Positions 1 to 60,000 of a stretch of DNA of 60,000 nt are shown piece after piece. The notes beneath the pieces are model-generated. The model was not told where the DNA came from and did no database searches. It saw only the letters and a list, made by a program, of their open reading frames with translations. The translations under genes were made by a program, and so were the position numbers. Location: contig NC_087251.1 in assembly GCF_037042905.1 (NCBI RefSeq), positions 6,450,001 through 6,510,000 of the forward strand, written 5' to 3'. Each line of letters begins with the position of its first letter. Position 1 is the first letter of the stretch. The stretch is from Lytechinus pictus (lineage: Eukaryota).

Positions 1-499
1 AAAATAAGAAAGTTATGACATTTAATGTTTTGCATAATTTCACAAAACAGTTATATGCACAGTGTTTGGTATGCAAATGAGGAGACTGATGATGTCATCC
101 ACTCACTATTTCTTTTGTATTTTATTATATGAAATATTCTAATTTTCTCATTGTCAAGTAAAACAAACAATTCCTCCATGAACATGTGGAATTAGCATTG
201 TTTAATGCTACATGTATATGGTTCAGTCAAGTTGGTCCTTATTTTCAAATCTGTAAAAAGTGAAATATAATAAAATTCAAACAATAAAAAACAAAAGAAA
301 TAGTGAGTGAGGGACATCATTGACTGTCTCATTTGTATGTCACTGAGTTGTGCATATCACTGTTTTGTGAAAAATAAGTGAAACTTTAAAATGTAACTTT
401 CTTATTTCACATCCGATTTTGATGAAATTTTTAGCATTATGCTAGTTTGATATATCTTTTTATATTCAAATCAACATTTTTCTGGGGTGGACTTGACCT
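1..499. mobile_element. Non-autonomous DNA transposon (Kolobok-like MITE), left end outside window
   Basis: Ends ...ctggggtggacttgacct followed by TTAA (500-503); internally an imperfect palindrome (ataagaaagttatgaca near 5 vs tgtaactttcttat near 392). Same architecture as the other TTAA/AGG elements in the window. Confidence 0.7.
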
Positions 500-736
500 T
501 TAACCATCTCTCCTGGCTCCTGGTTACTCTTATATTGAGGGGGGGGGGGCTGAGATATGGTATTTTAATACTATCCAAACCCCCAGTTTTAATGGAAATC
601 AAATATCAAACTCACTTTCAGATGGGCTTGCCTGCCAAGTAGGGAATAATTTATTCCCAGTTGAATAGAATTACCTAATTTTCTGAGCCACAGAATACTA
701 ATAGGCATGTTTCACTTTCCATTTTATGATTGTTAG

Positions 737-9841
<9,105 letters not shown>

Positions 9842-11059
9842 ATATAACCTCTACAGCCATCTTTACCCTAATACAAGGAGTCCTTGAGATGTCTATTTCA
9901 CAAAGCAGGTCTCGGTTTAAAGACATACCAGGGAAACAATATGCCAGCCTTGGGGCGATGTTGACCCCCTAAATGCCCTTAAAAACCTAGAAAAACTTCA
10001 AAGAGAGCCCCTGTAATTCCTATTCGTTCTGATGTAAACCTGAATACATTGTATCAAGTTAGGGCTTATGGAAATTACCTACTATACACCTTAGTATATA
10101 TAATATTAGTAAGTATAATATTAGGTGGGTAGGACATTTAATGACCATTTGCCTGGAACCTTGGTCTTATACCAGATGTATTTACAAGTGGTATTGACTG
10201 ATTCATCAGAAATCATTTGCTTTTAAGTCATTGATATGATCGATAATTGATTGAGATAATATATTGATATTGCTATTTTGATACTGACAAAGCTATTCAA
10301 TATCTCATTGTCGTGTAAATGTTTGTAGCATAGTGTAAATATTTATGAAAAATATTATAAACTATACCAATATATCTTCTTGGTAGAGAAAATCCCTCGC
10401 CAAATATTGAGTCAATATAATTGATATGAAATTGATCTTAAGACTGTTGTCAGTCCAAATTACTCTTATAAAGTCATATTTGGTTTCTCATGCACTATTA
10501 AATTAAAAGCTGGAATCCATTCTCGATGGTGTTTCATGTTATTTTGAAGTCATGCATAAAGTTACAATTTGAATATGAATTATATGATTATGATTGAATA
10601 TGTATGACAAATGATGAGGTAAAAAATTGTCCCTACATTTGAACAAAACTGCGAATAATTCACATTTTGTCCAAGAAGTATGCTTTGCTGTAAAACTGTT
10701 TGAATGTCATATCTTCATATTCTAATTTAAGCTATTCTGATGATGAATGAGAAATTTATTTTGGTTCCTATGTTTATCCTGTGTAACAAATCTCTACTCA
10801 TTAACAAGCTAATGTGCGAGATTTAATTCACTTAGAGCAAAAATTACTTGTGGATGCCACTCTGGCTCATGTCAGATGAATCGTGTTGTATAAATGTAAT
10901 AAAGTCTACTTTGTGTGTAGCATTTTGTAAAATTATATTTGATATACCGAGTTTATTGATAAATATCCCATTGTAAGTTTGTAAATAAAGTCTTTTGTAA
11001 GCCTTACCTGTTATTATTTTGATTGATGGTTGCATTGAACATTGTATCCCCTAAGTGTG

Positions 11060-11720
11060 GGTGTGTGTGTGAGAGAGAGAGGATGAGGGAGCCAGAGAGG
11101 ATGGGAAAGAGACAGGGAGGAATGGGTATATAGTGAGAAAGCAAGGAGCGGGAGACAAAGGGGGAGTAGGTTATTTCCATATTATTTTCTCTATTTATAA
11201 AGAGATGTATATTTATTTTTTTCAATGCATATTCTGCAAATTCAATCGTGCACATAATACAACTCTCCGTGCCTCTAAGATGATTGGCTCAAAACATTTC
11301 AAGATACAGGACGAATGAAAGATTTATATGAATATGAGGGATGGGCATCAAGAGGAAGAGAACAAAATGTTGGCAAGAAAAGAGTGTAGATATTGAAAAC
11401 TGTGTGTGGATAGCTAAACTGATGAGAGAAAAGAACAAATACTGAAGATGGAATGACTTGGGGAGTTGAGGAGTGAGAGAGAGAGACAGATGGGTAACGG
11501 GAAGAAAGTGATATGATATGGAGAATATCGAGAGAGGGAGGGAGGGGTGAGGAAGAGACAAAATGGCAAAAATGAATGGAGATAAGGGAAATAGTTTGTG
11601 GATAGCTAAACCAATAAAGACTTGAGGAGATGGGTAACGGAGGGAGGGAAAATGTGATAGGAAATAGAGGCGATCGAGGGGCAAAGAAAAAGTTAAAAAT
11701 CTACGATGACATGGAGTGGA
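11060..11720. repeat. GA-rich low-complexity tract
   Basis: Strong purine bias with (GA)n/(GT)n runs and short degenerate repeats (tgtggatagctaaac x2, agatgggtaacgg x2). Confidence 0.6.
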
Positions 11721-13010
11721 GGGCAAATCAAATTACGCGGTTTCTGAAGAGGAGGTTATGATATTTGCAAATAGTACTTGCTCGGTGAATTTATATTGTT
11801 AAGCACGAAATCAAACACAGCATCGACGAATGTACTACGGTTACACGCAATCAAAAGTATATTGTACGTACGTCTTCACAAAGAACGATTCATTCTAATG
11901 GCCGATAACTACACAAAATATCCAATGATCCATAAGATGTATATAATTATATGCGAACCCCCTCCCTCGCCCATTTCATTTGTTGCCATGAACAATTGAT
12001 GATAACATCATGGTGTGTTGCTGGATTTTTATTTCTCTCCTCTTTCCGGTTTGGCATCTATTTAAAAGTTTGGTTTACATCACTTTGTGATATAGTGTTG
12101 AAATTTTTTTTATTTGCTATTGTACTCAACATTTAGACTTATCTACTTCGTGATGATCTAAATCAATCAAATCTGAATCTATATGCGTCTATAATGAAAT
12201 AAACCAACGTTTGTAAGCACTTCCAGCTTGTTGAAATGGCATCCTGACAGTTTCAAATCATCACGCTTAAGATTAAAGGAGGATGAAACTCTAGCTGGGA
12301 ACAATTTAGTTTGATTGCATGAAACAGAAACGTTAAAGAAATATTGAGAACTAAAAGTTATATCACTAGTGATGTGGACATCCATCGACAATGCAGCAAA
12401 CAAGTTTGATATCAATTATCACATTTGCACAACTCCCTAACTTTACTAGGCCTGCAAATTTCATTTGGGGAATTGTCACTTTCCTCAAGTCATTAAATCA
12501 GACGGTGTAATATGAAAGGAAATCCAATAATGAAGCGAAAATTGTCGGAGGGTGGGCTTGAATGTAAAATAATTAATCTCTAAAACTGGACACCTCCATC
12601 GATGATGAAAACTCTTATTTAGCTCAATGATTTTAATTTGTAAAATTTTCAATGCCTTTTCTTGAGTCGGTGGCATAACAGGGGTAATGTAATTTGAGTA
12701 CCAATCCAATGTACACTTCGAATATCATATGCTTTATTAATATCTCTGAATTTCGGTACGTTGATCGGAATGGACAATCTTGTAGTTATAGATGGTTTAT
12801 TTCTTTATTTAGTTTGTGATCAATATATTCTTAACTTCTGAAGCGAATTTTATCGTGGCGATCGAGTCGGCCTATTCTTCTTATTACATTTGAATCGCAT
12901 GCATGCATGGTAAACCCTCTCAAAAGCTTTTAGATTAGTATCTTACCATAGAGCTATTACATGATGAACGTCTCGCACTGCAGCTCGTAGGTATGATCCA
13001 GTCAGTCATA

Positions 13011-13072
13011 TTTCGACATCATTTGTAATATTTTGACATCATTTGTAATATTTTGACATCTTTTGTAATATT
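13011..13072. repeat. 20-bp minisatellite, ~3 copies
   Basis: ttt(c/t)gacatc(a/t)tttgtaata repeated three times. Confidence 0.85.
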
Positions 13073-14002
13073 ATATCACAAAGGATAGGCCTAACTGTGA
13101 TCTGAAATGGACTATGCCCCCTGGATCAACCTCTAATATACACAAATCGTGTGGTCGGCTCTGAACTGAATCAATAGAAGAAACATCAAACTACAGTATT
13201 CACCGACCGGCCTCGTCCGCACGTGAATATATATTGCATTACTTGCTGTTCATGCGAGTGGGAGCGTTGCAACTATCTGAAGTTGAATATCGAATTCCAG
13301 GATCCTTTTTATGCTCAGTGCATTAGCTGCTGTGAGCCTTGACAACCTGATACAGCTCCCGATACAGCTACCATTACTGTCGACCCGGTTTGCATTGGAC
13401 GTGATTGGTAAGTATATTATCTCCACATCCAGTATGCTTCTCTAAACACTCCAGTCTACCAGTCGTCTACAGGGCCAGTCATAAGGAAATATAGATAAAC
13501 ATCTGAATATATTGAAGGGGTGGGTCAATGTGTCTTATGAATTTTTCAGTGGCATTCAAAAGTCATGATACTTTATTGTCATATACTAAAGTATACAACA
13601 ACAAAATTTCGGGCATAAAAGAATGAGAAGATGAGAATAAAACAAATTGTCCTAATTCCCAATTCTATAACAACAATGCCAAAAGAATTTACCCAAAAGA
13701 TACAAATAAGAGGTTTTGACGCTTGTCTTGGGTGCGTGGGGTATAGCACCAAACACTATCTATTTGTAATTGTTTTATATATATGTATTATATATGGATG
13801 GATGGATTTGGAAATAAATGCATGGGTTCGGTAGCAATTGATGCTGCATGCCACCAAAAAAGTAACTTATTTTTTCTCACCCACCCGCCAGCCCTTTGTA
13901 TTTTTTGTTGGCGAAGTTATTTCGCAATATCTCGTAAGCCAAAATGGATTTTAAGGTTAAAATTGCTTATATCACACAGAGAATGCTTATTTTTTTACTT
14001 TA

Positions 14003-14005
14003 TAT

Positions 14006-14042
<37 letters not shown>

Positions 14043-14050
14043 ATATATAC
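14003..14050. repeat. (TA)n microsatellite
   Basis: Direct reading. Confidence 0.9.
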
Positions 14051-14577
14051 TTTATATTACTATATATTTTGCTATGCTCACCCTGTATCAAATTATAGGC
14101 CTAGTTCAAACTTCAAAGATAAATTAAACGAAAGAAGCACAAGTAAGCTGAAATAAGAGTGTAAATGCAGTTCGATTTCGTAAAGAAGACATATCCGGTG
14201 AGCAAAATGAGCTAATCTATACTAAATGCTTTTAGTTATCCTGTTCTATATCGTCTGTGAATTAGATGACGAAATAAAAGTTCTTCTTTTATTCATGTGA
14301 TTAGGAGAATAATTTTCCTTACTGGCTTTATATACTTTATATCGTAAAATCCAAACGAAATTATTTCCGACCATCCAATAGTTATGCCTATTTTAAAAGT
14401 CAGGAGCCAAAAACAGAGTCAAAGTTTATAGACAAGTGGCAGTGACCAAATAATGAGGTTCTCCATGTCGTTTGTTTCTTTTTGTCAGAAATCCCACTTT
14501 TTTCATAGCATCATTATGATGCGGGTATTTTTGCTTGATCACTTTGCTGACTCACGAATAATACATATAATAAACAT

Positions 14578-14840
14578 CGGTGTGTTGGCTCAGTTGGTAG
14601 AGCGTCCGTCTCACAACCGGGAGGTCGGGGGTTCAAACCCCGGCCGCGTCAGACCAAAAGACGTTAAAAGATGGGAGTTGCTGCTACCCTGTTTAGCGTT
14701 TAACGATTAAAGGGATAGAGCTTCGTCGATCTGGCGCTGCACAGCGGCTGCCGGGCCCACGATCATTGGGCAAAGCAAATTTTCGGAGTATTTCATTTCA
14801 TGTCTATTTCGAACAATAAATTATGGATTTTCATTTTTTT
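14578..14840 (+). mobile_element. tRNA-derived SINE (Val-CAC-like head, Meta-domain-like body)
   Basis: A box TGGCTCAGTTGG, loop CTCACAA, B box GGTTCAAAC; acceptor stem does not pair; continues gtcagaccaaaagacgttaaaagatggg...; (tttca)n tail. Confidence 0.85.
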
Positions 14841-15122
14841 CATAAATAATATGGGTTAGGGTTGGGTCATCATTACAGCCCCCCCCCCCCCCCTCTTCCC
14901 GATCAAATTTTCCTAGAGATGCCCCTGCTCAAGGTATTCAACTCATTTCATATCGTTAGTGGGTTTCTAAATGTGAAACGTAATCCATATATGTAGTAAG
15001 CATTATTTATGCCTTTTGACATGTAGCCTTAAGACCTAATAAAAACATTTTTTGTTTGTTTAATTTTCATATTTTAACCATAGCATCTGAAGATTTGATC
15101 GCCAGTCATTGGAAGCAATACG

Positions 15123-18100
15123 ATGTCCGGGGTTTTGCGAGTTGTCCTTTTCATTTTCATGGGTGGTTTGGCCATGCAGTGGCCTATCACCCAGCATCTA
15201 ATCTTTGACATGGCTTGTCATCGCTTAGGCTATTCAGATGATGTTTGCTCCGATCTTGGCAACCACACGGACGCTGAACACGCTGTACAGGGCCAAGCCT
15301 CTACCATAATGACATACCAATCTGTCTTCTGTGATATTCCTGGAGCAGTGGCGTCCCTTATTCTAGGAGCGCAAAGTGACAAGGTTGGACGAAAACGGAT
15401 CATGCTCCTTCCAATAATGGGCGTGACACTTCTGCTTGTGATCCTGCTTCTAGGTTCAATGATACATACGACGTCCATCGTCTTCATAATGGCCAGTTCT
15501 GTTGCTTTGGGTATCAGTGGTGGAATAGGTACCTTCATGAGCACAGTCACTAACTATATCACGGACATCACCCCTGAAGAACAACGGACTGAGACACTAA
15601 GTAAAACTTTACCGTTCATGGGGTTAGGTGTCATCGTAGGGCTTATCTCCTCTGGTATCCTAACCCAACAACTCGGGGTGTCAGCGGCCTATTTCATAGA
15701 CTTTATCTTAATGTTAGTAGTGCTCTACCTGGTTACCTTCCACCTTAAGGAGTCTAAACCAACCACTGACAAGTCCAAGGATACCACATCTCATCCGGAA
15801 GATCAGTCTCAGGGCGTCGGTTCCGCCATATGGGAAAACCTGACCGCTGGTGTAAAAGTATTCACGTCTGAGAAAGATGGCTTCGTCAGGATTCAGTTGG
15901 GAATGATAGTTCTGCAAGGCATGGTTGGATTTGCGATTATGGTTGGTAAGTTTTTTTTTCTGACCCCAACATGACATGACCCCATATAGATTGTGGTTAA
16001 AGACCCATTCCACAGAATGGATCTAGACCAATTAAAGACCAACCATTGGCCATGAATTTTAGCAGTTTCCAAAATCGACATGTAGTCTCTGTTGAATGGC
16101 TCTGAATAGGCCTACCCCTGAAACACTACTGAAAGACTAAAAACAACTTTCCTAGTTTTTCAAATTTGGACCTCGAAGGTAGCTGACATTTTACTGGGAG
16201 ACTAATAAGACCGTTAAGAGATCATGTGGCACACTGTCAGAGATCTTTGAATGATCAATAAAGATCTCTTAAAAGTGACCAAGACACCCCTCCGAGAATT
16301 CTGAAATACTGACTGATACTTGTCTTCAGTGGCGTAGCTACGGGGGGGGGGGGGGGGGCCTGGGGGCACATGCCCCCCCCCCCCCCCGGTGCCCCCCCCC
16401 CCCCCTAAAAAAATTGGCAGAGCAAAAAAAAAGGGAGAAAGAAGAAAAGAAAAAAGGAAAAGAAGGAGAAAGACAGAAGAAAAAAAGAAGAGGAAAATAA
16501 GAGGAGGAAGACGAGTGAATAAAATAATGTGAGGGGAAGACTTGCAAAAAAAAAAATCTTTCACGTTACTATATGAAATTTTTGCTTGCGCTTCGCGCCA
16601 GAATTGCCTGTTCGATGATATTCATATCTTGCTCAATAGGCTGATATGGAGCAAGTTTTGAAGTCAATATACAAAACATTTTAGCTCGGACATCGAGCTT
16701 TCATTATTTTTTTTTCATTTACAAATTTAAGTGCTCTGTAAAATGTCCGTTTTATGGTCTACATATCAGCATTTTAAGCTCACGCTGCGTGGTCACATTG
16801 TTTGATTTGCCAAGTTCCTATTGTCTACGTGTATTCCATAAAGTTCCATTAAATAAATGTATTCAGAATGCCCAGATTCTAGGTCTAAATCTAAAACATG
16901 CGCGATAGCCTGCATGTTCTTTATTTAAAATGTACTTATAAATTATCCATTTTCACATCAGAATGTCAACAATTGTCTGATCACGCTTCACGATCGCATT
17001 ATTAATGATACCCAATTAACTATATCCTATTTATGATTTACAAAACATGAATAGAGTGTCCCGCTTTTAGGTCTAAAATCTCAATTTTCTTCCTTTCGCG
17101 CTTCGCGCTCGCATCAATATTGTTTATTTACAGACCTATCCCGTTTATTAATACAAAAAGTGCTTAGAGAATGACCAATTTTTTAGGTCGGAGTGTCAAA
17201 AAAAATTGCTCGCGCTTTGCGCTCCCATTATTGAAATATATACCGTCTTCGTGGGTAACTGTAAGCAGTCCTTAACATGTCCCTTTTCGATAATGCTAGA
17301 ACAGTTAATAAAAATTTCTGCTCGCGCTTGGCGTTCGCAGTAATCATCTAGTTACATACGAATCTTGTTCAGGATCATACATAACATTGCCCAGAATATT
17401 AGATTTTCAGCACAAAATACATGAAAGTTAAAAAAAATCGCTCGCGCTTCGCGCTCGCACTTTTTATAAGGCTTATGAGATTATTTAATGTTTATGTTGT
17501 TTTATAAGAATAAAACTAAGTAGTGACTGATCGGGGAAAATATAGGTGAAGATAATTTCGGGCCCCGTCCCCTATTGGAGAAAGTCGGATCCGCCCTTGT
17601 GACACATACACACACACCGGAAAAAATGGTGCCCCCCCCCCTGAAAAAGCAAGCCCCCCCCCCCCCCCCCCCCAGGAAAAAAATCCTAGCTACGCCACTG
17701 CTTGTCTTGTCCGGTTGAATTCAGACTGGCGTTCTTTCAGAGATCTTTCTTTCGACAAATGATATTTCGATGGACTTTCTATGGTCTTCCGATTATTTTC
17801 TTTCAAGGATCTTTCAGCAGTTTTTCAGGGATTTCCACAAAACGATAGATGTTCGAGGGATCTTGGGAAGTCTAACATTTTAAGTTCATCCATAGATCTC
17901 TGAAAGACCACTGAAAGACCAATTTCCTGAAAGACTGTTTTAAACCATTTCGTAAAGTTTTAGAGCCCATGGAGACCAAGAAGATCGCTGGGAGATCGGT
18001 CCGTAATCGCATAAGACCTCAAAGATCATTGGAAATGATTAAACAATAAAGCAAGTTATAGATGGTCCTTCAGGAGTTATTCAGCGCTCGCGCTTTCTTG

Positions 18101-20111
18101 GAATGGGGATTTTAATTAACTTTGGCTGCACGCGCACTTAATATAACTAACCTTGTTCTTGCAAGTTATAGACCACCACCCCAACTTCAAATTCAAGACA
18201 TTATGATCATTTTAATGTTATCACATATAGTGTTTGAAATAGTGGTAGATCTTATTCTCTCGGGTACCCATACTTTGATGACAAAATATCCCTACTAAAC
18301 TGGTCATGTTGGATGGTGAACTTAACTTATGGGTTCTTTTGCTAGCGGTTAGATAGGTAGGCGGATATGAGGATGTGTTTGTAATTGGCTGTATAATAAA
18401 TCCCTCAATGTGACAAATTAATTTCTTTTCTTTCCAATCCAGCCGAAGGTAATTTGTTGATGCTGTATACGAAGAAGTCACCCTTCACCTGGTCTCCATC
18501 TATGTACTCCATCTTTACCGCAACTAAGAATGCACTAGGCATAGTAGGGCAAGCCGTAGGAACCATTCTGTTCTTTAAAGTGATGGGCGCCAAGTCTATC
18601 AGGAATGATTTCATCTTGCTTTTGATGGCATCGTCTGCTGGGTTTGCCATAAATTTCATCGTCGCGTCGGCAACAACCACCACGATGATGATGATGAGTG
18701 AGTATCAAGATCGGTGAAAGGATGGGGGTATTTGTTGGTCGCTAAATTTGTGACATAGTTATTATTTTATCAGTATAGGAAAGCTGGAAAATCTGGAATG
18801 TATCCCTTAGGTAATATCTATTATAGCATCAATCATCATGGTTTAAATATTTACCCCGGTCGCCGAAAGAAATTATTATTGTGGTAATGATTAGTATCAT
18901 CCCTTCTCTTGCCTTTCTTCTTCTTGCCCTTTCCTATAGCCCTATTTCCTTCTTGTTTTGTATTGTATTTGTGCTACAGGCATATCCCGCCACAAGCTTT
19001 TTGCATTTAGGGAATTATGCCTTCTTCTGTTAACAAATCTTTTATATATATTTACATTCTTTTATGATCATTGAGTTTGTATGGATTATTGTAAATTGAT
19101 ATCTTGTGAAAATGGAAGAAAATAAATAAATTGAAAAAAAATATCATGATGATCATCATCACTTTCTGCGTTTAGTGTAACAATTAGCCGCAATAAAAAA
19201 AAACTGTTATATAAATTTTGATGATTACAGCTACAGCTCTTGTTATGTTTGCTACACCTGGACAATCAGCAGCTGGTTCCATAACATCCAAACTCGTCAA
19301 CCCGGAACATAAAGGTAACTAGAATGCATCTTAAACGTTATGGAGAATCCATCAGCGCTAACAAGGGGTGATAAAAGACGCTGTATACCCCCCTCCCCCC
19401 AAAAAAAATAATAATGATAAAAGAAATAAATAAATGATGATAAATAATTCTCCCTCTCTCCCCCTCTCTCTCTTCCCCCCTCTCTCTCTCTCTCTCTCTC
19501 TCCTATCTGTTTCTCCATCCTTCCTAAATCTCACACTTGTCTGAAAGGTGGGGTCAGCTAGGGAGGTATAGTTTCCCCCTTCCCCCTGAATACGCCAGTA
19601 AACCCTCTTGCAAATTTGTAATTTGGCGTGAGGAGCTTTATTGTTTATCAAAAAGTTGCATTCCTAACACGAGTCTACACGACTCTTTTCCCCTTTCTCT
19701 CCCTTTCCGTATATTAATTCTACAGGTGCGTTCACATCTCTAGGTACCTTCCTCAACACAATCACTGTACCCATAGCAGGATTCATTCTCAATAGTATAT
19801 ATTCCTACACAGTGCATTATTCACCAGGTATTGTCTTTCTTTGTATAGCAGCAGCACATGCAGTCATTCTAACAGGAAATGCGTAAGTATATTTTAAAAC
19901 CTTCGTAAAGATTGAACAATTATATATGTATCATTGATTAATTATTTTAAAAAATCGGAACACATAACAATAACCATGATAACTATTCACTATAAAATGA
20001 TTGGATTGATCTTGTTCAGATTAAACATCGTGCATTATCGTTAATTATATTTTCAGATATGTGGTCCTATTTACGAAGCGAGAAGCTACCCATGGCGAGA
20101 AGACAGACTAA
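15123..20111 (+). CDS. SLC46 (proton-coupled folate transporter-like) MFS transporter, paralog A, ~457 aa
   Basis: Exons 15123-15945, 18443-18697, 19231-19314, 19726-19882, 20057-20111 join in frame (1374 nt) with GT-AG sites. MFS motif SDKVGRK, YITDIT, YTKKSPFTWSP, SKLV. Probable 5'UTR exon ending at donor 13408, acceptor 15083. Confidence 0.9.
16004..18107. mobile_element. Non-autonomous EnSpm/CMC-like element hosting a nested hAT-like MITE
   Basis: Termini cccattcca / tggaatggg with 2-bp TSD GA (16002-16003, 18108-18109); many aaagacc/agatct subterminal motifs on both sides of the nested insert. Confidence 0.6.
16327..17700. mobile_element. hAT-like non-autonomous element with G/C tracts
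   Basis: TIR cagtggcgtagcta / tagctacgccactg, perfect 8-bp TSD cttgtctt (16319-16326, 17701-17708); internal gctcgcgcttcgcgctcgc repeats. Confidence 0.9.
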
Positions 20112-20169
20112 ACTCATGATGCCTTTGTATATGATATTGAGATCAGTATGGGGGTGTACTGTACATTAA

Positions 20170-20753
20170 AGGAGAATGAAACCCTTGAAACCAGCTGAAT
20201 CCATATCAAAGAGAAAAATCAAAGAAACATATTGTTGAAAGTTTGAGGAAGATTGAATGAATAATAAGAAAGTTATGAGCATTTGAATATTGAGATCACT
20301 AATGCCATGTAGATCCTCCAATTGGCAATGCGACCAAGATCTGTGATGTCACACACGTACAACTCCCTCATTACTTTAGTACTTATTTCACTTATATTCT
20401 CACTTTTATAGAGTCTATCACAAGGTGAGGTGTTCTCTTTATGAGAGGACAAGTACAGAGGTTTCACAACATTATATCATTGATGAATCGTTTGTCATAT
20501 GATTAGAATGAGCAAAAAGAGATGTTTTGGGGTATATTTTCAGTGTCCAAAAGGGGAGAGTTGTTCATCTGTGACATCATAGGTCTTGGTCGCATTGCCA
20601 ATGGGAGGATCTCCATAGCATTAGTGATCTCGACATTCAAATGCTCATAACTCTTCTATTGCTAGTCCTATTTTACTCCAACTTTTGTTGATCTTATTCT
20701 TTGATTTTTCTGCTTTCACAAAAGCTTATTTGCTCCAAGAGTTTCATTCTCCT
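20170..20753. mobile_element. Kolobok-like MITE (copy 2, inverted relative to 8395-8972), in the probable 3'UTR of SLC46 paralog A
   Basis: TTAA TSD (20166-20169 / 20754-20757), TIR aggagaatgaaac. Confidence 0.9.
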
Positions 20754-20978
20754 TTAAACAAAATTTGTAGCTTTATTATGCTAAACTCGGGACTTGTGGA
20801 CTATTATAATCGAATATCGTAAATGAAATAACATGGAGTAAATGTTTACAGGATGGGATTACAGCTGTAATCATATAGCTTTGTATTTATGCATTTTTAT
20901 AGTTTTATGTGCATTTGACTATATTTCATGCAGATTAACATTTTGACGGAGATCACTTCTAGAAAATACCAAAGATAA

Positions 20979-21117
20979 GGGAGCGTTTCATAAAATGACT
21001 TGTCTGATGTTTTATCCAACAGTTGCCATATGAACTGTGATTTCGGCCAATCAGAATCAAGGAAATCATAAGATCCATCAACTTGTGTGACGGAAAAATG
21101 TTAATGAAACGCTATCC
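20979..21117. mobile_element. Small decayed MITE
   Basis: Inverted termini gggagcgtttcat / atgaaacgctatcc. Similar decayed short MITEs at ~926-1073, ~3297-3396, ~6490-6660 and ~21122-21252. Confidence 0.55.
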
Positions 21118-21572
21118 AACAGGGTCACATAACCCAAATGCTTACAATCAATCTGTAACAACAAAAATATTATGGTTCAAAAGTCTTACCAATCAGAAAG
21201 AGTTTTTAATTTTTTTTTTGTATTGATTGTAAACTTGTTATTATGAGGCCCCTGTTCTAATTGATAAAAATGTAAATTATACCAGCTATATAGGCTGGAT
21301 GTAATTTTTCAAGTTTTGTGATTGATTTGTCATTGTAATATGTATGAGATTTATGTATATCAGATTCTGAATTTCAATAAACTGAAGAAAAAAATGACAG
21401 ATATTTCGTATCCAGGTTCTTATTGTTTTAATATCTAAGGTCCACCTCTTACGTTATTATACTGTGTAACACGTGTAACACCGTATCTGCATCTTACATA
21501 ATTATTCGATCTTGAAATCATGCAGCTGAGGCATTTTACAGATGGGGGGCCTATTAGGGGCATGTCCTGGAC

Positions 21573-21686
21573 CAGTGGCGGACCGTGACCTGGAGGAGAC
21601 AAAACATTGGAGGGGCACAGCATTGTTCACAAACAATACAGTGCCCCTCCAATGCTTTGTCTCCTCCGGGTCACGGTCCGCCACTG
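21573..21686. mobile_element. 114-bp hairpin hAT-like MITE
   Basis: Two 55-bp arms (4 mismatches) around a 4-nt loop; CAGTGGCGG termini; 8-bp TSD tcctggac (21565-21572, 21687-21694). Confidence 0.92.
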
Positions 21687-21972
21687 TCCTGGACCCCTCC
21701 CCCCAATAAAATAAAGAGGTTCCGAGACCGAGGTTAAAAAAGGATATTGAGAATAGGAAAGGAAATGAAAAAGAAGAGGGTACAATTGTAAAGGCACTTC
21801 ATACACCGTGCGGTTGTAATTGTCTATTTGGCATTCCATAATTTTATCGTCTGCGAAGATTGTAATTTTTGGCCCAAAACTGGGGCACGTTATGGCGATG
21901 GAAAAGGAATTGCATCGTTAATCGGCATATTATTTATGCCTGCCTGAGACTTTGGTAACAAGTGGCACAGTG

Positions 21973-22698
21973 GTAAGCATAAATAGAACTTTTAGGTTTA
22001 ATTTCAAGAGAACTCGCTCAGTATGCATACAGCAATCAGTGTTATCCTACTGTAGAACTTCAATAGCTCGTGTATCAGATTGATGCATTGTACGCATAGT
22101 GTGCAGGTCTTTGTGTAGTACTATAATTATGAATATTTGTTTGTATGGAAATATACAGAAACTCTTAATCAGTATCGAATTTATTGTGTAATGATAACTC
22201 AACTAGATTAAACTCAAACCTCAGTCCTGAGGAAATAAGCACTCAAATACGCCAAAACTTGATATAAGATGGTTGACATTACATTTATTGCTCACATAAC
22301 ATTTTTGCAATTACATTGTCTATTTAAGCTGTTTTCGACACCCATTGTATACAGTTAAATACATTTACAAATATTCCTTATTTGTAGGATATCAGTTTAG
22401 AGTTTATTTCTAATTTTCACAACACTTAGTGTATTAAATACTGGACAGTATTGCTATTATGATAATTTAAGTCCAATTACTTTAAATTGAAGTTAATTGT
22501 TATTCACCTTAGTATAATGTTTAGACTCATAATACAGTGGAACCTTATTATTAAAGGCACTGATGTGGCAGACTTTACCTATAACAATGTATCTTCTCTC
22601 GTCCCAAGTGCCTCGTTATAATGCAGTTGCACTGTAACATGCTTTGATATGATGATATACTTATGTTGGATTTTGTTCATTTGTTTGTTTGTTTATAG
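21973..22698 (+). other. Predicted 726-nt spliceosomal intron inside the LTR
   Basis: Donor TG|GTAAGC (the only GTAAG I found in the LTR), branch-like CTTAT 22660-22664, T-rich tract ttgtttgtttgtttatAG; spliced junction is complementary to the PBS-position sequence. 3' LTR equivalent 30692-34440. Confidence 0.6.
22535..22634. mobile_element. Decayed Tc1/pogo(Tigger)-like MITE embedded in the LTR (second copy 34277-34376)
   Basis: TA-cagtggaaccttattattaaaggcact ... agtgcctcgttataatgcagttgcactg-TA: imperfect TIRs with TA flanks. Confidence 0.6.
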
Positions 22699-22862
22699 TT
22701 TTTACGGGAATCTAAGGAACAAAGTGAATCAGCAAGCCAAAGAGTCAGCTTTGACCATAATGAAGAGACTAGATTCAATAAAGCTGTTTTGACTATTGTT
22801 TACCCAGTATGAGAACACGTGCGAGCTTTCGTTTGTTTGTCGTCGTAGTCCGGGCAGGCACA

Positions 22863-22873
22863 GTAAAAACACT
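22863..22873 (+). promoter_or_regulatory. Non-tRNA primer-binding site candidate GTAAAAACACT
   Basis: Directly abuts the 5' LTR; no TGG; 11/11 complement of the spliced LTR junction AGTG(21969-21972)|TTTTTAC(22699-22705). Confidence 0.6.
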
Positions 22874-24284
22874 TCCAACGTAGCGTCAAAATGGCCTCAT
22901 CATCATCAACAAGCCTGATTATCAAGATGGAGCCAATAAATAGACGCTAGACATTTGAGTTGAGTTCAACATGACATTTCAGCTGGATGAACCTACGAAC
23001 ATACATATGTAACTACGTTTGGCGACGAGCACAGGATATACGCTAGAGATCAGCTAGAATTGCACCATAACGCATGAATCTCAGAATCTGAGTGGATGTT
23101 GATGGATTTTGATTTGGATTGTGAAACGATGTTGTGATCCAGTCATTTCTCATATGTCTCAATAGTTCGAGGTATGTAGAGCTGTGTATGGACGCTATGC
23201 AGTTTGATCTACACTAATGTTACAGTTACAATGAATTATGGTTGCAATGCAGCAGTGTCATCGATTTATTATTGAGGTGTATTGTGGACGCTAAGCTGGA
23301 ATCGGCCACAATCGTTATTATACACTGTTATAAAATACGTGGCTTTACCATAATTTGCACCAGCAGTTGGCATGCAGCCATAATGTAACAGGACTAAAGC
23401 CCATGTTAGCGGATCAGCCAAGCCCAAGTCCAAGACTATTCTGTGTCAGCCTCTCGTAGCAGCCCTAGCATAATTTATGAACTAGCCTAATCCAGCTGAA
23501 GTCCAGCTTGAACAACAGCCCGGGAATCGGCCCGGTCAAGCCATACAGCCCGGGAGCCAGCGTGGTTTAGTCTTGTACAGTCCAGGTCCAGCCAGGTTTG
23601 AACTTGAAGCATAAATCAAGCCAACAACATTGAATTTATAAATGAAACATTGGATCTGAACTTGATGAAATAAAAGTAGTTAGAACCAGAGCTATAATAG
23701 GCTCTGTGAAACTTCAAGACTCTTGATAACAAATTAACAGAGGTCAAGTAAAAGTTGAATTTTAATAACTATTTCATGTATAGTAGTCTATTGAAAAGTG
23801 TTTCCAATATGATTCTGCAAATACTGCATGTTTTGTTTGCAGGTAGCCAGCATTAGTTTTGTGCTCAAGTGACACGAAAGTTAAAGGTGTAATTTCATTA
23901 CAAAGTGATATTGACATCGCAGTTCAGAGTCAAGCAAGGAAGGAATATGTGGCGATGTTGAACTTTATCGCATGATCGCGTGGTCTGCATTCAAGCCCTT
24001 TTGATAAGCGAATTTTGAGGCGTGCGTAAAGGCTTTATTGGGAGATGTAAAATCAAATTACTATGGAGTATTTGTAATTGCATTAGCAAGAAGCATTTTA
24101 AGCGGTTTTACATTGATGAGGTTGGTAGGCTTAGCGCTGTAGCTTTGCTTAAATTGATGTTTGATTTCACTCTAGTTGCATGACAATTTAATTTGGTCAA
24201 TTTGCTGTACAAGGTGCAAGTGCATGGTTTAGCATAAGAGGCCAGCTCCTTATTACACTTCTGTTGTGTCAAAGCCAATTAAAC

Positions 24285-27200
24285 ATGGCAGATTCAAGAA
24301 AGTCATCAAGGGAGAGGCAGCCCACGGAAAAAATGGCCGCTCTTCAGGCCTCTGAAGAATCAAAGACAGAGCGGAAGTTTTTCAAGATGTATGGCTCCCT
24401 TAAGGCCACAGTAAAGGCAGCTAGAACAATCATTAAGACAGAGACAGAAGAAGGTCCCATCAAACAACAGATATCCATACTGGAAGCTGGAGAGAGGGAA
24501 TTGATGGAAACCTACGAGATTTTGAGGAGACACAAGGTCCCCATAAGAGAGGCCACCACGAGGATGGACCGTGCCAACGCAATGGTCAGAGATAGCCTCA
24601 ACGCCTTGGAAGAAGTTCTGGGATCCCTAGAAGGTCCTTTTGACGCCGAGGATCGGAAGCAGATAGCGAAAGAATTCTTGAAACAAGAATATGCTTCATC
24701 GGTCTTCAGCTCAATTTTAAGCGAAATGGACCAAGGGGTTGAAACCAGCCAACTGCGTGGAGCCACACCAGTAATTGACATTGATAGCAATCCTGGACAG
24801 CCTGTAGAATCTCGTAACACACCATCACTTCTTCCTCAAGACAAAATGTACCCAGGAGTTGGAGTAAACCAACCACCTGAAGGTATTCAAGGGCAGTCAG
24901 CAGAATTTCCTGCCAAGACGTCATCTCCTTCCTTTCAAGATGAGATGGGCCCAGAGTTTAGAGTAGGCCAGCTACATGATAGTCTACCTGATTCGCATGT
25001 GGAACCTCGTGACAAGACACCACTACAGCCGCCTCAGACAACGTCGGTTGACGTCCAGGGCTTATGTAAGGCTTTAGCAGACAACATGTACCACACAAGA
25101 CTTCCGATGCCAGTGCCACGCACCTTTAGTGGGGATCCGCTCGAGTTTGTAGAGTTCGACAAAGGTTTCAAGACTTTGATCGAAAACCGTGGCATACCAC
25201 CAACAGAGATGCTGTATTACCTGAAGCAGTACCTGACTGGTCCGGCAAGGGAGGCCGTGGAAGGTTTCTTTTTCGGGGACTCCAAAGAGGCATATGATGG
25301 GGCATGGAGGTGCCTTCGACAGAGGTATGGTCATCCTTTTAATATCCAACAGGCGTTCCGGAAGAAGCTAAGTGCTTGGCCGAAGATAGCCTCCAAAGAT
25401 GCCATAGGTCTTCAGAAGTTTGCGGACTACTTAAAGTCTTGTGATGATGCTATGCCATATGTCACTGGCCTCCAGGTGCTAAACGACTGCTATGAGAATC
25501 AAAAGATGATAGCCAAACTTCCAGACTGGCTGATTAGTAGCTGGAATAGGGTGGTATCAAATGAGTTGGAAGGCGGCAGCTATCCTTCATTTTCTAAGTT
25601 TGTGAAATTTGTTGCTAAGGAGGCAAGGATAGCCAACAATCCCATTTCTTCTCTAGGTGCCCTGAAATCTGAGGACTCTCAAAGAGAATCAAGTCCCAAG
25701 ACCTTCAAGATCAAGCGAGAAGCAAGAAATAAAGGATCTGCTTTGGCTGTCAACACCAAGGAAAGTGCCAAAGGCAAGAACATCCCAAACCAAGTCAAGA
25801 AGGCTCCAAAACCTTGCTGCCTGTGTAGTGAAACTGGACACAAGTCCGAGGACTGTGACAAGTTTTTGGCCAAGCCACTTTCTGAACGCAGGAAGTTTGT
25901 TCAAGAAAATCATGTATGCTTTGGTTGCTTACAGAAGGGGCATTTTTCTAAGGCATGTAAACAAAGGCTGAAGTGTAGTACATGTGGTAAGCGCCATCCC
26001 ACGGCTCTTCATGAGGAAAACCCTACGATAAGAGAGGACAATGCGCACAAGAGTGAAGGAGCTTCTAAGGACAGGGCTACGTCTTGCCAAGTCCGTTCTG
26101 GAAAACAAGCTAGCACTTCGATGATTGTACCAGTGTGGGTCGCGGCAGAACAAGCACCATCGTCAGAGATTCTGACTTACGCCCTCCTGGATACCCAGAG
26201 TGATTCATCGTTCATTCTAGATGAAGTAGCGCAAGCCCTGAATGCTAAGCAGCAACCCATACGCTTAAAGTTATCTACTATGACTTCGTCATCGAACATT
26301 GATTGCAGCGTGACCTCAAGTATCTTAGTTAGAGGTATGATGTCGCCCTCCCAGCTCAAGATAGGAAAATGCTATACGCGTGACTTCATACCGACTGATA
26401 GAGAACACATCCCAAGCAGAAGTACTGCTGAAAAGTGGACTCATCTCCAAGATGTTGCAAGAGAGATGCCAGCACTTCAGAGATGCGAAGTCGGCCTACT
26501 GATAGGCTATAATTGCCCAAGAGCTCTGACACCAAGACAAGTAGTTACTGGTAGCGATGTAGAACCATTTGCTGTTCGAACTGACCTCGGCTGGAGTATT
26601 GTTGGCTTTGCCGAAGAAGAGAATGCCATGGACTTCAGTAGCCAGTGTGGGAGGGTTTCTACTCGCGAGATACCATTTCCGAAGCCAAAGGAGATCATAG
26701 GGTTGCTTGAGGCAGATTTCGCAGAGGACAAATCGCCGGACAAAGCATGCTCTCAGAATGACCTACAATTCTTGAAACACCTTGAGACCAACATTGTACA
26801 ATGCGAGGATGGTCATTTGCAGATGCCGCTGCCCTTCAAGACCCGGCCAAACCTTCCAAGCAATAAAAGGTTGGCAACCGTTCGATTCGAACACCTCCAT
26901 CGAAAGCTTAAGAAGGACGAAGCATATAGAGACAACTATACAAGCTTCATGACAGATATCATTAATGGTGGCTTTGCAGAACAAGTAGAGACCAAGGCGC
27001 CGCCTGGAGAAACAAATTACATACCACATCATGGTGTGTACCATCCAATGAAGAAGAAGATGAGAATAGTGTTTGATTGTTCCGCGAAGTACGGCGGCAC
27101 CTGCCTTAACGATCATCTGCTCAAGGGACCGGACATGATAAACTCATTGGTGGGAGTCCTTTGTCGGTTCAGGAAGCACAATGTAGCAGTGCTATGTGAT

Positions 27201-30011
27201 GTTGAGAAGATGTTCTTTCAGTTTAGGGTCGCTGAGGATGACCGAGACCTCCTGCGCTTCCTGTGGTTCCAAGATAACGACATCAACAAGGAGCCAGTGG
27301 ATTATCGCATGAACGTCCATCTTTTTGGTGCCGCTTCTTCGCCAGGTTGCGCCAATTATGGCTTAAAGTATCTGGCTAGACATTGCAGCAATGAATTTCC
27401 ATTGGCATCTCGTTTCGTCGAGCGCAGCTTCTATGTGGATGATGGGCTGGTGAGTGTATCCAGTGAAGAGGAAGCCATTCAGTTGGCCAATGAAGCCAGA
27501 CAACTTTGCAGCAAGGGTGGCTTACGTCTCCACAAGTTTGTTTCGAATTCTAAGGCAGTTCTGGAGAGTCTGCCAAAGTCTGAGCGTGCCAGTGATGTCA
27601 CTGACTCAAACTTGGATTTTGAGGATCAAGTAGAGCGTGCTCTGGGGATAGTTTGGAATGTGGCCACGGATGCCTTTTGTTTCAGAATTTCCCTGAAAGA
27701 GAAACCAATGACACGGCGGGGAATTCTGTCCATAGTCGCATCCCTTTATGACCCTCTCGGATTTGTGGCTCCGGTCGTTCTCGATGGCAAGAGAATCCTT
27801 CAAGAAATGTGTCGTAGCGGGCTTGGGTGGGATGATCCAGTATCCGAGAACCTGCAATCAAGGTGGGAGCAATGGTGTAAGGAAATCCCGCAGCTAGAGG
27901 AGCTAAGAATACCTCGGTGTTATCATCCTGCTGAGTTTGGTGATCCTGTAACAGTGCAGCTACACCATTTCTCGGATGCCAGCAAGTCTGGTTATGGCCA
28001 ATGCTCTTATTTGCGTCTTGTTAACCAGAAAGGAGAAGTTCACTGTTGTCTGATCTTCGGCAAATCAAGGGTTGCGCCAACCAAGGTGGTTACAATTCCC
28101 AGGTTAGAGTTGACAGCGGCAGTTGTGTCAGCTAAGGTGCACTCTATGTTGAAAGAAGAGCTAGAGTATCATGATGCCGAAGATTTCTTCTGGACAGATT
28201 CCCAAGTAGTCCTGGGATACATCCACAATGATGCGCGGAGGTTCCACACGTTTGTTGCTAATCGAGTCCAGCTAATTAGAGATAGGACTTCTCCCGACCA
28301 ATGGCATTATGTCTCGACTGATCAGAACCCTGCTGACCATGCTTCCAGAGGATTGAGCGTAAGTCAGCTGGGTAGCACAAATTGGTTCCAAGGACCAAGC
28401 TTCCTCTGGGAGAAAGACTTTGCAGTAGGAAGTATCTCTCCGACACTCGCCGTTGGGGATCCGGAAGTGAGAGCAACCAACCTATCGACAACTACTCATT
28501 CGGAACCGTTGAACCTCCTCTCGCGCCTTACCAGGATCTCTAGTTGGAAGATGATGATCAAGGTATTGGCTCGTCTACGGATGGTAGTGAAGGGAGCAAG
28601 ACAAGGTTCCTTAGTTCGTGAGAGAAAGGACGCAGAGCTGTTCGTTCTGCGGTTAGTTCAACAGGAAGCTTACCCTGAAGAAATCAAGGCTCTGACGTCG
28701 GACAAGACCGTTAAAACGACAAGTACCATCCATGACCTTGACCCAATAATCCTTGATGGGATCACGCGAGTGAAGGGCAGACTTGGCGAACTATCGACAG
28801 AAGTGGCTCACCCTGTTATCCTGCCCAAGCGTAGCCCTATCACTCGGGCGATTATCCGCCACTTCCATGAGGACATCAAACATCAGGGTCGAGGAATGAC
28901 GCAGAATCACCTGAGAGCCAATGGATTCTGGATTGTAAACGGATCTAAAGTCGTTGCAGAGGTATTGCGAAAGTGTGTGTCATGCAGACGTCTTCGTAGG
29001 CCTCAAGAAGAGCAGAAAATGGCAAACTTGCCAAGAGATCGAGTAGAACCTTCGGCTCCTTTCACGAATGTGGGTATGGATTGTTTCGGTCCTTTCTTTG
29101 TAAGGAGAGGTCGTTCTGATATTAAGCGATATGGGCTTATATTCACATGTCTCTGTTCAAGAGGTATCCACATTGAGATGCTCGACGACATGACTACCGA
29201 CGCATTCATCAATGCTCTCCGCTGTTTCATAGCAATTAGGGGAGCTGTCAGACAGATTAGGTGCGACCAAGGCAGTAACTTCGTAGGAGCAAGAAACGAG
29301 CTCCAATCTGCATTGAGAGAGATGACTTCAGACCAAGTGAATACGTACCTTGCAGACCAGCAATGTGAATTTGTCTTCAACGCCCCTCACTCAAGTCACG
29401 CAGGTGGCGTGTGGGAAAGACAGATTCGAACCGTCAGAAGTGTCTTAAGGGCTACCATAGACCTGTGTCCAGGAAGACTCACAGACTCCGCTCTTCGTAC
29501 CTTGTTTTACGAAGCCATGGCAATCGTCAATAGCCGACCGTTAACAGTGACCAATATGAATGACCCAAGTGCGGATGCACCTCTCACGCCAAACCACCTC
29601 CTTACTCTGAAGAGGACGGTTCCGTTGCCCCCTCCTGGGCAATTTGTGAAGGAGGATGTGTACACGCGTAAAGCCTGGAGAAGGGTTCAGTTCTTACTGG
29701 AACAGTTCTGGTCAAGATGGCGGAAAGAGTACTTGTTGGGACTTCAAAGACGACAGAAATGGACGATGCCCAGACGGAATTTACAAGTGGGAGACATTGT
29801 ATTGCTCACTGACGATGAAGCTCCGCGTATGAAATGGCCAATTGCGATGGTCGCAGAAGCCACTCCTGATGAAGATGGTCTGGTCAGACGGGTACAGGTG
29901 CGCGTTGGAACGAAAGACCTTGACAACAAAGGTCGTCCAAACAAGAAGCTTGCCGAATACTGGAGGCCGGTTCAGAAGCTCGTACTGCTTCTGGAAAAGG
30001 TACCTCCATAG
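24285..30011 (+). CDS. BEL/Pao gag-pol polyprotein (~1908 aa from the first ATG)
   Basis: Uninterrupted ORF: DUF1759-like gag (FSGDPLEF), three Cys/His knuckles (CCLCSETGHKSEDC, CFGCLQKGHFSKAC, CSTCGKRHPTALH), protease ALLDTQS, RT FYVDD, RNase H LHHFSDAS...TIPRLEL, integrase HEDIKH...CVSC, GMDCFGP, CDQGSNF, WERQI, DUF5641-like C-terminus. Confidence 0.97.
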   Translation: MADSRKSSRERQPTEKMAALQASEESKTERKFFKMYGSLKATVKAARTIIKTETEEGPIKQQISILEAGERELMETYEILRRHKVPIREATTRMDRANAMVRDSLNALEEVLGSLEGPFDAEDRKQIAKEFLKQEYASSVFSSILSEMDQGVETSQLRGATPVIDIDSNPGQPVESRNTPSLLPQDKMYPGVGVNQPPEGIQGQSAEFPAKTSSPSFQDEMGPEFRVGQLHDSLPDSHVEPRDKTPLQPPQTTSVDVQGLCKALADNMYHTRLPMPVPRTFSGDPLEFVEFDKGFKTLIENRGIPPTEMLYYLKQYLTGPAREAVEGFFFGDSKEAYDGAWRCLRQRYGHPFNIQQAFRKKLSAWPKIASKDAIGLQKFADYLKSCDDAMPYVTGLQVLNDCYENQKMIAKLPDWLISSWNRVVSNELEGGSYPSFSKFVKFVAKEARIANNPISSLGALKSEDSQRESSPKTFKIKREARNKGSALAVNTKESAKGKNIPNQVKKAPKPCCLCSETGHKSEDCDKFLAKPLSERRKFVQENHVCFGCLQKGHFSKACKQRLKCSTCGKRHPTALHEENPTIREDNAHKSEGASKDRATSCQVRSGKQASTSMIVPVWVAAEQAPSSEILTYALLDTQSDSSFILDEVAQALNAKQQPIRLKLSTMTSSSNIDCSVTSSILVRGMMSPSQLKIGKCYTRDFIPTDREHIPSRSTAEKWTHLQDVAREMPALQRCEVGLLIGYNCPRALTPRQVVTGSDVEPFAVRTDLGWSIVGFAEEENAMDFSSQCGRVSTREIPFPKPKEIIGLLEADFAEDKSPDKACSQNDLQFLKHLETNIVQCEDGHLQMPLPFKTRPNLPSNKRLATVRFEHLHRKLKKDEAYRDNYTSFMTDIINGGFAEQVETKAPPGETNYIPHHGVYHPMKKKMRIVFDCSAKYGGTCLNDHLLKGPDMINSLVGVLCRFRKHNVAVLCDVEKMFFQFRVAEDDRDLLRFLWFQDNDINKEPVDYRMNVHLFGAASSPGCANYGLKYLARHCSNEFPLASRFVERSFYVDDGLVSVSSEEEAIQLANEARQLCSKGGLRLHKFVSNSKAVLESLPKSERASDVTDSNLDFEDQVERALGIVWNVATDAFCFRISLKEKPMTRRGILSIVASLYDPLGFVAPVVLDGKRILQEMCRSGLGWDDPVSENLQSRWEQWCKEIPQLEELRIPRCYHPAEFGDPVTVQLHHFSDASKSGYGQCSYLRLVNQKGEVHCCLIFGKSRVAPTKVVTIPRLELTAAVVSAKVHSMLKEELEYHDAEDFFWTDSQVVLGYIHNDARRFHTFVANRVQLIRDRTSPDQWHYVSTDQNPADHASRGLSVSQLGSTNWFQGPSFLWEKDFAVGSISPTLAVGDPEVRATNLSTTTHSEPLNLLSRLTRISSWKMMIKVLARLRMVVKGARQGSLVRERKDAELFVLRLVQQEAYPEEIKALTSDKTVKTTSTIHDLDPIILDGITRVKGRLGELSTEVAHPVILPKRSPITRAIIRHFHEDIKHQGRGMTQNHLRANGFWIVNGSKVVAEVLRKCVSCRRLRRPQEEQKMANLPRDRVEPSAPFTNVGMDCFGPFFVRRGRSDIKRYGLIFTCLCSRGIHIEMLDDMTTDAFINALRCFIAIRGAVRQIRCDQGSNFVGARNELQSALREMTSDQVNTYLADQQCEFVFNAPHSSHAGGVWERQIRTVRSVLRATIDLCPGRLTDSALRTLFYEAMAIVNSRPLTVTNMNDPSADAPLTPNHLLTLKRTVPLPPPGQFVKEDVYTRKAWRRVQFLLEQFWSRWRKEYLLGLQRRQKWTMPRRNLQVGDIVLLTDDEAPRMKWPIAMVAEATPDEDGLVRRVQVRVGTKDLDNKGRPNKKLAEYWRPVQKLVLLLEKVPP

Positions 30012-31251
30012 AGCAGGTATGTATGTACACTTGAGATTGTTTGGAGCGGGTACAAATGTTTGACCTTGCATTTGCACATGTACTTCGTTTTCTGGTACAG
30101 TTTAAAAATTTAGGACTCAAATTCTGATCTTGTTTGCTGCGAATTTTAGATACACAGCGCTTAAATATTGTCGCAACCTTTAAGCTTGCCTTACAACCTT
30201 TGCAGTGTGTGTTATAATCTTTTACAGCACATGTTATAAACGTGCATTGTTTGAGTTCCGCATCATCACTTATGCCATTCTGGTTTGATCAAGCTATTCA
30301 ATTGCCATGTTATTCGTGTTGTAGATTGCAAGTGTACCAATTTACATGCAAGAGGTGTATGGAGTGCTTGCTTAAAAATTTCCATATTATGGTCACATTA
30401 TTTCACATGCACCACTTATGTAATACTAGTAAATGCATTTTCATATATATGTAAGTGTACTCATGCATGTGATTATGTTACCAGTGAAGGCAAATTTGGT
30501 GGGAGTGTAAAGGCACTTCATACACCGTGCGGTTGTAATTGTCTATTTGGCATTCCATAATTTTATCGTCTGCGAAGATTGTAATTTTTGGCCCAAAACT
30601 GGGGCACGTTATGGCGATGGAAAAGGAATTGCATCGTTAATCGGCATATTATTTATGCCTGCCTGAGACTTTGGTAACAAGTGGCACAGTGGTAAGCATA
30701 AATAGAACTTTTAGGTTTAATTTCAAGAGAACTCGCTCAGTATGCATACAGCAATCAGTGTTATCCTACTGTAGAACTTCAATAGCTCGTGTATCAGATT
30801 GATGCATTGTACGCATAGTGTGCAGGTCTTTGTGTAGTACTATAATTATGAATATTTGTTTGTATGGAAATATACAGAAACTCTTAATCAGTATCGAATT
30901 TATTGTGTAATGATAACTCAACTAGATTAAACTCAAACCTCAGTCCTGAGGAAATAAGCACTCAAATACGCCAAAACTTGATATAAGATGGTTGACATTA
31001 CATTTATTGCTCACATAACATTTTTGCAATTACATTGTCTATTTAAGCTGTTTTCGACACCCATTGTATACAGTTAAATACATTTACAAATATTCCTTAT
31101 TTGTAGGATATCAGTTTAGAGTTTATTTCTAATTTTCACAACACTTAGTGTATTAAATACTGGACAGTATTGCTATTATGATAATTTAAGTCCAATTACT
31201 TTAAATTGAAGTTAATTGTTATTCACCTTAGTATAATGTTTAGACTCATAA

Positions 31252-34200
31252 ATTAATGTTGTAAATCGGATCAAAAATCAGATCGAAAATCGGATCGGCA
31301 GTTAAGCTTCTAAAATCGAAATCGAATCGAAAATCGAATCGGCGATGTTTAAAAACAAAGGAATACATCAAAATGTTGTTCGCGGTCGCGCGCATCTTCC
31401 TGACAAAGTCACAAAGACGAATGCATTGGAATGGAAGTCGCCAACATGCGCGATCGTTTTAAAGCCAGGGGTTTTGAGGTGTTATTGCTTTAAAATAAAC
31501 CGAGTGATTTTTATTAGAAAGATAAACGAAAGACGCATCTTCCGAGCAAAGGCGCAAAGGAAAATAAAATGAAAATATTTCTCATAGATCACAGGTTAAT
31601 GAACGATCGGCGGGACATCTTTTAGAAGTATTTTTAGGTGCTAGCGATTTAGAATTATTGGAATGATCTCTTACGACGCATCATCTTAAAGTCGCAAGTG
31701 CAATTAAAATGAAGTAGAAGACGCAAGCACGCACAATAAGCTCCGTCAATAGTACAGTCTTTAAAAGTTTATGGCGGGGTCCGCTATCACCACGAGGTTG
31801 AAAATAAAATGTATATCATCATAAACGATGTAAGAGAGTAACGCAATAAGCTCCGTCAGTAGCACGATCTTTAAAAGTTCACGGCGGGGTCCGCTATCAC
31901 CACGAGGTTGAAAATAAAATGTAAATCATCATAAACGATGTAAGAGAGTAACGCAATAAGCTCCGTCAATAGTACAGTCTTTAAAAGTTTATGGCGGGGT
32001 CCGCTATCACCACGAGGTTGAAGAGAAGATTTATATCATTATAAAGGGGGTAAGAGAGTAGCGCAGTGAGCTCCGTCGGTAATACGACCTTTCAAAGTTC
32101 ACGGCGGCATCCGCTATCACCACGAGGTTGAAAATAAAATGTATATCATCATAAACGATGTAAGAGAGTAACGCAATAAGCTCCGTCAGTAGCACGATCT
32201 TCAAAAGTTCACGGCGGGGTCCGCTATCACCACGAGGTTGAAAATAAAATGTAAATCATCATAAACGATGTAAGAGAGTAACGCAATGAGCTCCGTCAAT
32301 AGTACGACCTTTCAAACTTCACGGCGGCATCCGCTATCACCACGAGGTTGAAAATAAAATGTATATCATCATAAACGATGTAAGAGAGTAACGCAATGAG
32401 CTCCGTCAATAGTACGACCTTTCAAAGTTCACGGCGGCATCCGCTATCACCACGAGGTTGAAAATAAAATGTATATCATCATAAACGATGTAAGAGAGTA
32501 ACGCAATAAGCTCCGTCAATAGTACAGTCTTTAAAAGTTTATGGCGGGGTCCGCTATCACCACGAGGTTGAAAATAAAATGTAAATCATCATAAACGATG
32601 TAAGAGAGTAACGCAATGAGCTCCGTCAATAGTACGACCTTTCAAAGTTCACGGCGGCATCCGCTATCACCACGAGGTTGAAAATAAAATGTATATCATC
32701 ATAAACGATGTAAGAGAGTAGCGCAGTGAGCTCCGTCGGTAATACGACCTTTCAAAGTTCACGGCGGCATCCGCTATCACCACGAGGTTGAAAATAAAAT
32801 GTATATCATCATAAACGATGTAAGAGAGTAACGCAATAAGCTCCGTCAATAGTACAGTCTTTAAAAGTTTATGGCGGGGTCCGCTATCACCACGAGGTTG
32901 AAGAGAAGATTTATATCATCATAAACGATGTAAGAGAGTAACGCAATAAGCTCCGTCAATAGTACAGTCTTTAAAAGTTTATGGCGGGGTCCGCTATCAC
33001 CACGAGGTTGAAGAGAAGATTTATATCATTATAAAGGGGGTAAGAGAGTAGCGCAGTGAGCTCCGTCGGTAATACGACCTTTCAAAGTTCACGGCGGCAT
33101 CCGCTATCACCACGAGGTTGAAAATAAAATGTATATCATCATAAACGATGTAAGAGAGTAACGCAGTGAGCTCCGTCGGTAATACGACCTTTCAAAGTTC
33201 ACGGCGGCGTCCGCTATCACCACGAGGTTGAAAATAAAATGTATATCATCATAAACGATGTAAGAGAGTAAAGCTCCGTCAATAGTACAGTCTTTAAAAG
33301 TTTATGGCGGGGTCCGCTATCACCACGAGGTTGAAGAGAAGATTTATATCATTATAAAGGGGGTAAGAGAGTAGCGCAGTGAGCTCCGTCGGTAATACGA
33401 CCTTTCAAAGTTCATGGCGGCTTCCGCTATCACCACGAGGTTGAAAATAAAATGAATATCATCATAAACGATGTAAGAGAGCAACGCAATAAGCTCCGTC
33501 AATAGTACAGTCTTTAAAAGTTTATGGCGGGGTCCGCTATCACCACGAGGTTGAAGAGAAGATTTATATCATTATAAACGATGTAAGAGAGTAACGCAAT
33601 GAGCTCCGTCAGTAGCACGATTTTTAAAAGTTCACGGCGGGGTCCGCTATCACCACGAGGTTGAAAATAAAATGTATATCATCATAAACGATGTAAGAGA
33701 GTAACGCAATAAGCTCCGTCAATAGTACAGTCTTTAAAAGTTTATGGCGGGGTCCGCTATCACCACGAGGTTGAAGAGAAGATTTATATCATTATAAAGG
33801 GGGTAAGAGAGTAGCGCAGTGAGCTCCGTCGGTAATACGACCTTTCAAAGTTCACGGCGGCATCCGCTATCACCACGAGGTTGAAAATAAAATGTATATA
33901 ATCATAAACGATGTAAGAGAGTAACGCAGTGAGCTCCGTCGGTAATACGACCTTTCAAAGTTCACGGCGGCATCCGCTATCACCATGAGTTGGAAGAGAA
34001 GCGGAAGAGAAGATATCTATCCTCTTGAACATCGCCATAGATAATACCGCGTCTTTCTCCCTGAATAATGCGACCTCTAAATAGCTAGCACCTCAAAAAC
34101 AATCTTGAAATATGTTCTGAGCGATCACGCACTGTAACCAGATCTACGCCGATTTTTATTTTCGATTTTTTCCTTCAAGGGGCATGATCGAAGATCGGCA

Positions 34201-34266
34201 AGTGATTGCCGATTGTGGTGAAATCGAATGGAATCGGTTGCCGATTGCAAAATCGGTTACAAGCTT
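31252..34266. mobile_element. Non-autonomous hAT-like DNA transposon carrying a 110-bp tandem array
   Basis: 8-bp TSD actcataa (31244-31251 / 34267-34274; alternative parse ctcataat with TIR taatgttgtaa / ttacaagctta); empty site visible in the 5' LTR at 22525-22532; dense AATCG/CGATT subterminal repeats; inverted blocks ~31583-31653 and ~34075-34147; no transposase. Confidence 0.85.
31732..33999. repeat. Tandem array of 21 x 110-bp variant units
   Basis: Core ccgctatcac at 31781, 31891, 32001 ... 33211 (110-bp steps), one 103-bp unit, then 33314 ... 33974. Confidence 0.97.
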
Positions 34267-34890
34267 ACTCATAATACAGTGGAACCTTATTATTAAAGGC
34301 ACTGATGTGGCAGACTTTACCTATAACAATGTATCTTCTCTCGTCCCAAGTGCCTCGTTATAATGCAGTTGCACTGTAACATGCTTTGATATGATGATAT
34401 ACTTATGTTGGATTTTGTTCATTTGTTTGTTTGTTTATAGTTTTTACGGGAATCTAAGGAACAAAGTGAATCAGCAAGCCAAAGAGTCAGCTTTGACCAT
34501 AATGAAGAGACTAGATTCAATAAAGCTGTTTTGACTATTGTTTACCCAGTATGAGAACACGTGCGAGCTTTCGTTTGTTTGTCGTCGTAGTCCGGGCAGG
34601 CACAACAATATCGAACGATTTTTTTGATATTGTGTTCAAATTTGCAGCTTAATTTGATTTTTAATTCAAAATGTAACTTTTTTGCTTACTCCCTTCACTC
34701 TCTCACGAATATTTAGAGATTAACCCCGTACGCCATTTATGCCGCCACTAATATTTTTACTTTTATCCCCACTGGGATGAGGAAACATCAACAAATAATA
34801 GTTATGGATAATCTATAGACAGTTGCTAACATGATTATAAGTACAAGGAGCAGCTGACCATGAATAGTCGAATTCCAAGGTCATTTATTG

Positions 34891-35045
34891 AGTGCCGTGG
34901 CTGAGTGGTCTAAGGCGCCTGGCTATTGATGGAAAGTCCGGGGTTCGATCCCCGGCCTCAGCAACTATGCCAGTGAGCAAGGCATTTAATCGACAATGCG
35001 TCTTTTATCCTGCATTCAAATAAATGGAAATGCTATATGTATATT
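34891..35045 (+). mobile_element. tRNA-derived SINE fragment
   Basis: A box TGGCTGAGTGG, B box GGTTCGATCCC, followed by CORE-like gagcaaggcattta. Confidence 0.75.
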
Positions 35046-35565
35046 ATTGGTTAAAAAAATACACTGTTAGTGCACTAGCTACAGTGTACCTTTTATGCAA
35101 CGTATCCAATACCGATTCCTCTTCATTGAGCAGTTAAGAGATTGCTAAGTGCCTTGAACCCGGCCTTGAAGTTCTCTACCGATATATTCTATTTGTTTTC
35201 TATTAACAGAATTATTATAAGTAAATTAAGGTTTATATAATTCTAAGGTTTTCTTTTTCATCTTGTATAGCACCTATAGAAACATTGGTCATAGCGCTAT
35301 ATAATTTATCATGTAAAATGATTGATATAATATTCTGTAAATTTCTATGCAATATCAGATATAATATAGGATACTTTAAGACTCAGTAAATGCAGTAGGC
35401 GACAGCTGGGTAGGCTAATTATTGAAAGAAATAAATATAACGAGCGTATACAGACAGGGAGTAAGATAAACTGTCATCAATAATATTTTGAAATGGGCAA
35501 ATTTTAAAGTATATTGTAATAATGATTTATATTAAGAGTTGCGCTCTACAATGGGATAGGGAATA

Positions 35566-35830
35566 AGCTACAGCTCTTGTTATGTTTGCTACACCTGCGG
35601 GCATGCAAGGATCCGATGACCGGGGTAATAATATGCAGTAAAGCTTGCGCTTTGGACCATTATCATAGCCAAAAAATAGATATTGATGATCAAATCAGTG
35701 ATTATGAACTACGTTGACTATAAAACGATTTGAACAATCTAATTCAGATATCATCATGCACTTAGTATAGATATTCATGTGGTCTTATTTACGAAGAGAG
35801 AAGCTGCCCACGACGAATATACCGACGAGC
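35566..35830 (+). pseudogene. Exon remnants of an SLC46 paralog-A duplicate
   Basis: 35566-35597 is identical (32 bp) to 19229-19260 (exon 3 start); ~35777-35816 is a diverged copy of the last exon (20059-20098); same order and strand. Confidence 0.75.
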
Positions 35831-36017
35831 TAGATTAACCCAGGAAACTAGGCCTATATGTCTTTATTAAGAAGTATATTATGAGATCTTTTATCATAAC
35901 AGGTACATGTATCAAATTGAGTCAATTTGATATGTACCTGTTTGACCATGTACTGTATATCAAGTTGTGAATATGAAATATTGTTAATTAAACATTATGG
36001 GGGTTTTCCAAAGACTA

Positions 36018-37386
36018 CAGTGCGTATAATAAAAAGGGGACAGATTTGAAAAGTATAATTTTTTTCTTCATATTATGATCTCTATATTTTGGTGTCAATA
36101 GGTGCTCTGAAGTCTTATCCTTCAAATGCCATTAAAATAATTTAGTTTCGTTCATGCTTGAGCGAACACAGAATGTTTTTGTCTGGGGTTAAAAAAAAGA
36201 CTTGCGCCAAAATGGCCTAAATTGATAAATATGATGGTCAGACTTCTTGCTAATCAGCAGACTTCCTCTTAACCTTTAATTTCATTATCTTTGCCATAAT
36301 TTTTGAATTATGCGGTCAAAATGCATTTCCAAATCTTCTTATTTGCTTGAATAGTTCTGTTGTTCCTTTTTAATATGTTCTCTTTTAGCTTTGAATATTC
36401 CTTCTTTAGGCAAGAACAATTTTTTTTTTAAACCGAAGTATGGGAGAGCGTGTTTTTTTTCAATTATTTTCATTGTGTGCTACAAAGGTTATGGTGCCTT
36501 TGTACAGTGGCATACTGATGGGTGGGGGCTCGGGGTGACCCCCCTCCCCCAAATAAAAAAATCATGACCAACAAAAAAAAGTGGAAAGGAAAATAACAGA
36601 AAACATAGAAATTGAAATATGATATCATTTACTGAATATTATGTCAAAATCACAAAATTTGATATCTTAATAAAAAAGTTGATTTTTTTTTTGCTTGCTC
36701 GCTTCACAACCTTTTAATATATTTTACCCGATCTGCCATATCTTGCTCCTTCAAAATTGACTCAATACACCGTTGTCATTGAAAGACATGAATCATTTTC
36801 TGTTTGTCCTGTCAAGCACATAATTAAACTTGGTGAAGGATTCAATAACCCCTTGAAAATAGGATTCATGTATTTTATAGGTACCATAACATAATTTGAT
36901 GTCACATGTCAGTAATAAAAGGATTTGAATAATTACAAATTCTCCCAATTAATAATGCAAATCTTTTTACTTGGGTTGACAAAAAGTCTTCTTTTCTTAC
37001 TTATTAAGGAAAATTCAAAGGTAAAAGAAGTTTAAATGAAAAACAAAATATTTCAGGTAAATAAATAATTTTGTAAATTAAATTGGACAGCATAATTCGA
37101 AAATTATGGCAAAGAACATGAAAAGATTAAGAGGAAGTGTGCTGATTAGCCAAAAGTCTAATCATCAAATTTCTCATTTCTGCCATTTTGGCGCAAGCCT
37201 CTTTTTGAACCCCCGACAAAAACGTCCCGTGTTCGCTCAAGCATGAACAAAATTTGTTTTTTTAAATGGCATTTCAGCGATAAGACAGAGGAGCATCTAT
37301 TAACATAAAAATATAGATATAATAATTTGAAACAAATTTTTTTTTATAGACTTTTCAAAACTGTCCCGTTTTTTTTATACGCACTG
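36018..37386. mobile_element. Tc1/mariner-like MITE with long inverted arms
   Basis: TA-cagtgcgtataa ... ttatacgcactg-TA; arms of a few hundred bp are inverted; a fragment of another CAGTGG-start element begins near 36504. Confidence 0.85.
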
Positions 37387-38865
37387 TATATCAATCGACG
37401 AGCTAAAGAAGAAAACACTAAGAATGTCGATAAATTCTTGTTTTTTTTAAGGTTTCATTTTGAGAGAAAATGTTGGGGTCCTTGTGATATTAGGTACATG
37501 GCATAGGCAATGCTCTATAACACAAATTATTCATCTGATTCTAAAGCGTGGTTGATTCTTATTAGATGAGGATTTGACAATCCAATGGATCACCTTTTCG
37601 CAAGATCTTCCTCAGCGTGGTCATTTCGGTTGGACATTGCTATATGAACTATAAGAACAGTTTTTTGGGGTGGTACTTTCCGGGGTATTTTATGTGTGTA
37701 TTTTTTTGTAGATCTATGCTAAATTTTCATTGAATGAAAACCATGCTGTGGCCTTTGTACAGCTACAGGCCTATACATGACAAAACTTCTTTAGCTTCAT
37801 AATCGGCAGAACATTTCCGTTTGAACCTTTATCAAAGATGAAATTTATTTTTGAAAGTGAATATGAATAATGGAGAACATTGTTTCGTGTACTCTTTTTT
37901 GGTGGAATATTCCTTGTAATTTCACCCAAGCATAGGCACAGCGGTTCTTGGAACTCGATTTCACATCAAACTATGGATTCCGGGACCGTAGGGAAAGGCC
38001 AGGAAACACCCGAGAATAGAAAGAAACTAGTGTACAACTCCGCCACTTTCGAAACAGGCAGGTTAAAAATGAACAATGACGGAATGGGGGGGGGGGTGTT
38101 TCTTGAGTTAAAAAAAGAAGGTATTTAGACAATGGCCTTGGATTTTCCCCAAGTTCTTTCCAAACGTTATTATTCAGCGCATACCACAGCATTGTCTAGT
38201 GAAAATATGCCAAAAGATTTTAACAAATATATATTAAAGCCCTGACCCCGTTAAAGAAAGGCCCCAACCAAAATTCTGGATTTGAAAATTGAAAGTTTTC
38301 CGAAATTGATATAGGCCTTTCCTTCATGGCTGCAAGTGGTACAAAATGACTATGATGTAATTTTAAAAAAATGTTGAAAGCAAAGTACTTTTAAACGGAA
38401 ATTGAAAAGTCACATCTTACATTTCCTTGATTTTGATGAGCTGAGAAGCACAGGTGTCTGGGTGTTACTATGGTAATTGTCAGATAAAACAGAATTTATC
38501 GAATGACAAATCCGGCAAGTCATTTCATAAAGCGTTTCTGTTAATGTGTGTATTATGCAAACTAACATTTTGACACTAAATCTGAGGAATATCACCTCTA
38601 GAAAACGTTCAGGTTCCCCTTACCAAAAGGCTTGTACTCAATTAAAAAATAGAAGACTTACCAATTACCATTACCCCCCCCCCCCATCGCAAACTTTGTA
38701 ATTTTTCTCTCTCACATCTCTGTCCGTCGCTCAATCCTTTCTGTGATTTTTCTATTTCCCTCCTCTCTTTCCATCCTCTCCATTCATTACTTCTCTGCCT
38801 TCTTTTTATTCTCCTTTATGCTCCTTCCTTTACTTCATTTCATTCTTCTCTTTCCAAGTTTCTCG

Positions 38866-40558
38866 TTTTTGTCTCGCCTGCGTAGCGGAGCGAGACATAG
38901 GTATCACTATTTCCGGCGTCGTCGGCGTCGTCGTCGTCAACAATTGTGTTGTACACCCAATAACTTTCTATAGCTTCGAGGTAGGATCACCAAATTCATA
39001 CCAGAGGTCCATCTCTTGAAGGCACAGGTCAAGTTCGAATATGAGTCGAATTTGATTAAGGTCAAAGGTCAATGAACTTTCCATGACTGGCACTGTGCTA
39101 TGTTGTACACCCAATAACTTTCTACAGCTTCGAGGTAGGATCACCAAATTCATACCATAGGTCCATCTCTTGAAGGCACAGGTCAAGTTCGAATATGAGT
39201 CGAATTTGATTAAGGTCAAAGGTCAAAGGTCAATGAACTTTCCATGACTGGCACTGTGCTATGTTGTACACCCAATAACTTTCTATAGCTTCGAGGTAGG
39301 ATCACCAAATTCATACCAGAGGTCCATCTCCTGAAGGCACAGGTCAAGTTCGAATATGAGTCGAATTTGAATAAGGTCAAAGGTCAATGAACTTTCCATG
39401 ACTGGCACTGTGCTGTGTTGTACACACAATAACTTTCTAAAGCTTTGAAGTGAGATCGCCAAATTCATAACAGAGGTCCATCTCCTGAAGGCACAGGTCA
39501 AGTTCGAATATGAGTCAAATTTGAATAAGGTCAAGGGTCAAAGGTCAATGAACTTTCCATGACTGGCACTGTGCTGTGTTGTACACACAATTACTTTCTA
39601 AAGCTTCGAAGTGAGATCGCCAAATTCATAACAGAGGTCCATCTCCTGACGGCACAGGTCAAGTTCGAATATGAGTCAAATTTGAATAAGGTCAAGGGTC
39701 AAAGGTCAATGAACTTTCCATAACTGGCACTGTGCTGTGCTGTACACACAATAACTTTCTATATCTTCGAGGTAGGATTGCCAAATTCATACAAGGGGTC
39801 CATCTTTTGAAGGTGCAGGTCAAGTTCGAATGTGAGTTGAATTTGATTAAGGTCAAAGGTCAATGAACTTTCCATGACTGGCACTGTGCTGTGTTGTACA
39901 CACAATAACTTTCTATAGCTTCGAGGTGGGATCGCCAAACTTGTAACAGAGGTCCATCTCTTGAAGGTACAGGACATTTTGCCCTCACATCTATCATAGC
40001 CTTTAATCAAAATGTGCTTATAAAAAAACTGCACTCTTTTAAACTTCCTACTCATACCCTATTGCTTATTTTATCTTGTAGTACTTCACTCTTGCATCAT
40101 TTACTGATCATATGCACACAGATCAATTTAGAAAACCCTACTGCTAAAATGAAGGCAAGATGGCTAAAAATCACACACATTAAGTTTTTATATTTATCTT
40201 TCATGCACAATCTTTCCTCCATTTTTTCAAACAATAAGTTTGCCTTAACACCTTAATAATTAATTTAATTTTACAATTTTACTCACATTATTATTAATTA
40301 CATTCTTTTTCACTAACATTAATTTCCTTACTTGCATGGAAATAATTATAGCTTCATAGTATTAACAGCATTCTTAGTGTTGTCTGATTTTCTAGGGATA
40401 AAGTAGGCCTATACCATGAATGCATATGTAAACTGTCAATACCACAATTCACCCCCTAAACTGCCGACAGCCTCAGATGTCATATAGCATAGTTTTGACA
40501 TGCAGTCTCTTCAGGACTGCAATATGCAGGCGAGACAACGCTTGGCGTTTGCCTTGTT
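38866..40558 (+). mobile_element. Helentron-associated non-autonomous element (HINE/DINE-1-like)
   Basis: T-run, 5' subTIR gtctcgcctgc (38871-38881) with partial inverse gcgagac (38890-38896), (GTC/GGC)n microsatellite, central tandem repeats, 3' subTIR gcaggcgagac (40526-40536), hairpin aacgc-ttg-gcgtt, ends in TT. Confidence 0.85.
38945..39973. repeat. 154/161-bp tandem repeat, ~6.6 copies
   Basis: gtacac anchors at 38951, 39105, 39266, 39420, 39581, 39742, 39896; length classes differ by one 7-bp ggtcaaa-type module. Confidence 0.95.
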
Positions 40559-40905
40559 TCTATGATCACACAATTTTCATGTTGGGTTTTATAACACATC
40601 ATGAGCGTTATCATCATATTCCGCATTAACTTGTGTCACTTACATGATTGATATAACATTTTGCCTCCGATGGCATCTATGGGCCCAAATCATTTTTTTT
40701 CTACTTATTAAAGACATGTTTAAAATACTTTTTTTTTACTTTGTGATTATCTTGAAGGAGATTTCTATAATACGAAATTGCACAGATTGAAAACAAAATC
40801 GAGGTGGATTGTAGTTAGGGACAAACGGAATTCTGGATTTTATTTCAGTTATAAATCTCAGAGGATTTAAATTCAATTTTTTTTAGATTTAAAAATAATC
40901 TTTAA

Positions 40906-41494
40906 AGGGGAATCCAACCCAAATAAAAAATTGTTTTTATAAGAAAAAGAAAAATCAGACAAGTTGATAGGTGAAAGTTTGAACAATATAGGACAAACAA
41001 GAAAGTTATGATTTTTTAAGTTGTAAATATTGGTAATCACTATACCCATGGAGACTTCAAATTGGCCACATGTGGGATGTCATAGAGATGTAAGGCAAGG
41101 ACTACTCTTCCATGTACTCCAATACATATTATGGCTAAAATGTCATTTTTCCCAAAAGTTTTATTTCAAATTATATTTTTCTTTCATGAGGACATAAAAC
41201 AATATACTACCTGGATTATATTTAGATTACTGCCCCAGGGGAAGGGGTACTTAGGAGAAAACCACAAATCCCTGATAATAAAGTACATGGCCTATGGGAA
41301 AGTTGTCCTTGCCCTTGTCATAATTTACTTACCCAGTTGCCAATTTGAAATCTACATACTATTAGTGATCAATTTAAGAGCAGCTATATAACTTTCTTAT
41401 TGCTTGTCCGATTTCTTTCAAACTTTCGCCATTCTGTTTAATTTATTTTTCTCCTTCCCAACACAACATTTTATGGCCAAGGCTGGATTCCCCT
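40906..41494. mobile_element. Kolobok-like MITE (second family, uninterrupted copy)
   Basis: TTAA TSD, TIR aggggaatcca / tggattcccct; second copy at 57777-58904. Confidence 0.9.
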
Positions 41495-43259
41495 TTAAAT
41501 CCAGAATTCGATTAGTCCCAAACTGCAGTCCACCCACATTTTATATTTCAAGTGAATACAAGATTCTGAAATTCCATAAACTGAAAAAAATGATACCAGA
41601 ATTTCCATATTTACTTTATAAATTCCTGATCTATGAATCTATCTCTTTATTACATGCTGCAAATCAAGAAATAAAGAGACATATATTATCACAATATCTG
41701 CATCTTGCCTACTTTATTCAATCTTATAGGGGAAGTTCACTCTGACATCAAGAAGGTTTGAATAAAAGCAGAAAAATAAGGGAACATATCAAAATAAAAA
41801 AAGAATGTGATATTTAATGCACAGGTAAAATATTTTTTTCTAACAAAATGTCACTTTATAGTATATGATATGGGGAGCTGCTCGCAGGTGATGATTAAAT
41901 ATATGTAAAAAAGTAAATAAGTCTTTATTTCACAAGAGATTCAATAATTTTCTGCTTTTACCAAGAATGACTAGACTTCAGGGTGTACCTCCCCTTCAAA
42001 TACATGATTTCAGATATCAACAACATTACAAAATGAACTCATTAAAGAGCTTGTGTCAAATTATGATTATTCATGAGTAATCAAGTGTTTTATGATGAAG
42101 TACATGCTGTGAATTTATCCTATGAAAAACAATCAAAAAGGGTAACCCTATACTATTATGGCACATAGAAAAAGGCCAAGAACATTACAAAAGATTCTAT
42201 TAAATATTAGTAATGTCAAAATGAATCTGAGTTAAAACAATTGTGAGATATTAATTTCCTAAAATATAACAATAACTTATTCAAATGTGTTCTTTTAAAA
42301 TTTACAGTGAAACCTTTATTGTAATAAAATCATTGAAATTTTCACTGAACAAAATCTAAGAACTTCATTGACCTAAAAGTAAATAATTTTATTCAATAAT
42401 TAGATAATTGAATAAAACTCAAACATTTCTTATAGGAACATGTACATGTAGTACAAATCTAATTACTTTGTATTCTCATTGCCATGAGAGAATATTGCTG
42501 TGCCCAATCACTCCAATTGATAACCTCATGAAAGTTCTGTAACAACTTACAAGTAGCCTAGGAAAACATATTTCTCAATTCATCTACAGATGAAGATTAT
42601 TAATCATTAAAAGGCAAACCTTAAATAGTTTATTTTGATGATTAAAAACAAATTACAAATTTATCGTAAAAATATTGCTTCTTATCCAATGCCCAATTTC
42701 ACTAGAGTTTTTCATAATGCAGTTTGATTCATATTTCTGAATCATATGAACCGAGTTTCCCATCTCAAACAATGTACCCACTATTACAGTTGTAGAATAG
42801 AAGAAATCATTGATGCCTTATACAGCCATTGGTCAGCACTACTGCAATTGGCCTAATTAATCTGATGTCCATAATCTGCTTTTCACTACATTTCCAGCTA
42901 AATAATCATTCTAATAAGTTTCATTTTACGGATACATAGACATTTCAGATGATTTGCAATTCATTAATAATAGGTAGGCCTACAGATCAAACCAACATGT
43001 GTGTTTCATAATACATGTGCACAAGTAAGATTACGCTATAGGGTTAGGTTTGCAGCACAGGTTCATGTTTGGTAAAATGTGTGGATATTGGGTAGGTATT
43101 TAGATGTCTTGGAATGGAATTCCCTCATTAATCATTAGAGATTGGTTGACAAGAATACTCTCAACATCATGCACTTATCACTGTGTCTTTGTTTCTCTTT
43201 CAAAGTGATTACAAATTTCATAAAAATACCAGTTTTCCTTGGATCTCACTAATACTTCA

Positions 43260-43393
43260 GATAAATCCTTTATATTCTTTCCTGTGCTCAAAATTCATTG
43301 TTTCTGATAAATCCTTTATATTCTTTCCTGTGCTCAAAATTCATTGTTTCTGATAAATCCTTTATATTCTTTCCTGTGCTTAAGATTCATTGT
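43260..43393. repeat. 46-bp tandem repeat, ~3 copies
   Basis: gataaatcctttatattctttcctgtgct... at 43260, 43306, 43352. Confidence 0.9.
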
Positions 43394-43678
43394 ATGTCTT
43401 AAATGTATAAATTTTCACTTTGAGGCCCATGCTATCTTATTTCTTAGGAAAAATTTAAAGATCAACAAGCCTAATTGAGTGGTGGTGCATGTATTATGAA
43501 ACACACAACTTACCATCAAAGCAAGGAATGATATACTTGGTTTTATGATAAACCAAAAAGTAATTTGTCTTGTTTTGTTTATATTCAAGATATACAATTA
43601 AAAAATAAGAAAATAGATACTGATATACTTTATATACACACACTTCTTGAGAGAATATAAAACAACATAATACACTAT

Positions 43679-43969
43679 GGCCCGTATTCTGAAGTCAGGT
43701 TTAACTTAAGACCATGGTCTAACTCTGTGCTAAAATTATGGGAAGCCAAAAAGGTCAAAATTTTTACTAAGTTGTATGTTTCTTATGTTTACTGTGCTCT
43801 TTCCTGATTCATCGATGGTGAAGACAATCGTCTATTTATACTTCCTAGACAATTATGAATGATTTAAGAGCAAAATGAGCTGAAATATATCTCTATTGTT
43901 AGTGATTTATGTAACAACTGGCTATCCATACTTAACCACAACTTTAAACCCAACTTCAGAATACAGGCC
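43679..43969. mobile_element. PIF/Harbinger-like MITE
   Basis: TIR ggcccgtattctgaagt / acttcagaatacaggcc, 3-bp TSD tat. Confidence 0.8.
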
Positions 43970-44302
43970 TATGAATCTGGCTTGCATGGAAGTATTCTTG
44001 ATAATTCACGAGTATCATTATATCAACCTTTGACTTTAGTAAAGACATCACACACCCTTATGCCATAGCATGAATGGTGGAAGGATACCTCTTTGGAAAA
44101 TGTGACATTTATCGTTGAAAATTTCACCTACCAACTCACACACATTTTTTTCAGATGTTACTCTTATCATATGGGCATGCAGGAATAGAAATGGACAAGT
44201 CATACCAGACACATGCAGCATCATAAATACTGTTAGATATAAAGACAAAATATTGAATTATTGCAGAATATATTTTCATGCAACTCGATCCTCAGATATA
44301 TA

Positions 44303-45260
44303 CAGTGCATATCAAAAAAAAGTTTACACTTTGAAAAAGCCCTGGGAATTGAAAAATATACAACATGTGGGTAATTTTTTCACATATATTCTTGGATTTG
44401 GGTCTCATCTATCCAATGAAAGTAAAAGTTTTGACAGAATGCTACACTTGAGTGAGCACTGTCCATTTTTGTAAAGCTCGCAGAAATCTGTTTGTGCAGA
44501 AATGCTCGTTTTCACGCTGTGTCAAGGGGAAAGGGCGAATCAAACTTACCCTGCAAAACATTTCTCATACATTTTCCTTGCACTTTTAGTCAATTGAAAT
44601 AAAACGGATACATTCAAGCATTTTGTAACGATTTTGCCACCCAAATTGAAATTTCAACACTTAGTAAGCACAACCTTTACTCTTTTCGTGCCAGTTGGAT
44701 CTGAGGACATAACTAAATCTGAACAAAAGCACTAAGTTTTTATCATTTAAAGTGGGTTTACATTTAATTTTTCATTTAATACTTGTTTCTCCACACTTTT
44801 TCCAAGCTTGACAATGATTAACAAAATAAAAATCAAGCCTAAGCCATTTCATGTAAATCACAGCTCAGTGTAAAGCAAATATCGTCACGATGGCCTCGGT
44901 GTGTGGGGGAGTGTTGTGGGGCGCAATGCACTCTTCGAAGTGTTTTGGACAAGGAAACAAGTTAAAAAAGGTAAAAGATATCTTCAAATCAATTTTGCTA
45001 GCTAAATACCACGTGTTCTTTGTGATTAAGGTCTACTTTTATTCGCATAACTATTTCAAAGTTCTGCGCAAATCATTTTTCACTAACTTTTTAAAAGTAT
45101 GTGGTGCTCACTCAAGCGGAAATATATTTCGACAGTTATATCGTCATTTCCTTAAATGGATCTGTACCAATGTTAAAATGTGGAAAAATCTTCTGGATAT
45201 TACAAATGTATAATTTTACAGGATTTTTTCTAAGTGTAAACTTTTTTTTGATACGCACTG
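44303..45260. mobile_element. Tc1/mariner-like MITE
   Basis: TA-cagtgcatatcaaaaaaaagtttacactt ... aagtgtaaacttttttttgatacgcactg-TA. Confidence 0.88.
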
Positions 45261-45382
45261 TATATAGGAGTAAAATGTTTCGAAAAAATGGGAAAAGTTA
45301 ATCAAATGAACCTCATAACGAATTGACACAATAACACCTATTGCACTACCAACTTTAACAGCAATAGATGAATTTTAAAAAG

Positions 45383-45569
45383 GGGCTATTCCATAAAATG
45401 ATCAACCTTATTTAATGTCCGACCCCCATTTTTTTCAAGTCTTACTTCACTCTATACACTGACCAAATCATGGTCCTTTAAGAACATTACAGACTGTCAA
45501 GAGAACCAGAAAATTTCATGAAGGTCCCCACATATAGGGGGCGGACATACGTATTTTATGGAATTGCCC
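45383..45569. mobile_element. Small MITE
   Basis: Inverted termini gggctattccataaaat / attttatggaattgccc; no clean TSD. Confidence 0.55.
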
Positions 45570-47348
45570 AAAGGTGTATTTTTTTAAAAAGAAAATATAT
45601 AAGGGCAATCAGGAGAGCGATCCAGGTACCCGATATTGATAAATTCACAAAGTATTTAATTATTTCATATAAGCACCCTTCCACCTCATTAAAAATACAA
45701 GTCAACAAAGGAATGAACTGCTATATGCTATTTCGAAAACAAATTAAGTTGATAATGACTCTTTATGTGTATCGCAATGTGATTTTTCTCAAAATGTTCA
45801 ATTTTAAAATGGCCAAAGGCCAATAGAAACAATTTACAAAAATATCTTTTAAACACTTCTCAGGGCTATTGGCAAATATAAAATTACCACTATTGCTATA
45901 AGCTATGAAGTAACTTGTAAATAGCCCGATTGCTTTTCAGCATGAGCGGATAAATCTTGCTTATCAAATATCCAAGACAGGAAATCAAAATCAAAACTAA
46001 AAAAGCTACTGAAGGCAAGGTCAACAAGCAAATATATCAAATTTTCTTTCCAATAAATATCATTAACATCAGCAAACCATGATTCAATACTTAAAACAAA
46101 AAGAGTACATTAACCTGGTACTATCTGCCAATATACAAGCGTAAACATTGAATTTCACACCATTCCCAATACAGTTGAGTGTCAGCTTTATTATGTCTCA
46201 AAACAATTTTCATATTTTATTCAAAATTTATCCACTTGTTCTGTGAACTTGACAGAATGTATGTGATGGATGTTAATATCTGACAGTTTGCATACAGCAT
46301 AAGTAGTTCTTTAGTACTTTTATTTTATTTCTCACCGATGTTGTTCAATGAAGCTCAAAGAGTTGCAAAAAGTAAACTTGGACGGATGAATGCAAGCTTG
46401 GAACAAAACTTCCATGCTACTCACTTCTCTTAAACTAATATTGGAAGAAATGGCAAATAACTCACAACAAATACCATGCATAAATTATATTAACCTGCAC
46501 ATCATGTAATTAAAATTCATTGAATTCTTTCCACTCCCTATTTTTCAAATCTTTTTTTTTAGTTCAATTCCATGGCACATTATTGGAATGGTATTGAGAT
46601 GGAAGCTATTAAAAGAAATTTCAAAAATGGCATGCAAATATGGAATGTTTACTCTGATAAAAGACATCAACTGTGATGTTGTACAATGCTGTTATCAGTA
46701 GACACTGACGCAAATATGAAAAAGGAAACTGTTTCAATGGGAATACAATACTAGTAGGATTATTATCTATTATTACTTACAGATTAAAATATCAAATAAC
46801 TCACAATGAAGGTTGGCCAAATGATATTGCCTATTTCTCAACAAAGAAGGGGCTATTGGTCTGGACTGGCGGTACATACAGAATTGATCCAAATATTAAT
46901 TATCAAAACAAATCAATGTAATACTGGTAATTCCTTTGTATTATATAGAAGGGTAGTTCTACAAAGATCAACAATTTTATAGCTCTAACAGGCAATACCT
47001 ACATTTGTACCAAGTCTGAAAACAAAAGAATAATTAAAATTTAATTTTAAAATCGGAACATTCACATATTCTTTTGAATTTACACTTTACAACTTTTAAC
47101 ACAAATTTCTCGATTCAGCTCATGTATTTCCATAGTCATTGTATAAATATAAAAAAACAATATCAACTTCATAATAGGAGCTGAGTCATATGTTGCTTTT
47201 TACATCATCAGATCCTCCTACCTCGTGTTGGTCTATTCCTAGTTTGTAAGTGCAAAGCATGGTTACAAATCTCTATAAAAAAACTTGAGAAGACTTCAAA
47301 TATATCCTTCATGATCCCGAGTTATTATAATCATCTGTACACACAGGG

Positions 47349-50300
47349 TTATACGTCTGTTTCTACGTGTCTATGTGCCATCCCAGCTCTGGTCTTCTGT
47401 AAGTCTGATAGGCTTATGATCTCAATCTCATCTTCTTCATCTGTCTCTTCATTATTCAGAAGTTTTACCACACCATCTCCTATTGAAATACAGTAAGACA
47501 AAGGGTTAAGAATTACAATCCTAAAGTCATAACTTGAAAACAAACTTATCTAAAACCATTATATAACTACATGTATAACATCGCAAGTCTTATTTCCTAG
47601 CAGTTAAGGATGTTAGGATGTTTCATAAATCCAAGGAATCTCTGAGATTGAAGAATAACTGGAATATGGCATACGAAATAGACTCGTCAGCCATTTTCAA
47701 TCATATCAGATAATTTCCAAAAAATTACAATTTGGCAATTCAATTGTCTTGTGTCTATAGCTAAACTAATAAGGAAAGAATATGGATATCTTATCTAGTC
47801 AGAAGAGTAATTTCCTGAACCCACAGTTGTAATACTGTTTCTTATCACCATTACATCTTCTTGGTTGAGCAATGGAATTTACATGACAGCTAAGATTAAT
47901 TTAAGTTCACAATCATAAACAAGTGAGAATAAATGTGTAAAATAAATTTTCAATGAAAACCAGCCCTATCTTACCATGGATAATAAAAATAAAATACTCT
48001 TTCTATTCATTACTATAAATTGATATTTCCTAGTATTTTGTAATAAGGAACTTGTATGTCCGCTGATGTTTAGATAATAAATCCACAATTTTTAAAATAC
48101 AGATCAATACTTTCATAACAATGCTTTTGATACCCTTTGGAATAAACATAACAGAGCAAAATAGAACAAATCGTTGTGTCAGTGCATGAACGCCCTTCGC
48201 ACCACACTTCCACGCACCTCACATAGAAGAGAGTATGATATGTTGTCTGATGATTAATGAAATACCCTTATGCAAACTATTAAGGGCATTTCTGTGTGCA
48301 TGCAATGCGCAAAAGTGTGGTGCTAAGGACGTTCCTGCACCGACACAACGAAATGAAATAACTTTGACCTTTTTCTTGGTACTCTTCTGACCAATCCTTC
48401 TTCATATCATATTGCAGATATCTGAATGAGTGATAACAGAAAAAGATATTAATGAAGAAAAACTATAAAAAGGATAAATACATAATGTTAGAATGACATA
48501 CTTGTTACACACATTAAACATAAATTTTACAATTCAAACAAACTAGATACCAGCAATATAATGCAGTTTTGTAATATTGCAACACAGGAATCATCATTGC
48601 TAATATTAGTATCATCATTACATAACTGCTATTTTCTTGCAAATAGATACATCCTTAATTGCACACTTATGTAGCAGTAATTATTTAAGAAAAAAAAATT
48701 ACTTACCAAAAGCATTCTTAGAAAAGATATATGTGCAATAAATGTTTTAGTAATAAAATTTCAGAAATCATATAACGTCATCATTAATTTACAAACATAT
48801 TGAATGATTAAAAAAGTACCCTAGTATGCTTACAAAATTCTGGAAATTCATGATATAAATTCATTTCAATGTTCATTATTAACAGATTTCAATTTCTGAA
48901 GGGTGACATGGTGATATTAAAAGAAACATTTTCCCCTTTATAAAAATTTTGCATGACAGTTTAGAACCCACCTATAAAATCATTTGACAGTACAATAGAA
49001 ACAAGTGATTATTAATCTTTAAGTGATGTTACAGCAACGAATAGGTGATCTTTCACCAAACCCATCTGTCAGGGTGTAATTAAAGGTTGAGACAAACCAG
49101 TTATGCAAACACTAAAACCTATTACTCCTTCATGTATACAAGTAATTGTGGTTTATCCGTCTTGTTCATGTAAAAACATATCAAGGGTAATCATTAACAA
49201 AGTTTATGACCACCAAGATACTAGTTTTTTCCAGAGTTATAACAGGTTAAGAAATTTCCCTAGACGCCGCATATGGGCTTTGAATATCCAAAGTAGGAAG
49301 CCAAGAGCCTACAGAATAATAAGATGTGTATGACTTTTGCAGGAAATACTGAGGAAATAAAGCTTTACTTATAAAATAACATCAGCTCCATGCACTAATT
49401 CAAACATATGAAATCATTGGTTTCATAAAAAACAATTGTTTTATTTCCAAACTGCCCATGTGAAATGGATAAAAGTAACTAAAAAAACTTCTTTTCTTGT
49501 GTATGGGTGAGGGTGTGTGAGTGAGTGCATGCCACCCCCCCCCCCCCCCCTTCATCGTGGATTTGTAAGCATCCAATGGAAAGGCATTTTACATTAAGCA
49601 AGACAAGAAACATCAAGTGAAAAATTTGCAAACCTAAGCTATAAAAATACTGGCAAAAAGAAGCTGCTGAAAACTGCTTATCTAATAAAAGAGAGCCAAT
49701 GGAGTAAATTAGAAAGTCAAAAAGGGGCCTAAGCTTTCGATCCTAGCAGAATCTTCGTCGGAGGCAAAATGACCACTGTTAGATATACTTATAAATATCA
49801 GGAATCAGTCAAATACAAGTGCACTTCAATGGCTCACCACAATATTAATTGCTGGTTTCATACCACACATGTGAATGCACCTGGTTATTTTGGACTGAAA
49901 TGAAGTCTTATGTTTGTATGTATTCTAAAAATATGTACAATGTGCATGGAATTTCTGAGAGCAGATCTCCATCACAGTCAATGACTCTAATATCTATATT
50001 TCCTTTTACCATAGCATGTACACTCTTCATGTTGAACTTTAAATGACTGCACTAATTACAGGGTTGTAGAATCTGAATGTTCTACTATCCCTCAAGGCCT
50101 GAACATCTGTTAGTATCAAGCCATAACATGTATACTTACATGGCAAAGACAAGACTGATTAAAGATAGAAGAGCCATAACTAGGAATGAGAATCCTGGCC
50201 AGAAATCAATTGTAGCTCTGTAGAGACTGTTGAAGAGTAATGAACCAGTCAGGAGCATTGAAGCTTCTACCAGAGATGAACAGGCAAACATAGCACCTAA

Positions 50301-53300
50301 TCAAAATAAATAAAGAGAAATACACAGTCACAACACTCCTGGGAACTGTAGATAATTTTTTGGGGAAAAAAATTAAATCATTCTCTTTGAATATATTTAC
50401 CATACTTGAAGATGTTTCATCTCAATGGATGTTTTCATGTGTATAATTTGTCTTTTTTCTGACATAGTGAAAAGCATCATAGAATATTATTGAGACTCAG
50501 TCATTGTGAGATCATGTCTAACTTTTAATTAGCTCCATGAAACATCAACTAGAAATGGAATAGGTAAGATGTTGACATTTCTTTTGATTGGGGGCTATCT
50601 TTTGTACTTCTGATCATTTTAGAATTACATAATCTTATATTGAGAACAGCCATTTTGGGGGCCTATCCCAATTTGCAAGTGCTATCTGGATCATTTGGGG
50701 CCTTTCAAACTATTGTATCCTTCCCTTGCCCCTGGCCATTTCTTATGATGAATTTGGTATTGAATGTTCTCATGAATTTGTTTGATTATGCATTAGTACG
50801 TTATCCCTGTTGACAAATGCATATTAACAATGTATATTTCAACCATCTAAAGTCCATATTGAGCGTTTTGTTTACTTACCAAACTCTGTTGACTCTACAA
50901 GTCTTGTTGCTATCGATCCCTGTACTGCTCTTGTCAGACCAAACAGACAACCAATCACAGAAACTGAATCAAATCAAAGACAATGCACTTTAAAAAGACT
51001 GATATAACTAAATGATAATATGAACATTAATTAAATCCTCATTCCATAGAGGTGCACTGAAGTCCTTTATCTACACACAGCAGACTATTTTTGTAAAGAA
51101 TTTGAAGTTATTTTAAACTGCTGCACATAGGAGATATTGCATGTGAATCTGATTGTCTTTCCAAAATATCAATTTTTTTCTTATAGTAGCTTGAAGGATG
51201 ATCGGTCATTATCTGGTACTTCTCGCTAGGTGTTTTTAGGCTGTATCCCATGATTATTGCCAGATTTAGAGACTGGTACACATTTTTTTTTTTTTTTGGG
51301 GGGGGGGTGTAAAATTGGTTCAAGATTAAGTTGGTTTCAATAATAAAGTGCCTTCAATCAAATTGGAGTTGAAATATTAACCACCATCCATGTTTTGGAG
51401 GATTATAGTGGCAGGACATGACCACTGGTTAACTCTCATATCACAGTTAAGTAATGGTAAATGTACACAGTGTAAGGTAATACATGTATGACCTTATTAA
51501 AAGAGAATTGGACAATGCCGTATTTCAGTTTTGATGAATATCATCATAACATTATACTCATAGTCAGGTTTAACTTAGACCATGGTCTAACTCTGTGCTA
51601 AAATTATGGGAGCCAGAAATTCAAAAATTCTTTTCATATTGTATATTTCTTATGTTTATTATTTTGTTTCCTTCTGATTTTATATTGAACAAAAATACCT
51701 CAGTATACTTCAGTTATCATTCCCAGATAATTTGAGTTTCATTTGAGTTAATAAATTGGATGTGTATTGTTAGGGATTTGTGCCCCAATTGGCTCTCAAT
51801 AGTTAAACCAAAACTTTAAACCAAGGTTTAATTTGAACCCGTCTCCAGAATACGGGCCTATAGCCTTTATTCTGAAGTCCAGTTTAACTAAGACCATGGA
51901 CTAACTCTAACTCTGTGCTACAATAATTATGGGAAGGCAAAAATGTCAAAATTTTCATTAACAACAGTTTCTGATGTTCACTGAGCTCTGTCACCATGCT
52001 ACAATAATGAAGAAAATTAACTTAGTTATTATTCCAAGACAGTTGTGAATGACCTGAATACAAATGAGCTGATGAATCAAACATGTTTGTGTCACATTTG
52101 GCTTTCCATACTTAAACCACAGGTTTAGACCAGAGATTGAATGAAAGGTAAAAGAAAGTAGTTGCAGCAGACAATCATTTCATGAGAAAGTCTTTAAAAT
52201 CAAGGTTAAATGCCACCAAAATCTCATTAATCTACCTTAGTTTTGGTACATTGAAATAAACTGATCTTCAAAGACCGATAATTCTGATGATCACTAACAC
52301 AAAAAGCATGTGGGCAGTGTATTAATATTGCTTCGAATAATACCTGACATTCTATGGAATTCCGTGCTTATTTTGCTCATTTCTCAGCAATTACACATTT
52401 TTCTAGAGCCATTTGGCACATATTTTTTATTTATACATAACACTTGGGAGGTGATTTTATTAATTTATTGGATTCTGTTCGAATTCATTTTGAGATCTTT
52501 ACCACAACTGGTATTTTTCTTCAAACCAAAGTTCAGAATATGGGTCATAGTGTTAAAAAGTAACTCAGAATGTGCAAAAGCAGCCCAATGTATAAGTATA
52601 TAAGTATTTTTATTGTCCATAAATTGAAATTCGTCTTGGTTGGCACCACATTATGTAAATTCAACAGAGAGGTTATTCACTAGTAAATGATAAGATGGAT
52701 TTTAATACCTGACATCATCACTCCAGTGGTCTTAGCTACAGCCATGGTGGTGTAACCAGCGATGGTAGATAATATACCCAGCTCTGCCCACATCATATCC
52801 CTGTCTGGTGTGCTATGATTGGTCACCTTCGCTATGATAGGGACTACCAAGATGAGAGCCACACCCTTTAAGGCGGTCCTAAGGGCAAGGTATACACCCA
52901 CTGTGGATGGGGGCCAGCTGAGAGGGGAATGCTTGGTATATAAGATGGTCAGATCCATGTCACCTAATATAATAACAATTTGTATGAAGTTATTCAAATT
53001 AATTAGTCAAGGCCTTTACATGGATGAAACATATTACATAAGAAACATAGTTCAAGCAAGTCTGGATTATTCTACAATGAGTTTTTATTCCGAACTCACT
53101 GTCCAATTCTAATTATATCTATTGCCTTGGCAATTTCAATAGGCTTTTTTTTTCTTGGTCTATTTTGTGGCTTGCTTTTTATAAACTTGAATGCTAGGTT
53201 TTTCTTAATTTCTGTTCACTACATTTTTTGTCAGTTATACTCAGTCAATGAATAATCCAAAAGGCTTTAATGATAAAATGAGCTTTAAAACCATCAACAC

Positions 53301-54226
53301 ATTTGTGAATGAATTTGATTAATATTAAGAAGCAATATCCTGACACAAGAATTGTACTCACCAGACTGAGCAATCACTCCTGTGATGGAGATCATCACGT
53401 TAAGTATCAAGTGCTTTCTCCTCGAGCCCTTTCGCTTCAGGAATATGACAGACATAGCTCTCTTAAAACTGTCCACAACATAGCTGCAGCACTGTACTGC
53501 CTTGTTGGGAGGCTTAGCTCCTATTCCTGCAGAACCATTTTGTTTCAAGTCTCTTTCATGCTTTGGTAATGATTCCTTTAAATGTATTGCAATGTACAAG
53601 AGAATAGTTACATGTAATAAGAGGTACAGGAAGAAGACTGGTGCAAACCCTAAGCGTTCTGTCATTGTACCTCCTATAACAAGTCCCAAAGTACCTCCAA
53701 TATAGACCATTGCTTCTAAAAGACCAAGACGCTTCATACGCGATGATGGGTCTGTAATATCTGTTATATAGCTAACTACAGAGACAAAAAATGTTCCTAG
53801 ATTACCAGTTATTCCCATTGCAACGCCACTCAGTAGTAAGGTCTCCACTGGCCAATCTATGTAGAACGAGTTGAGGATGAAGTTGATAGCTGCAATTGTT
53901 GTGCCAATGGAAGGTAGCGTCATGATGATCTTTCGACCTAACTTGTCACTAAGGGGCCCAAATATTGTGGCCATGATGGCACCTGGTACCATGGAAGCTA
54001 TATTGAAATAGAGGATCCATTTCGTGGAGTCACTCTCTACATCATTCTCGATCTCAGCAAATGCTGTTTTATTGCTGCAGACACTGCTATCGTGTGATAG
54101 ACGACACACCTTCTGTATAATGAGGAGCTGAAGGACCGGACCTTGGATGAAGAATCCAAACATAAAGAGGAAGAGGACAGGCTCAACAGTCACAGCTTTT
54201 AGGTATCTCACTACAGCATTTGCCAT
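47349..54226 (-). CDS. SLC46 (PCFT/SLC46A3-like) MFS transporter, paralog B, ~514 aa
   Basis: Minus-strand exons 54226-53362, 52963-52709, 50963-50880, 50296-50140, 48421-48369, 47479-47349 join in frame (1545 nt). N-terminal TVEPVLFL, SDKLGRK, SYITDIT, YTKHSPLSW, FNSLYRATIDFWPGFSF are SLC46 hallmarks. The last two exons are less certain (weak GTCAAA donor). Confidence 0.9.
48172..48350. mobile_element. Sola-like hairpin MITE
   Basis: ~45-bp TIRs cgttgtgtcagtgcatgaacg... / ...cgttcctgcaccgacacaacg with 4-bp TSD aaat. Confidence 0.7.
49727..49765 (-). ncRNA. Minimal type I hammerhead ribozyme motif (Penelope-like element remnant), U4C variant
   Basis: Minus strand GCCU-CCGACGA-A-GAUUCU-GCU-AGGAUC-GAAA-GC-UU-AGGC: stem I GCCU/AGGC, stem II, GAAA, palindromic AAGCUU in place of stem III. 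Confidence 0.7.
51562..52546. mobile_element. Two adjacent Harbinger-like MITEs (51562-51858, 51862-52546); the second is interrupted by a decayed Kolobok-like element (~52144-52520)
   Basis: Both share ggtttaacttagaccatggtctaactctgtgct-like sequence with 43679-43969; right ends cagaatacgggcc (51858) and ttcagaatatgggtc (52546). Confidence 0.65.
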
Positions 54227-54542
54227 GATTACTGAATAATGGTGGTTGTGTAGTTATCACCTAACGCATTCCATTGCTCGCTGATATTGCTGAGTGACCA
54301 ATCAGAAACAATCTGGAAAAATAAAACACAAACAAGTGTTCAACTTCAAGCACAAACAAATTCAGTACGATCTAGTCGGATCAGTACGGTCTAGTCACAT
54401 GTGCTATTACCTAAATCTAATTCTTGATTCAATTCTTGATTGATAACTTTAATGTTATACCAATGATCATCTTAAAAAATACCTTTAAAGTTTAATTATT
54501 AGGTCTTTTTATTTAACCAAGTTATTTAAAGTAGGGACTTCA

Positions 54543-54552
54543 GTCACGTGAC
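54543..54552. promoter_or_regulatory. Perfect CLEAR/E-box palindrome GTCACGTGAC near the 5' end of SLC46 paralog B
   Basis: Exact MiT/TFE consensus ~320 bp upstream of the ATG; CCAAT on the minus strand near 54714-54718. Confidence 0.45.
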
Positions 54553-57500
54553 ATTTCTCGTTGACTGCGATCGCTCTCCACGCACAGTCAATGGGAGCTC
54601 ATTTACTTTGTACAAACTCACGAGCGGTTTGCTTTTGGCACGCGATTTGTGAATGAACTGAGAAAGACGTACTTGTGACGCATTGTTTTCAAATGGCTTA
54701 GGGCATCGTTCTGATTGGTCAACCTCCTCATAATTTTTAAAGAACTGATGAAAAAAACATGAAAAATTAACATACCCCAAAAATAGCCATGTCCATCACT
54801 GTCTTAGAAGTGAAATGGTTGAGAGAATATCTTCAGCTGGCACCCCCGGAAGGTGTCAATGGAATTTGCTATTTTTTGGTACGTAGTATTATCATATATA
54901 TTTGTTGCTATTTATGAAGTTTCTCAATTTTTTATTGAAAAATAGTTATTCCCATGCTCGGCAGAGTAACATGATTTCCCAGTCATTTTTTTTAACGCTT
55001 TCTTACTCGGTCCGAGCGAGCAGAGGCAGAACCCCCAGTCGATAATGACGTCATCATCATATTCCGAGTGGATTCGTCCACTGATCAAGAGGGGTGGAAA
55101 ATTGGAGGGTCACGATTTTTACGTAATTATCTTTATCTAACACGTTTGAAAATTATTGAAAAATAATCTAATACGATGTCACAGAATTATAAGATCGATA
55201 AAGAGTTCAAATGATCATTAAAATCATCTATTGAAAATGAATTTCACTGTTGGAATACATTGTTCCCTATGACGAATGGTATCGTGCCACAGTGAGATTT
55301 CGTAACACCCCTTGGATCATGCTCAATTCTGTTGCAATTAAACAAGATCGACCGTCTTTAATCAATAAAATTACCATCTTTGACACTTTACCGAGTGTAT
55401 TTATTTTTTTAATAACGCTGATCTGCATATAAACTATGGGAAAATGTGAGTGAAAATGTGCGTGTGACCCTCTAGATCTAACTAAAAAAACACTTAAGAA
55501 CATTTCACATTTCATAATGTCGTCCGAAACGAACACACCATATTTTTACAACACAAAAATCTACGAGTGGGGCTGTAATAGACATCTTCGGAAGAGTACA
55601 GTCTTGTCAATAAAAGTGAGAATTTATCAATTATTTTCTTTTTTTGTGGAATTCAATGGCTCCTTAAAGGCTATGATATGAAAATATTGCATTATTAGAC
55701 TGACATGGCCTTGTTGGGTCGGGGAGAAGGGGGGGGGGGGCAAATTCAAACAGGAGAATAATCATATTATTCATAATCATATTCATAACAATGTCGATCA
55801 ATCATTTAATGAATGTCTTTGAAAATGAAATAAAGTAATTCCAAGGTTATCAAACTTCCCTTTATATCAACTGAATATTGATATCAAATAGGGAAAGAAA
55901 GTTGGAAACTACATTTACAGCAAGAATATATATGATTTCATATTTCATAAATCAAGTTCACCGTAACGCATGTGAATTTTCCACACAAAAAAATTGTTAA
56001 AAATTCATGTGCTTACTATTACTGCCAAATGACATAATAAAGCTCAATCTGCATTAAAATTCTGGTATAATTGACACTAAAGGGACAAATGTGATGAAAT
56101 TATGATTTCATATTTCATAATTGTTCAAGGTTATAACATGAATTTCCCACCAATGCCAATGGTTAAAAAATATATGTGCTTCTACTAATAAATGACATAA
56201 TAAAGCTCAATCTGCATTAAAATTCCTGTTGAACTGACTCTATACAGTGCGTCCCCCCAAAAAACTATACACTTTTGAAATGGCTGCCAAATAAAAAATA
56301 TATCACTTTGGGGGGAAAGACTTATATATATAGAAAGCAAATAAAGTCAACTTTCAAATGACACCAAAAAGTTGGAAAACTTTTCATGCTTGAGCGAGCA
56401 CTGCCCACTGAAACAAAGGGCATGAAAATTAGGCTGGGCTGGAATAAGCCTTCCACTTTCTTTCAGGTTTTTTTGTTTGGAACTTGCAAAGTTGAGGGTT
56501 TTGTGATGAATTAATGATTAATTGACATTAATTGAGATTGATTAATTGAGACAGTTTGTTGTTTGAGAAAATTTCATGTGTTATTAAATTGAAATTTAAT
56601 GCATGAGTGATCATGAATTGCAATTTTTAGTGCAGCATTTTGACTTTATCATGTAGATCTCAGCAATGTGTTCATGAGAGTCAGGAGAATAGGGGGTAAG
56701 ATAGGACTTAAGTAGGTGAAGTACGTTGATGGGATAAAGGTCACAGAACATTTAGCAACCCCTCCCTCCATCTCTATCCCCCTTCTCTCCTCCTGAGAGA
56801 CTAAACTCGCGGCTAGGCTGGGCAGGAATTAGCCTAACAGTTTTTTGAGTGGTTAGTCATTTGGAACTTGCAAAGCTAAGGGTGTTTTGCTAAATTAATG
56901 AATGAGATAAGTTTTTGTTTCTTAGGCAAATTGAATTGAAAATTGAAATTTAATGCATGAGTGAACAGGAATTGTAATTTTAGTGTAGCCTATTCATCTT
57001 GTGGACCTAAGCAGTGTGATTGTGAGAGTCAGAGTAATGTGATGGTACCTGTTTCAAGCAAGAGGGCGAGATATGGTAAGACTTGGTTAAAAGGGCATTC
57101 CTCTTCTTTTTGTCCTTTTACAAATAAAAGTCATATGTACCCTCCCCCCCTCCACCTCCATTTCCCCGGCTCCCCCTGTCTCTGTCTCACTTCCTGGATT
57201 GAAGCCTATTCAAAAACTTTAATGCCAGTGAAGTGACCGGTGGCTGATAGTAATTTTTTTTCATTGAATGATTACCAAGAAATTGACTGATTATGATGAT
57301 TTATGAAATAATTTATTGAAAAACTGAATGTTTGATTGATCACATTGCACATTGAAATAGTCGATTCATTGATAAATTGTTGATTTATGAATGAAAGGAA
57401 AAAGTTGATGCCCGAATTCAGAATTTATCATTAAATCAACATTCTGCTCTGGACTTTACGCGTACATGACAATAACAATCAGTCACTCAACAGAAGGGGA

Positions 57501-57776
57501 GGGTGGGAGAGAGGGAGGAAGGGGGGGGGGGCTAAATGTTCTGTTGACCCTTATTCCATCAACCTACTTCTCCCACTTAAGTCTTATCTCACCCCCTATT
57601 CTCCCGACTCCCATAAACACATTGCTGAGATCCACATGATAATGTTGAAATGCTGCCCAAAAAATTTGTGTTCACTCATGCATTAAAGTTCAATTTAATA
57701 ATTTATGAAACTTGCTTACCTGGTAAACAACCAAAACTGGTCTTGGTTGATCATTAATTTATCACAATGCCCTTAA

Positions 57777-58904
57777 ACGGGAATCCAACCCAAATAAAAA
57801 CTTGTTTTTGTAAGGAAAAGAAAAATCAGACAAGTTGATAGGTGAAAGTTTGAACAATATTGGACAAACAGCAAGAAAGTTATGAATTTTTTAAAAGTTG
57901 TAAATATTGGTAATCACTATACCCATGGCCCGGGGGGGGGGGGGGGGCACTCAGTATATAATACATAGTGGGTATGTGCCGCGGAGAGGACCCCCATTTT
58001 TACACTCGAATTTCCGTTCCAAGGCATATCATTGAGAAAAAAAAGAAAGCCGCTCAAAAGCATATCATTTTCTTCTTATCTTGAAAAAAAGAAGAAAGAA
58101 ATCCGCTCCAAAGCTTCGCATATTTTCCGTTACGCCGTTCCGGTCGCATTGATCTGCTACAACTTTGGTGAAAAGCCGCCGCCGAGATCTGTCTGACTAT
58201 CGCCTCTGCGCTAGCGCACCCGGGCCGCCAGGCTAGCTGCATGCACGTATGCCTGTTCCATGGGGATGAATACGCACTCACATGCAGGCGACCCGTTCCA
58301 AGGACCCCCGTTTTCACAAACATTTATAGTTCCGAAGCCCGTTCCGAGGACCCTCCTTTTTACAATTAGCCCGCTCCAAGGCCCCCGTTTTTTGTCTTGC
58401 CCGCGGCACATCCCTACTACTTTTTTGGTCGAGTGCCCCCCCCCCTCCCCGGACCCATGGAGACTTCAAATTGGCCGCATATGGGATGTCATAGTGATGT
58501 AAGGCAAGGACTACTCTTCCATGTACTCCAACACATATTATGGCTAAAATGTAATTTTTCCCAAAAGCTTTATTTCAAATTATATTTTTCTTTCATGAGG
58601 ACATAAAACAATATTCTACCTGGGTTATATCTAGATTACTGCCCCAGGGGAATGGGTACTTAGGAGAAAACGACAAATCCCTGATAATAAAGTACATTGC
58701 CAATTGGAAAGTTGTCCTTGCCCCTTGTCATAATTTACTTACCCAGTTGCCAATTTGAAATCTACATAGTATTAGTGATCTCAATTTTAAAGCAGCTATA
58801 ACTTTCTTATTGCTTGTCCGATTTCTTTCAGACTTTCACCATTCTGTTTAATTTAATTTTCTCCTTCCCAACACAACATTTTATGGCCAAGGTTGGATTC
58901 CCCT
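57777..58904. mobile_element. Kolobok-like MITE (copy of 40906-41494) with a nested insert
   Basis: TTAA TSD (57773-57776, 58905-58908); colinear with 40906-41494. Confidence 0.9.
57929..58452. mobile_element. Non-autonomous DNA transposon with CCCGG(G)n termini and 8-bp TSD
   Basis: TSD acccatgg (57921-57928, 58453-58460); empty site actatacccatggagac seen in the 40906 copy; TIR cc(c)gg(g)ncactc. Confidence 0.92.
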
Positions 58905-60000
58905 TTAACTTTGCAAGTTCCAAAGGATTTGCCTCTCAAAAACTGACAGAAATTGGAAGGCTCATTCCAGCCCAGCCTAATTTTCATATCCTTTGTTTCA
59001 GTGGTTCAAGCATGAATAGTTTTCCAACATTTTGGTGTCATTTGAAAGTTTACTTTATTGGCTTCCATAATAGGCAAGTCTTTCCCCCCAAAGTGATATA
59101 TTTTTTATTTGGCAGCCATTTCAAAAGTGTATATTTTTTTTTGGGACGCACTGTAGAGGGAAAATGTGATAAAAATTATGATTTCATATTTCAAGGTCAA
59201 GTTCAAGGTAATAACACTTCTGATATTCCAGGTAGTGGTCAAAAAAATATTTTCGTACTTTTTAATAGCATTACACAGCATATTCAACTAAACATTTCCA
59301 CTTTAATTGACCAGAAAGGCAAAAATATAGAAAAATATGCAAAAATTATGATTTAATATTTCATAAATTTATTATCAATGACCTTAACCATGCAAAAAAT
59401 ACATCAAAGCAAAATATAATATATCTACTAACATCCTGCCAGGTTTCATAGCTGTAATGCAAAAAACTTTGGAATAACACAAGTTTGAAAATATTATGTC
59501 AGGTTTTTCATGGTGCCATTCTCACAACAAAGTAAAACATAAGAATGACCTTTGACCTTTGGTCAAATATTATGTCCCATTACCGAAACATAATTGGGCA
59601 TAACTAATGACTCGTTGGGTCAATTTTCAAAATTCAAAGTGTTCTGAGATCTGGAAGAGTTCCTCTTTCCAATGGCATCAATTGCAAAGCTATTATCACA
59701 AGATCTAAAAATCCTCTGAAATGCCTATTTAAAGTTTGACCTATATGAGGTCGATTATGAAACCCTGATTCCCTAAAAATCCCATCAACAAAGTTAGCTT
59801 CTGTCATGCGCTGTGCCCAAAGGCAAAGCAATGGTATTGAGGCTTTAACAAACAGCATTCAACAACACAAGAACAAATTCCAGTTTACATCATTTATCAT
59901 AATTCATATCTTAACATTCTTTTGACCAAGAACCATGCATTGGATGTAACCAGTCGTAGAACTACATTAGCTACACTAACTTCACTAGTAGGGATGATAG

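Follow-up and report, generated by a model that had tools for sequence, protein, structure and literature searches.

In textbooks, LTR elements start reverse transcription from a tRNA primer, and self-priming of the Tf1 type is the exception. Some retroviruses and retroelements carry a splice donor within R or the leader; the acceptor lies far downstream and subgenomic mRNAs result. In Tf1 of Schizosaccharomyces pombe, the available part of PMC7175516 describes pairing of the first 11 bases and an RNase H cut between bases 11 and 12. The element described here resembles Tf1/Tf2 and the Tf1/sushi group (Ty3/gypsy) in that it probably uses no tRNA primer and its own RNA would pair with a site beside the 5' LTR. 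The 11 nt of Tf1 are, however, contiguous in the DNA, whereas those of the present clade are split by an LTR intron of 203-1115 nt. By its domains the element is BEL/Pao and stands outside the Ty3/gypsy chromovirus lineage of Tf1/sushi. Spliceosomal signals in or near the LTR are shared with the retroviruses mentioned above, but in this clade the LTR encloses the entire intron, and the junction itself would be the primer.

Insect BEL/Pao elements have the same superfamily affiliation, domain set and LTR structure as ours. The accessible text on Achilles gives a tRNA-Tyr primer site over 18 nt (PMC4580426), and that on an Anopheles Pao-Bel element an Asn primer site (PMC3212995). The insect sites are described as complementary to tRNA 3' ends, the sites of the present clade to their own splice junctions. 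Our literature search returned no report of a splicing-assembled primer, and nothing in it dealt with BEL/Pao elements that self-prime or carry an LTR intron. The terms PBS, tRNA, intron and self-priming had no occurrence in the available portions of PMC3118150, PMC554778 and PMC6238403, and those of PMC3601003, PMC13524379 and PMC8220671 were likewise silent on these subjects. Self-priming as such has Tf1 as its known example; what we found no report of is a primer assembled by splicing, in BEL/Pao.

Results

The window is a stretch of 60,000 nucleotides from Lytechinus pictus (NC_087251.1, positions 6,450,001 to 6,510,000). It holds a BEL/Pao LTR retrotransposon (Table 1), as follows from the Pfam domains on its 1939-aa frame (Peptidase_A17, 1.3e-50; DUF5641, 6.2e-26; DUF1759, 3.8e-15; RVT_1; Integrase_H2C2): a Pao-type aspartic peptidase, reverse transcriptase and integrase share one polyprotein with a DUF1759 gag and a DUF5641 tail. 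Direct LTRs with TG..CA ends, a 5-bp target-site duplication and a polypurine tract mark it as an LTR element. The 3' LTR is split by a 3015-bp insertion, its two parts (30506-31251 and 34267-34604) together being 100% identical to 21787-22862, and its copy of the intron spans 30692-34440, insertion included. The element is young and recently active.

Table 1. Features of the BEL/Pao element, numbered from the first letter of the window.
Feature	Position	Strand	Remarks
Target-site duplication ACAAT, left copy	21782..21786	+	right copy at 34605-34609
5' LTR, 1076 bp, TGT..ACA, final CA at 22862	21787..22862	+	100% identity with 3' LTR
TATA-like tatttat, upstream of donor	21931..21937	+	putative role in setting the start
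Exon 1, final 4 nt AGTG	21969..21972	+	complement of primer-site positions 8-11
LTR intron, 726 nt	21973..22698	+	GTAAGC donor, CTTAT at 22660, T-rich tract, TAG
Exon 2, initial 7 nt TTTTTAC	22699..22705	+	complement of primer-site positions 1-7; C at 22705 would be the 3' end of the primer
AATAAA polyadenylation signal, 3' of acceptor	22777..22782	+	
Primer-binding site GTAAAAACACT	22863..22873	+	adjoins LTR end
Non-coding leader, about 1.4 kb	22874..24284	+	
gag-pol open frame with BEL/Pao domains	24285..30011	+	first Met at 24285
Polypurine tract GGTGGGAG	30498..30505	+	
3' LTR	30506..34604	+	exon 1 end 30691, exon 2 start 34441; unrelated insertion at 31252-34266

A spliceosomal GT-AG intron has a donor and an acceptor consensus with a pyrimidine tract. 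The window LTR agrees with this: the donor reads AGTG/GTAAGC, with the first intron G at 21973, and a T-rich tract precedes the TAG of the acceptor, tttatAG/TTTTTAC, from which exon 2 runs on at 22699. The primer site opens GTAAAA and lacks the TGG of the tRNA type. When 21972 is joined to 22699, the exact 11-nt complement of GTAAAAACACT arises. A scan of the LTR found AGTG/TTTTTAC to be the sole 11-nt split complement of the primer site; the longest contiguous one in the unspliced LTR is the 8-nt GTTTTTAC, 726 nt downstream of the donor. Among control windows downstream of the primer site, 2 of 290 gave 11 nt or more with this LTR. The preliminary description had put the LTR end at the CA of 22862 and a primer site without TGG behind it, the donor at 21973 and the acceptor at 22698 with a branch-like CTTAT between them, all of which proved correct to the base. 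Its contrast of an 11-nt complement across the junction with 8 nt in unspliced RNA was reproduced by the LTR scan.

We then compared 18 elements with usable LTRs from one genome, to which all our evidence is confined, at 37-71% RT identity to the window element. In 17 of them the primer site is an exact 11-14-nt complement of a GT..AG junction within the element's own LTR, and in the 18th the match is 10 nt; the core pairing amounts to 11 nt in 9 of the 18. The introns measure 203-1115 nt. Every donor lies inside the LTR and is of the GTAAG, GTCAG, GTATG, GTTAG or GTGAG type (18/18), with a pyrimidine tract and then CAG or TAG at the other end, and AATAAA or ATTAAA stands between acceptor and LTR end in 16/18. 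The preliminary description had proposed to look for covariation in related BEL families. Junction and primer site do co-vary there, in 16 distinct sequence states. At least 16 families related to the window element share this relation between a predicted LTR intron and the primer site. Many copies in the clade have 100% identical LTRs and open frames. No relatives in other hosts were found in metagenome contigs or viral contigs.

Three candidates were left out: C3q had no LTR pair in the retrieved sequence, the LTR pieces of C9r were only 89% alike and gave no result, and a C16 copy, a member of the C346 family, lacked the donor region, although its acceptor and primer site agree. The first matches of C8p (donor position 933) and C6n (donor position 178) were rejected, the donor being outside the LTR; each has an in-LTR donor giving 11 nt. 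For C19f the match entered is one of 13 nt, whose donor is homologous to that of C14g, and an offset scan also gave a 15-nt match through a donor at position 150 of the retrieved piece, which was set aside.

Could such matches be fortuitous, or could the "intron" be a nested insertion with intron-less LTRs as the ancestral form? Pseudo-primer-site windows over 12 LTRs served as a control, and when GT and AG are the sole requirement, split complements of at least 11 nt do occur, at 44 of 7135 sites (about 0.6%). The same length was reached by 3 of 128 non-cognate pairs of LTR and primer site and by 10 of the 12 cognate pairs, the latter at offset 0. Chance leaves the match in 17 of 18 elements unaccounted for, with unrelated intron sequences at the same place and consensus-type donors, pyrimidine tract and CAG or TAG in each. 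An insertion would have had to occur independently at one site in at least 16 lineages, no duplication flanks the intron, and an intron-less copy on contig C11 (below) is 99.9% identical to intron-containing ones. We regard this explanation as extremely improbable.

A host RNA (a tRNA, a tRNA fragment or another small RNA) would be the conventional primer, the match to the LTR junction then being incidental, and the insect BEL/Pao elements with tRNA primer sites cited above are a precedent. None of the 16 distinct primer sites opens with TGG, however, and each matches the junction of its own LTR. The sole tRNA in the window, a tRNA-Val, shows no complementarity of at least 6 nt with the 30 nt following the LTR, and a shared host primer leaves the family-specific compensatory changes unexplained. 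A host primer is thus very unlikely.

Those compensatory changes are found to the left as well as to the right of the junction. Four comparisons have a constant exon 2, and in them exon 1 changes together with the distal primer site (AGTG vs AAGGAG; AAGAG vs AGAAG; CAATTG vs AAACAGTTG; CGTT vs TGAC). This bears on a simpler idea, namely that the element self-primes like Tf1 without splicing: transcription would start at or near 22698, the first 8 nt, the GTTTTTAC of above, would pair with the primer site, what we call the intron would belong to U3, and occasional splicing in the 3' untranslated region would account for the intron-less copies. The 8-nt complement does lie some 165 nt from the end of the LTR, a distance typical of R-U5, and AATAAA follows downstream; covariation within exon 2 alone would be compatible with it. 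Covariation of exon 1 ends with primer-site positions beyond the exon 2 part is not, and across families the contiguous complement is only 5-9 nt long against 11-14 nt for the split match. The donor is moreover conserved as an island in otherwise unalignable LTRs: between the window LTR and that of the nearest family, C346, only three islands align, one at the donor, one at the acceptor and one where the LTR end adjoins the primer site. Together with a fossil LTR in which exon 1 is followed by the 7 nt and these by cDNA (see below), this makes priming without splicing improbable.

Within families, nine more diverged 5' LTR copies (six of the C9a and three of the C10a family, with 90-97% LTR identity to the query copy) all kept a perfect 11-12-nt match, which is conservation only and not covariation. 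In most C9a-family copies primer-site position 12 varies while exon 1 is unchanged, which fits a primer starting at the first paired base.

The intron is precisely absent from some retro-copied DNA. Contig C11 holds a full-length copy of 8343 bp with its own target-site duplication CACAA and an open 1939-aa frame, differing from the window copy by 9 mismatches in 7994 nt; both its LTRs lack exactly 21973-22698 and read GGCACAGTG directly followed by TTTTTACGG. In a C10a-type copy, matches to LTR positions 1-290 and 1407-1618 abut, a join that we read base by base, and in a C14g-type copy those to 25-217 and 420-574 abut in the match table. Intron-less LTRs are therefore present in at least two families besides that of the window. 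A C25-type candidate has a match ending exactly at donor position 622, candidate intron-less LTRs lie at C6:10466201-10466579 and C17:8520618-8521335, and the C9a family had no intron-less LTR among the 45 matches listed. Intron-containing LTRs predominate in the window family (9 vs 2), and an extra assumption is therefore needed, either unequal splicing of the two intron copies or priming in trans.

The fossil is an aberrant relative on contig C3. Its LTR reads from U3 and exon 1 into TTTTTAC and directly afterwards into 32 nt that match the U5 end in reverse complement. Altogether, 45 nt of this LTR are an inverted, complementary copy of the U5 end and of 13 nt of primer site, and beyond this the strand turns back into U5. 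This looks like a primer still joined to nascent minus-strand DNA, although a double template switch at the DNA level is a possible alternative origin. At the expected place of its 5' LTR there is satellite, and the real left end of the element is truncated 42 nt before the LTR end. Because U3 is present upstream of the junction, a primer supplied by the 3' copy explains the fossil no less well than one taken from the 5' end.

In the minimum-energy fold, the natural intron-less R-U5-primer-site RNA is closed by the 11-bp helix of junction and primer site, the whole region being no more stable than shuffles (z -0.62). The pairing may be real and yet serve packaging, dimerisation, genome circularisation or the control of splicing or translation, with something else as primer; the long-range helix would suit such a role, and the junction primer is a predicted one. 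The paired site starts, however, 0-6 nt past the LTR end in 18/18 elements, the place where minus-strand synthesis has to begin, there is no TGG-type tRNA site, and the fossil appears to show DNA synthesis from the 3' end of the junction into U5. We consider a purpose other than priming unlikely.

RNA data were sparse. Among 39 raw single-cell RNA reads (20 + 19), too thin a sample to decide, none joined 21972 to 22699 and no start or end pile-ups were seen over 21650-24350; some reads fall inside the intron. Reads of run X23 appear cut at 22670-22700. In Logan contigs, X5 had the junction word in a 59-nt record at depth 14.1 vs an intron depth of 19.6, and X1 an exon depth of about 78 vs 39.6 for the intron. 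Reading these depths as splicing was rejected, since the C11 copy carries the junction as DNA; the junction word may derive from such DNA copies, and the RNA nature of the runs is a guess. In the C9a family a perfect TATATAA is found just 22-29 nt ahead of the donor; this would leave a very short exon 1 of about 3-6 nt, unusual for a first exon joined by the spliceosome. TATA spacing was discarded as a predictor of the start, since across families the TATA-like motif is separated from the donor by about 22 to 45 nt.

Discussion

We think it likely that the window element does without a tRNA primer and that the spliced LTR junction makes the primer for its reverse transcription. Splicing-dependent self-priming was the core of the preliminary description, and it gained support from the intron-less copies, the two-sided covariation and the fossil joint of junction and cDNA. 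Judged from these sequence features, the element seems to have its primer made by the splicing machinery of the host. The GT-AG intron sits between the promoter-proximal part and the polyadenylation signal. Its removal would fuse AGTG to TTTTTAC, and the resulting 11-nt RNA would anneal to the 11 nt adjoining the 5' LTR. By analogy with Tf1, RNase H of the element would presumably cleave this RNA behind the C and free a 3' end that primes minus-strand DNA synthesis into U5. The predicted primer RNA would end in AGUGUUUUUAC, joined to the complement of 22862 downward. As in Tf1, the primer site has its complement in RNA of the element itself, here only across the predicted splice junction; the contiguous complement of Tf1-type elements is not found in the window LTR.

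In the sub-model that we favor, transcription would begin between a few and about 20 nt upstream of the donor, and splicing of the 5' intron copy would yield the primer. The short strong-stop DNA would jump to exon 2 of the unspliced 3' copy, and the intron would therefore be inherited. RNAs spliced at both ends would give rise to intron-less copies such as that on C11. We infer the start site, the RNase H cut, the choice between cis and trans and between the 5' and the 3' copy as supplier of the primer, and the regulatory role.

A wider proposal is that an entire clade of BEL/Pao elements in animals leaves primer making to the host spliceosome; we put it forward tentatively and with more doubt than confidence. 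A capped micro-exon of about 3-9 nt and the first 5-8 nt of exon 2 would then form a primer of 11-14 nt that, as in Tf1, is the extreme 5' end of the RNA. The 3' LTR intron would have to remain unspliced for inheritance. Nonsense-mediated decay may enforce this retention, because the 3' junction would come about 680 nt past the pol stop codon, and host splicing would both license and limit mobility.

If splicing-assembled priming is true, the primer is absent from the DNA and created by RNA splicing, and retrotransposition is tied to spliceosome activity. It would explain why automatic tRNA-based annotation makes no primer-site calls in this clade, it predicts intron-less LTR copies as a characteristic by-product, and it offers a simple test for any animal genome, namely whether the junction equals the primer site. 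It would also suggest a host-controlled checkpoint on a very active transposon clade.

Pairing between a predicted splice junction and the primer site

A complete BEL/Pao retrotransposon was found by LTR comparison and domain search. Its LTRs, with TGT..ACA ends, are enclosed by a 5-bp target duplication (ACAAT), the polypurine tract GGTGGGAG directly precedes the 3' LTR, and Peptidase_A17, DUF1759, DUF5641, RVT_1 and an integrase zinc domain are encoded in a 1939-aa frame with its first Met at 24285, in agreement with the superfamily assigned in the preliminary description. The LTR end, donor, acceptor and primer site proposed there were all correctly placed when re-read in the sequence. The 11 nt after the 5' LTR read GTAAAAACACT and indeed contain no TGG. 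Joining AGTG to TTTTTAC (21972 to 22699) yields their exact reverse complement, as had been claimed, whereas the unspliced LTR matches only 8 nt.

Features of the window element, its surroundings and the aberrant copy on contig C3 (+, forward strand; a slash marks an exon boundary)
Feature	Coordinates	Strand	Remarks
tRNA-Val (CAC) gene	14579-14651		sole tRNA in the window
5' LTR	21787-22862	+	100% identical to 3' LTR
8-nt GGCACAGT, first copy	21965-21972		end of exon 1
Predicted donor in 5' LTR	G at 21973	+	AGTG/GTAAGC, read from sequence
Predicted acceptor in 5' LTR	exon 2 from 22699	+	..tttatAG/TTTTTAC, read from sequence
8-nt GGCACAGT, second copy	22857-22864		across the U5/primer-site border
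Leader part	~22978-23256		matches dispersed sequences
3' LTR	30506-34604	+	100% identical to 5' LTR apart from 3015-bp foreign insertion
Insertion in 3' LTR	31252-34266		8-bp target duplication ACTCATAA at 31244-31251 and 34267-34274
Tandem copies in insertion	31629-34121		~21 copies, 110-bp unit
Second tandem array	38947-39996		5-6 copies, alternating 154/161-bp spacing
3' LTR of aberrant C9b-family copy	L060:87-346 (with L061, L062), contig C3		base-level reading

The doubled 8-nt word is limited to the window family and its nearest relative, C346, whose primer site (GTAAGA..) itself resembles a splice donor. The listed part of the 1.4-kb leader resembles sequences on five or more other contigs (69-75% identity); the leader may contain another repeat, either captured or shared. 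The insertion in the 3' LTR has only weak terminal inverted repeats, consists mostly of its tandem copies and could represent a satellite-bearing non-autonomous DNA transposon. No complement between the tRNA-Val of the window and the primer-site region was found.

Covariation across families

The RT region was used for a protein search of the genome, in which 94 BEL/Pao matches were listed. From these, 20 elements including the window copy and C346 were sampled by hand, not at random, for long open frames and differing identity and frame-length classes. A usable 5' LTR end was available for 18; no LTR pair was found for C3q, and C9r was too degenerate. For C346, with its 3' LTR cut by the contig end, the LTR end was taken from the aligned island ..GGCAGGCACA.

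Predicted junctions complementary to the primer site (elements named after their contigs; a slash separates exon 1 from exon 2; the spacer is given in nt)
Element	Junction	Match (nt)	Spacer
Window copy	AGTG/TTTTTAC	11	0
C346	AGTG/TTCTTAC	11	0
C10a, C2h	TTCG/ATTGTTAT	12	0
C25	TTG/TATTCTAT	11	0
C9b	AAGGAG/TTTTTAC	13	0
C9a	AAGAG/TTTTCAC	12	0
C13e	AGAAG/TTTTCAC	12	0
C13i	AGAG/TTTTCAC	11	0
C14g, C19f	ATTTG/AATGTTAT	13	0
C5k	ACAGTTG/TTAAAC	13	4
C3l	CAATTG/CGAAC	11	3
C34m	AAACAGTTG/CGAAC	14	~5
C17o	CGTT/ATTGAAC	11	4
C8p	TGAC/ATTGAAC	11	6
C6n	AGAA/ATTGAAT	11	~3
C4j	AGTTG/CTAAC	10	~5-6

An exact complement of at least 11 nt was present in 17 of the 18 elements, in 16 distinct sequence states, so that junction and primer site do co-vary across families as the preliminary description had asked to be checked. 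The predicted introns (203-1115 nt) are unrelated in sequence. All surveyed donors lie inside the LTRs and read GTAAG, GTCAG, GTATG, GTTAG or GTGAG; the acceptors end in CAG or TAG after a pyrimidine tract. What matters most is that exon 1, too, contributes to the pairing. In four comparisons (window copy with C9b, C9a with C13e, C3l with C34m, C17o with C8p) its end varies in step with the distal primer-site positions while exon 2 stays the same. When the window copy is compared with C346, it is instead exon 2 and the proximal primer site that change together (TTTTTAC with GTAAAAA versus TTCTTAC with GTAAGAA), and only three LTR stretches align, namely the donor, the acceptor and the LTR end with the primer site. 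Nine extra 5' LTR copies, six of the C9a and three of the C10a family, with LTRs 90-97% identical to the query copy, all retained 11-12 nt of perfect match. Primer-site position 12 differed, with exon 1 unchanged, in five of the six copies from C9a; the conserved core of this family is therefore 11 nt. The compared sequences show that the relation between junction and primer site has been kept by compensatory change.

The chance level was estimated by scanning the LTRs for any split complement, with GT and AG as sole requirement and 18-mers downstream of each primer site as controls. For the window LTR, 2 of 290 controls reached at least 11 nt; over 12 LTRs 44 of 7135 (0.6%) did, as did 3 of 128 non-cognate pairs of LTR and primer site. 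For the six spacer-bearing elements with at least 11 nt, several primer-site start offsets (13 or 26) were scanned, which by our arithmetic gives each a chance of at least 11 nt of about 8% at 13 offsets and roughly double at 26; the strongest statistics are therefore those of the 11 spacer-free elements. The 10-nt match of C4j is weak by itself.

Intron-less copies and RNA data

The host assembly (812 Mb, 368 contigs) was searched with the LTR plus primer site; only the best candidates were scored, so copy counts are lower bounds. The window family has at least four further full-length copies (at least five in total), each with an open 1939-aa frame, and at least one solo LTR. In one copy, on contig C11, both LTRs align solely to positions 1-186 and 912-1076 of the query LTR and read ..GGCACAGTG/TTTTTACGG.. 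across the join. This copy is 8343 bp long and has a separate 5-bp duplication (CACAA). Its alignment with the window copy shows 9 differences in 7994 bases and, judged by its sequence, it is the product expected from reverse transcription of RNA spliced at 21972/22699. Among the matches listed for the window family, 9 LTRs carried the intron and 2 did not.

LTRs of five other families served as further queries. The C10a type has an intron-less LTR, its join read base by base; for C14g, matches to LTR positions 25-217 and 420-574 abut in the match table; C25 has a candidate whose match ends exactly at donor position 622; C9b has an aberrant copy with the junction and an inverted U5 on contig C3. 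No intron-less LTR was seen among the 45 matches listed for C9a. The intron has been removed precisely in copies that later integrated.

Many BEL/Pao copies with ~1900-aa open frames lie on many contigs of this assembly, and several sampled families have 100% identical LTR pairs, which together point to very high activity of the superfamily in this animal.

Coverage of 21650-24350 by two raw single-cell RNA runs was only 20 and 19 reads, with neither joints nor start pile-ups; some of these reads lie inside the predicted intron. Two contig runs, X5 and X1, whose RNA nature is only guessed, contained a path through the intron as well as a 59-nt junction word. Depths were 19.6 for the intron and 14.1 for the junction word in X5, and 39.6 for the intron against ~78 for the exons in X1. 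The junction is also present as DNA, from which the word may derive, and the depths weigh neither for nor against splicing. In a raw RNA run, X23, three reads cross the left LTR edge (21787) into a different flank, which suggests insertions at other sites or read-through transcription in the animals sampled.

A candidate trace of the priming event

In the aberrant C9b-family copy, the 3' LTR runs from U3 through exon 1, ending ..GGCAGAAAGGAG, to TTTTTAC. This abuts TGTAGCTGAAGC.., the reverse complement of the last U5 bases, and at a native CAATTG palindrome the strand turns back into U5 and reaches a normal CA end. Read as its reverse complement, a run of 45 bases is identical to the U5 end followed by 13 nt of primer site. 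It comprises 13 nt of junction and 32 nt of putative nascent minus-strand DNA; the inverted arms are perfect over 29 nt. On its left side, the element is cut off 42 nt short of the LTR end. A satellite-like array lies in its 5' internal region.

In the simplest reading of this arrangement, an RNA ending ..AAGGAG/UUUUUAC-3' would have been extended by reverse transcriptase on U5 from the base adjoining the primer site, followed by run-off at a broken template, a strand switch and insertion of the aberrant product. Because U3 precedes the junction, a spliced RNA may have supplied the primer from its 3' LTR copy; alternatively, there may have been a later jump across exon 1. A double template switch at the DNA level, by way of the 13-nt identity, may also account for the arrangement.

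Proposed mechanism

Priming by the spliced RNA would draw on a junction that, as read here, is complementary to the required start site of minus-strand synthesis. The surveyed families have TATA-like motifs 22-45 nt ahead of the donor, and transcription would start a short distance upstream of the donor. The 5' intron copy would be spliced, and the element's RNase H would, as described for Tf1, cut directly behind the final paired base. The short strong-stop DNA would then jump to exon 2 of the still-unspliced 3' copy and restore the intron in the new LTRs, which would account for the predominance of intron-bearing LTRs; RNAs spliced at both copies would give intron-less progeny. Retention of the intron assumes unequal splicing of its two copies, or priming in trans. 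A polyadenylation signal lies between acceptor and LTR end in 16 of the 18 elements. The natural intron-less R-U5-primer-site RNA formed the 11-bp helix in both minimum-energy and centroid folds, the region as a whole being no more stable than shuffles (z -0.62).

Insect BEL/Pao elements are reported with tRNA primer sites in passages of PMC4580426 and PMC3212995, and three surveys of the superfamily (PMC3118150, PMC554778, PMC6238403) make no mention of PBS, tRNA, intron or self-priming. Self-priming is described in parts of PMC7175516 and PMC3601003 as established in Tf1/Tf2 and proposed in related chromoviruses; for Tf1, the former has the first 11 bases pairing and RNase H cutting between bases 11 and 12. 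The main texts of freely available papers that were searched gave no account of BEL/Pao elements that prime themselves, of an intron lying entirely within an LTR or of a splice-made primer, and the splice-made primer would be a new form of self-priming.

In conclusion, strong evidence at the level of sequence, comparative and fossil, together with the intron-less copies, supports the splicing-dependent self-priming put forward in the preliminary description. The clade of the window element would self-prime in a manner like Tf1, although it lies outside the Tf1 group and its primer would exist only after splicing.

Follow-up and report, generated by a model that had tools for sequence, protein, structure and literature searches.

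A BEL/Pao-type LTR retrotransposon from the sea urchin Lytechinus pictus carries an intron-like interval in each of its LTRs, and the ends of the two flanking exons, once joined, are complementary to the element's primer-binding site position. Comparison with related sequences indicates that a primer-splitting LTR intron, retained in a leaky manner, is a real feature of a BEL/Pao-type clade. The window analysed here is a stretch of 60,000 nucleotides (contig NC_087251.1, positions 6,450,001 to 6,510,000 of assembly GCF_037042905.1), and the coordinates given for the Lytechinus element refer to this window. Its features are as follows.

21787-34604, plus strand: BEL/Pao-type LTR retrotransposon, young
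21782-21786, second copy 34605-34609, plus strand: target-site duplication ACAAT, 5 nt
21787-22862, plus strand: 5' LTR, 1076 nt, TGT...ACA
21969-21972, plus strand: exon end AGTG preceding the donor, complementary to 22870-22873; possible RNA start
21973-22698, plus strand: putative GT-AG intron, 726 nt, within the 5' LTR
22533-22636 and 34275-34378, no strand assigned: MITE-like insert bearing terminal inverted repeats; both LTRs have it within the intron
22699-22705, plus strand: exon start TTTTTAC past the acceptor, complementary to 22863-22869; predicted 3' part of the primer
22777-22782, 3' LTR copy 34519-34524, plus strand: AATAAA poly(A) hexamer
22863-22873, plus strand: primer-binding site position, 11 nt, beginning GTA rather than TGG
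24285-30011, plus strand: one ORF for gag-pol that encodes BEL/Pao domains, 1908 aa when counted from the first Met
30498-30505, plus strand: polypurine tract GGTGGGAG
30506-34604, plus strand: 3' LTR, identical to the 5' LTR save one insert
30692-34440, plus strand: 3' copy of the putative intron, 3749 nt including the insert
31252-34266, no strand assigned: 3-kb non-coding insert, 3' LTR only, with an 8-nt flanking direct repeat

The two LTRs align with 0 mismatches over 1076 nt, except for a 3023-nt insert in the 3' copy. The first-pass annotation had placed an intron-like GT-AG interval in both LTRs, with both foreign insertions inside it, and its coordinates for the two copies are right. 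It had also read the persistence of the MITE as fitting an insertion-tolerant region. The presence of the MITE in both LTRs fits this idea, as does the 16-fold range of intron lengths described below. The 3-kb insert is uninformative in this respect; it is found in one LTR only and hence arrived after integration. This insert contains 20.6 copies of a 110-nt unit (tandem array at 31734-33989), and from the length of its flanking repeat we take it to be hAT-like. The left end of the MITE also occurs with different flanks in sequencing runs X9 and X15.

The gag-pol ORF, which runs from stop to stop over 24192-30011, encodes DUF1759, RVT_1, Peptidase_A17, Integrase_H2C2 (25.1 bits, slightly below the 25.5 cut-off) and DUF5641, in that order, and three Cys-His boxes were recognised by reading. 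Its best protein matches are labelled as sea urchins, followed by many fish at ~60-63%. The polyprotein (24285-30011) is 100% identical to a protein labelled Lytechinus pictus and 99% identical (1172/1188) to one labelled Strongylocentrotus purpuratus; near-identical element DNA is present in runs from two differently labelled organisms. Judged from these sequences, recent horizontal transfer between urchin genera is possible. An Rfam scan of 21500-35500 gave 0 matches. In the surrounding DNA, a 55-nt near-perfect inverted repeat forming a MITE-like hairpin (21573-21686) precedes the element by 100 nt. Two transporter ORFs of the Major Facilitator Superfamily (15099-15974 and 53294-54253), one on each strand, flank the region, and a tandem array of 6.5 copies of 154/161-nt units occupies 38945-39973.

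By its Pol the element is of BEL/Pao type, and by the sequence that follows its LTR it departs from the ICTV description of priming. It shares with the Belpaoviridae an LTR length within 0.2-1.2 kb, a single frame for gag-pol, a triple Cys-His box, Pao-type domains and a short polypurine tract (PMC8742986). However, the ICTV profile of this family (PMC8742986) specifies a primer-binding site of 18 nt that is complementary to the 3' end of tRNA-Arg or tRNA-Gly, whereas the present clade lacks such a site and has an LTR intron. The replication of Bel/Pao elements is described in the same profile as tRNA-primed and poorly understood (PMC8742986). The tRNA-type site is absent throughout the sample: of 29 elements, the window's included, none carries TGG in the first 5 nt past the LTR.

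What, then, could serve as a primer? The donor of the interval reads CAGTG/GTAAGC at 21972/21973, and a T-rich tract ending in ATAG leads to the acceptor at 22698. The interval thus combines the U2-type features of GT-AG ends, a donor consensus and a pyrimidine-rich acceptor. The complement of 22863-22873 does not occur in the element as a contiguous match of at least 9 nt. It is present as two halves, AGTG before the donor and TTTTTAC after the acceptor, which together make 11 nt. The primer duplex has a predicted energy of -11.1 kcal/mol when the halves are joined and of -6.7 kcal/mol in the unspliced form. When RNA lacking the intron was folded from a start at 21969 or 21960, the primer helix formed in four of six folds (P 0.75-1.0); it did not form in the other two, in any of three folds starting at 21900, or in either of two unspliced folds. 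Considered by itself, the split complement in the window is only modestly better than chance: when the LTR was resampled 2000 times under a first-order Markov model, 43 of the resamples reached at least 11 nt. The signal from a single element is weak, and the case rests on comparative evidence.

Two further signals lie in the long leader. A motif that begins with TGG (23013-23035), 157 nt behind the LTR, pairs with 22834-22849 in some folds and presumably resembles the tRNA-type primer site of another element. It was rejected as a primer site since its position is wrong and it cannot define the LTR end; that TGGCG turns up in 9 of 29 leaders without a constant offset also counts against it. 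The leader may also hold a second intron, since GTATGT at 23173 resembles a donor and an acceptor-like sequence lies near 23845 or 24175; no such joint is found among the listed contig placements of four runs.

The comparative evidence is drawn from 84 loci obtained by alignment of 20 proteins (79 metagenome and 5 genome-bin loci); viral contigs scanned with the same alignment held no relatives. The BEL/Pao elements L080-L084 lie on contigs of five bacterial MAGs, where host contamination is most likely. The LTR and the primer site could be read together in 27 of the 84 loci, giving 28 elements, or 29 with that of the window. The remaining 57 loci had no readable pair of LTR and primer site, were near-duplicates of a kept family (including L029, L040, L058, L066, L069-71, L073 and L074) or had unresolved ends (L055, L083); two near-duplicate pairs, L037/L039 and L057a/L072, are still within the 29. 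The LTR boundaries of the relatives were set by hand from the printed sequence, and the LTR ends in ACA in 27 of the 29 elements. The RT-RNase H-integrase region of clade members is 51-61% identical to that of the window element.

In 22 of the 29 elements, the window included, the complement is split by GT...AG. It is contiguous in five: L023, L028 and L075 (11 nt), L008 (9 nt) and L046 (12 nt by eye, one G-U pair included). The arrangement in L004 is ambiguous. A strict test excludes L008 for its length, L046 for its need of a G-U pair, and L082, in which a split complement (4290-4700, 12 nt by eye) pairs 8 nt behind the apparent LTR end. With L008 left out and L082 counted as displaced, the complement starts at the first base past the LTR in 27 of 29 elements, as determined by script or, where one G-U pair was allowed, by eye. 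The 11-mers at the primer site are diverse, with 25 distinct sequences among the 29 elements, and a match of at least 10 nt is found with the element's own LTR in 26 of 29 cases, as against 23 of 798 swapped pairs. This co-variation of the exon ends with the primer site argues for pairing of a spliced RNA with that site.

The splice signals support the same picture. Donors were chosen solely by GT and complementarity, leaving positions +3 to +5 unselected, and the 22 split elements have A at +3 in 16, A at +4 in 13 and G at +5 in 18. The introns range from 80 to 1321 nt in the 20 of the 22 split elements that could be measured, and of 13 intron sequences that were compared none are similar, save one sister pair. 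Thus, the expectation that splice signals would be conserved among relatives while intron length varies is borne out. In split elements the primer end sits 58-225 nt upstream of the primer site. Of 25 elements that could be measured, 19 have AATAAA or ATTAAA downstream of the primer end and 6 have neither. The match itself ends at 10-13 nt. Its 5' edge is a pyrimidine-A step in 15 of the 24 elements examined, compared with a background of 0.12, although the relatives are not independent. This hints that the RNA might start at that edge, which would leave a first exon of 3-6 nt. First exons of this length are unusual. Across the elements, no AT-rich peak stood out at a constant distance upstream of the primer. 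Individual relatives show further variation: L033 (6106-7189) apparently has two introns and a middle exon in its LTR, with the second donor alone completing the complement (13 nt), and L081 (4170-4950) apparently has an extra reading frame between the primer site and gag.

How stable is the intron? It had been described as persisting in both LTRs, which is too strong, as exact intron-less LTRs exist. L075 corresponds to L057a minus a 168-nt intron, excised exactly at GT and AG. In a FastTree phylogeny of the fetched loci, based on the RT-RNase H-integrase region, each of the five contiguous forms falls on a twig of its own, surrounded by split forms; the local sister groupings of L075, L023 and L046 have a support of 1.0, support at deep nodes is weak, and L028 lacks a close relative. 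Exact intron loss in DNA copies may be taken as indirect evidence of past splicing. In L023 the primer-splitting intron of its sister L032 has been lost, and a different GT-AG interval is located 7 nt downstream. The contiguous primer of L023 is followed directly by this 358-nt interval (4317-4674, compared with 6181-6415 in L032), which looks like loss plus gain, or sliding, judged from one metagenome contig each. The arrangement in L023 hints that an intron may matter apart from the primer.

The sequencing runs carry joined forms of the window family as well. In run X9, the kind of which was guessed as RNA, a 59-nt contig is placed on 21943-21972 and 22701-22727; its 30 and 29 letters give the exact length of a 21972/22699 join. 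In run X15, which comprises 666 million letters and is presumably DNA, a 59-nt contig has a depth of 302 and a 785-nt intron contig a depth of 349. Among its listed placements the X15 59-nt contig has the donor side only, and a second part behind the acceptor is required by the bin depths: the remainder is 157 with this part and 429 without it, against a ceiling of 285. Its reading as a loose end was thus rejected, and none is listed at 21972. These contig depths, which are not copy counts, imply that intron-less forms make up ~46% of the LTR depth of the window family in X15. The intron-less LTR of ~350 nt (1076-726) for which the first-pass annotation had proposed a genome search is likewise implied by the contigs. 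Not all of these can be solo LTRs, which account for at most 138 of the depth of 302. The X9 joined form may derive from intron-less DNA copies, since X15 has such a form too.

In run X18, recorded as oligo-dT RNA, a single unbranched contig leads from the internal 3' end through U3 into the intron. The joined form is absent from X18 and X3, where contigs span U3 and the intron; such contigs leave out rare variants and may include DNA. This fits an unspliced 3' end together with a first exon too short to assemble, or no splicing, or DNA carry-over. A molecule spliced at its 5' end and unspliced at its 3' end was not observed in the contigs, which cannot show RNA ends.

In the established model of reverse transcription, both LTRs of a new copy take all sequence upstream of the transfer point from the 3' terminus of the RNA. 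Given identical intron-bearing LTRs, the parent RNA must have been unspliced over the copied stretch. The simplest scheme that joins this to the co-variation, and a somewhat probable one, is that the element acts in cis, with splicing at the 5' end building a self-primer like that of Tf1 and the intron being restored, with leakage, from a 3' LTR that is mostly unspliced. Transcription would start a few bases upstream of the donor, so that the donor is cap-proximal and efficiently used in the 5' LTR only. The joined 11-mer would fold back onto 22863-22873 and be cleaved after 22705. Strong-stop DNA of ~157 nt (22862 to 22706) would then jump to the 3' end of the RNA by means of the stretch shared up to the poly(A) site; given the hexamer behind the primer end in 19 of 25 elements, an acceptor region past the intron would be available to such a short strong-stop DNA. 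The transferred DNA would copy the retained 3' intron and place it in both new LTRs. Occasional splicing at the 3' end, or copying of a spliced 5' end that had not been cut, would yield the 350-nt intron-less LTRs.

Position-specific splicing could rest on cap-dependent loading of U1, which might also shield the AATAAA of the 5' LTR. The cap-binding complex is reported to aid U1 binding at a cap-proximal donor (PMC4889658, PMC7462061). Recognition of the last poly(A) signal has been reported to help splice the 3'-most intron (PMC4889658); such an effect works against 3' retention and would explain the leak. With ~46% intron-less LTR depth in X15, 3' retention is far from tight. Moreover, intron loss is frequent and leaves a ready-made primer, so that regeneration cannot by itself keep the intron and some cost of intron-less LTRs is needed. 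The first-pass proposal of a short self-primed strong-stop DNA followed by regeneration of the intron gains from the position of the hexamer; its weakness is that retention leaks and that regeneration alone does not suffice. Intron-less lines would be at a disadvantage, most likely because full-length, exportable RNA would require the cap-proximal donor and the intron. The intron could shield the poly(A) signal of the 5' LTR, serve export or translation, or allow escape from the silencing of intron-less DNA; introns counteract HUSH silencing in human cells (PMC8770142). The long ORFs of the intron-less relatives L075 (2024 aa) and L008 (1958 aa) count against a strict cost.

Alternatively, the primer might act in trans. 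The template would be unspliced at both ends and never lose its intron, and the 11-mer would be supplied by a separate spliced RNA, either a co-packaged second copy or a short LTR transcript. Such a scheme accounts for the co-variation and for the intron in both LTRs without position-specific splicing, it agrees with the recovery of none but unspliced contigs from X18 and X3, and the copying of a spliced partner would yield intron-less LTRs. However, the primer end in split elements lies only 58-225 nt upstream of the primer site, the helix can form in cis, and the Tf1 primer is cut from the same RNA (PMC7175516); we regard trans priming as unlikely, though it is the alternative that fares best. 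Less likely again is the absence of any positional control, with both intron copies spliced at similar partial rates and selection alone keeping the intron-bearing lines. Splicing would make the primer and intron-less daughters would fare poorly, a selection argument that has been made for Penelope (PMC2377424). The large intron-less share of LTR depth in X15 and the five separate losses are in keeping with this scheme, but frequent 3' splicing should have given the X18 and X3 contigs that run from U3 into the intron an intron-less branch, and they have none. It is very improbable that the complement is not a primer and functions in RNA folding, packaging or translation, with reverse transcription primed by a tRNA fragment or other host RNA, since, despite the tRNA priming given for the family (PMC8742986) and the TGG-starting motif in the leader, the complement begins at the first base past the LTR in 27 of 29 elements, the 25 different 11-mers include 0 beginning with TGG, and a site 157 nt downstream cannot set the LTR end.

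The cis mechanism has its closest parallel in the fission yeast elements Tf1/Tf2 and Tj1 (Tf1/sushi group, Ty3/gypsy), which have no tRNA site, as is the case here. In Tf1/sushi elements the primer site is complementary to ~11 bases at the 5' end of the element's RNA (PMC7175516, PMC4600332, PMC6317226), and a like complement is present in the window element; the Tf1 RNA is cut after base 11 (PMC7175516). Self-priming is also predicted for the plant Tcn1 and TAR lineages (PMC7175516, PMC4600332, PMC6317226). The primer of Tf1/sushi is contiguous in the LTR, whereas in the present clade an intron interrupts it in 22 of 29 elements; in the window element the 11-nt match exists only across the splice junction. 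A U5-leader stem adjoining the primer duplex is a Tf1/sushi feature, according to a reference title in PMC7175516, and in a crude duplex test against shuffles 0 of 29 elements reach a z of -2 for such a stem. The Pol proteins differ too, being Ty3/gypsy and chromovirus-related in Tf1/sushi and having Pao-type domains in the window element. The window element works like Tf1 but stands outside the Tf1/sushi group.

Introns are retained by other retroelements as well. Penelope of Drosophila virilis resembles the window element in that its genomic copies retain a short, cap-proximal intron whose splice sites are conserved; deletion of this leader intron abolished reporter protein, and selection was proposed to keep it (PMC2377424). 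However, Penelope is not an LTR element, and the sections of that paper considered here describe neither a splice-built primer nor regeneration from a second terminal copy (PMC2377424). The plant Ty3/gypsy element Ogre likewise keeps a spliceosomal intron through partial splicing, but this intron lies between coding regions, outside the LTR, and has no priming role in the account consulted (PMC6317226). No report of BEL/Pao self-priming or of the regeneration of an LTR-internal intron was found in the openly accessible literature, partly represented by excerpts, Repbase reports, subscription journals and supplements being outside its scope. A BEL/Pao survey (PMC3118150) makes no mention of primer, tRNA or intron, and the portion of PMC3601003 consulted has nothing on BEL LTR introns. 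The Sinbad paper does not mention primer binding or tRNA, and the Troyka paper does not mention self-priming, PBS, intron or splicing.

Reverse transcription is expected to erase introns. The clade described here appears to keep an intron in its LTR and to depend on it for priming. If the cis mechanism is true, the spliceosome would be tied directly to the start of reverse transcription, and the element would offer a natural test of cap-dependent splice-site choice, with two identical sequences in one RNA. Under the model, the RNA should begin a few bases upstream of 21973, cleavage should fall at 22705/22706, and the strong-stop DNA should measure 157 nt. The intron may also provide a route around the silencing of intron-less DNA, by analogy to urchins from the HUSH finding in human cells (PMC8770142). 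It is tempting, though the balance is tilted somewhat against it, to go further and propose that a single cap-dependent splice tells the identical LTRs apart throughout a widespread aquatic BEL/Pao clade: at the 5' end it would build the primer and shield the poly(A) signal, while at the 3' end the intron would be kept, would block a rival primer and would be copied back. If this more far-reaching proposal is true, the intron would be rebuilt in every round, and the element would never resemble an intron-less cDNA to its host.
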